Assembly (NCBI GenBank): GCA_002269645.1
Contig: NIVC01002072.1
Span: 1-64,000, forward strand
From: Macrostomum lignano
Lineage: Eukaryota
Length of the DNA: 64,000 bases
Reading direction: 5' to 3'
Each line of letters begins with the position of its first letter. The first letter of the stretch is position 1. Position numbers and translations under genes: made by a program. The notes beneath the pieces are model-generated. The model was not told where the DNA came from. It ran no database searches and saw nothing but the letters and a program-made list of their open reading frames with translations. Below are positions 1 through 64,000 of the stretch, piece by piece.

Positions 1-527
1 TCTTAAGGAAATGGGGCCCGGCGCGCACCCTAGGGGAGAATTTGTACAGGTGCCGTAAGTCCGTTTACGGTCGGCATTTGGGTTCCCTAGCATGGCCGCA
101 AAATGAAGGTCAAGTCTCTCTGAATAGCCAATTTTTCCCTGTCAGGATGTGCCATAGACAACTGGTAGTGGTAGCCGCAGTTTGAGTCAGTGTGCTTTGC
201 CGAGTGAAGCCGTTAGGACTGCCTAAATGGAATTATGTGGAGCCACCCGTTTTTCAATTTGTTTTCTTCGACGCCGCAAGTATGTGGGTTTTGTCTGTGT
301 TTGTGTGTGTGTGAGTGTGTTTGTGTGTTTCGGATCAACTTTTCGGTCTTTACCTGTAGTTGCCCCGGTTTTCTTTTCTTTTCCTTCCCGGTAGTGGGTA
401 CTCCCCAGCTATCCGGCATTCACATGTCACGGCGCGTGGAGATAGGGTCGTAGAAGCTGTGTGCGCAGACGCCCTGGTCAACCACCCTCGGCCGCTGACA
501 CCCAGCAGTTGCCGCCCCGCAGCCGCA

Positions 528-1863
528 ATGGCCGCAGCCGCTGGTAACCAGGTCCCTCAGCCTCCAGAAGCAGTAGTAGTTGAGGAACCAGATGAAGGAG
601 TAGCAGCTCCCGCTCCCAATCAGGGTGGCGCAGCAGCCGCCGCTGCTCCCCCGGACGCAGCCCAGAATCCTCCTCAGGCAGTCCCGCAGCTAGGAGACTT
701 AGTTGCCGCTATAGCCAATGCGTTTAACCAGCTAAACATGGGCCAAGACGCCCAGAGGCCGAAAATCTACGTAGAAAAGTTCTCTCCCGGCGAACACTGT
801 TTTGTGCAATGGGTAGAGAGAATGATCTACAAGCTGGACGCGGAGAGAACTGTAGGAGATCAGGCTAGGAAGCAGGTGCTCATCTCGCACCTCCCAGGTG
901 AATTTCAGAACTTAGCCTTAGGATTGGACGGGCAATTGCCCTTTGAGCAGTTCGTATCTAGATTAGGAGAGCAGTTGGGCGAGGCCAACACTGATCTGGC
1001 TAAGAGAAATAAGCTGAAGAATCTGAGCCAGAAACCCGGCCAATCACATAGTGCTTTTGCTGCTATGATAAGATCTCAGATAACGGCCATGTTTCCTCAG
1101 ATTCAGGGTGAGCAGAGAGAACAAGAAATCGTGTACACCTACTTGGAACACGCTAAGCTCCCCCGCCAGGTCAGACAAGATCTGTTGAGCCGTCGCTGGC
1201 AGACAATTGAGCAGGTGTTAGAACAGCAGCAAGCCCTGTTAGAAGCCGCAGACTTAGCCGGGAAATGGGACAGTAGTGGCCCGCCCAGGTCTGAGTCCCG
1301 CACCGAAGTCCGTCTGCAACCTCAGCAGCCACCCAGGCCCCCTCGCAAGTGGGTCAGGATGGTGAACCAGGAAGCTGACGAGACGGAGGAGGACGGTGAC
1401 GGCCTATCAGAGATGCAAGAGAGGTTGGGCGCGCTAGAGCAAACGCAAAAGGATCTGCGCAACCAGCTGGTGCAGCTCAATGAAACTATGAAGGCGACAG
1501 CAGAGTCTGTTGCCCAGCTGCCCCAGCAGATGAGGCCCCCTCGCCCCGCCACTCCCAACAGGAACTGGAGGCAGGGCAGGGCGGCTCTAATAGCAGTAGG
1601 AACTGGCGCCAACCCCAGCCCCCGCGCTTGCAATTCAGGAGGCGCCCACGCCGCCGGCGCCGGGTGTGCAGCAGCAGCAATTGCAGCTTCGTGCGCCACC
1701 TGATCGCCATAGGCAAGATTTAGAGGAGTGGGGCAGAGATATGTTAGACGAGGCTACCAGGGAGAGGCAGGAGAGGCTCGCCCAGCTGCGCGCGCAAGCT
1801 CTGATGCCTCCTCCTTCCACGCCTGAAGAGCCCCCGGGTTCGGGAAACCCGTGGGAGGGCTGA
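528..1863 (+). CDS. gag: Gag (retrotransposon capsid-like), with two apparent single-base frameshifts
   Basis: ATG at 528 (MAAAAGNQ...), helical capsid-like core (KFSPGEHCFVQWVERMIY...LKNLSQKPGQSHSAFAAMIRSQ) and a coiled-coil stretch. Adding one base in the G run 1574-1576 and one in the C run 1619-1623 joins it to ...QQLQLRAPP...PGSGNPWEG* (stop 1861-1863). No CCHC knuckle seen. Confidence 0.75.
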
Positions 1864-1904
1864 ATGGCCCGGCCCGAACTCAGCCCCGTTCCCTCTCTAG
1901 GGCC
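1842..1904 (+). promoter_or_regulatory. -1 programmed ribosomal frameshift signal (G GGA AAC plus predicted pseudoknot)
   Basis: X XXY YYZ heptamer at 1842-1848 in the repaired gag frame. Stem GGGCTGA 1857-1863 / TCAGCCC 1880-1886; loop GGCCC can pair with GGGCC 1900-1904. The -1 frame is open towards the protease. Confidence 0.7.
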
Positions 1905-2365
1905 CAGCTTAACCTGCCACGTCCGCCCAGCAAGAAGTTTAGATTTGAGAAGGTACCCGATTTCTATCAGCCAAGACCAGCTGAGGACAACGCGGGAGAG
2001 ATATTGTTGTAGAGTTGCCAATTGAGAATGTTCCCACCCGCCTCCTGGTAGATGGGGGCAGTGCGCTGTCTTTGCTAACAGTCAAAGACTTTACTAAAAT
2101 TACCGGACAGAGTGTGGAGGCCCTGGAGCCCCCATGTGTGAAGGCCGTGTCCTACACGGGCAATGAATTAGAGATGCTAGGCCAGGCCACCCTCACAGCA
2201 GTTATTGGGCTAGAAGAGGTGAGAATCCTCTTTCTGGTCGTTGGCAATTCAGCAGCAGTTTCCCTCCTGGGTAGTGCTTTTCTAGCCAGTACGCATGCTA
2301 TCATAGACTATCGAACAGAAAAGGTTTACTTGCTAGGTGTGAGTCTCCCATTCGACCCCCGCTGA
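1842..2365 (+). CDS. Retropepsin-like aspartic protease (second ORF, reached by -1 frameshift)
   Basis: IVVELPIENVPTRLLVDGGSALSLL (active-site DGG) and LLGSAFL (cf. ILGxDFL). Needs one extra G in 1994-1996 to join the -1 frame. Stop TGA 2363-2365 with another in-frame stop 5 codons later. Confidence 0.8.
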
Positions 2366-2952
2366 GTAACAGATCGGTAGCTAGCCAGTGATTGCTTAAT
2401 TCCCCCCCCCCGATTCGCGTGTCGAAATTTTGCTCGTGTTGCCCCGTTGGAGACCGCTTTTCGCGTATTTACGTATGCCCTCTATTACTCGAATTTATGT
2501 TGTGACCTCGTGCTCGTTGGTGTTGTTTAAATATCTAAGATTTTAGCTCGAAAATTAGGCCCGTACAGTATGCGTTAATTCCCTATCAGTAAATATTAAC
2601 TTGGAAACTAGTAAAATTTCTATGGGTCTGCTCCACAGGAGGTCCTGCCCCGCTGTTTAAGATTTTCTGGGAACAATGGAAGTCTGGGACCGTAGGAAAT
2701 TAGCACCTTTAGGTCTGATTTCGTGTGTTTGTTCACACTTTGTGAAAGTCCGATTTTGGGAAACTTTTAATTGGTTTCGATGAGGCAATAGGGGGGGCAT
2801 TCAATGTAATTAAGTTTATCAGGCAAATGGGGCAGCAATTAGTTTAGAGTAGGCCAGTGGTTTAGTCAATGTAAAGTCAGGTAAGTAATTAAAGTCAAGT
2901 TATGGGGACAGATAGTTCAGAATTAGTAAGTAAGCATTAAGAACCACCAGCA

Positions 2953-3213
2953 TCAGCAGTTGGGAAGCCGCAGAAATAGCTCCAAGAGCAGTAGCCAGTG
3001 CATTGTGAGACCGGCTATTAGGGCCGTCGACAGCACGACCAAATGCCAGGAGCCGTCGGTCTCCACCACAGGGGTTGGCAAGGGCTGTGGAGCGGCAGCC
3101 ACGGGCGTCACCGCGGCGACCGGCGGCGGAGCGTGCGCTCGGGCTGACAACGGCGGTGGTACCGGATGCCAACCCGGCCGGACGCTGGTTCGCTGGCGGC
3201 CCGGCGGTCGCAT
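2953..3213 (-). CDS. Putative small Pro-rich single-pass membrane protein (86 aa), antisense within the LTR element
   Basis: ORF MRPPGRQ...SWHLVVLSTALIAGLTMHWLLLLELFLRLPNC. Its ATG (context gggccATG) is the first after a strong minus-strand acceptor (ttctcattttcAG, AG at 3360-3359). Confidence 0.35.
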   Translation of the reverse strand: MRPPGRQRTSVRPGWHPVPPPLSARAHAPPPVAAVTPVAAAPQPLPTPVVETDGSWHLVVLSTALIAGLTMHWLLLLELFLRLPNC

Positions 3214-3548
3214 GGCCCGGGAGCCGCGGCGCCTATGCCACCAGATGGCGCAGCCGGCCCAGAATCAGAGGGGGCGTCCGGCTCTGAATGGCTGTCTTCG
3301 GGCGCTTCGTAGTCGGACTCCTCTTCAAGGATGGGCTCGGCTACTAGCGGCCGGAATCCTGAAAATGAGAATTTAAGGGATGAAATAGAAGTAGGGAACT
3401 AGCCGGGTATTAGGATGTAGATAGATGGGGATTTTAACTTTATGGCGTGTGGTAGTGGCCTTCCTGGGGGTTTCTTCCTTTCTTCATTCCCTCTCCTTCC
3501 TTGAGCTCTAGGTGATCAAGTAGTGGTAGCCTTCTTCCCCGCCTTCTT

Positions 3549-3917
3549 TTAATGATACACCTCTAAGGATGGCAGTTTTTCGTCTTCCTCTCCTCTGGTA
3601 GAAGGGCAATTGTGGCAGTTTTCCCTAGCAACCTCTCTCAAAATTGTGGCTGATCCTCCTTTTCTTTTCTTTGGTAATGCGCCAAGATGGTGGTAGGTTC
3701 CCCTTTCTCTTTTATAATAGTACATCAAACTGGTGGCAGTCAAATTAATGATTAATTCCTCTTTCGAATTCTTTCGGCTGTTAAGTTTATGAGGGTCTCG
3801 GAGGCATGGATGAGAACTGCGTGCGCGCGTGGCGTTGAAGGAAGAAATCGAAGGGAGTTGGGCCGCATCATCATTTATCCTCCGGAGTCTAATCTCCCAA
3901 ATCCCTCTTCTATTCAT
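3549..3917 (-). CDS. Putative antisense basic ORF (122 aa from ATG 3917; open from ATG 3959) within the LTR element
   Basis: MNRRGIWEIRLRRINDD...; preceded by a possible acceptor cacacattcAG (3947-3946). No family recognised. Confidence 0.3.
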   Translation of the reverse strand: MNRRGIWEIRLRRINDDAAQLPSISSFNATRARSSHPCLRDPHKLNSRKNSKEELIINLTATSLMYYYKRERGTYHHLGALPKKRKGGSATILREVARENCHNCPSTRGEEDEKLPSLEVYH

Positions 3918-4074
3918 ATTAACCAAATTAATTTGTGTGCCTGATCTGAATGTGTGCATGTGAGGTGGGAGTGCGATCTCTGTCGGCTGGAGTACGGATC
4001 TGCCGCGGGCGCGACCGGAGGGTGGTCTCGGTCTGCCCCCTGCTCACAGGTGAGGAAACAGGAAGCGGCGGAAC

Positions 4075-4197
4075 CAGCCAATCAGAGCGCACGGAGACTA
4101 GAGCGAGCGGTCCCAAGCCAACGGCGACCCCGGCCGCAGCAGGTGTGCCTCCCAATGTGCTCAACCAATGGGAAGCCAGCCCCGGCACTATAAGAAG
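4075..4197 (+). promoter_or_regulatory. Putative internal Pol II promoter (CCAAT x3 plus TATA)
   Basis: CAGCCAATCAGAG 4075-4087, CCAAT at 4152 and 4165, TATAAGAAG 4189-4197, about 90 nt before ATG 4288. Confidence 0.45.
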
Positions 4198-4287
4198 ACC
4201 CACGCCTGCCAGAGCTGGAAATCATCAATCAGAGAAATCATTCTGTCCTTCAATCGCTGAAGCATTCTATGAACTATCCAGCTTGAC

Positions 4288-5635
4288 ATGGACACGAAGC
4301 CTACCATCAATCGAATTCAGCTATGCTCCAGCTTACCGTCTGAGCGTCCTGCCAGCCCAGTTAGCCGAAAGCGGCCCGTGACGCCATCCAAGAGGCGGAG
4401 GACGGCCCCGAGCCGCCAGCGGCGGCCTCCGCCAGGGTCGAAGAAGGTGACGAGACAATCGACCCGGCCAATGCTGGGGCGACACCGCGGACATTTCGGA
4501 CATGGCGGCCGAATTCGGCGAGGCGGCCCGCCGCCTGCGTGATGTTCTGCCCAACAGCCGCCGAAGTGTGGACATCGCCCTGCAAAGAGAAGAAGTCGAT
4601 TGGGGTCAGGTGGCTGGCGAACCTTCGGCGACAGCTATGGATCTGGTGCACTGGGTCGGGCCTGAGTCCTATCATGGCCCACTCCAGGCCGAGGACAGGC
4701 ATGCGACTCTAGAGCGCCAACTTCGCGACAACCTGGACCGGCCCTGTCTGCTCATCCTGTCAAAAGCGGCCCTGCTGGGATTGGTTGACAATACGCTGTT
4801 AATGTACATCGAGGCAGCGGCCCAGAGCGCCTACAAATACGCCCTCGGCGACCTAGTCCGGCAGGCCGCCAAGTTCCTCCGCAAGGTTGTGGATGAGGAA
4901 CCATCACACCTGACAGCCCGGCCGCCGTCCTGTGCCCCCATCACAGCAATCTTCAGCACCTGCGATCGGCCGGTCTACAAGAAGGTGATCATCAGCTGCG
5001 CAGCCTCCTCTCAGATGACTAGACAACTGACGCCAACCCAGAGAGCCCGGCTATTGATTGGCCTGGCCAGCTTGGCCAGCCGCTGGGGCATGCTTCCTGC
5101 GGACCTGCCAGGGCTGCTCTGGGGCTTCCTGAGCGAGGGCGCCGAATGGGAAGAGGCTCTCGTCATCCACGACGGCATTCTTGCGGCCTCCGCGCCGGCC
5201 TCTGCGCCCCTCCTCTATGCGCCGTTTGCCACAGTGGCCTGGGCCGCCACTCTCTCGCAACGGTTCAATCGCCGCTGTGGGTGGGTGTTGGCGGCCCTGG
5301 GCGACGTTGAGCCCGGCTACGCGGGCCTGGCCGAGGTGCCCCGTGGCACTTTGCAGCATTTTGCAATCGCGCAGCCGCCCCTGTCTGCACCAACTCTGAC
5401 ACGGCTGCAACAAGTACGGAATGCGGCCTTCGTCGTCCAATGCCAAGCCCTGGGCATCCCGACTCTGCCGCAGTTGAGGGGCGTGCTGCGCAACGACATC
5501 TTGCCTAGCCGATGGCACCGAGTGGTGCTCACGGCCGCGGCAGCCCAACGTTATGTGGAAGCATGGGCAAGTGCCATGGCTCAGGTGGCGGCATATGGCC
5601 CGTACCAGCTAAATCAAGAGGCCCATTTCGAGTAA
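4288..5635 (+). CDS. Unknown accessory protein ORF-X (377 aa uninterrupted from 4502; ~449 aa if two single-base gaps are repaired)
   Basis: Long GC-rich ORF 4502-5635. Adding one C in 4406-4409 and one G in 4476-4479 links it to ATG 4288 with a basic NLS-like motif (RKRPVTPSKRRRT). No domain recognised. Confidence 0.6.
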
Positions 5636-5977
5636 GGATGCTGACTGCCTGCTGAGCGACGTCCGCCGGCCGGTCCGACCCGCCTTTCCGCCCCCTTGCG
5701 TTGTGTGTTTGTCGTGTGTGTGTGTGTGAAATTATCCTATTAATATTCGGTTCTTCCATAATATTCATTTTTAAACTTTAATAACCAATATACGAGTCAT
5801 TGTTGTGTCATTATTCTAAAAATTCCTAAAAATGGCTCTGTGTTGGCTGCTCACTACTTTTACCGTAAGAAAGGCCATATATTATTACTGCAATTGGCTC
5901 AGTTTAAAACGAAAGGCATGGCGAGTGGGTAGATTTCGTTTAACGTATAGGCGAAAGGAAATCAGGTTGGTGATGGG

Positions 5978-6159
5978 ACTTACCGAGTAGTTGTATAGTT
6001 TGGAAAATCGCGCTGAGTGCCTTGGTTGGAAACTGCGACTCCGTGTAGGTTGCAGGCAGCCGGCTCCCGTTATCAGTGGCGCCTTTTATACAGTGGCCAG
6101 CGCACGGCGCGGCGCCTCCCAGCCTACAACCGATCGCCCCGAAGCCCTCTGACTGGCTG
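5978..6159 (-). promoter_or_regulatory. Putative antisense promoter, short leader exon and splice donor
   Basis: Minus strand: CAGCCAGTCAGAG (6159-6147), TATAAAAGG (6090-6082), then an ATG-free leader ending ctcg|GTAAGT (donor 5983-5978). Confidence 0.45.
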
Positions 6160-6678
6160 AAGCGGGGTCCGAGCCTTCAAGGACGCTAGGCCTCCGTGCG
6201 GTTGAACTCCCGGCGAAATTAGCTTATTAATTTACTGCGCTGCATTAGTATTTTTCCCCTGTGTAATCGTCATTCTCCCCGAGGCTCTGCCCTTGGCTGT
6301 GTGCTAGCAACCCTTCCCCCCTTCTTTTTCCCCACTTCCCTCACCCTTCCCCGTTTCCTCTCTTTCCCAGCTGCGCTTCTATCCAATTATGATAATTTAT
6401 TGTTGACAATTCGCTATTTTTCTCCCTACTATTGCGCTGTCTGTGTTTCCCCCCTCCCACTTTAGCCACAGCAACAGTTGAAATTTTTGAAATTCTGTAT
6501 TGCACTCCAACCTATGTATCTCGTGTTGTGAATTTATTGCTATCCCCTCTATTTTATCGCCTTTTTCCATTCCCGCTCGCGGTTTGTTAATTCTGTGATT
6601 TCACGTTCGGTTGAGATCCCGCTCCCGTCTGTGTGGTTCCATGTTGGGCAGTGATGATGACGGAACCAGTTCCGTCAC

Positions 6679-6695
6679 AAAAGGCAGTGGGGGTG
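6679..6695 (+). other. Polypurine tract
   Basis: AAAAGGCAGTGGGGGTG immediately 5' of the LTR start TGATG. Confidence 0.7.
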
Positions 6696-8913
6696 TGATG
6701 TAACCACGCTCTGGTCGCGGGATAGGGCATGGGAACTTTTTCGAAAGTGCCTCCTATCCCGTGCACCCTCTGCACAGAGCTGTCGAGACTCGGCCAGGTC
6801 TCCGACCGGGCCTGGAGACTCCCGCTCTGCTGCACCTCTCCTGCTGCCTTGGTCCCGTCTCTTCTGCCGCCACACCTGCCTTTCCGGAGCCCCTACCCCT
6901 TTCTGTACCTCCCCCTCTACCCTATCTCTTCTGTTCCCGCCCTATTCTTCCTGTACTTTCTCTACCTCCTCCTTTTTTTTGTCTCCCTCTGCACTCTTTT
7001 CCTGCGCTGTCCCCTCTTTCCCTGTGTCTACTTACAGTACTTTGTGTGCTCACCGTCTCCCCATCCCCTCTCAAACTCCCAAACGGTGACGCAAGTCGTG
7101 TGACCCCTTCTCCCCTCGGTGACTCATCGATGACTCATCCCCCTCTCTTGCGCAACCTTTTCTCACGCTATTGTTCTCCTTCCCAAATTTCTCATGTGAC
7201 ACCCACCCCACCTCCGCTTCTATTGTTCTCGTTTTTGCTTCTTTTGTTCTCTCGACCCCCACCAATTATCACATTTTCTCCGATTTTCTCTTTCTTTTGT
7301 TCTCGTTTTCGCACCTAATTATCACCTTTTCTCCAATGTTTACTTTTCCATTGTTCTCAGTTTTCCCCAATTATCCCCGATTTCCAATTCCTTTGTTCTC
7401 GACCCCAGCCCTATTGTTCTCAATGTTTGCTTGCGCAACACTTTCGCGACCACCCGCTGCGCCAATTATCCCCCACCCCACCTCCGGATTGCGCAATTTC
7501 CCGATTTCTCATGTTGCTATGCCGGTCTCATGCTTCTCATCATGACTCATTCTGACGTCATTCTGCCGGCAGCCAATCAGAGAGAGGGAGCCATGGTAAC
7601 GACCTTGAGGAGGCGGCTGTGAGGTCTATAAAAGGAAGCGATTTCGGCATGAGAATACTCAACTGAGTTTATCTCTGTTCCTCTCCTCGTCCTTCTTTGG
7701 ACTTGCTGTCAGATTGAGTTCTGACCCATTCGTCTATAAGACGAATCCCTGCCGGTCCGCGGTCTGTTACCGCCAAGTTATCCTTAGCTCCCCAAGTGAG
7801 CTCGCCTATCGGCCAGCGGTCTGATACCGCCCAGCATCATCAGCATCGCCTGATCTACATCAGCGCCTCGTCGCTCCAGCGCATCGCCGCTTCACCGTCT
7901 GCCTGACTGCAGCCTACAGCCGCCCTCGGTCACTCCGTCTCTCTCTCTCTCTCTGTGCAGCTGCCGGTAAGTTCCTGCTACTAATTTGTGCTCTAATTGC
8001 CTTTGCTTATCCGGGGTTTGCCTATTTTCCATTGTCTGATTAGAGAGCTGAGCCAATTGTGATACCGTATCTTTTGCTGTATTTTACTCAATAGTGAAGC
8101 TGCCTAATTGCCTGCTTATTTGCCTAAGGGCCTAATTATTAACTATTAACTAACTTCATCATTATTCAATCTTTCACCATCATTTCACTCATGGCTTGCT
8201 AAGCCTTTCTCCCGGGGTGGCAAAGCATAAGGAAGTTTGGGTAAGCTAATGGCCTCTCCCCGTGCAAAGCCCGCCTGTGAGTGCGTGATGCGGGGCCGCG
8301 TGTGCGTGCAGTAGAGGGATTAGCGAGTCTTGGCACAGAATGGCAGTAGGAAGGTTGCAACCCCATGCTAACGCGTCCCTTCGCCCTGAGCAATCTAAAC
8401 TGTAGACAGTACATGTTCGCCTCATACTACTCTTAGTAATCAAAGTCGCAAGTCAGCCTCGCTCACAGCCACAAAGGATCCCCTGCTGAGAAATCCTCCA
8501 GGATTGAGCCCAGAGTTCCCGATCATGCCCCAAGCAGAGTCCCTGTACTCGGCTGCATGCGTCTCCCCTGTTAGCCTAAATCCCCTGGTAACCAATCCAG
8601 GCGGGGCTCTAGCCTCGAGAGGTCTGGTAGAAAGATCCAGGTGCGCCAGGTCACATAGAGTGGTGGCAGCCACTCGGTCATACCATGACCGAGTGACCAA
8701 CTATTGCACCTTGGCTACAGGTGGGGTCCATGTGGGTCCTTGGCCCTCTGGTCACGAAGCGCTACCAAAGCTACTAATCATGTGGGCGGGACAGTCTGGT
8801 GCTGGAGGTCCGTCAGGTCATTGCCCGGTCATAGGCAGCCTACGGTCATTGCCCCCTCTAGCCATGCGTTCGTCTCTCTACGGAGCGGACAGGCGACAAG
8901 GGCGGTTACATCA
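6696..8913 (+). repeat. 3' LTR (~2.2 kb)
   Basis: TG...CA ends with a 10-bp terminal inverted repeat TGATGTAACC/GGTTACATCA. Contains AP-1-like TGACTCA sites, CRE TGACGTCA, CAGCCAATCAGAG 7570-7582 and TATAAAAGG 7627-7635. The second LTR is not in the window, so it cannot be confirmed by pairing. Confidence 0.7.
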
Positions 8914-9302
8914 CTTTTATAAATAGTGCTCCCCCGGATAAATTTGACCCGGACATATTGGGTACAGTTTTTTTTCATTTAAAACCATGCCGCAGAGGAT
9001 AACGGTATCGTACCAAATGACTCAGGACATGACACAAGCTGGAATGCAACCTGGAATGCAACTGGCCTGAGGCTTCGGACATGTATATACTGCTCATAGC
9101 AACTTTCTATCACCGGAGTATCTATACGAGTATAGTAACTTTTCAAACTGACATTGCGCAGCACTAACGAGAGGCTAGTGTACATTGCCGACTAATGATA
9201 GTGACCTGAGGACAGCACCCCCTGAACACAGTGCTGATGACAGAGTGCACCCTGAGGACATTCAAACAGGAACTGCAGTTCACAAAAAGCACAACACCCT
9301 CA

Positions 9303-9653
<351 letters not shown>

Positions 9654-9775
9654 TCACAAATTTGACTGTTGCGGCGGCATTCTCAGACAACAAGTACAAG
9701 CCAGCTCAAGATCTGCAAGTGAAAATAGTATACAGTCTTATTTAAACATATGGATAAACTTCCCTCTGGTCAGCC

Positions 9776-9865
9776 CCGGTGATAGCTCAGTTGGTAAAGC
9801 GGAGGACTGTAGAGTGCAAATGTGCAGTGATCCTTAGGTCGGTGGTTCAAATCCGCCTCACCGGA
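9776..9865 (+). tRNA. tRNA-Tyr(GTA) with 17-nt intron (9813-9829)
   Basis: Acceptor stem CCGGTGA/TCACCGG, A73, D arm TAGCTCAGTTGGTAAAGC, anticodon GTA 9809-9811, T arm GGTGG-TTCAAAT-CCGCC, TTTT terminator 9871-9874. Confidence 0.92.
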
Positions 9866-9941
9866 AATTCTTTTGTCTTTAACGCCGTTCATTATTCCAT
9901 TTGTACTTATTGCTAATCATCCTACCGAAATTAACGTTTTA

Positions 9942-10836
9942 ATATGAAATATTGTACCTTGTTTAAATATCTGCTCTTTTAGTTTTAAAAATATGCTACT
10001 TTTTACTTGGAATGGAGAGTACCGTAAGCCGGAATTTTCTCAGTGTTATATTTTTTCGATACATATCGGTTAAAATATTTTTTTCGAATTCTGATAACTT
10101 GCCAATAGTTCGATGAAACGATCTATAAATTTGAACAATTTTTAAAGTCAAACTTTGATAAATCAAATTCTGCGTCAGGAGGAACTGACCGGATTACTGA
10201 CCAGATAATTACTGACCAGAAAACCCTATCAGCCAATAAATATTTAGCAGTAGTATCAGAGAACATTTGCTGTATTTTTAAAAACTTCTTTGAAAAAAAT
10301 TATCCGACTTCGTTTTTCACTACTCAGAACAGAACTGATGCTCAAGCGAAGCGAGAGTCCACCGTCACTCGTCAACCTTAACGAAATATAATTATCTGAA
10401 TGCGGGACGAATATGAATAAATCAATTCCAACAGTAAAGTTAATAATGTACCAATTTTTATAAACGCAATGCAAGCAAAGTGACATCGCGCTCTCACATC
10501 GAGTTTAGTGCAGCAGCGTTATTATGGAGTCGTGGGATTTTGACAACGGGATTAGCGAGTAAGCCCGGGATATGCTATGCTAAATTTATATATAAAAATA
10601 CATTTTTGCTTAGAAGTTGGAAGAAATGACCCCATGCATAAATGAGTTCAGACATTCTGATTCGCATCCAGCGCAAATCGAGTGTTCTGCGTTCGGCCAA
10701 ATTATATTGCAACTGCTAGAATTGGCGGCTTGAGTAGGGCAACGGTCTTAACTGCCTCGTTCGCTTGTTCGTCTGTGTATTAGTGTCTTGCTGTTTTGGT
10801 GTCTCGGTGTCTTCATATCTTGGTGTATTAGTGTCT
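9942..10836 (+). repeat. 895-bp direct repeat, copy 1
   Basis: Matches 17064-17958; only a 2-nt difference noticed by eye. Confidence 0.9.
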
Positions 10837-10992
10837 GTCTGTTTTGGTGTCTCGGTGTCTTCATATCTTGGTGTATTAGTGTCTTGCTCTTTTGGTGTCT
10901 CGGTGTCTTCATATCTTGGTGTATTAGTGTCTTGCTGTTTTGGTGTCTCGGTGTCTTCATATCTTGGTGTATTAGTGTCTGTCTGTCCGTCA

Positions 10993-11048
<56 letters not shown>

Positions 11049-11068
11049 TAGTGTCTGTCTGTCCGTCA

Positions 11069-11114
<46 letters not shown>

Positions 11115-11125
11115 GTCTGTCTTAG

Positions 11126-11158
<33 letters not shown>

Positions 11159-11243
11159 CTGTCTGTCTGTCTCTGTCTGTATGTCTGTCTGTCTTCGTGT
11201 CTGTCTGTCTGTCTGTCTGCCTGTCTGTCAGCCTGTCTGTCTG
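10775..11243. repeat. 48-bp tandem repeat (~4 copies) grading into (CTGT)n microsatellite
   Basis: Unit gtgtattagtgtcttgctgttttggtgtctcggtgtcttcatatcttg, then GTCT repeats. Confidence 0.9.
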
Positions 11244-11753
11244 AGCCTGACTATACTACTGGTTCGATACTACTGCACATACTTAGAGAAGCCAGCCGAA
11301 GTAGCCATGCATGCAGAATATTTGACGAGCGGCAATTTCGTGCTAAGAAAAGTTAAACGTGCAGGGGATGCCGAGTTTCGGGGGTTGCCACGCAACGCGT
11401 TTCTCTTGCGAGCAGCATGCAGTTTTCTATCCCAGGATCTGCATCTTTCTTTCAAGAGGAATTCAGGAAACGGGCGTGAATTGGATTAGGAATTCAGGCT
11501 CTGGTATGTGGAAAGTGGCTGAAGGGGAGCCGATGGGGACAGCTGCAGTCTGGCTATTCCCTCCTTCCCATCGTGGGAGGAGCTGAAAGGTGGGAAATCG
11601 CCAACAATTAATGATGATGACTGACAGACAGGTGACGGCAGAACCGCTGCCTTATTCTATACCCATTTATAGCACACTTAACAACTTCTATCAGCCCCAT
11701 TATCAGGCCCAAGCTGACTATGCATGTGTGCCCGTTAAAGCAGTCAGTGCAGC

Positions 11754-14458
<2,705 letters not shown>

Positions 14459-14910
14459 GATCAAACAAGGACACAGCCCTGCGGCAGAATTTCAATGTAA
14501 AGGTTGGGTCCTATTAGAAAATCGTGCAGTTAGCCCTGGCCGGAACAAATGGCGGCGGTGTTTACGCAAAGCAGATAAACAAAGTCAATATTGGCCTGCT
14601 TGCTGCTCCCACGGTTCAACTTGTTTGTCGCGCAGCGAGGGACACACGGGCTGAGGCGGCAGCTTTGCCCGGCCTTTCCGCCGCTTTTTTGGCTGCCAGA
14701 TCGAGAGTTGAAATCCAGAGTTTTCGTTGGAATAAATACACTGGGTGCCCTCCCGCACCCGGCTGAACTGCACCGGGACCGGCACAAATCCCGGCTGAGC
14801 CGCATGGGAAAATGAAATTCGACACTGGGGGTTTCATGGGAGCAAGTGGTGGGCTCGGCGCTTTGGTGTCTGCTGTGTGTGGCTTTGAATGTGAAATTTG
14901 TAGCCTTATT

Positions 14911-15497
<587 letters not shown>

Positions 15498-15996
15498 TAT
15501 CTGACAAACTAAGAATTGGTCATTGAACTTGAGGCATCGCCCTTTATCGATCCAGCAAAAGAGCTCAGCTTTATTGGAAGTTTTTAGGAATTCGGACCCC
15601 GGACCCCGTATCTTTTCAGAAGAAGTCTTTAATACTTAATTAGCCCCTCCTTCACTCCTTCAGTATTCAGCCAACACGCGAAGACTTGAAGAGGAGTGGC
15701 TGGCAGGTGCAAGAGAATGTTAGAAATTCAGGGCAAGTGAGACGCTTGCACGCCACAGACGGCGCAGGTCCTAATTAAGCCAGTTCTAACCTATTGAGCG
15801 TTCGGTGGCGCGCGGGCTCCAGCTGCAAGGAGGCCTCCCGTGCGCAAACTGCGTGTCTGGCTAAAGCTGAAGTACCTGCTTAGCCATGCCACCTGTGCAT
15901 GGTGTAACTAACCAGTCTACCTGCATGGGCATCATCATCTAAGCGGAACTAGGTAGGGCGCCTGCCTGCCAAGACCAACTTTACTCAGATTAATGT

Positions 15997-16442
15997 GATT
16001 TCTGCTGTGTGTTGCAGGATTTCTGCTGCGAGTTGCAGGAGTTCTGCTGTGTGTTGCAGGATTTCTGCTGTGTGTTGCAGGATTTTTGCTGTGTGTTGCA
16101 GGAATTCTGCTATGAGTTGCAGGATTTCTGCTGTGTGTTGCAGGATTTCTGCTGTGTGTTGCAGGATTTCTGCTGTGTATTGCAGGATTTCTGCTGTGTG
16201 TTGCAGGAATTCTGCTATGAGTTGCAGGATTTCTGCTGTGTGTTGCAGGATTTCTGCTGTGTGTTGCAGGATTTCTGCTGTGTATTGCAGGATTTCTGCT
16301 GTGTGTTGCAGGATTTCTGCTGTGTGTTGCAGGATTTCTGCTGTGTATTGCAGGATTTCTGCTGTGTGTTGCAGGATTTCTGCTGTGTGTTGCAGGAATT
16401 CTGCTATGAGTTGCAGGATTTCTGCTGTGTGTTGCAGGATTT
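15997..16442. repeat. 21-bp minisatellite (tctgctgtgtgttgcaggatt)
   Basis: About 21 copies; 7-aa periodicity in the ORF track. Confidence 0.95.
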
Positions 16443-17063
16443 CCGGTGTTTTTCAGGAACTCTGCATCTCGCTAACTAAACCAAGACACGTATTGCATAT
16501 GCTTCATTGCATGAAGCAAATTAGGAAATACCAGAAAAGAGATTCAATCGTTCCTTACCTTGCGATTTCTCTATTTGCAACAAAACTATTCAGAGCAGTT
16601 GTAGTCCTGCAAGGTTGTATAGCGCTTCTTGTGTAGGTTAATATGCGAAGTTATGAGGCTGCGTGGCCCCCTCTCATGCTGTTCTGCTTTTTTAGCTATA
16701 TCGGTCAACACCCCACCTCTCCCTCCCTCCCTCCCACTCTCTCCCTCTCTCTCCCCTCTGTCCTGTTCTCTCCCAGCGGTTTCCAGTGCACAGTGACTAA
16801 ACCCGCCTCCGGGCCAATGGCGAAGCTGCGGCCTCCCCCGGTGCGTACGGGCATGGCAACCCCTCCCCCCCCCGATGCGAAACCAAGGCAGGAGAGTGTT
16901 GTATAGTCTTTACAGGCACAGGCCTATACCCTCGTGGATATAATGTGTTTGGGTCAGGCTGTACACTGAGCGAAGGGGGGGGGGGTCGCGGGAGCTCACT
17001 GTTCTATAAGAAAATTCGAGGTGTGTGTGAGAGTGCAAATGGAGGTGCTGCAATAAATACTTC

Positions 17064-17958
17064 ATATGAAATATTGTACCTTGTTTAAATATCTGCTCTT
17101 TTAGTTTTAAAAATATGCTACTTTTTACTTGGAATGGAGAGTACCGTAAGCCGGAATTTTCTCAGTGTTATATTTTTTCGATACATATCGGTTAAAATAT
17201 TTTTTTCGAATTCTGATAACTTGCCAATAGTTCGATGAAACGATCTATAAATTTGAACAATTTTTAAAGTCAAACTTTGATAAATCAAATTCTGCGTCAG
17301 GAGGAACTGACCGGATTACTGACCAGATAATTACTGACCAGAAAACCCTATCAGCCAATAAATATTTAGCAGTAGTATCAGAGAACATTTGCTGTATTTT
17401 TAAAAACTTCTTTGAAAAAAATTATCCGACTTTTTTTTTCACTACTCAGAACAGAACTGATGCTCAAGCGAAGCGAGAGTCCACCGTCACTCGTCAACCT
17501 TAACGAAATATAATTATCTGAATGCGGGACGAATATGAATAAATCAATTCCAACAGTAAAGTTAATAATGTACCAATTTTTATAAACGCAATGCAAGCAA
17601 AGTGACATCGCGCTCTCACATCGAGTTTAGTGCAGCAGCGTTATTATGGAGTCGTGGGATTTTGACAACGGGATTAGCGAGTAAGCCCGGGATATGCTAT
17701 GCTAAATTTATATATAAAAATACATTTTTGCTTAGAAGTTGGAAGAAATGACCCCATGCATAAATGAGTTCAGACATTCTGATTCGCATCCAGCGCAAAT
17801 CGAGTGTTCTGCGTTCGGCCAAATTATATTGCAACTGCTAGAATTGGCGGCTTGAGTAGGGCAACGGTCTTAACTGCCTCGTTCGCTTGTTCGTCTGTGT
17901 ATTAGTGTCTTGCTGTTTTGGTGTCTCGGTGTCTTCATATCTTGGTGTATTAGTGTCT
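17064..17958 (+). repeat. 895-bp direct repeat, copy 2
   Basis: Matches 9942-10836. Confidence 0.9.
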
Positions 17959-18120
17959 AAAGGCCAACGCGAGATAATTTGCCAAAGTAAGAGCACCCCT
18001 GACTCATGCTCAAGAGTCGCCTCCACAGAAATTGCGCCCCATAAGTATAGTGCTCCAATAAAAATGAATGACAGAAGCTCAACTTCTGTCACCTCTTGGA
18101 CGTGACATCCACCAGCCTAG

Positions 18121-21100
18121 GAGACAGGGGTGGGCGCCCACCAAGAGACAGGTGTGATCACCAAGAGACAGGTGTGATCACCAAGAGACAGGGGCGCCCA
18201 CCAAGAGACAGGTGTGATCACCAAGAGACAGATGTGATCACCAAGAGACAGGTGTGCTCACCAAGAGACAGGTGTGATCACCAAGAGACAGGTGTGATCA
18301 CCAAGAGACAGGGGCGCCCACCAAGAGACAGATGTGATCACAAAGAGACAGTTGTGATCACCAAGAGACAGGGGCGCCCACCAAGAGACAGGTGTGATCA
18401 CCAAGAGACAGGTGTGATCACCAAGAGACAGGGGCGCCCACCAAGAGACAGGTGTGATCACCAAGAGACAGATGTGATCACCAAGAGACAGGGGCGCCCA
18501 CCAAGAGACAGGTGTGATCACCAAGAGACAGATGTGATCACCAAGAGACAGATGTGATCACCAAGAGACAGGTGTGATCACCAAGAGACAGATGTGATCA
18601 CCAAGAGACAGATGTGATCACCAAGAGACAGGTGTGATCACCAAGAGACAGATGTGATCACCAAGAGACAGGTGTGATCACCAAGAGACAGATGTGATCA
18701 CCAAGAGACAGGTGTGATCACCAAGAGACAGATGTGATCACCAAGAGACAGATGTGATCACCAAGAGACAGGTGTGATCACCAAGAGACAGATGTGATCA
18801 CCAAGAGACAGATGTGATCACCAAGAGACAGGTGTGATCACCAAGAGACAGGGGGCGCCCACCAAGAGACAGATGTGATCACCAAGAGACAGATGTGATC
18901 ATTACCAAGAGACAGATGTGATCACCAAGAGACAGGGGGCGCCCACCAAGAGACAGATGTGATCACCAAGAGACAGATGTGATCACCAAGAGACAGGTGT
19001 GATCACCAAGAGACAGGGGGCGCCCACCAAGAGACAGATGTGATCACCAAGAGACAGATGTGATCACCAAGAGACAGATGTGATCACCAAGAGACAGATG
19101 TGATCACCAAGAGACAGGTGTGATCACCAAGAGACAGGGGGCGACCACAAAGAGACAGGGGGCGCCCACCAAGAGACAGATGTGATCACCAAGAGACAGA
19201 TGTGATCACCAAGAGACAGGTGTGATCACCAAGAGACAGGGGGCGCCCACCAAGAGACAGATGTGATCACCAAGAGACAGATGTGATCACCAAGAGACAG
19301 ATGTGATCACCAAGAGACAGGTGTGATCACCAAGAGACAGGGGGCGACCACAAAGAGACAGGGGGCCACCACCAAGAGACAGGGGGCGACCACCAAGAGA
19401 CAGGGGCGCCCACCAAGAGACATATGAGATCACCAAGAGACAGGGGGCGATCACCAAGAGACAGGTGTGATCACCAAGAGACAGGGGGCGACCACCAAGA
19501 GACAGGGGGCGACCACAAAGAGACAGGGGGCCACCAAGAGACAGGGGCGCCCACCAAGAGACAGGTGTGATCACCAAGAGACAGATGTGATCACCAAGAG
19601 ACAGGTGTGATCACCAAGAGACAGGTGTGATCACCAAGAGACAGATGTGATCACCAAGAGACAGGTGTGATCACCAAGAGACAGATGTGATCACCAAGAG
19701 ACAGGTGTGATCACCAAGAGACAGATGTGATCACCAAGAGACAGGTGTGATCACCAAGAGACAGGTGTGATCACCAAGAGACAGATGTGATCACCAAGAG
19801 ACAGGGGCGCCCACCAAGAGACAGATGTGATCCCCAAGAGACAGGGGGCGCCCACCAAGAGACAGATGTGATCACCAAGAGACAGATGTGATCACCAAGA
19901 GACAGGTGTGATCACCAAGAGACAGGGGGCGCCCACCAAGAGACAGATGTGATCACCAAGAGACAGATGTGATCACCAAGAGACAGATGTGATCACCAAG
20001 AGACAGATGTGATCACCAAGAGACAGGTGTGATCACCAAGAGACAGGGGGCGACCACAAAGAGACAGGGGGCGCCCACCAAGAGACAGATGTGATCACCA
20101 AGAGACAGATGTGATCACCAAGAGACAGGTGTGATCACCAAGAGACAGGGGGCGCCCACCAAGAGACAGATGTGATCACCAAGAGACAGATGTGATCACC
20201 AAGAGACAGATGTGATCACCAAGAGACAGGTGTGATCACCAAGAGACAGGGGGCGACCACAAAGAGACAGGGGGCCACCACCAAGAGACAGGGGGCGACC
20301 ACCAAGAGACAGGGGCGCCCACCAAGAGACATATGAGATCACCAAGAGACAGGGGGCGATCACCAAGAGACAGGTGTGATCACCAAGAGACAGGGGGCGA
20401 CCACCAAGAGACAGGGGGCGACCACAAAGAGACAGGGGCCACCAAGAGACAGGGGCGCCCACCAAGAGACAGGTGTGATCACCAAGAGACAGATGTGATC
20501 ACCAAGAGACAGGTGTGATCACCAAGAGACAGGTGTGATCACCAAGAGACAGATGTGATCACCAAGAGACAGGTGTGATCACCAAGAGACAGGTGTGATC
20601 ACCAAGAGACAGATGTGATCACCAAGAGACAGGGGCGCCCACCAAGAGACAGATGTGATCCCCAAGAGACAGGGGGCGCCCACCAAGAGACAGATGTGAT
20701 CACCAAGAGACAGATGTGATCACCAAGAGACAGGTGTGATCACCAAGAGACAGGGGGCGCCCACCAAGAGACAGATGTGATCACCAAGAGACAGATGTGA
20801 TCACCAAGAGACAGATGTGATCACCAAGAGACAGATGTGATCACCAAGAGACAGGTGTGATCACCAAGAGACAGGGGGCGACCACAAAGAGACAGGGGCG
20901 CCCACCAAGAGACAGATGTGATCAACAAGAGACAGATGTGATCACCAAGAGACAGGTGTGATCACCAAGAGACAGGGGGCGCCCACCAAGAGACAGATGT
21001 GATCACCAAGAGACAGATGTGATCACCAAGAGACAGATGTGATCACCAAGAGACAGGTGTGATCACCAAGAGACAGGGGGCGACCACAAAGAGACAGGGG

Positions 21101-24100
21101 GCCACCACCAAGAGACAGGGGGCGACCACCAAGAGACAGGGGCGCCCACCAAGAGACATATGAGATCACCAAGAGACAGGGGGCGATCACCAAGAGACAG
21201 GTGTGATCACCAAGAGACAGGGGGCGACCACCAAGAGACAGGGGGCGACCACAAAGAGACAGGGGGCCACCAAGAGACAGGGGCGCCCACCAAGAGACAG
21301 GTGTGATCACCAAGAGACAGATGTGATCACCAAGAGACAGGTGTGATCACCAAGAGACAGGTGTGATCACCAAGAGACAGATGTGATCACCAAGAGACAG
21401 GTGTGATCACCAAGAGACAGATGTGATCACCAAGAGACAGGTGTGATCACCAAGAGACAGATGTGATCACCAAGAGACAGGTGTGATCACCAAGAGACAG
21501 GTGTGATCACCAAGAGACAGATGTGATCACCAAGAGACAGGGGCGCCCACCAAGAGACAGATGTGATCCCCAAGAGACAGGTGTGATCACCAAGAGACAG
21601 GGGCGCCCACCAAGAGACAGGTGTGATCACCAAGAGACAGATGTGATCACCAAGAGACAGGTGTGCTCACCAAGAGACAGGTGTGATCACCAAGAGACAG
21701 GTGTGATCACCAAGAGACAGGGGCGCCCACCAAGAGACAGATGTGATCACAAAGAGACAGTTGTGATCACCAAGAGACAGGGGCGCCCACCAAGAGACAG
21801 GTGTGATCACCAAGAGACAGGTGTGATCACCAAGAGACAGGGGCGCCCACCAAGAGACAGGTGTGATCACCAAGAGACAGATGTGATCACCAAGAGACAG
21901 ATGTGATCACCAAGAGACAGGTGTGATCACCAAGAGACAGATGTGATCACCAAGAGACAGATGTGATCACCAAGAGACAGGTGTGATCACCAAGAGACAG
22001 ATGTGATCACCAAGAGACAGGTGTGATCACCAAGAGACAGATGTGATCACCAAGAGACAGGTGTGATCACCAAGAGACAGATGTGATCACCAAGAGACAG
22101 ATGTGATCACCAAGAGACAGGTGTGATCACCAAGAGGCAGATGTGATCACCAAGAGACAGATGTGATCACCAAGAGACAGGTGTGATCACCAAGAGACAG
22201 GGGCGCCCACCAAGAGACAGATGTGATCACCAAGAGACAGATGTGATCACCAAGAGACAGATGTGATCACCAAGAGACAGATGTGATCACCAAGAGACAG
22301 GTGTGATCACCAAGAGACAGGGGGCGCCCACCAAGAGACAGATGTGATCACCAAGAGACAGATGTGATCACCAAGAGACAGATGTGATCACCAAGAGACA
22401 GATGTGATCACCAAGAGACAGGTGTGATCACCAAGAGACAGGGGGCGACCACAAAGAGACAGGGGGCGCCCACCAAGAGACAGATGTGATCACCAAGAGA
22501 CAGATGTGATCACCAAGAGACAGGTGTGATCATCAAGAGACAGGGGGCGCCCACCAAGAGACAGATGTGATCACCAAGAGACAGATGTGATCACCAAGAG
22601 ACAGATGTGATCACCAAGAGACAGGTGTGATCACCAAGAGACAGGGGGCGACCACAAAGAGACAGGGGGCCACCACCAAGAGACAGGGGGCGACCACCAA
22701 GAGACAGGGGCGCCCACCAAGAGACAGATGTGATCACCAAGAGACAGGGGGCGATCACCAAGAGACAGGTGTGATCACCAAGAGACAGGGGGCGACCACC
22801 AAGAGACAGGGGCGACCACAAAGAGACAGGGGCCACCAAGAGACAGGGGCGCCCACCAAGAGACAGGTGTGATCACCAAGAGACAGATGTGATCACCAAG
22901 AGACAGGTGTGATCACCAAGAGACAGGTGTGATCACCAAGAGACAGATGTGATCACCAAGAGACAGGGGCGCCCACCAAGAGACAGATGTGATCACCAAG
23001 AGACAGGTGTGATCACCAAGAGACAGGGGCGCCCACCAAGAGACAGGTGTGATCACCAAGAGACAGGTGTGATCACCAAGAGACAGGGGCGCCCACCAAG
23101 AGACAGGTGTGATCACCAAGAGACAGATGTGATCACCAAGAGACAGGTGTGATCACCAAGAGACAGGTGTGATCACCAAGAGACAGATGTGATCACCAAG
23201 AGACAGGGGCGCCCACCAAGAGACAGATGTGATCACCAAGAGACAGGTGTGATCACCAAGAGACAGGGGCGCCCACCAAGAGACAGGTGTGATCACCAAG
23301 AGACAGATGTGATCACCAAGAGACAGGTGTGATCACCAAGAGACAGATGTGATCACCAAGAGACAGGTGTGATCACCAAGAGACAGATGTGATCACCAAG
23401 AGACAGGTGTGATCACCAAGAGACAGATGTGATCACCAAGAGACAGATGTGATCACCAAGAGACAGGTGTGATCACCAAGAGACAGATGTGATCACCAAG
23501 AGACAGATGTGATCACCAAGAGACAGGTGTGATCACCAAGAGACAGGGGCGCCCACCAAGAGACAGATGTGATCACCAAGAGACAGATGTGATCACCAAG
23601 AGACAGATGTGATCACCAAGAGACAGATGTGATCACCAAGAGACAGGTGTGATCACCAAGAGACAGGGGCGCCCACCAAGAGACAGATGTGATCACCAAG
23701 AGACAGATGTGATCACCAAGAGACAGATGTGATCACCAAGAGACAGATGTGATCACCAAGAGACAGGTGTGATCACCAAGAGACAGGGGGCGACCACAAA
23801 GAGACAGGGGGCGCCCACCAAGAGACAGATGTGATCACCAAGAGACAGATGTGATCACCAAGAGACAGGTGTGATCACCAAGAGACAGGGGGCGCCCACC
23901 AAGAGACAGATGTGATCACCAAGAGACAGATGTGATCACCAAGAGACAGATGTGATCACCAAGAGACAGGTGTGATCACCAAGAGACAGGGGGCGACCAC
24001 AAAGAGACAGGGGGCCACCACCAAAAGACAGGGGGCGACCACCAAGAGACAGGGGCGCCCACCAAGAGACAGATGTGATCACCAAGAGACAGGGGGCGAT

Positions 24101-25970
24101 CACCAAGAGACAGGTGTGATCACCAAGAGACAGGGGGCGACCACCAAGAGACAGGGGGCGACCACAAAGAGACAGGGGGCCACCAAGAGACAGGGGCGCC
24201 CACCAAGAGACAGGTGTGATCACCAAGAGACAGATGTGATCACCAAGAGACAGGTGTGATCACCAAGAGACAGGTGTGATCACCAAGAGACAGATGTGAT
24301 CACCAAGAGACAGGGGCGCCCACCAAGAGACATATGTGATCACCAAGAGACAGGTGTGATCACCAAGAGACAGGGGCGCCCACCAAGAGACAGGTGTGAT
24401 CACCAAGAGACAGATGTGATCACCAAGAGACAGGTGTGATCACCAAGAGACAGGTGTGATCACCAAGAGACAGATGTGATCACCAAGAGACAGGGGCGCC
24501 CACCAAGAGACAGATGTGATCACCAAGAGACAGGTGTGATCACCAAGAGACAGGGGCGCCCACCAAGAGACAGGTGTGATCACCAAGAGACAGGTGTGAT
24601 CACCAAGAGACAGGGGCGCCCACCAAGAGACAGGTGTGATCACCAAGAGACAGGTGTGATCACCAAGAGACAGGGGCGCCCACCAAGAGACAGGTGTGAT
24701 CACCAAGAGACAGGGGCGCCCACCAAGAGACAGGGGCGCCCACCAAGAGACAGGTGTGATCACCAAGAGACAGATGTGATCACCAAGAGACAGATGTGAT
24801 CACCAAGAGACAGGTGTGATCACCAAGAGACAGATGTGATCACCAAGAGACAGGTGTGATCACCAAGAGACAGATGTGATCACCAAGAGACAGGTGTGAT
24901 CACCAAGAGACAGATGTGATCACCAAGAGACAGATGTGATCACCAAGAGACAGGTGTGATCACCAAGAGACAGGGGGCGCCCACCAAGAGACAGATGTGA
25001 TCACCAAGAGACAGATGTGATCACCAAGAGACAGATGTGATCACCAAGAGACAGATGTGATCACCAAGAGACAGGTGTGATCACCAAGAGACAGGGGGCG
25101 CCCACCAAGAGACAGATGTGATCACCAAGAGACAGATGTGATCACCAAGAGACAGATGTGATCACCAAGAGACAGATGTGATCACCAAGAGACAGATGTG
25201 ATCACCAAGAGACAGATGTGATCACCAAGAGACAGGGGGCGCCCACCAAGAGACAGATGTGATCACCAAGAGACAGATGTGATCACCAAGAGACAGGTGT
25301 GATCACCAAGAGACAGATGTGATCACCAAGAGACAGGTGTGATCACCAAGAGACAGATGTGATCACCAAGAGACAGATGTGATCACCAAGAGACAGGTGT
25401 GATCACCAAGAGACAGGGGGCGACCACAAAGAGACAGGGGGCCACCACCAAGAGACAGGGGCGATCACCAAGAGACAGGGGCGATCACCAAGAGACAGGG
25501 GCGATCACCAAGAGACATGGGCGACCACCAAGAGACAGGGGCGACCACCTAGAGACATGGGCGATCACCAAGAGACAGGGGCGATCACCAAGAGACAGGG
25601 GCACTCACCAAGAGACAGGGGGCGACCACCAAGAGACAGGGGCGATCACCAAGAGACAGGGGCGATCACCAAGAGACAGGGGGCGACCACCAAGAGACAG
25701 GGGCGACCACCAAGAGACAGGGGGCGACCACCAAGAGACAGATGTGATCACCAAGAGACGGACGATCACCAAGAGACAGGGGCGATTACCAAGAGACAGG
25801 GGCGATCACCAAGAGACATGGGCGACCACCAAGAGACAGGGGCGATCACCAAGAGACAGGGGCGATCACCAAGAGACAGGGGCGATCACCAAGAGACATG
25901 GGCGACCACCAAGAGACAGGGGCGACCACCTAGAGACAGGGGCGATCACCAAGAGACAGGGGCGCCCAAC
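18121..25970. repeat. 7.9-kb 20-bp minisatellite (CACCAAGAGACAG plus 7-nt variable segment) with higher-order blocks
   Basis: Variants GTGTGAT / ATGTGAT / GGGCGCC / GGGCGAC / GGGCGAT; repeated multi-unit cassettes. Confidence 0.97.
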
Positions 25971-26047
25971 AAGAGATCGGGGCGCCCGCCCCCCACCCAG
26001 ACACCAAGTATTGGCGCCCCTTAGCGTTGCGGCCCTCTTCGAATTAG

Positions 26048-29000
26048 GAATTCCTGCGTAAGCCACTGTATAAAACTTGATGATGAAAGCAGAATCCCGA
26101 AGTCCTTTAAAACAAAAAGTTTTTAATGGCACAAGTTTTTTTCAAGCAATATGCCATCTGACTCCTCGTTTTGTGAGCAGGTGAAGTTTGGCTTGTCCAA
26201 TACTCGTTCATCATCAGAGCAACGTGAAGAAGAGGCTAATTAAATTTGAGTCTACTCACGAAACGACCAATATTTAATTTTAATGGTAATTTTATTAAGA
26301 ACATTGAGAAACATATCTTTTTCCTTTGGTTGAATCCCAATCTGTGGAATTCCCTCCCTTGTAGAATCCCAATCTGTGGAATTCCCTCCCTTGTAGAATC
26401 CCAGTCTGTGGAATTCCCTCCCTTGTAGAATCCCAGTCTGTGGAATTCCTTCCCTTGTAGAATCCCAGTCTGTGGAATTCCCTCCCTTGTAGAATCCCAG
26501 TCTGTGGAATTCCCTCCCTTGTAGAATTCAAGTTTAGAGGAATTCCCTCCCTTGTAGAATTCCAGTTTAGAGGAATCCCAGTCAGCGGAAATCCCAGTCA
26601 GTGGAAATCCCAGTCAGCGGAAATCCCAATCAGCGGGAATCCCAGTCAGCGGAAATCCCAGTCAGCGGAAATCTTAGTCAGTGGAAATCCCAGTGAGCGG
26701 GAATCCCAATCAGCGGAAATCCTATTCAGTGGAAATCCCAGTCAGCGGAAATCCCAGTCAGCGGAAATCCCAGTCAGCGGAAATCCCAGTCAGCGGAAAT
26801 CCCAATCAGCGGAAATCCCAGTCAGCGGAAATCCCAGTCAGCGGGAATCCCAATCAGCGGAAATCCTATTCAGTGGAAATCGCAGTCAGCTGAAATTTTA
26901 ATCCCAGATTATCAGACCCGATTTGCCTTATAACTATAAGCTCGCAGTCGCAATCACTTCAACTGAGCGAAAATTTGCCTATCTAATACTCTTAGTAGTA
27001 TTAAACGCTGGGTTTCTGCCTCGAAAATTTGAACACATTAGATGCTCAGACTGCCGGTGGCCAAAGGAATCCGCAGACTCCCCTCAGCAGGCGCAACAAG
27101 CGCGCGGATACGTACGCAGTCATACGCACAGGCACTCACTCACACAGGAGTGTACAGCGCGGCCCGAACTTTAATTATCGTTAGGCATGTACACTTCACT
27201 GTGCCTTGGGGGCTGGCCCTCAAGGGCGTTAATTGCTATAGCCCACCTTTCTGATTGGCTGGGCTTGTTGCTACCCAGACCCGAAAAGCCGATCGAGATC
27301 CCATCAAACCTCGGGGAACCCAAGTCAAGTCCAAAAACAACATGAAAATATACACTGGATCGGGGATGAAGAGGAAAGTGCAATGGGATAGTTCGTAGCA
27401 AGATTAGGATTAAAACAATTATATGAAGTTACTTTAATGGGAAAAGAAGAATCTCAGCTGTAAAAAATGGTTGCTCAAGAAACGAATCTGGGGCCAATAT
27501 GAGAATTGCCCGCAATGCTTTTTCCTACAGCGCATTTAGCCACATATGGCAGATTTTGTATGCACTGCCTCCCAATTCTTGGTAAGTTTTAATAAAGGGT
27601 TTACCCGATCAAAACGCTTCGATAGTAACAGCTTATCAAATGCATATTTTCTCGAAGATTTTCAATATTACGAGCTAATTCATGCATATGCCATATCGCT
27701 TTGTCCCCTACATGTAAATCTCTGTAAACTACATGTAAATCTCTGTAAAATACATGTAAATCTCTGTAAACTACATGTAAATCTCTGTAAACTACATGTA
27801 AATCTCTGTAAACGACATGTAAATCTCTGTAAACTACATGTAAATCTCTGTAAACTACATGTAAATCTCTGTAAACTACATGTAAATCTCTGTAAACTAC
27901 ATGTAAATCTCTGTAAACTACATGTAAATCTCTGTAAACGACATGTAAATCTCTGTAAACTACATGTAAATCTCTGTAAACTACATGTAAATCTCTGTAA
28001 AATACATGTAAATCTCTGTAAACTACATGTAAATCTCTGTAAACTACATGTAAATCTCTGTAAACTACATGTAAATCTCTGTAAACGACATGTAAATCTC
28101 TGTAAACTACATGTAAATCTCTGTAAACTACATGTAAATCTCTGTAAAATACATGTAAATCTCTGTAAACTACATGTAAATCTCTGTAAACTACATGTAA
28201 ATCTCTGTAAACTACATGTAAATCTCTGTAAACGACATGTAAATTTCTGTAAACTAGATGTAAATTTCTGCAAACTAACATGTAAATCTCTGTAAACTAC
28301 ATGTAAATTTCTGTAAACTACATGTAAATCTCTGTAAACTACATGTAAATCTCTGTAAACTACATGTAAATCTCTGTAAACTACATGTAAATCTCTGTAA
28401 ACTACATGTAAATTTCTGTAAACTACATGTAAATCTCTGTAAACTACATGTAAATCTCTGTAAACTACATGTAAATCTCTGTAAACTACATGTAAATCTC
28501 TGTAAACGACATGTAAATTTCTGTAAACTAGATGTAAATTTCTGCAAACTAACATGTAAATCTCTGTAAACTACATGTAAATTTCTGTAAACTACATGTA
28601 AATCTCTGCAGGCTACATGTAAATCTCTTTAAACTACATGTAAATCTCTGTAAACTATACATGTAAATCTCTTTAAACTACATGTAAATCTCTGTAAACT
28701 ACATGTAAATTTCTGTAAACTACATGTAAATCTCTTTAAACTACATGTAAATCTCTGTAAACTACATGTAAATTTCTGTAAACTACATGTAAATCTCTGT
28801 AAACTACATGTAAAAGCAGTGCGGGCAAATCTCAGCGGGCAAATCTCGATGGGCAATTCTCATGCTCCCTGCTCAAGAAAGGAATTTCACATCGCCTAAA
28901 AATTTCCAAACATCCTTTTTCATAACGCCTAAACTTTATCAGTGTTGATTGTGGCATTGTTAATTAAAATATTAACGTCAAAACAGAAGTATTAAGATAA

Positions 29001-31046
29001 AAATATTTAGTAATTGGAAGTTTTTGAGATCTTATAAAGTCTAGTTATTATGATGGTAGTTTACTATGAAGTCCAAGTCTTCAAGTTACGGTCTAATGAA
29101 GTTTTGTTCATGTGAAATTTAGGTCTTGTAAAGTCTAGGTTAAATTTAGTTTGTGTGATGAATCTGGGTCTAATGCAGTTCAGGTGTGATGAATCTGGGT
29201 CTAATGCAGTTCAGGTGTGATGAATCTGGGTCTAATGCAGTTCAGGTGTGATGAATCTGGGTCTAATGCAGTTCAGGTGTGATGAAGCTGGGTCTTATGT
29301 ATAGTTTAGGTGTGATGAAGCTGGGTCTAATGTAGTTCAGGTGCGATGAAGCTGGGTCTAATGTTTAGTCTAGGTGTAATGAAGCTGGGTCTAATGTATA
29401 GTTTAGGTGTGATGAAGCTGGGTCTTATGTATAGTTTAGGTGTGATGAAGCTGGGTCTAATGTAGTTCAGGTGCGATGAAGCTGGGTCTAATGTAGTTTA
29501 GGTGTGATGAAGCTGGGTCTAATGTATAGTTTAGGTGTGATGAAGCTGGGTCTAATGTAGTTCAGGTGCGATGAAGCTGGGTCTAATGTTTAGTCTAGGT
29601 GTAATGAAGCTGGTTCTAATGTTTAGTTTAGGTGTGATGAAGCTGGGTCTAATGTTTAGTTTAGGTGTGATGAAGCTGGGTCTCGTGAAATTTATGCCTC
29701 GTAAATTTTAGATCTTGTGATGAAAAAAAGCGGAATTGATAGTTCAGGCGATTCAAAAGACGTTTCAATGACAATTTAAATTTCAACAGGTCTAAAGGTG
29801 AGCCTGGGACCTACTTATGAGATCAGGGTCAACGCGTCTTGTAATAATTAAACAACGTCAAACAAATATATAGGTTAAATATATATTTAAAAATGTATAT
29901 TAATGTGTCAATTTCTTATGTACATATATATAAGTTAAGTAAAAAAGTTTGCACAGATTCAAAGGCCACTATAAAAGAGTAGCATATACGAGCCTATTGT
30001 GGAATAAAAGATTGGAAGTGTTAAATAAAAAAATACTTATTTTTTTGTCAGAACAAATTCATAAAAGTTCTAATGTAATATCGTAGGAGGAAAAAATTGG
30101 AACGTCAAAGAATAAAAAACCTGAAGTAGGCACGTACAGTAATGATGAAGTTTAATGAAGTACAAAACCGCGTTCGCAGGAAAAAAATTAATAATGCTTT
30201 GATGCATTAGCACTAAACTATGCAGAAGAAAACGGAGCACGAATTGAGAAGCAAGTACGTCATTGGCGTTTCGCTTGAGTTTCATTTTCAGCGGCCACAT
30301 CGAAGCAACCTCAGGTGAGATGCTGTGTTAGGGCAATAAAAGCGATGTATTCATATTACGCTATAGATAACAAGTGAGTTAAAAAGCAAGTTCAGTTAAC
30401 AATTGTCGATCACGTGATCTAGATTAGCTAATTAGTAAATCACATGATCTATACTAGCTAATTAGTGAATTACATGATCCAGACTAGCTAATTAGTGAAT
30501 CACATGATCCAGACTAGCTAATTAGTGAATCACATGATCTATACTAGCTAATTAGTGAATTACATGATCCAGACTAGCTAATTAGTGAATCACATGATCT
30601 ATACTAGCTAATTAGTGAATCACATGACTCAGACTAGCTAATTAGTGAATCACATGATCCAGACTAGCTAATTAGTGAATCACATGATCTATACTAGCTA
30701 ATTAGTGAATTACATGATCCAGACTAGCTAATTAGTGAATCACATGACCCAGACTAGCTAATTAGTGAATCGCATGATCCAGACTAGCTAATTAGTGAAT
30801 CACATGATCCAGACTAGCTAATTAGTGAATCACATGATCCAGACTAGCTAATTAGTGAATCACATGATCCAGACTAGCTAATTAGTGAATCACATGATCC
30901 AGACTAGCTAATTAGTGAATCACATGATCTAGACTAGCTAATTAGTGAATCACGTGACCTAGTAGACTAACTAAATAGTCGATCACGTGACCTAGAGACT
31001 GCCCGAAGCATGGCCTAAGCCTGACATAAAAGGTCACTTCCCTTGA
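26048..31046 (+). CDS. Candidate micro-exon gene, 3' part: 26048-26057, 27531-27581, 29790-29797, 30292-30314, 30996-31046
   Basis: Each internal piece is bounded by AG and GT(A/G)AG. Joined, they read open: IPAAFSHIWQILYALPPNSWSKAATSKQPQRLPEAWPKPDIKGHFP*. AATAAA at 31063-31068. No homolog recognised and a second frame is also open. Confidence 0.3.
26330..26890. repeat. Adjacent 32-bp (gaatcccagtctgtggaattccctcccttgta) and 16-bp (cagtcagcggaaatcc) minisatellites
   Basis: Direct reading; both share the aatcccagtc core. Confidence 0.9.
27085..27310 (+). mobile_element. Dispersed repeat fragment related to 49830-49990 (probable LINE/SINE 3' tail)
   Basis: Shared cactcacacaggagtgtacagc...ggcatgtacacttcactgtgccttgggg...caagg.cgtt.attgc. 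Confidence 0.6.
27708..28813. repeat. 21-bp minisatellite (tacatgtaaatctctgtaaac)
   Basis: About 52 copies. Confidence 0.97.
29153..29683. repeat. 31/33-bp minisatellite (gtgtgatgaagctgggtctaatgtagttcag)
   Basis: Direct reading. Confidence 0.92.
30410..30990. repeat. 30-bp minisatellite (agactagctaattagtgaatcacatgatcc)
   Basis: About 19 copies. Confidence 0.95.
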
Positions 31047-34000
31047 CATAAAATATAAATATAATAAAACTAGCAGCACTTACAGCTCGACGCCGGATTG
31101 CCTCCTCGGAAATTTCCACAGAGATAAAGTACACAAGCTGGCGATCTTGCACACCAATCACATTGTACTGCATGCTGTTTAAGCCGTCCTCTTTCCAGCG
31201 CTTCTTACTCTGTTCCAGGTACTTGATTCTGGGGCAAGTGAAAGCAGTGTGACAACTGGTTATTTAAATTGAAAACTTGATGTTGCCTTAGAGATATTTC
31301 AAGATCTAATCTTAATCAGAACCTTCTGGATTGGGATTTTATCATATACTGTAGGATCTAGTCGAAGAAATGAGATTTGATAAAATGTGATCTTTGGGAT
31401 TTAAGGTCTAAGGATCTGGGAATAGGGATCTGGAACCAAAGATCCAGGATCATGGACCTGCGACCTAGAATATGAGATCAATGATCTGGAATCTAGGATC
31501 TGGGATCTAGGATTTCGGATCTAGGATCTGGGATCTAAGATCTGGGATCTAGGATCTGGGATCTAGGATCTAGGATCTGGGATCTAGTATCTGGAATCTA
31601 GGATCTAGGATCTGGGATCTAGTATCTGGGATCTAGTATCTGGGATCTAGGATCTAGGATCTGGGATCTAGGATCTGGGATCTAGGATCTGGGATCTAGG
31701 ATCTGGGATCTAGGATCTGGGATCTAAGATTTGGGATCTTGAATCTAGTATCTGGGATCTTGAATCTGGGATCTTGAATCTGGGATCTAGGATCTAGGAT
31801 CTAGGATCTAGTATCTGGGATCTAGGATCTAGGATTTCGGATCTAGGATCTGGGATCTAAGATCTGGGATCTAAGATCTGGGATCTAAGATCTTGGATCT
31901 AGGATCTGGGATCTAGGATCTGGGATCTAGTATCTGGAATCTAGGATCTAGGATCTGGGATCTAGTATCTGGGATCTAGGATCTAGGATCTGGGATCTAG
32001 GATCTGGGATCTTGAATCTAGTATCTGGGATCTTGAATCTAAGATCTGGGATCTAGGATCTAGGATCTAGGATCTAGGATCTGGGATCTAGGATCTAGGA
32101 TCTAGTATCTGGGATCTAGGATCTAGGATCTGGGATCTTGAATCTAGTATCTGGGATCTTGAATCTAAGATCTGGGATCTAGGATCTAGGATCTAGGATC
32201 TGGGATCTAGGATCTAGGATCTGGGATCTAGGATCTGGGATCTAGGATCTGGGATCTAGGATCTAGGATCTGGGATCTAGGATCTGGGATCTAGGATCTG
32301 GGATCTAGGATCTGGGATCTAGGATCTGGGATCTGGGATCTAGGATCTGGGATCTAGGATCTGGGATCTAGGATCTGGGATCTAGGATCTGGGATCTAGA
32401 ATCTGGGATCTAGGATCTAGGATCTGGGATCTAGGATCTGGGATCTAGGATCTGGGATCTAGGATCTGGGATCTAGGATCTGGGATCTAGGATCTGGGAT
32501 CTAGGATCTGGGATCTAGGATCTGGGATCTAGGATCTGGGATCTAGGATCTGGGATATAGGATCTAGGATCTAGGATCTGGGATCTAGGATCTGGGATCT
32601 AGGATCTGGGATCTAGGATCTGGGATCTAGGATCTGGGATCTGGGATCTAGGATCTGGGATCTAGGATCTGGGATCTAGGATCTGGGATCTAGGATCTGG
32701 GATCTAGGATCTGGGATCTAGGATCTAGGATCTAGGATCTGGGATCTAGGATCTGGGATCTAGGATCTGGGATCTAGGATCTAAAATCTGGGATCTAGGA
32801 TCTGGGACACAGGACTACAGCTAATTACAGGCGGCGCACTTACCGCTTCGGGTCGGCTTCATTGTGAGCATCCCTGTTGTGCTTGATCATCTTGTACCTG
32901 GCGATGCCGGGCGGGTAGCGGGCCACCTTATAGCCGGCCCAGGCCACGCGGAAGCCAAAATCGTCGTCCTCGGCGCCCCAGCCGAAGTAAATATTTGGGA
33001 AGCCGTTCATTTTCCGGTACTGTTCGGCCGTGAGGGCGCAGGCGCCGCCAAAATAGGCGCCGTAGGGCAGTTTGTAGCCGAAGCTGCTGATCTCGGCGCC
33101 AAGATGGCGCGGGTTGGCGCCGCAGCTGCAATACGAATAGGAAATTAAAATTGTAGCTAGTTGCTATTCAAAATCTCATCAAGTAGACCTCAGCAAGTGC
33201 CATCAAAATGCAGGCTTGCTGCAATTATCGCATTAGCTACTGGACTTAGACTTAATTAATGCGAATTTTCAACTACGCAATACGAGACGACTGCAAGTTG
33301 TTTTGTTTAAATGAAGGCCATTAAAATGCCTGAGAATGGCATAGACGCAGTTGAAAAGAAAATGAAGTGAGTATGTGTGACATGCGCAACCTCTGAACTT
33401 ACACCGGGCGTGCGACTTTGTTTGTGATTTGTGAATGGATAGGTCGAAAAATTAAGTAGCAATTTGTGTAGTGTATGGATTTCAATGTCTGGGTATGGAT
33501 GTAAGTGTCAGGGTATGGATTTCAATGTCTGGGTATGGATGTAAGTGTCAGGGTATGGATTTCAATGTCTGGGTATGGATGTAAGTGTCAGGGTATTGAT
33601 GTAAGTGTCAGGGTATGAATATAAGTGTCAGGGTATGAATATAAGTGTCAGGGTATGAATATAAGTGTCAGGGTATGGATATTAGTGTCAAGGTATTGAT
33701 GTAAGTCTCAGGGTATGAATATAAGTGTCAGGGTATGGATATAAGTGTCAGGGTATGGATATAAGTGTCAGGGTATGGATATAAATATCAGGGCATGGAT
33801 ATAAGTGGCAGGGTATGGATATAAGTGTCAGGGTATGGATGTAAGTGTCAGGGTATGGATATAAATATCAGGGTAAGGATATAAGTGTCAGGGCATGGAT
33901 ATAAGTGTCAGGGTATGGATATAAATATCAGGGCATGGATATAAGTGGCAGGGTATGGATATAAGTGTCAGGGTATGGATGTAAGTGTCAGGGTATGGAT

Positions 34001-35374
34001 ATAAATATCAGGGTAAGGATATAAGTGTCATAATATCGCTATACGTGTCAGGGTATGGATATAAGTGTCAGGATATGGATATAAGTGTCAGAGTATGAAT
34101 ATAAGTGTCAGGGTATGGATGTAAGTGTCAGGGTATGGATATAGGTGTCAGGGTATGGATATAAATATCAGGTAAGGATATAAGTGTCATAATATCGCTA
34201 TACGTGTCAGGGTATGGATATAAGTGTCAGGATATGGATATAAGTGTCAGAGTATGAATATAAGTGTCAGGGTATGGATGTAAGTGTCAGGGTATGGATA
34301 TTAGTGTCAGGGTATGGATATTAGTGTCAGGGCATTGATGTAAGTATCAGGGTTCAGATATAAGTGTCAAGGTATTGATGCAAGTGTTAGGGTATAGATA
34401 TAAGTGTCAGGGCATTGATGTAAGTATCAGGGTTCAGATATAAGTGTCAAGGTATTGATGCAAGTGTTAGGGTATAGATATAAGTGTCAGGGTATTGATG
34501 TAAGTATCAGGGTTCAGATATAAGTGTCAAGGTATTGATGCAAGTGTTAGGGTATAGATATAAGTGTCAGGGCATTGATGTAAGTGTCAGGGTTCAGACA
34601 GAATGGAATGCAATGAAAATCAGATGAAGCAGCAGCATGCACTAACCGATACATATTGTGATCATTCTCAGGCAGCAAGTCCACATCGTGAAATATGTAA
34701 CAGTAGGCCGGGAATATCTTGGCCGACTCAACGAATCCAATATTGAACAGCAGGCCGCGGTTGAATCGCGTGGTGCCCGCCTGTTCGACGACAAATATTC
34801 GATAGTCGAGCTGTTGCCTGCGCAGCAGCGGATGCAGACTCGACATCAGCAGTCTCAGGTGCGGATCCCGATTCCTATACGGCACAATAATGGCAACTCG
34901 TTGCCTAGCAACGCAGTGTTCCGGCTGGCAACCGCCGTGCCTGATGTAGGACAGGGTAGACTGCAGTTCGGCCCAGGTAGGAGCCAAACTCGGGTCAGAT
35001 TTCACGGGGATTTTATTCCCCAACAGGCCGGGCGGGTCCTCGGGACACGCAGGCAAATTGGATTTGGCCAGCCGGCTGGCTAGAGAGGCCGGGTCCGCCA
35101 GCTCGGAGGCTGTCGTATTCGTTGGCCTAGTTGGCCTTGCCGCCGCTGTTGTCGCCATGGCAACTGGCACTGCATCGGCTTTGTACTTGGTCCATGTGAC
35201 TGGGCCCAGCATAGATTGAGATGAACTAAACCAATTATGCAGCAGCCACAGGCCCATGAGGGCCATCAGTGCCAGGCAGACAGACCGAATGACTCTCTTT
35301 GATGCAAGGCAATTCAGCCAGTTCACGCTGACAGCGCCTGAGGCGCTGGAGCCACTGCTGGAACTTGGCGTCGC
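31015..35374 (-). CDS. B4GALT: Beta-1,4-galactosyltransferase/GalNAc-transferase family (GT7); exons 35374-34647, 33125-32844, 31228-31015 (or spliced at 31084)
   Basis: Type II TM anchor; VAIIVPYRNR, FNRGLLFNIGF, YIFHDVDLLP, YFGGACAL, NGFPNIYFGWGAEDDD, EDGLNS motifs. Phase-2 junctions match. No in-frame ATG before the TM segment in the large exon. Confidence 0.93.
31480..32805. repeat. GGATCT(G/A)-based 6/7-bp composite satellite in B4GALT intron
   Basis: ggatctg/ggatcta units. Confidence 0.95.
33474..34596. repeat. 20-bp minisatellite (cagggtatggatataagtgt) in B4GALT intron
   Basis: Direct reading. Confidence 0.95.
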
Positions 35375-35569
35375 CTGCACAGTTGGGTAAGTGGGGCGAA
35401 TACCAACTGTTAATGAAATGCTATTTTGCACTAGACGAATCTAGTTCTCTTTAAACTGTCTTATCCAAAAAATAAGTTTGAAAATGAACTAATGCATAGG
35501 ATTCTTGCAGAGTAAGCAATTAAGTCCTATCTCTGAAATTATTATCAAGCTATCAAGTACTAACCAACT

Positions 35570-35885
35570 TTTAATTATTAATAATAATTGATTACACCTG
35601 CCCCAATTAGACCATATGTGCAACCGATAGCTCAGCAGCAGCTATAGCGCGGCGCATCTGAAGGCTTCATAGCATACAGCTGTTCAGTCCAAGGACTGGG
35701 GGGTCGCCACACACACCCTCAATTACCCCAGCTAATGCTGGCATCCATTTTACAGCTGGCTGAACTGAAGCAATGCAGAATTAAGTGTCTTGCTAAAAGG
35801 ACACAAATTGTTCCAGTGGGATTGGGAATCGAACCCAGACCTTCAAGTCTTGAATCTGACATTTTAAGCACTAGGCTATAGCCCC
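35570..35885 (-). mobile_element. tRNA-derived SINE with CORE-like domain
   Basis: Minus strand GGGGCTATAGCCTAGTGCTTAA (A box), GGTTCGATTCCC (B box), tgtgtcc..tagcaagacacttaa (CORE-like), AT-rich tail. Confidence 0.75.
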
Positions 35886-38090
35886 TTATTATACCAGCTA
35901 CAATCCCCCATGTAAGTACTTTAATGGCACTTAAATGACTGAGTAATTAGACAATAAAATGTTATTAGAAAGGCTAAAACATGGGAATAAAGTTTAAACC
36001 ATAGTTATTTACTCCTTCAAAGCATTGGACTATTAAGATGCTTAACTATTATGTTTAACTGCCTGCTAGATGTCTAATGTTTTTAGGTCAGCCCAGGGTG
36101 GATAATGTCAAAAAAAACTGAAAGCAATATCCAATTCCTACTTCTGCTAAGCCTCCAAAATGAACTCAGCCTAGGCCTGAGCAAGTTGCCAGTATCTGCT
36201 GTCATTGAGCTAGGCTTAATAGACCTGCTAGCACTCCATATGCTAAGTTTTTCAACTTACATAATGCATTTAACCTAGTATCTAGGCTTGAAATTGTGTG
36301 GCTTTTATGAGTATCTCACTATAGCTAATATACTTGCTACCCTAGTGGGTATATAAGGTAGGGCATCCACTTTAACTTTAAGGCCTGTCATATTGAGCAA
36401 TGTCATTATAGAAGAATTTGGCACTAGATAAAATGTCTTTCAGGATGATATGTTGGCTCTTCTGCTCTTTTTTGTGATAGACTTAGAGTCAACTATGTGC
36501 TTTGTTAGTCCTTCTACAAAGATAGCAGCTATTGGCTAGTCCTATACAAAAGCTTTGATATTTTGCTAGCTATTTTGCTACTTACTCTTGCTTATACTAA
36601 CAACATTGCACTGCTCTGCCACAGCTGTAGTTGCTACCTAATCTCATATAGCAAAATAATATATCTAATTTTATAATCATATTTATACAAGTCTAACAAT
36701 GCTATTTATATAAGCAAAAATGCAAGCTACATTTGGCTTTCAATAACATATCTATATATATCTAATCTAGCAAATGTTCATTGTTCAAACTGATCTATTA
36801 CATGTAGATATGTTTAATGAATTCTGCCTATGCTGAAGATTTAGATTTTTCTAGGCCTAGGCCTAACTATAATGAAACAGACAATGAAATGGAAAGAAGC
36901 CCAATATATAATAAAATGTTCCACATAGGCCCTAGCTTAGGCTAAAAGTAAAACCAGAAAAAATAGCTAGGCCTAATTAATAAATTAGGAATAGTAGGCC
37001 TAATTAGGCCCCTATGACATTTAATGAAAGCCAAAATTGGTAAAATAATAAATTATTAATTATATTAAAATAATTGTTCATATTCAATCAAACAATACTA
37101 ACTAAAGCCCAAAGAGATTCTATCACAAAGTAAAAAATATCGGTGATGAGAAATACTGACTTTAATTTAAACTATCATTAGAATAATTAATTATATTATA
37201 TTATTATTAATATTATTTTATTAGGTGTAAAAATAAATAGATCTTTCTTTTTTAATAGCTTTTCTTATTAAGCATAGTCATATTAATAGCCATGACTATG
37301 GCAAAACGCTATGGCCTGCCCTCAGCGGCACAACACAGCTTAAATTACATGGCGCCGCCTTTGCTCACTACTTGTCCAAATTGTCTTGTCTTTTGCTGCA
37401 CTAATTAGCAAGAGAATTTGTGCCCTGTGCAAAAGTTAAAAAAACTCTATTTTAGTTGACAAATAAAAATACTTTTAAATCATAGTTAACAATTGACTTC
37501 ACGTAATTAGTGCAATCTGAAATAGCGATTTACGTTAACATACTTAACCCATTATTAAGATTAGGTAGTATTGTTTTTCTACGTCTTAAAATTGTTAAAT
37601 TTAAAATGGTTGATTCCAAGATAAGTATACTATTTTTCTCTTACCCACCTTATCTATAGATTCACCCGTCTGGCTTAGAAATTTTTAATTAGGAACGACT
37701 GCTACATTTACTAATCTTCCTTGTACCCACTTTAGCATTTTATGGTAACCCTCAAAGCCTTTTCAGGCAAAGTTCACTAGTTGATATTAGAGGACTAATT
37801 TATTTTAACATTCTTTAGTTTTGTAGACTGTTAGACAATTAAGCCCTTAAAAGTTCAAAGTGACATGATTTTTCAAGAGTAGACATCGATCCTAGCTAGT
37901 TTCATAGTAAAATCTTTGACTAAACTAAAGAAAAAGCACCCTTATGTAGCTATCCATAAGCAATAGGCCATAGCAGTTATACCAAATATAAATATTATCA
38001 ATTAGGGCCTATTCACATTGTATTTAAGGCACACCATATTTGATACTAGGGCCTAGAGACAAAATCTAAGGCAAATCTATAAGCCTAGTT

Positions 38091-41000
38091 ATGGCATCAA
38101 ATGTAAAACCTTCATTGTCCTCGGACCGCATGTCTGCTTTTTGGGAAAGTGAGAAGTCATCACCATGCATTATACCCAGGTATGTTTTTATTCCAAAAAT
38201 ATTTAGCTTATTATTTTTAGGTACCATACTAAATTATACTATAATTCTATACTAAGTTACTTTTTATTGTTCTTTATTACATTTGTTAGATTAGGCCTAG
38301 ATTAATCTATAAAATACTAATAGGAGAATTCCTAAGTCAATGGGAATGTAATTGACCAAAAAGAATATTAAATGATCCTAGGGATAGTTTTGACTGCATT
38401 TAGAAATTATATTCTTTTGTAAGGAATTTAAATAGGAGATAAAACTATTAAATAGAATTAGGATCAGGCCTCCCAATGGGGCAGTTGTGTTATGCTAGTA
38501 TTTAAAATTAATTGCCAAGGTTTTGTAGCCATTCCAAAAATTAAAACTTTTGTTTCAAAAGGCAAGCACTCAGATTAATCTTTTTTGTCAAGATGTTAAA
38601 CAAGAATGACAACCATTTTTGCATATTTTTGTTAAATATAAAGCCTTCTTTTTTAAAATAATTAGTCTAGTCTTTATCATATGGTTTTTTATAGCACAAT
38701 TTTTTGTATTGGCACAAAAATTATCAAGGCCTTCATTATTGCCATTGCCATTTTAATTATTAAATTGCCAAAATGATTATCATTTGTTATTAAAGTGACT
38801 ATTACCAAAGTGAACATGTTTTTGACAAAAATTTACATTTTACAAATATTTTCTTTACAAGATTTTACACTCAACCAAGTTAAATGCCCAATGTATCATT
38901 TTAGCTTCTTTTCTAAATTCTTCTTTAGAATAAATTTTATATAACTAAAATTGCCAAAACCTTTGTAACAGGAATGAGATCTACAGAGTTAGTCCAGCTA
39001 GCCTATAAACCCTCACTGAAGTCTATAAATAATATATAATGGACTTCTTCAGGTTTAGGTTAATAAATTAGTTGCAGTTTTGATAAGACTATTATTCTGT
39101 CTTTTTATGTGTATTTTATAGTGCTGATTTCAAGTTTAAGCTTTATTTTTATGTAGCTTTATATAGCTTAAAGCCAACGCTAATATATATGGAAGAAATG
39201 TTTTAGTATAGAAAGTTTTGATGGGAATTGATTTTACTTTATACTAACCTAAACTTGAATAGAAGCATAGGGACCTATTGAAGATTATATTGATTAATTC
39301 TAGCCCATACTATATATAAATAAAGCTTGAACTGAAACCTGCCCATCTAAAACTTATATAAAAATTATAATCTTATCAAAACTGCCACTAATTTATCAAC
39401 CTATTAAAGAAATTATTCATTCTTCAACTTTAGAATACTTATACTTTACCTTTTTGTTTTTATAGAAATGTTATAAAATTAGAAGTATTTTACCAACCTA
39501 AACCTGAAGAAGTCCTAAATATGAATTTATAATAGAAAATTAATGTGATTTGCAACCTACCAAAATTGTTAATCTTTTAGATAATACTCCAATAAAAACT
39601 AACAATCTTTTTGCTTAACCTTAATTAAAAACATTGGACAAGGGTGGTCCCAATGGTTCCTGCGGTTTAGGCTACTGGTTTTGTCTACTTTAATATTTTT
39701 AGTGGATTATCTTGGTAGGTTGCTGCCACCAGGCTCTTGATGTTCCCTAATCCTAAGATATAGTATTTAAAGAACTGAGTCAAGACAACAAATAAAGTAT
39801 TTTAAGTTTGACACACAGTTTATAAAAAATGATAATTGATCAAATGTTAATTGCACAAAAGTGTTTTCTTACATTACTTTCCCCTTTCTAAGTGCTTGGT
39901 CAAGACTCCCAGTTTTAAGGCAAGACTCCTCTTAGAGCAATTCTAAGTCCTATTCCCTTATCTCCTTTTACCTTGAATTCCTTTTAATAGAATTTTTTAA
40001 GTTAGAAACTGCACTCGGAAGACAAAGTGGATACTTTTTCCAAGAGCCCAACTGCTCTTTACTACGAGTAATGTAATCCAAAATTTGCAGTGTATTTACA
40101 TAGTAGTGTAAAAGCATATTTGTCCCATGTCTATTTATACCTCTAAATTTTGCCCTACTACAGCATGAAACAAGTCATATAAGTATAAGTTTAACAATTT
40201 TTGTCAGAACCAACATTTTACTCCTAAGCTATATAGTAAAATAATGAGGTTATGCCTATTGTAATTAATTATATAAATGTATTTGTTTGTTAATTGATAT
40301 TTAAAAATAAAAATCTAAATAAAAACCTATATATTGTAGCCTAGAAATAGTTTTGCAAATAATAATCTTCAAAGGCAGAGATCCAAGGGCCATGGCCCCT
40401 CTCCCCCTTAGCCATGGCCAACAAAATTTAGGCCATATTTTTGGCCTATAACTATGCAAGGTCTATTTCAATATTGGATTATAGTGCTTGGTATAGCTTG
40501 TCCCCCTCTACTTCAATTTCTGAATTCACCTGGGTAGTCTTAAACTCTGTCTACAACAAGAACAATTTTTGTTTTATTGATATTCTACGAGGGTTGTCCC
40601 AAAAATAGTGGGAAAACTGGCAATTGTAACTTTACCCCCTACCCCTTGTTCTAATTATAGGCATAACTTTTGAATGAATTGACATTTTTACCTTAAGTTG
40701 CATCAAATTCAAATATCACAGTCAGCCTCTGTACCAGTTTTCCTGCTATTTCTGGGACAGCCCCTATAGTTAAAAATACTATAAAATTGAAAATAGACAA
40801 ACAGAAATGTTAAAAAGGGATTTTTCCTAAAAGTATAGAATTTTTAGTAGTTTTGTAAATATCCTTACTAGCATCAATATTGTTTAATTTCTAATTAGTA
40901 ACTCTGGATGAAGACTACATGAAATCTATCGGAGTAATGAAGAACCTGTTAGGATACTTGGAATAGGGTGTATAAAAATGGACAATCTAGAGTTGACAGT

Positions 41001-44000
41001 TAAATGGCTAAACATCATTTGTTGTGCTGATGTTGGCATGGGGATGATATTTAGGTCATTCAAAAAGTACATTATGTTATATCATTAGTATTGCTAACTT
41101 GAGCCATCTGCATAACATTTCACTACCCAGGGTGCTGCTAATCCGCATTGATCGCATGTGCGTCTATGCCAACAATGGCGATGAAGCCGGCCCAGTTTAC
41201 TTGGCCATCCGCATGCATGCTGGCAGCAGGCGCACCCTCAGATCTCAGCAGATCACTGTGCCAGAGCGGGGTCAGGTGTTCGAGCATCCAATCACTGTGG
41301 AGATTCAATATCCGCACGCTATTAAGCGAGATAATCCTTTGCTGATTATGCTGCAACGGCGTAAGAAGTATAGAAATTTAGGCTTCAAGACAATGGGCCT
41401 AGCGCAGGTGAGAGTTTTATTGTTTAAGTGCCTGTTTTCAGCGCTAAGAACTTTCGGTCAAATATCCCCAGACGAGTCTGTTAGTCAAATAGACTCAAAT
41501 ATCCCCAGATGAGTCTGTTAGTCAAATGGACTCAAATATCCCCAGACGAGTCTGTTAGTCAAATGGACTCAAATATCCCCAGACGAGTCTGCTAGTCAAA
41601 TGGACTCAAATATCCCCAGACGATTCTGCTACTCAAATGGACTCAAATATCCCCAGACGAGTCTGTTAGTCAAATGGACTCAAATATCCCCAGACGAGTC
41701 TGTTAGTCAAATGGACTCAAATATCCCCAGACGAGTCTGTTAGTCAAATGCACTCAAATATCACCAGATGAGTCTGTTAGTCAAATGGACTCAAATATCC
41801 CCAGACGAGTCTGTTAGTCAAATGGACTCAAATATCCCCAGACGAGTCTGTTAGTCAAATGGACTCAAATATCCCCAGACGAGTCTGCTAGTCAAATGGA
41901 CTCAAATATCCCCAGACGAGTCTGTTAGTCAAATGGACTCAAATATCCCCAGACGAGTCTGTTAGTCAAATGGACTCAAATATCCCCAGACGAGTCTGTT
42001 AGTCAAATGGACTCAAATATCCCCAGACGAGTCTGTTAGTCAAATGGACTCAAATATCCCCAGATGAGTCTGCTAGTCAAATGGACTCAAATATCCTCAG
42101 ATGAGTCTGTTAGTCAGATGGACTCCAATATCCCCAGATGAGTCTGCTAGTCAAATGGACTCAAATATCCTCAGATGAGTCTGTTAGTCAGATGGACTCC
42201 AATATCCCCAGATGAGTCTGTTAGTCAAATGGAATTAAATATCCTCAGATGAGTCTGTTAGTTCGTCAAATAGAATTAAATATCCCCAGTTGAGTCTGTT
42301 AGTCAAATACTATTTACTGGTAAGTTGGGATTGTTGATTAAGTATCCCTTAATAGGGACGCATTGCAGTTCGACAATCTCAATGACTCAACTCAAAATTA
42401 ATGTAACTCATTCAAGCCTCCAAATCTTGAGCTACTTACAATGTTGCAGGTGAATCTGTCGGACGTGCTCCAGTGCCGCCTGCTGCAGCACCAGCTCGAC
42501 CTGCTTCCGGAGTCCAGCAGCAAAGTTGACCAGTCCTCTATGTCCGGCAAGTCCTCCTCTGCCGCCGCCGCGGCCGCTGCAAACCGCCGCCCTGTCGGGT
42601 TTCTCCACGTGGTGCGGCTGGAGACGCTGCCACCGCCGCGCGATCTGGCCGCCTGTAGGAAGGACTTCGCCGCTGCCGTCGCCGGCGCCGTTGCGTCTGG
42701 CCGCTGGACAGATGAGGCCATCAGCGATGAGGACGAGACGGACCATGGCGTGGATGAAGACGAGGAGGATGAGAAGATTAAGAAGGACGCTGTTAATAAG
42801 GTGATGAAAGATACCAGTTGAATTTGTGTCTGTCAGTTACACCTGGTGTGTGTCAGTTACACCTGGTGTGTGTCAGTTACACCTGGTGCCTGTCAGTTAC
42901 ACCTGGTGTGTCAGTTACACCTGGTGTGTGTCAGTTACACCTGGTGTGTGTCAGTTACACCTGGTGTGTGTCAGTTACACCTGGTGTCTGTCAGTTACAC
43001 CTGGTGTGTGTCAGTTACACCTGGTGTGTGTCAGTTACACCTGGTGTCTGTCAGTTACACCTGGTGTGTGTCAGTTACACCTGGTGTGTGTCAGTTACAC
43101 CTGGTGTCTGTCAGTTACACCTGGTGTCTGTCAGTTACACCTGGTGTCTGTCAGTTACACCTGGTGTCTGTCAGTTACACCTGGTGTCTGTCAGTTACAC
43201 CTGGTGTCTGTCAGTTACACCTGGTGTCTGTCAGTTACACCTGGTGTGTGTCAGTTACACCTGGTGTGTGTCAGTTACACCTGGTGTGTGTCAGTTACAC
43301 CTGGTGTGTGTCAGTTACACCTGGTGTGTGTCAGTTACACCTGGTGTGTGTCAGTTACACCTGGTGTGTGTCAGTTACACCTGGTGTGTGTCAGTTACAC
43401 CTGGTGCCTGTCAGTTACACCTGGTGTGTGTCAGTTACACCTTGTGTCTGTCAGTTACACCTGATGCCTGTCAGTTACACCTGGTGTGTGTCAGTTACAC
43501 CTGGTGTCTGTCAGTTACACCTGATGCCTGTCAGTTACACCTGATGCCTGTCAGTTACACCTGGTGTCTGTCAGTTACACCTCGTGAATGTCAGTTACTC
43601 CTGGTGCCTGTAAGTTACACCTTGTGTCTGTCAGTTACACCTTGTGTCTGTCAGCTACACCTTGTGTCTGTCAGTTACACCTTGTGTCTGTCAACTACAC
43701 CTTGTATCTGTCAGTTACACCTTGTGTCTGTCAGCTACACCTTGTGTCTGTCAGCTACACCTTGTGTCTGTCAGCTACACCTGTGAGCCTATCTAATCGC
43801 ACCCTAAAAGTGAACTCGTATTGAACTATTTCGCTTCTCATTTCAGCCAAAAGAATGGCGCCAGAAGTTCAAGCTTTTTATGGACGAAAATTTCTCTACC
43901 ATATTGAAGCTTAAAAAGCTGAAGGGTGGCCAACAGTTTGAGGTGAGCGGAAAATGATACTGCAGTTTTTGCATTATTTATGATTTATGATTAGTTAGTT

Positions 44001-47000
44001 CCCTCATCTACTTAGTAAGTATCTAGGGCAAACGGCGAGAGTAACTTCGAATGTTAAAAAAGCGCCTCGTCATCTAATATGTTGCTTCAAAAGAAAATGA
44101 AAGTATTATCTGGTCTAATAGTACATTGCGTTGGGTTTGCAGTTGCTACGCAGGCCAGTCCCTGTGTATTTTCGTGCTTGCCTAGATGGCTAAATTGAAT
44201 TGCCCCTTCCCGCTATCCTGTCGTCACTGGCTAGCAAGCAGAATTTGATAGAACGGAACCAACCGCTAGGGTTAAGGGGGGATTAAATCTGCGCGCTCTC
44301 TTTGAGTCCAGTCTGAGTACCCCTTGTGCTGGCTGGCGGACGGAGCAGGGAGAGGCGGGGATATAGGCCTGTGCTAATGGGAACGCGCTCGAGCTGTACT
44401 TTCTGATAGACAAGGAAGGATGCGTGTGCGTGCAACTGACGAGAGACGGGCGGCTGGCTGTGGCTGTCCGGACTTCTCGGACACGCCCGGAGGCGAGAGA
44501 ATCCAAGGGCCTGGCTTCCGTCTTTCTCATCTCATCGACACTAACAGACGCAATTATCGACACTTTAATTAATACATCCATCGACACTCGAATCGATGCC
44601 TTTATCGACATATTTATACCCTCAGACACTTTATAAGTAGCACCTTTTATCGACATGTCAAGTGGCACATTTTTCGACACTACCAGCGACATCTTAATCA
44701 AACATTTATCGACACTACAAGCGACATCTTAATCGAATATTTATCGACACTACAAGCGACATCTTAATCGAATATTTATCGACACTACAAGCGTCATCTT
44801 AATTGAACATTTATCGACACTACAAGCGACATATTAATCGATTATTTATCGACACTACAAGCGTCATCTTAATTGAACATTTATCGACACTACAAGCGAC
44901 ATCTTAATCAAACATTTATCGACACTACAAGCGACATCTTAATCGAACATTTATCGACACTACAAGCGTCATCTTAATTGAACATTTATCGACACTACAA
45001 GCGACATATTAATCGATTATTTATCGACACTACAAGCGTCATCTTAATTGAACATTTATCGACACTACAAGCGACATCTTAATCGAATATTTATCGACAC
45101 TATAAGCGACATATTAATCGATTATTTATCGACACTACAAGCGACATCTTAATCAAACATTTATCGACACTACAAGCGACATCTTAATTGAACATTTATC
45201 GACACTACAAGCGACATCTTAATCGAACAATTAGCGACACTACAAGCGACATCTTAATCGAATATTTATCGACACTATAAGCGACATATTAATCAATTAT
45301 TTATCGACATTACAAGCGACATCTTAATCAAACATTTTTCGACACTACCAGCGACATCTTAATCAAACATTTATCGACACTACAAGCGACATTTTAATCA
45401 AACATTTTTCGACACTACCAGCGACATCTTAATCAAACATTTATTGACACTACAAGCGACATCTTAATCGAACATTTATCGACACTACAAGCGACATCTT
45501 AATCGAACATTTATCGACACTACAAGCGACATCTTAATCAAACATTTATCGACACTACAAGCGACGCTACAAGCGACATCTTAATCAAACATTTATCGAC
45601 ACTACAAGCGACGCTACAAGTGTAATCTTAATCGAACATTTATCGACACTACAAGCGACATCTTAATTGAACATTTATCGACACTACAAGCGACATCTTA
45701 ATCAAACATTTATCGACACTACAAGCGACGCTACAAGTGTAATCTTAATCGAACATTTATCGACACTACAAGCGACATCTTAATCAAACATTTATCGACA
45801 CTACAAGCGACGCTACAAGTGTAATCTTAATCGAACATTTATCGACACTACAAGCGACATCTTAATTGAACATTTATCGACACTACAAGCGACGCTTCAA
45901 GCGACATCTTAATCGAACATTTATCGACACTACAAGCGACGCTACAAGTGTAATCTTAATCGAACATTTATCGACACTACAAGCGACATCTTAATCGAAC
46001 ATTTATCGACACTACAAGCGACATCTTAATCGAACATTTATCGACACTACAAGCGACGCTACAAGCGACATCTTAATCGAACATTTATCGACAGTACAAG
46101 CGACGCTACAAGTGTAATCTTAATCGAACATTTATCGACACTACAAGCGACATCTTAATTGAACATTTATCGACACTTCAAGCGACATCTTAATCGAACA
46201 TTTATCGACACTACAAGCGACATCTTAATCGAACATTTATCGACACTACAAGCGACATCTTAATCGAACATTTATCGACACTACAAGCGACATCTTAATT
46301 GAACATGTATCGACACTACAAGCGACATCTTAATCGAACATTTATCGACACTACAAGCGACATCTTAATCGAACATTTATCGACACTACAAGCGACATCT
46401 TAATCGAACATTTATCGACACTACAAGCGACGTCTTTATAAAACTTGTATTGACAATTGAAGCGACAACGAGGCATACGGAGTTGTTTTAACACTCGCTG
46501 AAGGATTTTAAGACAGGGAGCTCGGGATGATAATTAATTAAAGGCAGTGAAAAGATCGCTGCTATTTCTCAGTTGCAGAAATGGCTTTCAGGCGGGTTTT
46601 AAAGGCCTTCTGCCCTTTAATTAATTATCCTTATTCCTCTTTTTCCCTTATCCTATCTTCCTGATCTGCCCCTCTGTTGCAAGCTTCCGCGAACCCGCCT
46701 ATACAATGCATTCGGTTGCATCCTTTTCGCCTTTGACTCTCTTCCCTTCGACTCCTCCGCTTTAGTGTTCCGCTCCCGTCTCTCCAGCCTCTGTGATTTT
46801 TTTCTTTTGCCCTGCCGTTCCCAACTCAACCCATGCCCGTTTTCTCTCATCGATTTAGTGCCTTTTTCTTATCCCAGATTCAGGTTTTTCTGTTATACCA
46901 TAACACTAGAAGCCTTATATTGCTACTACCATTAGATCTAAGTACGATATGTAGCGTGTTTAATAATTTTTATTATCTTCGATAAAACTAGAAACAAAAA

Positions 47001-50000
47001 TGGAGATAAATTTTCGTATAGTGGATGGATATACTAGTTCATCAATTGTTTCTGAACTTTCTGAACTTTATGAATTCTGAGCTTACACATCGAGTGACAC
47101 ATCTATGAGCACATTGAGTGAAATATCTATGAGCACATTGAGTGACACATCTATGAGCACATTGAGTGGCACATCTATGAGCACATTGAGTGAAATATCT
47201 ATGAGCACATTGAGTGAAATATCTATGAGCACATTGAGTGAAATATCTATGAGCACATTAAGTGACACATCTATAAGCACATTAAGTGACACATCTATGA
47301 GCACATTGAGTGACACATCTATGAGCACATTGAGTGACACATCTATGAGCACATTGAGTGACACATCTATGAGCACATTGAGTGACACATCTATGAGCAC
47401 ATTGAGTGACACATCTATGAGCACATTGAGTGACACATCTATGAGCACATTAAGTGACACATCTATGAGCACATTAAGTGATACATCTATGAGCACATTG
47501 AGTGACACATCTATGAGCACATTAAGTGACACATCTATGAGCACATTAAGTGACATATATGAGCACATTAAGTGACACATCTATGAGCACATTGAGTGAC
47601 ACATCTATGAGCACATTGAGTGACACATCTATGAGCACATTGAGTGACACATCTATGAGCACATTAAGTGAAACATCTATGAGCACATTGAGTGATACAT
47701 CTATGAGCACATTGAGTGACACATCTATGAGCACATTAAGTGACACATCTATGAGCACATTAAGTGACATATATGAGCACATTAAGTGACACATCTATGA
47801 GCACATTGAGTGACACATCTATGAGCACATTGAGTGACACATCTATGAGCACATTAAGTGACACATCTATGAGCACACTGAGTGACACATCTATGAGCAC
47901 ATTAAGTGACACATCTATGAGCACATTGAGTGACACATCTATGAGCACACTGAGTGACACATCTATGAGCACATTAAGTGACACATCTATGAGCACATTG
48001 AGTGAAATATCTATGAGCACATTAAGTGACACATCTATGAGCACATTGAGTGACCAATCTATGAGCACATTGAGTGAAATATCTATGAGCACATTAAGTG
48101 ACACATCTATGAGCACATTGAGTGACCCATCCTCAACGGTTAGTAAGCTGCTAAATGGGCAAGCTGAGCTGAGCGGGAGTTGTCACAGTCTCGGCACAAA
48201 CCAAAACTTTCACCCCCAATCTGTGCAGCTTGACTACCAGCCCGAGCTGCAAAACGAGTCGCTGTGGAACGACCTCGACGACGCGGAGCCTGACTCCGAC
48301 TCCAGTCTTGACGACGACGACGAGCTCAGCGTACAATCGACGCCCAAGCCGAGCCTGCGGCGCTACTTTGGCTCGCAGGCTTCCGACTGCGGCAAGCCGC
48401 TGGCTTCAACTGCTGCTGCACCTGGGCTAAAGCAGCACCAGCAGCAGCATCGCCGGTTGCTTGCTGACGAACCCGACACGATGGATGACCCACCAGCGAC
48501 GGGTCAGTCGTTGTTGCAGCCTCCAGCGCCGCTACCGCCGTCGCAGCCGACTCTTTCGCCGACGCCGCTGATGTCGACAACGTCATCACAACAGGCGCCG
48601 TCGGTGACGGCCCGCGGCTCTGCTCTGCTACCGTTCGACAATCCGCTGACAGATGTAAGTTTTGCGTTTGCGAGCTAGGGTCATTGCACAGGCGTAGCCA
48701 GTGCGGCATGGCGCCCCTTGATGCTGGCGCCCCTTGGTGCTGGCGCCCCTTGGTGCTGGCGCCCCTTGGTGCTGGCGCCCCTTGGTGCTGGCGCCCCTTG
48801 GTGCTGGCGCCCCTTGGTGCTGGCGCCCCTTGGTGCTGGCGCCCCTTGGTGCTGGCGCCCCTTGGTGCTGGCGCCCCTTGGTGCTGGCGCCCCTTGGTGC
48901 TGGCGCCCCTTGGTGCTGGCGCCCCTTGGTGCTGGCGCCCCTTGGTGCTGGCGCCCCTTGGTGCTGGCGCCCCTTGGTGCTGGCGCCCCTTGGTGCTGGC
49001 GCCCCTTGGTGCTGGCGCCCTTTGGTGCTGGCGCCCCTTGGTGCTGGCGCCCCTTGGTGCTGGCGCCCTTTGGTGCTGGCGCCCCTTGGTGCTGGCGCCC
49101 CTTGGTGCTGGCGCCCTTTGGTGCTGGGGCCCCTTGGTGCTGGCGCCCTTTGGTGCTGGCGCCCTTTGGTGCTGGCGCCCCTTGGTGCTGGCGCCCTTTG
49201 GTGCTGGGGCCCCTTGGTGCTGGCGCCCCTTGGTGCTGGCGCCCTTTGGTGCTGGGGCCCCTTCATAAAAAATTCGGTCACCCCCCCCAAAAAAAATACT
49301 GGCTACGCTATGCCTATGTATTTTAGCTCAAAGTTATAAGTCTGTGTCTATTTCTGTTAAGTCATCGAACCATATTAGCAATCGATCGTTTCTGCTTGTA
49401 CAATATATTTTTTAGTTCAGCTAATGCCATTTTATCTCGTTTTCAAATTCTAACGAATTAGCAGTGCTGTCCTCAACAGATATGTTCAGTATCGTAGACT
49501 ACAACTAGAGACACTAGAGACGAAGAGTACAAAGCATAGTCACTTTTACTACTGCTACAAATGGTGCTTACTCGGTTAAAAAAGTGTCCCTAGAAATTTC
49601 CAATCCAGAATCAAAGCGCATCCTGACACAGTTTAGATTAGGACCGAGGACTGCGAGACCAAAGATCCCTAACGAGAATAGGACTAACCGAAAGTGCCGC
49701 CTGGGGGGGGGGGTAGAAAGTGAAGTTCACTTCCTGTTTATTATTTATCAGAGACAGGGGGCTGTGTGCACCCTGGTGCACTTTTAGCGACATTGTCACA
49801 ACTGGCAAGAGGCATTGCTGCCCATTCTGCCGACTCCGCTGAGCAGGCACACACTCACACAGGAGTGTACAGCGGCCCTGACTGTATTTATCGTCAGGCA
49901 TGTACACTTCACTGTGCCTTGGGGTTTGGCCCCCAAGGCCGTTGATTGCACGAGCAGAGCCAAGCCGAGATTCCAATTTAGCCCCAAACTAATGTGACTG

Positions 50001-53000
50001 CACTTGGAATCGAGCCTGGGCCGCTGGCACATCAGAGCGCCGCGATGGACCACTAGGCTACGGCCCTCACTTCCTGTTTAAGTGCAGTTGGACTTTTATA
50101 GTGCTCCCCGTGATAAATCTTGGATAAACAGGTTTGCCCCAGAAAATGTTGCATTGGTCTCCGTTTTTTAAAAAGTACATGCCGTACTTCGTCCACAGGC
50201 GCCGCCGCCGCCGCCGCCGCCGCAACATTTGGCACAACAGCAGCCGAGGCGGCTGTCTTGCATCACCCCAACTGCCGCCTTCGCTGCCGTTAGTTTGCCC
50301 AATTGCCCGTCCCGTGTAAATTTTAGAATCACAACAATTTTTATCGCTAATTGGATTTTTCAAAGAGAAAGAAGATTAGTTCTTTAAATTTTATGTCGCC
50401 GTTGAATTGTTTTTAGACTTTTTGATGATTGCGTTAATTGCATAGTCTGATTTTAGATTTCACTGAAAAAATTAGCAAACACTTATGGGATCGTTTCAGG
50501 AGCTCAAAACTTCACACCGTCCAAAGGCACAACCTTTCATAGCCTCGAATCTTCACCTGTCCGAATCTTCACCTGCTCGAATCTTCACAGGCTCTAATCT
50601 TCACCTGCTCGAATCTTCACCTGCTCGAATCTTCACAGGCTCGAATCTTCACCTGCTCGAATCTTCACCTGCTCGAATCTTCACAGGCTCGAATCTTTAC
50701 CTGCTCGAATATTCACCTGCTCGAATCTTCACAGGCTCGAATCTTCACCTGCTCGAATCTTCACCTGCTCGAATCTTCACATGCTCGAATCTTCACCTGC
50801 TCGAATCTTCACAGGCTCTAATCTTCACCTGCTCGAATCTTCACCTGCTCGAATCTTCACAGGCTCAAATCTTCACCTGCTCGAATCTTCACCTGCTCGA
50901 ATCTTCACCTGCTCGAATCTTCACCTGCTCGAATCTTCACAGGCTCGAATCTTTACCTGCTCGAATCTTCACAGGCTCGAATCTTTACCTGCTCGAATCT
51001 TCACCTGCTCGAATCTTCACAGGCTCGAATCTTCACAGGCTCGAATCTTCACCTGCTCGAATCTTCACCTGCTCGAATCTTCACAGGTTCGAATCTTCAC
51101 AGGCTCGTATCTTCACGTGCTCGAATCTTCACCTGCTCGAATCTTCACAGGCTCGAATCTTTACCTGCTCGAATCTTCACCTGCTCGAATCTTCACAGGC
51201 TCGAATCTTCACAGGCTCGAATCTTCACCTGCTCGAATCTTCACCTGCTCGAATCTTCACAGGTTCGAATCTTCACAGGCTCGTATCTTCACGTGCTCGA
51301 ATCTTCACCTGCTCGAATCTTCACCTGCTCGAATCTTCACCTGCTCAAATCTTCACCTGCTCAAATTAAAAGCTTACCACCCCGAAAAAGTCTCGCTTTA
51401 TGTAGTCAGTTCCGCTAGTTGCCAATTTGAACAAAATTAAATTCTTATGAAGTTTCGATCTTATGAAATTCACTGTCTTCGACAATGTGAAATTTCTAGC
51501 TTGTTAAAGCACCCAAATTGCCAGAGGTATGAATTTTCACTGGCAATTTAATGCTATTGTGGATCGGAAAACAGAAGCAATTCAAGACAAAAAATCTCTC
51601 CGATGCATCTAATTTTAGGACTTGAAAATACAACAAAAAATTAAAAATTCAAACAATTAACTTCGGGTAATAAAATTGTTTACAGATCTAATTTAGTAAG
51701 ATCATAAATTCTAACCGTTCCTACTGATGGTCTGAGAAAGTTTTTTATGATTGCAAATAATTAATCAATTAATCAAGGTGTTTTTACTTTAATAAGATAG
51801 GTAATCTGCAAGATTTGATTGCTGTATTAATAATTGACTTTCTGCGTACTTTTTCCTAAATTTTAATAACTTATTTTACTGGAATGCATTGTGTCTCAGT
51901 GTGCAAGCTTTAGCCAATAAGTACACGGGGCTCTTTTCTAAACTTCTTTTTTGTCTTTTTAGCCGCGCAAGGAGTGCATCGAGGCCGTCCACCGTCTCCA
52001 CGGCGAACCGCTGCCCGAGAGGCTCTGCATTGTCTGCACCGCTGAGGCTGGCGGCCGGGTGAGTGCCTCACTCACCTCACCTGAAATCAACCGTCACCTG
52101 TTCACACACTTTACCTGACACCAATCCTCACCTATTCACCCACCTCATCTGACACCAATCCTCACCTGTTCACCCACCTCATCTGACACCAATCCTCACC
52201 TGTTCACCCACCTCACCTGACACCAATCCTCACCTGTTCACCCACCTCACCTGACACCAATCCTCACCTGTTCACCCACCTCACCTGACACCAATCCTCA
52301 CCTGTTCACCCACCTCACCTGACACCAACCCTCACCTATTCACCTACGTCACCTGACACCCCGACTCAATGAATCCCAAGTTCATTTGCCTCCCTCGACA
52401 CCCACAAGGCGCTATTGGAAGCGCTGCAGTCGGAGATGAGGCTGCCCTGCGTGCCTACGGCCTCCCCGGCCGACTGCAGGCACGCCATCGGTCACATGGC
52501 TGCTGCGCTGGCGCAGACGCCGAATCCAGCCGGCCGAGCCGGGGCGCCGCCGCCACCGGCGCTGCACAGAATCTGCCTTCTCGGCTCCGATCAGCACGCC
52601 AACGCTGTGCTCCGCGCCTACGTGGATCATTTCGGCTCCCGACCGCCTGGCTGGCAGTCCCGAGTTCGATTCCACTACGCCCCGTTGCCAGGCGGGCCGA
52701 CCGCCTGTGCCCAGCTGTGCCGGCACCTTGCCGGCTGCGACCCCACCTACGCCAAGCTGTTCCACGCAGACGATTGGCGGGACAGCTCGCCTAGCGAGGC
52801 GGCGCGTCGGATCTGGCGCTACCTGACTGGCGCCTCGGGCTTGCTGGGCCTACCAATTGGCGAGGTCATGCTGGCCACCGGCCTGCGCCACGCCGAGTCC
52901 TCTGAAGCCTCTGAAACGGCGGCCCAACAGCAGCAGCAGCAGCAGCAACAGGTGCCTGGTTCCGCTTCATCCGCCTCAGCAGCGACGTCCGGGTCTGCGG

Positions 53001-54682
53001 TAACTGCGACGGCGACTGCGGCGTCGGGCTCGGCGGTAGCATCTTCGACGGACGGGTCTGCGGGAGTCGGCGGTGTCGCTGTCGGTGCCGCGGCATCCGG
53101 CTCGATGGACGACACCGACGTAGTGGGGTTCGCCTCCTGCCCGTTGGGCGCGCAGACTTTCGTGCCGTTCGTTGTTGGGGTTCGCATCGGCCTGGCGGAA
53201 CATCCGGACAGCGACGGAGAGCAGCAGCACCACCAGCTGCACCATCATCACCATCCGCATCATCACCAGACCTCTCCAGCCGCTGGCCACCTTCACGGCT
53301 CCGGCACTCCGCCGCAGAGCCCCAATTTGAACGACGGCGGCGGCGGCGGCGGTAGCGGCGGCGGCGAGTTTGTGGACCTCCAGTTGGACTACTGGACTGC
53401 GGGCAACGAGCGCAAGACCGCTCTTAAGCCGGCCTTCCGGGCGTTGTACATCAGTCGGCTGGCGCAGCCAGCTGCTGCGGATGACAAAACCTCTGCCTCT
53501 GGAGGCCCCAGCGGTGGCGCCGGAGCGGGTGGCTCGGTCAGCGCTAGAGGCCTCGTCATGACTGTGGTCAATCGGGAGAAAAAACAGAAAAGTGAGCCCT
53601 GACTTATCGCCGCTTCATAGGGTAATCAGCTGGAGTAACTAAGGCTGCATCGGCGCGGCTGATTCGCGCCTCGTCCCCTGATTCGATTTCGTGCGCGGCC
53701 GCATTCGTTTGGGACTTGTGCAGGAAAAATTGGCCGGGGGATTGCTGACGATTGGAATGTCACCCTTTGCGTGTGTATGAGTGCGTGTCTGCATACAGTA
53801 TTGGCGCGCTTGTATGTGCTTAAGACAGGAGTCAGCGGAATTTTCCAGAGATACTTAAAAGCTGCTGACTGTACGAGTAGTATTTTGTGCAAAAGTAAAC
53901 AGCTGGAGCAACTATGACTTTAACTGTGTACTAAAATGCCTCGTCATGTAATTAATTTGCAGTAATGCGCCTCGGCAAGAAAGGCAAGGAGACCGAGGGT
54001 AAACGCGAAGTTGTAGAAAATCTATCTAGGCTAATTTGCACTAGCAAGAGCCAGAGTCATCCCATGAAAGGTAAGACAGAAGTCTCATATGTTAATGAAA
54101 CCTTTTTCCTATTGCTGTGTCGTTAGGACTGTCTTAGTAATTTTTGTTCAGTTCATGTGCACTCGTCTTCTCTTTACTCTTTTTTCTCTGCCTCGTCCTC
54201 TCTGTCCAGTTCAGTCTTGTTATTCTTATCTCTCTCCCTAGCTGCCTTCTGATTGGCTGGCTCTTTAATCTCGTCTCTTTCCCCAGTCGCGCATTCCTAC
54301 CCCTGCAGGGTGGGCCAATAGACACAGCGGGGAGACAAGGCTCGCCTTTTCTGCTACACGTCTACCCCTCCTTTTCTTATCTGCACTCAACCCCAACCCC
54401 CCCCCCCTAATTTAATGTCTTATCTATACAACTCGTTTGGGCCCTGAGCCCGCGCAACTTACTAGTACTGTTTTATTACCAATTCCAACTAATACAAATA
54501 TATAATTCAACGGTTGTCTATTCTTCTCTAACACGCTGAAACCAATTCCAGTTGTGGTGGACGGCGTCGACTGGTCTGGTGTGAAATTTTTCCAACTGTC
54601 ATCGCAGTGGCAAACCAACGTTAAACAGATGCCAATTGCCGTGTTTCAGGCTGGCAAAACTGCTTCGGCTATGGGCCTTTAA
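38091..54682 (+). CDS. PACS: Phosphofurin acidic cluster sorting protein (PACS1/2 family), ~948 aa; exons 38091-38179, 41131-41407, 42450-42800, 43847-43942, 48229-48654, 50199-50288, 51963-52058, 52409-53591, 53963-54070, 54552-54682
   Basis: SAFWESEKSSPCIIPR, LRSQQI, QYPHAIKRD, LQRRKKYRNLGFKT, acidic cluster, STPKPSLRRYF, FVPFVVGVRIG, DLQLDYW, SRLICTS, DGVDWSGVKFFQLSSQW. All GT-AG junction phases are consistent. The 50199-50288 exon rests on splice signals and phase only. Confidence 0.92.
40588..40766. mobile_element. Tc1/mariner-like MITE (~180 bp)
   Basis: Imperfect 21-bp TIRs (cgagggttgtcccaaaaatag / ctatttctgggacagccccta) flanked by TA on both sides. Confidence 0.6.
41460..42305. repeat. 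37-bp minisatellite in PACS intron
   Basis: gtcaaatggactcaaatatccccagacgagtctgtta, ~23 copies. Confidence 0.95.
42825..43783. repeat. 20-bp minisatellite (acacctggtgtgtgtcagtt) in PACS intron
   Basis: About 48 copies. Confidence 0.97.
44700..46432. repeat. 35-bp minisatellite in PACS intron
   Basis: atcgacactacaagcgacatcttaatcgaacattt, ~50 copies, degenerate left edge. Confidence 0.95.
47090..48127. repeat. 24-bp minisatellite (gagtgacacatctatgagcacatt) in PACS intron
   Basis: About 43 copies. Confidence 0.97.
48692..49308. mobile_element. MITE-like element filled by a 16-bp tandem repeat
   Basis: Inverted ends GCGTAGCCAGT (48692-48702) / ACTGGCTACGC (49298-49308) enclosing ~34 copies of tggcgccccttggtgc. 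Confidence 0.6.
49570..50000 (+). mobile_element. Degraded 3' end of a non-LTR retrotransposon
   Basis: Translation ISNPESKRILTQFRLG...NRKCRL...VESEVHFLF resembles the C-terminal Cys/His motif of LINE ORF2; followed by the tail shared with 27085-27310. Confidence 0.5.
50545..51363. repeat. 16-bp minisatellite (ctgctcgaatcttcac / aggctcgaatcttcac)
   Basis: About 51 copies. Confidence 0.95.
52090..52360. repeat. 34-bp minisatellite filling most of a short PACS intron
   Basis: ctgacaccaatcctcacctgttcacccacctcac, ~8 copies. Confidence 0.9.
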
Positions 54683-55659
54683 ATTGGACTGAATTAGTTA
54701 CTTAGTGCTCAGTGTTTGTATCGGTTTTATTTAGCCGTTTATTGTTTAATGTTGTTGCTGCCTAATTGACATTTAATTACCGATGTTTTGGCACATTAGG
54801 TCAGGTGTCGTATCTAGCTATGCTAGGCGGCATTCAATACTGTTGCTATAGAACATGACATACCGTTGACATACCGTCCATACCGTTGGGACATTGCTAT
54901 GCACATTGAATGTCGCTGCTGCCTGCTATAGTGGTGCTATGGCAGATAGCGTTGCTATGGTGGACACTAAACAGGCGTTGCTGTGGCGACACTAGATACT
55001 GTTGCTATGGGCATTGGATACCGCTTATATAGGCCTTTCTATATTTGTTTTCGTTCCATTTCTTTTAATAAGTTGCACACATTTTTGACTGTGGCTGCTG
55101 CGAAACCATGGTTACTGTTGCTATGCACAATTGGTCATTGTACTTTTGAGTTTTGATTCTTACAACATTCGCTGCAATTGAATTTTGATAGCTTAAAAAG
55201 TACACTTAGACCACTATGAGTATCTTCTGTCAGTTTATACCCAGCTCTCGGTTATACCCATTTTTTGTTAATTCTTGGCAGTTATAATTTTGTTAATCCA
55301 AAGTCGGTGAGTAAATGCTTGAGCTGTTGTCGTGGCTTTCGTCTGTCTTTCGCTTTCTTTTTTGTGTTTTTTTATTGGACACTTCTGGTGTAGCTTTTGA
55401 TTTTATCCGTAGCAATCGTATTGTCGTATTATTTAATTATTCTATTCCCGTGTTGTGAGCGTAGGCTGACTGTTTTTAGTTGAGTTTTAAATCGCTTTTG
55501 CTTTTTCTAATTTAGCATGCCACAGCGGCTTATAAATTCCCTGCTTCATTTTATACTTGTCGCTTGCCATATAAGGTAAATTAAATTTTTCTGCGATTTA
55601 ATTTGCGCTTGGATTTTTTGTTATTACTTAAAACATAGTTTAGGTGAGAGAGCTCAGTT

Positions 55660-55900
55660 TAGGTCATAGATAGTTCGGTTTAGCTCATAGATAGCTCGGT
55701 TTAGGTCAGATAGCTCGGTTTAGCTCATAGATAGTTTGGTTTAGCTCATAGATAGTTCAGTTTAGGTCATGGATAGCTCGGTTTAGGTCATAGATAGCTC
55801 GGTTTAGGTCATAGATAGCTCAGTTTAGGTCATAGATAGCTCGGTTTAGGTCATAGACATCTCAGATTCTCAGGTAAGGTCATAGATAGCTCAGTTTAGG
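55660..55900. repeat. 21-bp minisatellite (catagatagctcggtttaggt)
   Basis: Direct reading. Confidence 0.88.
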
Positions 55901-56582
55901 TTAAATCTTCGTAAAAAATTAATTACCAAAAAACTGCATTATGTCGAACGTTTTTCTGTCAGCTTGCGCTGACTCCGCAACTTCTACTTACAGTTAAGTG
56001 TAATAAAATAACGCACAACTTCAAATTTACCTGGAAGTTGCACCGTCTGTTATGCAGCAGATACACACATTCGTTGCTAGAAAATCTTCTTTACTCAACT
56101 GCCGGTTGCTTGTGCAATCCTGATTTTTCTGAATGCATTCTATTGTTTAATTTCCAGTGTCTAAAAATAATTTTAATTTATCTTTGAACTTCTTTGAAAC
56201 TGAAGATATTTTGTTTGTCAGAATCGTCACAAAAAGCGTTTTCCAAGAACGGTACAGCTTCAGTTATAAATCAACCAAAATTTACATCCAAGGTAATTTA
56301 AAAAGTATTTCTTGCTTTTTGAAACAATGGCAACGTACAGTACTAATTATACTAAAGCTATTCAATTCATAATCTGTTTAAATTGTCTGATTGTTTTTAG
56401 CAGCAAATTCAGTTAACATTTGTGTTGTACCCGCTTTGTGTATTGTCGTTCAAAAATTATCAAAAATTTTTATTAAAATTGTAAAATATAAAAATTATTA
56501 CAATTGACTGCAAGTTTGTTAATTTGCTATTGTGGAATTTGTTCTTTCTTTCGGTCAGTAGCTGGTTTATAGGCTTGAAATG

Positions 56583-57008
56583 ACACTCCTAGATCCTCTC
56601 TGGGTGCTAATGGCACTCTCCCAGATCCTCTCTGGGTGCTAATGGCACTCCCAGATCCTCTCTTGGTGCTAATGGCACTCTCCCAGATCCTCCTTGGGTG
56701 CTAATGGCACTCTCCCAGATCCTCTCTGGGTGCTAATGGCACTCTCCCAGATCCTCTCTGGGTGCTAATGGCACTCTCCCAGATCCTCTCTAGGATGCTA
56801 ATGGCACTCTCCCAGATTCTCTCTAGGATGCTAATGGCACTCTCCCAGATCCTCTCTGGGTGCTAATGGCACTCTCCCAGATTCTCTCTAGGATGCTAAT
56901 GGCACTCTCCCAGATCCTCTCTGGGTGCTAATGGCACTCTCCCAGATCCTCTCTGGGTGCTAATGGCACTCTCCCAGATCCTCTCTGGGTGTTAACGGCA
57001 CTCTCTCA
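56583..57008. repeat. 32-bp minisatellite upstream of MRPL27
   Basis: ctaatggcactctcccagatcctctctgggtg, ~13 copies. Confidence 0.93.
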
Positions 57009-57100
57009 GCTCATTTAACCCAGATTCTAGTCTAGATGCTTAGGCCAATGGTGGGAGCTGGCAATCCAGATCGCTCACAACCGATCTACTAAATGCTTGC

Positions 57101-58347
57101 ATGTCTGCTATCGCGAGCCACTGCGGCTGTGCGCTGCGTCGTCTCCTGTTTCTAGCGCCGCTTGCTTCGGCGACAGCGGCGGCTTATCCCGCTGCCTCCG
57201 TCTGCCAGCGGCGCGGCTACCCGGGCGGCGTCAAGAAGGTGCCGGATTTGGAGGATCATCCGAAACGGCGCAAGGGCCGTCACGTTCACCCGATTCCCAA
57301 CAGCCAATACCGCGGCTTCACTGTTAACGAGGGCTCCAGGGTAAAACCTTTTTTGGGGCCGATTTGTTTTACCTTGAAGTCTTCTTTGGAATCTTTTGCT
57401 CCTCGCTATGGTCCCCTCAGCTGAAACTTATCACGGTCCCTCAGCTGCACCTCATTATGATTCCTCAGCTGCACCTCATCATGGTCCCTCAGCTGCACCT
57501 CATCATGGTCCCTCAGCTGCACCTTATTCTGATCCCTCAGCTGCACGTCAACATGATCCCTCAGCTGCACCTCATCATGATCCCTCAGCTGCACCTCATC
57601 ATGATCCCTTAGCTGCACCTCATCATGGTCCCTCAGCTGCACCTTATTCTGATCCCTCAGCTGCACCTCATTATGATTCCTCAGCTGCACCTCATCATGG
57701 TCCCTCCCTCAGCTGCACCTTATTCTGATCCCTCAGCTGCACCTCATTATGATTCCTCAGCTGCACCTCATCATGGTCCCTCAGCTGCACCTCATCATGG
57801 TCCCTCAGCTGCACCTTATTCTGATCCCTCAGCTGCACCTCATCATGGTCCCTCAGCTGCACCTCATCATGATACCTCAGCTACACCTCAGCATGATCCC
57901 TCAGCTGCACCTCAGCATGATCCCTCAGCTGCACCAAATCATGATCCTTCAGCTGCACCTCATCATAGTCCCTCAGCTGCACCTCATCATGATCCCTCAG
58001 GTGCACCCACCTCATCATGGTCCCTCGGCCGAACCGCATAGTACCTAGCTTCCCCTCAACTCACCGCTCCACCACGCCAGGTGCGAACAAACGACGTCGT
58101 GTTGCGCCAAATCGGGCTTCAATTTTATCCTGGCGAGAATGTACGCTTGAACAGGGACAACTGGGACCTCGTGGCCGAGTCCAACGGCCGTCTGTTGCTG
58201 ACCACCGAGCTGCTGGATCCGCTGCCGGACAGTCCGCTCTACGAGCTTGTGAAATCTGGCCAGGCATTTGAAAAAGTTTTTGTGCACGTGGTACGCATGC
58301 CGGAAGACGAGCTCAAGGCCGAGTACCAACTGGTGTCGCTTGTCTGA
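57101..58347 (+). CDS. MRPL27: Mitochondrial ribosomal protein bL27m (168 aa); exons 57101-57340, 58081-58347
   Basis: Presequence-like N terminus; VVLRQIGLQFYPGENV, ELLDPLPDSP, KVFVHVVR, YQLVSLV resemble the L27 family. Phase-0 GT-AG intron. Confidence 0.82.
57412..58028. repeat. 24-bp minisatellite in MRPL27 intron
   Basis: cctcagctgcacctcatcatgatc, ~25 copies. Confidence 0.95.
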
Positions 58348-59842
58348 CTGTATTTCGTTGCTACCACAATATCTTGTTGACTTTGTGCATTAAATATAGC
58401 CGCAGAAGGCGACTTGTTTTGCTAAAATGTATTTACATGTACTCGATACGAAGGCTTCACTGCTTTAGTCAGTTTTTCTTTGCATAACTTATTTCGGCAC
58501 CTATTATCAATGGTTTAGAAATTCAATGGCTATCTTTGTCCTGGACTATAGTTCTCAGTGTAAGAAAGCTACTTAATATATGTAAATTAATTCACTACTG
58601 CAGTTGTCTAGTCGTTACTATTTAATTATGAACGATTCATTTGAATGTGCAATCTCGAGCTACATGCTTGTTGATTTGTTGATTATTTACTTAACAAGCT
58701 ATGTGGATAGTCATCAAAATACAGTTTTATGCATGTGGATGCAAAAAAATATGAAAACTTAATTAGTACTTAAATTTGTGCTTGGAAAAGTTTCATGATG
58801 GATGTCATTGGTTTTTAAATAGGCGCTACATGCAGTGGTGATAAAATGCAATAATAAGCAAACGTTATTTGATAGTGTGTATTAGTCCTTTAGATTTATC
58901 AATATATGATGAATTTAAATATCTTCGCCACTAAAAATATATCTAAAGTATGTTTACCTAAAAAATCTGGAAAAGCCGAACTTGTACGCATTTTAACAAA
59001 CAACACTATACAAGTAATGCAAACGACACAGTTAATCTACTAAATGTAAACAGAAGTCAATGGTATTTTTATTTTACTAGGTTTTTTAGATAATATACTT
59101 CTGCAGACGGTGCTTAGCAAATTTTTTGGTTGCAGTTTTTTATTACTTTTTAATATTAATTTTTACCATCAGTGCAGCACAGCAGTGCAGATCTGCATCT
59201 TGTCTAGATATAAACTCCTAACTTTTTATTTCGAATTGATTGCCTACATTTTGCGTAATTTAAGCAGCTAATAAAGAAATGGCCTCATTGGCTTCCAGGG
59301 TTTTTCTTCCTAAGCAGTGTAAGCTTCTAATCATTTCTAATTTTTATGCACTTGGCCTACCTACACTAACAGCAAATCACCAATTAATGCTTGCCCAGGC
59401 ATGCAATATCTTATATTTTTTGTTTAGTTTTATTAATTACTTTTACCTTAAGCATATTTGCAAAGTATTTTGCTTAATAAATATGCAACCAATGTATCCA
59501 TGAGTCATAGCCTATTAATTATTAATGCCAAAGCCACCTACAAAGATTCCAGTTGTCTATTTTCCACTGTAACATCTTTCAAATATTTATTCTAGAATCC
59601 AAAGACAAAGTAGCATCCTTGCAATATAAGGAAACTTGTATTGTTTCCTGCAATGAAACTAAGAAACATAGTAAGTTTCAAAGATTCTTTAAAAGGCCTT
59701 TAATAAAGATCCCTTGCCAATATGCAATCCTGATATTTAATTTCAGGCAAATTTAATTTTAAATATAAGTTTAAGGCAATTTTTTAGGCATTGCAAAGGT
59801 TTAAGCTAAGGCCTATTCTAGAAATGCCTGGGCCATATATGG

Positions 59843-61079
59843 ATGGTGACTAGTCATTTCGTCAAAAACCTTTTAGTTTTAGTCAAAAGCCTTTTCGTCA
59901 AATAGTCATTTGGTCAGTTCGTCAAAGTGTGTGCATAGTTTCAAATGTAAATTGAAGTTACTCTAGATCCATAGTCAGGATCATGTTATGGTATACGCCA
60001 GAATAAAAAGTCCCCTAAAAAATCTACGCCACTTCATACTGAAATGTACACCAAGGAGGTCCTAGGAACTTACGCCAGGTTTTCTAGGCTTTGCAACAAT
60101 AAATGACCTTTTTGCATGTTACACATTTTTAACAATAAAAATTTAACAAATGTGTGGTTTTCATTTAAAGTAAATTGGCTTATAGTAATGCCAACAAAAA
60201 TCAATTTTTTGTTTAACTATTTTTTAGAAAATTAACACAATTAGTTTGCATGGAATTTTAAATTTTTATAAATCACAAATAGTTATGAACTTTCATCTTA
60301 CAAGTTTTATGCTTTTTATGATTTTATAATAAGATTCTGAGGTTACGGCGTTATGCCAACAATTATTAATATTAACTTTGGCATGAAGGTTGGAGTTGGC
60401 ATATGCTGCTTGGCATATTTATGCCACAACATCACCAAAAAATATGCAAATATATTTTGCCTCATTTTTTTATGCCAATTAATTATATGCCAAAAAAAAG
60501 AAAAATTTTCAATTGTATGCTGGAAATTTTTGGCATAATGTATATCATCCTGACTATGGCTCTAGATTAGTCACATGTATACTCAATAGGTTAGCATTAA
60601 AAAAGAAGTATACTGCTTGTTTAAAATAACATTTCTAAGAAAAGGCACAAATTGTAGTAGTTAGCTAGTCAGATTATTCATAATTTGCATAGTAAAATAT
60701 CAAAACCATGCAATTGTACCATTATTGATATTAATATTAATGAAATAATATAATAAGAGCATAATTTCACTAAGTAAAATACTGTGTTCATCACAAAGCT
60801 AAGAATCAAGATGTAAAGGAAATAATTAAAAGTTAAGGTTAGGGTTATCCTTTTTCATGTTTCATTCTTAGAAACACTTTGCTTAAACAAAAGGTAGTGA
60901 TGTCCTTTTGATATAGATTTATCTTGACATTAAATTATTTATTTTAAAAACTAATTAAATTATTTAAAAATTAATTACAGTGGGCTCTATTTTATCTACC
61001 GTTTGACAAAATGACCAATTTACTATTTGACAAAAAGGCTTTTGACAAAATGGTATTTGACAAAATGACCTGGAACCAT
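59843..61079. mobile_element. Non-autonomous DNA transposon with ~80-bp imperfect TIRs
   Basis: 59843-59925 (atggt...gtcatttcgtcaa...aaagccttttcgtcaaatagtcatttggtca) matches the reverse complement of 61000-61079. Confidence 0.65.
59969..60559. mobile_element. MITE, TIR CCATAGTCAGGA, 8-bp TSD CTCTAGAT (nested in the element above)
   Basis: TIRs at both ends; ctctagat at 59961-59968 and 60560-60567. Confidence 0.85.
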
Positions 61080-61770
61080 TTGGACTATGTATAGTCTGGA
61101 TCATGCTTGGTGCATGCCCAAACAAAAATCAATAAGTACAAATGCATGCCAAAAAATTGAGTGCATACCTATTATTAAAACTCAGTTGGTATTGCAATAA
61201 TAAATAACCTTTTTTACATTGTGACAATAAATGACCTTTTTTCATTGTGTAAAAAGCCCTTTTTGACAGATAATTTAGTTAATTTTTCTGCTTTTTTTGG
61301 CAATACTATTTATATTAGAAAATTGATACATGCAAAGATTTGTTTAAATGCCTTATTACAAGCTTAAAAACTTGTAAAGTGGGAAATTTTTGCTTAAAAA
61401 TGAACTTTTTTCACATTTTTTCTACTTCACAATTACTCTTCTGCGTGATTCTATGCAGTGCACACCAGGTATATTTTCTTAGGACTGATGCACGCCAACT
61501 ATACATGTCCACTTTTGGCTTGCAAGGCCAATGCATACCCAAATTTTTGGGCATATATTATAATTTATATGATCTAGTGTGGTAAAAATCTAGCGATATT
61601 ACTACTATTAGACTTATTCTTTTTAATAAGCATGGATATATAGATAATGAAGTTAAAAATGATGGCATTTGTTATTTGCATGATACTATATAAATAGTAC
61701 TATTGTTATTTATACAGTAGCTAATATAAAGACTAGTTTTAAATATTATATAATAGTAATTTTAACAATG

Positions 61771-62335
61771 CCATAGTCAGGAAGGTGACCTTTTTGCTTG
61801 AAAATTCCAGTGTGCATAAGCTCTTCATAGTTCATTTGGTGTGCATTTAGTGTGCTCAAATCTTAAAAAAAATTGCATTTGGAATATTGCATATACAACA
61901 AAATTGCATTTGGCATACAAAAAAGTAGTATACAAAAAGCTATTTAAAAATGCAAGTATTGTCAGTTTCTGTTACAAAAGGTATCAACATTTCAAAGAAA
62001 GGTTGCAGTTCAAAGATGATAAGAGTGCAAAAAAATTTATAAAATGTGATTATGCTATTTATTTTAAAACAATTTAAGTACCAGGACTTCATATAACTAC
62101 AAGTTATTATAATTGAAAAATAGACACGAAACTTATTTTGTTATAATCTAAATATAAATGTCAAATGGAAAAATGGAAAAAGGTCCTTTATTGTTGTAGT
62201 GCAAAAGTAAAGTTGCATAATTTTTTAATTTTGGCATACATGACAATCACATCCAATTTTTGGCGTAATTTGGCATCATAGAGACCTTTTCCCAAATTTA
62301 ATTCTAGCATGCACATGCCACCTTCCTGACTATGA
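61771..62335. mobile_element. MITE of the same TIR family, 8-bp TSD TAACAATG
   Basis: CATAGTCAGGAAGGTG 61772-61787 / CACCTTCCTGACTATG 62319-62334; taacaatg at 61763-61770 and 62336-62343. Confidence 0.85.
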
Positions 62336-64000
62336 TAACAATGTATTTGATTATAAATTTATCCTTTTAAAGATAAATGAGTTATATTCTTATCTATTTC
62401 TTTTAAAACACCTTTTGGTCAACTTATGGTCAACTTTATAACTTGACCAATTTTTGAAAGTAATGTGTCTTTTAGGCAAATGAGATTTATCAACTAGAAT
62501 AAAAATTGAAAAAATATAAGAAAATAATTTTTAAAAATCTTATTAGTCCTTATTCTTTGTTTAAGACTAGCAAAACTATATACAGTCTAGGTTTTTTGTA
62601 GTGTTCCGCCATAAAGAGGGTCCATATACCATAGCCATATGCAAAACTATGGCTTATTCCAATTCTCTGTATTCCATAGCCATAGGGACCCCTATTCCTA
62701 TATTCCCCTATACCCCTATACCCCTATATTCCTATAGTTCCCATAGCTGTAGCCATAGTTTTAACAAAAAGTCTAGAAAACAAAATATTTTGAATCAAGA
62801 AGATAACCTAGTGCTTAAACAATTGCAAATTAAGTTAGAAAATAAAAGAAACACTCAATTGCCTTTGTAAGATTATATTTTGTCTTTTTTCAAAGCAATA
62901 ATACTTTATCGTTACTGAGAGTACTAATGCTAAACGTTTTCACATTAATAAAAATTAATGTTTGCTAGTGTTTTATTGTACTTTTTTTAGGTATATTTTA
63001 AAAGTTTCTAAGTTGATAATACAGTTTACTAAAAGTATCTTTGTTTTACTCTACCTGTTTCTAATATTTTTCAATTTTTTAACATTAATAACTATGGCTA
63101 TAGGAATCTACAGAATGTGACAACAACTACCATATTTCTGTAGACATAGCCGTAAGAGCAGCTAGCTACTGTAGGCATATTTGTAGCTTCCATAGGCACC
63201 TATTTTACCATATTTGCCATAGCTATGGCTACAGCAAAATGCTAATTATTTGGCCTAAGTTCAAGGCTGGGATATTTTTATATATCATTATTTATATATC
63301 ACCTAGCCTGATTCCTAATTCTTGATCCAACATGATTAGGAATCATGTTGGCAATACATATGTAAGTCATTAATGGCTAAAAGTAGTCATATGACTACTG
63401 TAGCAGAGCACTTAATACAATTCAAATAGAAAGAAAGAAATAGCGGTGACTTAAATTAACTATTAAATTTATTATTAATTATTCTAGGTTATTTATTTAG
63501 TTGTAGAACTTGACAAAAAATAATATAACTTATATTTAAAGTTACTAGGCCTAGGGGCACAGTCTTGGCAGTAGCAGAGTGACTAAGTCTAATATACTAA
63601 ATATAATCTAATGTTAATTTGGTTTGGTTGGCTCTATAGCCTATAGAGCAAAATTATTTCAAATAGTCTTGTCTGGTATCACTGGACTAAGGTAACGAGA
63701 CACGCCAAGCGTGAGGAGGGAGAGGAAGAGCCTACACCAAAAACACAAAACACCCGCACTCAAAACTGCAGCAAAACTGCTCCACTAAAACCTTCAATAC
63801 TAACTTCAAAAATGTGGTAACAAAAATAATAAAACAGTAGATGAAATAATAGACATAATTTTCCTATAACAAGTGCTTTCCCCCTACCCCCCATAATTAT
63901 TACAAAAAATCAATTTAAGTACACTAAAAAATCAGATAAAAACTAAAAAATATTATAACGACATTGTCACAACTACTATTCTGTCCAATATCAAGTTATA

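What the first reader, a model, noticed from the sequence alone, without database searches (positions are those of the whole stretch)
1..8913. Pol-less, complex LTR element: gag-pro plus multiple unknown sense and antisense units
Seen: Gag, frameshift signal, protease, PPT and LTR look intact, but the ~4.3 kb where RT-RNaseH-IN normally lie holds an unknown ~450-aa ORF, antisense ORFs and two extra promoter-like modules, with no pol remnants I could find. Known: non-autonomous gag-only elements (plant TR-GAG) and complex retroviruses with accessory or antisense genes (HTLV HBZ, foamy internal promoter) exist. Inference: this may be an undescribed satellite-like element that makes its own processed capsids, borrows RT/IN in trans and carries regulatory cargo.
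Basis: partly seen in the sequence, partly recalled or inferred. Interest (0 to 1): 0.8.

Follow-up and report, generated by a model that had tools for sequence, protein, structure and literature searches.

The report
Decayed gag-protease retrotransposon remnant without pol
The window opens with a real but broken remnant of a Ty3/gypsy-type retrotransposon that keeps its capsid gene and protease and has no reverse transcriptase or integrase. The 6.5 kb after it (one orphan gene, three promoter-like modules, a possible LTR) cannot be shown here to belong to the same element.

Summary
The gag ORF is a genuine retroelement capsid gene: its only relatives lie upstream of PR-RT-RNaseH-IN genes, and its predicted fold matches PNMA2, Arc, Copia and Ty3 capsids. 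The slippery heptamer GGGAAAC is the one its relatives use at their gag/pol overlap. The protease ORF aligns to their proteases.

This copy is degenerate. The capsid ORF, slip site and protease domain are out of register (two indel-type disruptions). No CCHC zinc knuckle survives in any frame. The protease catalytic triad is non-canonical.

Pol is absent from the region and from the whole 64-kb window.

Between protease and putative LTR, only the 377-codon sense ORF has a coding signature, and it has no detectable homologue. The antisense ORFs look like by-products of GC-rich sequence. Three CCAAT-TATA modules are present, against 0.05 expected by chance.

The proposed 3' LTR rests on a 10-nt terminal inverted repeat plus a purine tract. 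That signature appears in about 7% of shuffled sequences. No 5' LTR or PBS lies in the window.

Copy number, target-site duplications and an autonomous partner could not be tested, because the host genome is not in any collection I could search. Gag/protease-only derivatives, added ORFs and antisense promoters are all already known. Interest is modest.

The parts
1..527 (+). Sequence upstream of gag (leader-like). It contains no LTR end and no recognisable primer-binding site, and has two strong splice-acceptor-like pyrimidine tracts.
   Evidence: No similarity to 6696-8913 or to any other part of the window. Read directly.
528..1862 (+). gag of a Ty3/gypsy-type retroelement, given as one broken gene. 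The capsid (CA) domain lies at about 690-1268 and a coiled coil at about 1404-1514. Breaks: one frame disruption between the capsid domain and the slip site. The nucleocapsid CCHC knuckle is absent in every frame.
   Evidence: phmmer against 1.84 billion proteins gave 4 hits, best E 9.6e-8. The hits carry PNMA/Retrotrans_gag and zf-CCHC domains. The AF2 core has pLDDT 70-88. The top Foldseek PDB hits are PNMA2, Arc, Copia, MLV, dArc1, HIV and Ty3 capsids. The ORF exceeds all 1000 shuffles, and no CCHC motif was found. The coding signature continues in another frame up to the slip site.
1842..1848 (+). Slippery heptamer GGGAAAC, the ancestral -1 frameshift site between gag and pro.
   Evidence: It is the only XXXYYYZ heptamer in 1500-2400. 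The same heptamer sits in the gag frame just before the gag stop in relatives L001 and L002, with pol open in the -1 frame; L005 has AAAAAAC. The downstream fold is not better than shuffles.
1845..2365 (+). pro (retropepsin-like protease), given as one broken gene, with the domain at about 2021-2311. Breaks: one frame disruption between slip site and domain, and a catalytic triad that departs from the D-S/T-G consensus. Nothing pol-like follows.
   Evidence: Pfam gag-asp_proteas E 0.013, below the curated cut-off. BLASTP to the protease of L001 gave E 1e-4 and to L005 E 1e-5. No D[TS]G[AS] motif occurs in any frame of 1-9300.
2366..4060 (.). Non-coding stretch where RT would be expected. It alternates AT-rich and GC-rich blocks and holds ORFs of 86-164 codons on both strands, none with coding periodicity.
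   Evidence: Six-frame Pfam scans found nothing. The coding-signature table and ORF-length shuffles give no support for these ORFs.
4078..4195 (+). Promoter-like module M1: a CCAATCAG box, a second CCAAT box and TATAAGAAG.
   Evidence: Four further ATGs lie between the expected start site and the ORF's ATG.
4502..5635 (+). Orphan 377-codon ORF, a genuine or recently genuine coding sequence. It is Ala/Leu-rich, predicted all-helical, and has no signal peptide or envelope-like features.
   Evidence: It exceeds all 1000 shuffles. GC by codon position is 0.69/0.50/0.71, beyond 500 longest-ORF shuffles. No match in Pfam, the 5.8-billion protein search, PDB, or metagenome and viral contigs. AF2 pLDDT is 37. 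No relation to Gag by hhalign.
6082..6162 (-). Promoter-like module M2 on the opposite strand (CCAGTCAGAG ... TATAAAAGG). A GTAAGT donor-like site follows about 75 nt after the expected start.
6679..6693 (+). Purine-rich tract, a candidate polypurine tract (PPT).
   Evidence: Read directly.
6696..8913 (+). Putative 3' LTR, unproven. It has TG...CA ends and a 10-nt perfect terminal inverted repeat (14 of 16 when extended). Its upstream half is CT-rich with short dispersed and tandem repeats at 7147-7514. Module M3 lies at 7553-7635 (CRE-like TGACGTCA, CCAATCAG, TATAAAAGG). A GTAAGT site lies at 7967.
   Evidence: the signature occurs in 6.7% of shuffles. (modules; no sense-strand AATAAA or ATTAAA)..
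9303..9635 (-). Neighbour: first coding exon of a heparan-sulfate-3-O-sulfotransferase-like gene, with a GT donor at its 3' end. The whole finding region therefore lies antisense in its intron.
   Evidence: Sulfotransfer_1 N-terminus E 0.016. It has the strongest coding signature in the region. Sequence read.

Best explanation
Positions 528-2365 are the degenerate 5' part of a Ty3/gypsy-type (Metaviridae-like) LTR retrotransposon. It comprises a capsid-encoding gag, the ancestral -1 frameshift heptamer and a retropepsin domain. It is inserted antisense in the first intron of an HS3ST-like host gene.

Shown: the copy has lost RT, RNase H and integrase entirely, has lost the nucleocapsid zinc knuckle, and carries two frame disruptions and a non-canonical protease triad.

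Inferred: it is a dead deletion derivative. At most it can express a capsid-domain protein. It cannot express a protease through the slip site.

The next 6.5 kb holds one real orphan protein-coding ORF behind a CCAAT/TATA module. It also holds two further promoter-like modules that point away from each other, each followed by a splice-donor-like site. I read these as separate RNA polymerase II transcription units. They were either joined to the remnant when pol was deleted or replaced, or they are simply neighbouring intronic sequence. I do not read them as accessory genes of a working 'complex' element. The LTR call at 6696-8913 is plausible but unproven.
For: - Gag homology and fold.
- Relatives lie next to PR-RT(-RH-IN) genes.
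- Slip site shared with relatives.
- Protease alignment.
- Out-of-register parts, no CCHC, no canonical triad.
- No pol: six-frame Pfam, and tblastn with relatives' pol. Those pol sequences find each other at E 7e-78 but find nothing in the 64 kb.
- Only gag, pro and the 377-codon ORF have a coding signature.
- Modules exceed chance: 3 observed against 0.05 expected. They are not paralogous to each other.
- CpG observed/expected is about 0.59 in gag-pro and 0.8-1.0 in the ORF and the modules, which suggests different histories or chromatin states.
- The LTR signature is reached by 6.7% of shuffles. It has no sense-strand poly(A) signal. No 5' LTR or PBS lies in 1-527.
Against: - A purine tract directly followed by a TG...CA segment with a 10-nt terminal inverted repeat, downstream of gag-pro, is where a 3' LTR should be. 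If it is real, all of 1-8913 is one element and the orphan ORF is its cargo.
- The sense strand carries only one AATAAA/ATTAAA hexamer in 9.7 kb against six on the other strand. That fits a unit transcribed end to end, though the difference is not significant.
- The gag capsid ORF is uninterrupted while its neighbours are broken. This could reflect selection on Gag, but it is not significant (about P = 0.09 by my rough Poisson estimate).
- The frame disruptions could be assembly indel errors.
- Copy number was not testable, so a family of identical architecture cannot be excluded.
Confidence: 0.5

Rival explanations
1. All of 1-8913 (plus a 5' LTR upstream of the window) is one member of a non-autonomous, gag/protease-retaining LTR retrotransposon family. 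Pol has been replaced by cargo: an orphan gene with its own promoter and an antisense promoter. Copies depend on RT and integrase supplied by an autonomous relative. This copy would simply be an aged one.
For: - PPT-like tract plus TG...CA terminal inverted repeat in the expected place.
- U3-like short repeats and a CRE/CCAAT/TATA promoter inside the segment.
- Pol is cleanly absent rather than fragmented.
- The orphan ORF is truly coding and lies in the sense orientation.
- Gag/protease-only families, additional ORFs with their own promoters and antisense promoters are all known in LTR elements (PMC13570524, PMC7264820, PMC5408684).
Against: - The LTR signature arises by chance in about 7% of shuffles.
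- No 5' LTR or PBS lies in the 527 nt before gag.
- There is no canonical poly(A) signal in the putative LTR.
- The CT-rich composition runs across the proposed internal/LTR border.
- There is no second copy in the 64 kb.
- No related Gag above 29% identity and no homologue of the ORF exists in any searchable collection.
- This copy's gag, slip site and protease are out of register.
Confidence: 0.22
2. The gag ORF is a domesticated capsid gene of the Arc/PNMA/RTL kind, nested in the HS3ST-like intron. The capsid domain is kept by selection, while the zinc knuckle, protease and pol decayed or were deleted. The orphan ORF and the promoter modules are unrelated nested host genes.
For: - The capsid ORF is open for 391-447 codons with a confident capsid-fold core, while everything downstream is broken or lost.
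- Two strong splice-acceptor-like sites lie upstream of the ATG, as for a gene with a 5'-UTR intron.
- The window holds a single copy.
Against: - No orthologue was found anywhere. The four detectable relatives are ordinary transposon Gags at 23-29% identity.
- The intact-versus-broken contrast is not statistically significant.
- No promoter is visible in the 527 nt available.
- The C-terminal tail of the open frame is out of the ancestral frame.
Confidence: 0.12
3. The juxtaposition is an assembly artefact: a chimeric join or collapsed repeat in a very repeat-rich genome. In that case neither the absence of pol nor the frame disruptions reflect the real locus.
For: - The window is saturated with micro- and minisatellites, which are hard to assemble.
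- A C10 homopolymer lies immediately after the protease ORF.
- Indel-type frame breaks are the typical error of long-read assemblies.
Against: No tool result points to a join. Composition changes are gradual. The host exon, tRNA and neighbouring genes are coherent.
Confidence: 0.06

Closest known systems
Ty3/gypsy-type (Metaviridae) LTR retrotransposons, represented here by contigs L001/L002 (Logan) and L005 (JGI metagenome)
   Same: The Gag capsid domain is homologous (23-29% identity). The same GGGAAAC -1 slip site sits at the end of gag. A retropepsin domain follows directly.
   Different: The relatives have one or two CCHC knuckles, a D-S-G protease and RT-RNaseH-integrase. The window has none of these, and its gag-pro parts are out of register.
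TR-GAG and GAG/PROT-only non-autonomous LTR retrotransposons of plants (Coffea, Arabidopsis; 28 such families in sugar beet, PMC13570524)
   Same: Gag, here with protease as well, is retained while RT, RNase H and integrase are absent. If the LTR is real, the architecture is the same kind.
   Different: Those are defined as multi-copy families with two LTRs, and sometimes an identifiable autonomous partner. None of that could be tested here. The host is an animal. The internal region is much longer and holds an unrelated coding ORF.
LTR retrotransposons with additional ORFs or transduced genes: maize Grande gene23 with its own promoter, Retand, RIRE2, Bs1 (PMC7264820); bdelloid rotifer ORF3s (PMC5408684)
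   Same: An extra ORF without database homologues lies between the gag-pol region and the 3' LTR. It has an upstream promoter of its own and an antisense promoter nearby.
   Different: In those elements pol is present (Bs1 excepted), and the extra ORF is conserved across many copies. Here pol is gone, the only credible extra ORF is in the sense orientation, and conservation is unknown.
Domesticated gag genes (Arc/dArc1, PNMA2, MOAP1)
   Same: They share the capsid fold and are the top structural matches. They also show retention of the capsid with loss of pol.
   Different: Those genes are conserved, single-copy and expressed host genes. No orthologue, expression or selection data exist for this ORF.

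Membership tests
Ty3/gypsy-type LTR retrotransposon (Metaviridae-like) | Gag with a retroviral-type capsid (CA) domain | tested here: met
   phmmer E 9.6e-8 to proteins carrying PNMA/Retrotrans_gag. Foldseek top hits are PNMA2, Arc, Copia and Ty3 capsids.
Ty3/gypsy-type LTR retrotransposon (Metaviridae-like) | Nucleocapsid CCHC zinc knuckle | tested here: not met
   No C-x2-C-x3-5-H-x3-5-C motif in any of the six frames of 1-9300. Three of the four relatives have it: P0002 and P0004 by Pfam, and P0001 by reading its sequence.
Ty3/gypsy-type LTR retrotransposon (Metaviridae-like) | Programmed -1 frameshift site at the gag/pol junction | tested here: inconclusive
   The heptamer is present and shared with relatives. 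It is not in register with the capsid ORF or the protease domain. The downstream structure is no better than shuffles.
Ty3/gypsy-type LTR retrotransposon (Metaviridae-like) | Aspartic protease with a D-S/T-G catalytic triad | tested here: not met
   The domain aligns to relatives' proteases. No D[TS]G[AS] motif occurs in any frame. The Pfam score is below the cut-off.
Ty3/gypsy-type LTR retrotransposon (Metaviridae-like) | Reverse transcriptase, RNase H and integrase, in that order | tested here: not met
   Six-frame Pfam scans of 1690-6800 were empty. No YxDD motif. tblastn with L005 and L001 pol found nothing in the 64 kb at E <= 1, while the two find each other at E 7e-78.
Ty3/gypsy-type LTR retrotransposon (Metaviridae-like) | Two long terminal repeats, with a PBS after the 5' one and a PPT before the 3' one, flanked by a target-site duplication | tested here: inconclusive
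   There is a candidate PPT and a TG...CA segment at 6696-8913 (6.7% of shuffles show the same). There is no 5' LTR, PBS or target-site duplication in the window.
TR-GAG / GAG-PROT-only non-autonomous LTR retrotransposon | Gag coding capacity retained and pol enzymes absent | tested here: met
   The capsid ORF is open. Pol is absent.
TR-GAG / GAG-PROT-only non-autonomous LTR retrotransposon | Multiple dispersed copies with the same architecture, each with paired LTRs and its own target-site duplication | not testable with these tools
   The host genome is absent from every searchable collection. There is no second copy in the window.
TR-GAG / GAG-PROT-only non-autonomous LTR retrotransposon | An autonomous partner sharing LTR or leader sequence | not testable with these tools
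   The same limitation applies. The nearest Gag relatives are only 23-29% identical.
Complex retrovirus-like element with accessory or antisense genes | Additional ORFs with coding signature, in sense and antisense | tested here: inconclusive
   One sense ORF (4502-5635) is clearly coding. No antisense ORF shows coding periodicity apart from the mirror image of that ORF. Whether the ORF belongs to the element is unknown.
Complex retrovirus-like element with accessory or antisense genes | Envelope gene | tested here: not met
   No Pfam hit in any frame. The 377-aa ORF has no signal peptide and is predicted all-helical at low confidence.
Domesticated gag gene (Arc/PNMA-like) | Syntenic orthologues under purifying selection; expressed host gene | not testable with these tools
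   No orthologue or near relative was retrievable.

The most novel reading that the evidence does not exclude
1-8913, with a 5' LTR beyond the window, is one copy of an animal family of gag/protease-retaining, pol-less LTR elements. The family has swapped pol for an orphan protein gene driven by its own CCAAT/TATA promoter and faced by an antisense promoter. That would be a parasite of an autonomous Ty3/gypsy relative that also carries its own regulated cargo.
Probability: 0.15. Interest if true: 0.6.

Novelty: new member of a known kind. Interest (0 to 1): 0.3.

Why it matters
On the best-supported reading this is an ordinary decayed retrotransposon remnant in an intron, and it matters mainly for annotation. 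The gag ORF should not be called a host gene without further evidence. The antisense ORFs should not be called genes at all.

Two things are worth keeping:
- The Gag lineage is very isolated. Only four relatives at 23-29% identity turned up among 1.84 billion cluster representatives.
- The 377-codon ORF has a strong coding signature and no detectable relative, and it sits between convergent promoter-like modules.

If host-genome data later show the same architecture in many copies, it would be a clear animal counterpart of the plant gag/protease-only non-autonomous elements, with cargo as well.

Tried and rejected
- Close relatives or the host locus could not be reached. The three homologous-protein searches (gag, the 377-codon ORF, HS3ST exon 1) returned nothing. 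Exact-protein look-ups failed. Metagenome and viral contig scans failed.
- tblastn with the relatives' Gag does not even recover the window's gag, so it was used only for pol, where a positive control works.
It was redone with X marking stops.
- The AF2 model of the 377-aa ORF is too poor (pLDDT 37) for a fold search. PDB sequence hits are noise. It has no relation to Gag.
- PBS candidates were examined by eye. TGGTAGTGGTAGCC at 164 and similar motifs near 3450-3530 have no tRNA-like complement. The nearby tRNA-Tyr 3' end has no complement in 1-527 (by eye, using the tRNA-Tyr).
- The idea that the three promoter modules, or the leader and the LTR, are paralogous copies is rejected: sensitive blastn found nothing.
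- The idea that module M3 is the first exon of the PACS-like gene is judged unlikely from the gene order.
- RNA structure after the slip site is not significant.
- Rfam found nothing in the region.

Full report
SETTING. The window is animal nuclear DNA. It contains an HS3ST-like sulfotransferase first exon (9303-9635, minus strand) and a tRNA-Tyr(GTA) with a 17-nt intron (9776-9865). It also contains a beta-1,4-galactosyltransferase-like exon (34547-35431, minus) and PACS-like exons (41099-41512 and 52415-53602, plus). Micro- and minisatellites are extremely dense. The HS3ST-like exon ends in a GT donor at its low-coordinate end. The finding region 1-8913 therefore lies in that gene's intron, on the opposite strand.

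GAG IS REAL. The ORF from the first ATG at 528 (391 codons; 447 stop-free) is longer than in all 1000 dinucleotide shuffles and has coding-type GC periodicity. Pfam and the word-indexed search found nothing.

A full HMMER pass over 1.84 billion cluster representatives found four relatives (E 9.6e-8 to 1.7e-4, 23-29% identity). These carry PNMA/Retrotrans_gag capsid domains, and two also carry zf-CCHC. On their contigs they lie directly upstream of pol ORFs. L001 has protease and RT. L005 has RT, RNase H, integrase zinc-binding domain, integrase core and integrase C-terminal domain. That is the Ty3/gypsy order.

An AlphaFold model built on the four-sequence alignment has a confident core (pLDDT 70-88 over residues about 80-245). 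Its best PDB matches are all retroelement capsids: PNMA2, Arc, Copia, MLV, dArc1, HIV and Ty3.

SLIP SITE AND PROTEASE EXIST, BUT THE COPY IS BROKEN. One canonical slippery heptamer, GGGAAAC, lies at 1842-1848. L001 and L002 have the identical heptamer in the gag frame shortly before the gag stop, with pol open in the -1 frame; L005 has AAAAAAC. The heptamer is therefore the ancestral gag/pro frameshift site. The RNA downstream folds no better than shuffles.

The ORF ending at 2365 aligns to the proteases of L001 and L005 (E 1e-4 and 1e-5). Pfam gives E 0.013, below the cut-off.

As the sequence stands, the capsid ORF, the frame in which the heptamer works and the protease domain are not in register. 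Two indel-type disruptions are needed, one in gag and one in pro. No CCHC knuckle exists in any frame. No D-S/T-G-A/S motif exists in any frame, so the protease triad is non-canonical. 'Look intact' is therefore not confirmed. The caveat is that indel-type breaks can be assembly errors.

POL IS ABSENT. Six-frame translations of 1690-6800, with X marking stops, gave no Pfam match to RT, RNase H or integrase on either strand. No YxDD motif occurs in 1-9300. tblastn with the pol proteins of L005 and L001 finds nothing in the entire 64-kb window at E <= 1. The same two proteins find each other at 35% identity, E 7e-78, which serves as the positive control.

WHAT FILLS THE SPACE. I scored every stop-free stretch of at least 70 codons for codon-position GC and codon usage. 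Only gag, the gag tail, the protease, the 4451-5632 frame and the host exon look coding. All other sense and antisense ORFs in 2366-8913 do not. The 185-codon antisense frame over 5054-5608 is the expected mirror image of the sense ORF.

The 377-codon ORF (4502-5635) is convincing as coding sequence. It exceeds all 1000 shuffles in length, and its periodicity exceeds 500 longest-ORF shuffles. It has no relative in Pfam, the 5.8-billion protein set, PDB, or metagenome and viral contigs. It has no relation to Gag, and only a low-confidence all-helical model.

Three CCAAT-box to TATA-box modules are present:
- M1 at 4078-4195 (+), upstream of the ORF.
- M2 at 6162-6082 (-).
- M3 at 7553-7635 (+), with a CRE-like palindrome.

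Three are observed against 0.05 expected. The pattern was defined after I had seen them. They are not copies of one another. M2 and M3 are each followed by a GTAAGT donor-like site, about 75 and 310 nt after the expected start. Four upstream ATGs lie between M1's expected start and the ORF's ATG.

CpG observed/expected is about 0.59 in gag-pro and in the flank. It is 0.8-1.0 in the ORF and the modules.

THE LTR. 6696-8913 starts with TG, ends with CA and has a 10-nt perfect terminal inverted repeat (14 of 16 when extended). A 15-nt purine tract precedes it. It is the only such pair in 9.7 kb. However, 6.7% of block-shuffled sequences give one at this stringency, and 24% do at 9 nt.

The segment has short repeats upstream of M3, as U3 regions often do. 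It has no AATAAA or ATTAAA on the sense strand. The CT-rich composition continues across its proposed inner border. Nothing in 1-527 resembles its 3' end, no PBS is evident, and nothing else in the window resembles it. The LTR is plausible but unproven.

INTERPRETATION. The best-supported reading (confidence about 0.5) is a dead, pol-deleted Ty3/gypsy-type remnant. The unrelated transcription units next to it were either brought in by the deletion or replacement event or simply flank it.

Copy number, target-site duplications, the 5' LTR, orthologous loci and expression could not be examined. The host genome is not in any collection the tools reach.

COMPARISON WITH WHAT IS KNOWN. Each ingredient of the 'complex pol-less element' is already described:
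- Gag- or gag/protease-only non-autonomous LTR families: TR-GAG, and 28 GAG/PROT-only families in sugar beet (PMC13570524).
- Additional ORFs between pol and the 3' LTR, some with their own promoter, as well as antisense promoters and gene transduction by Bs1 (PMC7264820).
- ORF3 capture in rotifer elements (PMC5408684).

Even on the most generous reading this would be a new member or variant of a known kind, in an animal host.

No step of the analysis required repairing, joining or reconstructing any sequence. The breaks are counted, not located.

Noticed in passing
window 9776-9865 (+): tRNA-Tyr(GTA) gene with a 17-nt intron, about 140 bp upstream of the HS3ST-like first exon on the other strand. 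Rfam scores it at 55 bits. ARAGORN's default run missed it and found it only with introns allowed.
   Followed up: yes
window 11754-15497: A 2.7-kb (ATCT)n array, followed about 450 bp later by a 0.6-kb (GATA)n array. Together they form 97% complementary inverted arms several hundred nt long, a potential hairpin or cruciform and an assembly hazard.
   Followed up: partly
window 18139-25960: A 7.8-kb satellite of a 20-bp unit (about 389 copies, 88% matches) with strong A-over-T and G-over-C strand skew. More than 15 further minisatellite arrays (units of 14-49 bp) fill the introns of the PACS-like gene region.
   Followed up: partly
window 34547-35431 (-), 41099-41512 (+), 52415-53602 (+): Host genes: a beta-1,4-galactosyltransferase-like exon (Glyco_transf_7N, E 2e-43) and PACS-like exons (C2_PACS_N E 5e-19; Pacs-1 E 3e-33). 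The two genes are arranged head to head.
   Followed up: partly
window 5983 (-) and 7967 (+): Each of the two divergent promoter-like modules M2 and M3 is followed by a consensus GTAAGT donor. They look like first exons of spliced, possibly non-coding, transcripts about 1.5 kb apart across a CT-rich spacer.
   Followed up: partly
window 528-2365 versus 3961-7966: CpG observed/expected is about 0.59 in gag-pro, in 7967-8913 and in the flanking intron. It is 0.8-1.0 in the orphan ORF and all three promoter modules. This hints that the blocks have different methylation histories.
   Followed up: no
L001/L002 (Logan SRR31628425, SRR31628392) and L005 (JGI 3300040801): The only detectable Gag relatives come from three sequencing runs of one accession series and one metagenome. 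They share the GGGAAAC (or AAAAAAC) slip site. This Gag lineage seems very sparsely sampled in public data.
   Followed up: partly

Follow-up and report, generated by a model that had tools for sequence, protein, structure and literature searches.

A constrained third gene in a gag-protease gypsy-type retrotransposon of Macrostomum lignano, and a protease-less partner family with which it may form a two-part element

LTR retrotransposons that lack part of the coding set and rely on a partner are known from several systems, which are compared here as far as the available parts of the sources describe them. In wheat, the Sabrina_SA and WHAM elements encode Gag and protease without reverse transcriptase (RT) and integrase (IN) and co-evolve with their partner Wilma (PMC9744471). 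RLG_Quinta, which is paired with RLG_Cereba (PMC11302176), is a non-autonomous element encoding Gag and an unknown domain, and the partnership is described as partly mutualistic, with coding cassettes swapped between lineages by recombination, while TR-GAG and BARE-2, the latter alongside BARE-1, are LTR elements that lack pol or gag and depend on complementation in trans (PMC4350172). In all of these published partnerships, as there described, the partner is fully autonomous. Additional genes have also been reported. CERV, encoded by the C. elegans element Cer1 (PMC10309623), is a non-env protein in the env position with a candidate basic nuclear localization signal (NLS) and folded domains that have no sequence relatives; rotifer elements (PMC5408684) carry extra ORFs in both orientations, which the majority of the copies in a family conserve; for plants, additional ORFs in sense and antisense have been reviewed (PMC7264820); and env-less gypsy elements of the MDG1 group encode sORF2, a small FAST-like fusogen with a single membrane helix (bioRxiv 10.1101/2025.03.14.642691).

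The stretch of DNA analysed here (the window, 64,000 nt of Macrostomum lignano, positions 1 to 64,000 of contig NIVC01002072.1, assembly GCA_002269645.1) begins within a copy of an element family that we call A, whose features are collected in Table 1. Intact family A copies are 13.0-13.2 kb long, and their LTR pairs are 99.0-99.9% alike. A 4-bp target duplication was found in three of the five copies with usable flanks (C254 has a tandem junction and C650 shows no duplication), the primer-binding site (PBS) matches tRNA-Leu and a polypurine tract (PPT) is present. The gag product matches the Pfam family PNMA weakly (E 0.024) and its CA region aligns with the gags of complete elements. The protease stop is followed by the decayed start of a protease-RT linker, and no ORF for RT, RNase H (RH) or IN was found in family A copies. 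Since paired LTRs, target duplication, PBS, PPT, gag and retropepsin are all present and RT-RH-IN is missing, family A is a non-autonomous Ty3/gypsy LTR retrotransposon. It differs from TR-GAG, which is described as shorter than 4 kb, with gag as its single ORF and without a protease, in its size, its protease and two extra genes, one in each orientation, of which the sense gene is termed ORF-X. The LTR of the window copy also contains CCAAT/TATA at about 7573 and 7626 and a GTAAGT donor (window 7955-7972), and an acceptor-like site lies before gag near 395.

Table 1. Features of the family A copy at the start of the window (positions are those of the window)
Feature	Position	Strand	Remarks
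Leader, 3' part, and first gag codons	1..634	+	Common with partner family A' (97.8% over 2.2 kb, reaching upstream of the window)
gag, CA-like, without CCHC knuckle	424..1863	+	491-codon frame in intact copies; broken near 1600 here
GGGAAAC, predicted -1 frameshift site between gag and protease	1842..1848	+	Function suggested by the slippery-site pattern
Retropepsin protease (LVDGGS)	1985..2365	+	PF13975, E 0.008; ends in a stop
Antisense exon 2	2953..3358	-	134 codons long in 14 of 23 loci; an acidic part is followed by a Pro/Ala-rich one and a C-terminal hydrophobic helix; frame-broken here
Antisense intron, 978 nt, GT..AG	3359..4336	-	Joint 3357-4336, CT..AC ends
Predicted internal promoter of ORF-X	4078..4194	+	CCAAT 4078-4082, CCAAT 4165-4169, TATAAG 4189-4194
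ORF-X	4288..5635	+	Intact copies encode 449 aa; frame broken here near 4375 and near 4476
Antisense coding exon 1	4337..4575	-	About 80 codons from ATG 4575, MSTLRRLLGRTSRRR; overlaps ORF-X codons ~17-96
3' untranslated region with polypurine tract	5868..6695	+	Common with A' (97-99%)
3' LTR, 2218 bp, TG..CA	6696..8913	+	Common with A' (99.3-99.8%); 4-bp target duplication

A genome search with the 3' region of the element gave at least seven loci that match from position 62 on, among the best 40 of 66 candidates, which were those scored, and most of the seven coincide with long ORFs weakly matched by the family A gag. Three copies of this second family, A', were examined (C936, C2925 and C2803). 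A' and A have in common the LTR, a leader of 2.2-2.3 kb together with the first gag codons (identities in Table 1), the 3' region, PBS and PPT; C936 has an LTR pair of its own, 99.5% alike, and a 4-bp target duplication. With LTR pairs 99.0-99.9% alike and target duplications, A and A' are both young. A' contains a single ORF (1553 aa in C936) that comprises a diverged CA-like region, a linker, RT, RH and IN. Pfam finds no protease in this ORF, and a protease profile search matched none of six partner loci, compared with seven of eight control gypsy loci, two of the matched controls being close to a profile member.

The arrangement is repeated in a second pair. Family B, whose protease and gag are 42% and 37% identical to those of A, pairs with B' (two copies, C3095 and C1757), which has a protease-less ORF of 1432 aa. 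A D[TSG]G motif before RT is absent in any frame of C936 and C3095, and the CA-like domain and the linker are separated by only 20-35 residues in A' and B'. The two partner ORFs are 71-76% identical in RT, RH and IN and 30% identical in the CA-like part, and their RT-RH regions cluster together with 99/98 support in a five-sequence tree, whereas the LTRs of A and B have no alignable stretch. As A' and B' group together and the LTRs of A and B do not align, the split probably predates both pairs, each of which would have kept common LTRs. No CCHC knuckle is present in the Gag regions of A, B, A' or B'.

Measured against the Sabrina- and Quinta-type partnerships, family A presents a gag-protease set without RT and IN, PBS and LTR termini common with its partner and contemporaneous activity, but not a fully autonomous partner. 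Like RLG_Sabrina_SA and RLG_WHAM, it encodes gag and protease only, and those elements too have variants with extra ORFs of unknown function; Wilma, however, is described as encoding the complete canonical set with little sequence in common, whereas here no protease is encoded by the partner, and the LTRs are 99.6% alike over their full length. Cereba likewise is reported to have GAG, protease, RT, RH and INT, while Quinta has no protease, and both belong to a plant centromeric clade; BARE-1 is described as autonomous, unlike A'. We consider mutual complementation of A and A' probable. Complete gag-pro-pol gypsy families are also found in the same genome and could supply protease or Pol instead, and a complete member with A or B LTRs could lie beyond the best candidates scored in the genome searches. 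A more far-reaching reading, to which we give a probability of roughly 0.55, is an obligately bipartite ('segmented') animal LTR retrotransposon. Segment 1 would provide Gag, protease and an overlapping sense/antisense cassette encoding a nuclear protein of new fold and a tail-anchored membrane protein, and segment 2 the CA-like-RT-RH-IN protein; the split would be old, with at least two pairs, and the LTRs kept by recombination. As the best explanation overall, ORF-X would be a conserved accessory gene of a gypsy-type element that lacks RT, RH and IN and likely replicates along with its protease-less partner family, the protein being predicted to act in trans as a nuclear helper. The stronger result, which outweighs the identity of ORF-X, is an element that appears to be in two parts and carries overlapping sense and antisense genes. 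In each of two independent pairs, both halves look incomplete; such elements would be to retroelements what multipartite viruses are to viruses, and would offer a natural setting in which to study what holds a divided genome together. An annotation that starts from RT, as the mining of flatworm elements in PMC12801592 does in the part available, would presumably miss the gag-protease half and count the other half as an ordinary family. In the literature searched, with subscription papers and bioRxiv supplements outside its scope and some sources available in part, no publication was found on a mutual protease-less/pol-less pair or on ORF-X, and the available part of PMC13524379 contained nothing relevant.

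One locus, C100:602-612k, has a complete gag-pro-pol with a B-type ORF-X behind it; it was considered as an undivided ancestor and rejected as a single recombinant. At L145:6330-8000 (C100:608-612k) the gag-pro-pol of another family, C, is joined to a B-type ORF-X and a B-type LTR. Nine family C relatives stop matching just before this ORF-X, and the eight that were fetched are without any ORF-X. Family C (L163:2382-3824; C299, C833, C867, C1382, C3152, C3711, C764 and C1849) is a complete gypsy family with 776-bp LTRs and a Q/P-rich third ORF of ~480 aa, which ends in a helical-looking domain of ~150 aa with no confident Pfam match; homology of this ORF to ORF-X is not demonstrable (probability 3%).

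ORF-X had been singled out in a sequence-only reading of the window as an uninterrupted frame of 377 codons, and this stands, positions 4451-5635 being open for 394 codons from stop to stop and for 377 from the first Met. The start at ATG 4288, proposed there after two single-base repairs, is the natural one, from which an intact ORF-X of 449 aa is read in 15 of the 30 copies fetched. A DNA search of the same genome gave 38 matches, 32 of which span most of the query at 97-100%, the remainder being two 76% variants (C100 and C201) and four partial matches. The locus C5217 is the same as that of the window contig (99.8% alike, into the flank) and has ORF-X intact; contigs from sequencing runs read through the break at 4375 in all four runs and through that at 4476 in three of the four; and indels lie beside homopolymer runs in 43 of 68 cases over the 30 copies (two poor copies account for 42 of the 68) against a background of 29%. 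The two frame breaks, although real in this contig, are therefore most likely long-read assembly errors.

The protein consists of a low-complexity N-terminus with RKRP and an acidic linker, as the sequence-only reading had described, a predicted helical domain (residues 153-288) and a constrained C-terminal domain (290-449). The longer NLS-like motif proposed earlier, RKRPVTPSKRRRT, is out of frame after RKRP, and only RKRP itself is in frame: natural copies read SRKRPRDAIQEAEDG, with SRKRPWDGSQEAEDD as the other natural reading, and RKRP is followed by RDAIQE. RKRP is present in the three A variants of ORF-X (window, C100 and C201), whereas the family B homologue has no such motif. An internal promoter had also been proposed; both CCAAT boxes and TATAAG are present and invariant in the three variants, which are ~72-79% alike in this region, while the 5' UTR down to the ATG diverges, and promoter activity is predicted from this pattern. 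Upstream of the family B homologue, an acceptor-like site is found instead of CCAAT/TATA. The third variant, C201 (L032:4090-5850), is decayed and retains the promoter, with no gag, pol or LTR match in the 26 kb fetched.

ORF-X is almost certainly a real, selected gene. The C100 variant encodes an intact protein of 450 aa with 77% identity, and the comparison of C254 with C100 gives a dN/dS of 0.106 (bootstrap CI 0.074-0.143), falling from 0.34 in residues 1-75, the highest regional value, to 0.036 in residues 291-449. No region shows a sign of positive selection, and the neutral decay across copies that had been named beforehand as evidence against a gene did not occur. From LTR and leader through gag and protease, C100 is 94-99% identical to the main family, but in ORF-X only 73-75%, with a dS of 1.34 for ORF-X versus 0.16 for gag. 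The ORF-X cassette was thus exchanged between elements that are young in their other parts. A search of 1.84 billion protein representatives gave three matches, two of them true homologues from two Logan assemblies (E 2.8e-21 and 6e-05); a full-length cluster member of 437 aa is ~30% identical to ORF-X along its whole length. The third match, P0004, is a TPR-like repeat protein whose similarity was put down to its repeats, and it was left aside. In family B of the same genome, a 385-aa ORF in the ORF-X position is related to ORF-X with an hhalign probability of 95.9 and 22-26% identity; it has 22 matches in the search and a dN/dS of 0.11. Over the homologues, which have 22-31% identity in the sense protein, the columns HDG, YAP, W/WA and G[DE] are conserved. 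ORF-X is an old, strongly constrained protein family. The description of it as an orphan thus applies to curated libraries but not to sequence space, where family B and the two Logan assemblies supply homologues, and the suggestion of a captured gene has lost ground: no donor was found, and the old family has so far been seen only in one element lineage and two context-less contigs.

No family match for ORF-X was obtained in Pfam, PHROGs or NCBIfam, no convincing one among PDB sequences (best E 0.13), and nothing was found in a word-indexed protein database, viral contigs or metagenome contigs. AlphaFold2 gave a pLDDT of 37 with two sequences; with eight, only residues 153-288 were confident (helical), the C-terminal domain having a pLDDT under 50. 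Foldseek, one of the checks that had been proposed, returned no match with E under 0.001 for the model against PDB and BFVD, and the best VIA-align hits (Z 6.2) were generic helical bundles, these fold searches covering mainly residues 152-321. The confident part of the model matches no assigned fold, which does not in itself make the fold new. The earlier statement that ORF-X resembles no known retroelement domain agrees with the lack of any host, pol or env match in the library and structure searches. As expected from the same reading, there is no env-like signal peptide, the N-terminal hydropathy being below 0. There is no clear membrane helix either (four homologues compared; best 19-residue window 1.7 here, 1.3-1.6 in homologues), so that, judged by its sequence, ORF-X is not an env protein; an env family match was also not found. 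A likeness to negative-strand virus nucleoproteins found no support in the family or Foldseek searches.

The second extra gene lies on the opposite strand and overlaps ORF-X; like the pairing of A with A', it had escaped the sequence-only reading. The joint 3357-4336 was found in contigs of three of the four runs, from three studies, the RNA status of the runs being a guess and the contigs showing neither start sites nor strand; it is the sole splice seen over ORF-X. Among the joints listed, none led from the LTR donor into ORF-X, which does not speak against such a splice. The antisense joint is in frame, and C100 keeps both its donor and its acceptor; all three variants retain the reading frame of exon 1 together with its start. 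For exon 2, dN/dS is 0.20 (CI 0.09-0.40), with 24 of 41 differences at third positions. The predicted product is a membrane protein of ~215 aa, anchored by a C-terminal helix of hydropathy 2.0-2.2 that ends ~9 residues from the C-terminus; it has no Pfam match. It resembles sORF2 as a small protein with a single membrane helix in an env-less gypsy element. In the available description, however, sORF2 has 63-107 aa, is often MG-myristoylated and has a central helix with a basic patch behind it, whereas the antisense protein starts with MS, has an N-terminal basic patch and a C-terminal helix and lacks a basic patch behind the helix. A FAST-like fusogen, which would be marked by an MG motif, a short ectodomain and a basic patch after the helix, was rejected on these grounds. 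Family B has an RG-rich antisense ORF between protease and ORF-X (L092:8495-8968, L104:3139-3750) that shows no similarity to the family A antisense gene. Whereas the rotifer ORF3s are described as recognizable enzymes or fusogens, here sense and spliced antisense genes overlap in a pol-less element. If the flatworm host is tractable, both could be studied by RNAi, by tagging and by stranded sequencing.

The bipartite reading suggests the following cycle. Family A would supply Gag and, via a -1 frameshift, Gag-protease; the A' RT-RH-IN, fused to its diverged CA-like domain, would co-assemble into A particles, where the A protease would cut the A' fusion in trans; tRNA-Leu would prime both RNAs, and the A' integrase could insert either. 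With a CCAAT/TATA promoter of its own driving its synthesis, ORF-X would use RKRP to reach the nucleus and there favour the expression or export of element RNA that is unspliced, the part that CERV plays for Cer1. Among the family A loci without ORF-X, 10 of the 11 examined carry a deletion of it, nine of them rejoined at 5777; this deleted form has been amplified, so ORF-X is dispensable in cis, perhaps altogether, and its absence from A' is likewise as expected of a factor acting in trans. A nuclear protein that assists element RNA would agree with the promoter motifs, with RKRP and with a soluble protein of two domains. CERV and ORF-X are alike by description only: CERV is reported to be spliced to gag exons and to have a G-protein-like domain, whereas ORF-X has promoter motifs of its own. 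We hold the role of nuclear promoter of RNA expression or export tentatively, ahead of an enzyme, a particle component or an anti-silencing factor; it is drawn from a four-residue motif and an analogy, and family B has neither the motif nor the promoter pattern.

Somewhat more doubtful is that ORF-X is an enzyme or pseudo-enzyme whose C-terminal domain would have diverged from an alpha/beta fold of the class I methyltransferase, TOPRIM or NYN type, with element nucleic acid or host defence factors as its targets. The constraint is strongest in exactly this domain, and the HDG, YAP, W and G[DE] columns are conserved; enzymatic ORF3s are described in the rotifer elements, and a third ORF with J-domain/TatD likeness occurs in the same genome. 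The likeness, noted by eye from motifs, is nevertheless at background level: against six tool-built, shallow profile alignments (RsmC, PrmC-like, N6-MTase, RecR TOPRIM, DnaG TOPRIM and NYN), hhalign probabilities were at most 0.4%, and 11 of 12 comparisons were equalled by at least one block-shuffled control, the twelfth lying above its best control by 0.3 score units. The acidic residues of the motifs also vary (HHG, NDG, GE).

It is unlikely that ORF-X belongs to the particle or the packaging machinery, either in place of the missing zinc-knuckle nucleocapsid or as an aid in co-packaging the products of the partners. That ORF-X stays with the gag-protease half in both pairs, none of whose members has a CCHC knuckle, would agree with such a role, but many gypsy Gags lack this knuckle, and promoter motifs of its own together with RKRP suggest that ORF-X is expressed separately and is nuclear. 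Unlikely to a similar degree is a transactivator or a factor against silencing, roles that the sequence-only reading had raised; family A would then be no more than a parasite, repaying its helper through ORF-X. The cassette exchange in C100 looks as if alternative alleles were kept, yet there is no positive selection, the low dN/dS of the C-terminal domain fits an arms-race suppressor less well, and a partner that itself lacks a protease makes the dependence look mutual. That the antisense membrane-protein gene is the active unit, with the ORF-X frame open as its by-product, would agree with the minus-strand origin of the only spliced RNA there, but in the sense frame the differences within residues 76-449 fall on 190 third, 58 first and 23 second positions of codons, each antisense frame over ORF-X has 9-15 stops and homologues keep the sense protein, and this very improbable reading is largely refuted by the codon pattern.

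Other elements and features were noted in the same genome and window. C1936 (L139:7495-9207) is a complete gypsy family whose third ORF of 571 aa has weak DnaJ and TatD matches, and in the family B copy at C1545 (L092:722-3897) the 3' LTR is interrupted by a LINE-like RT element. Just past the 3' LTR, the minus strand of window 9300-9653 holds a fragment similar to an exon of a heparan sulfate sulfotransferase (weak PF00685, E 0.018), and window 9776-9865 is tRNA-like with an apparent intron by eye, where ARAGORN without intron search called nothing. From 10700 to 26000 the window contains long microsatellite and minisatellite arrays (TCTG, TCTA, 20- and 21-nt units), which give rise to spurious long ORFs.
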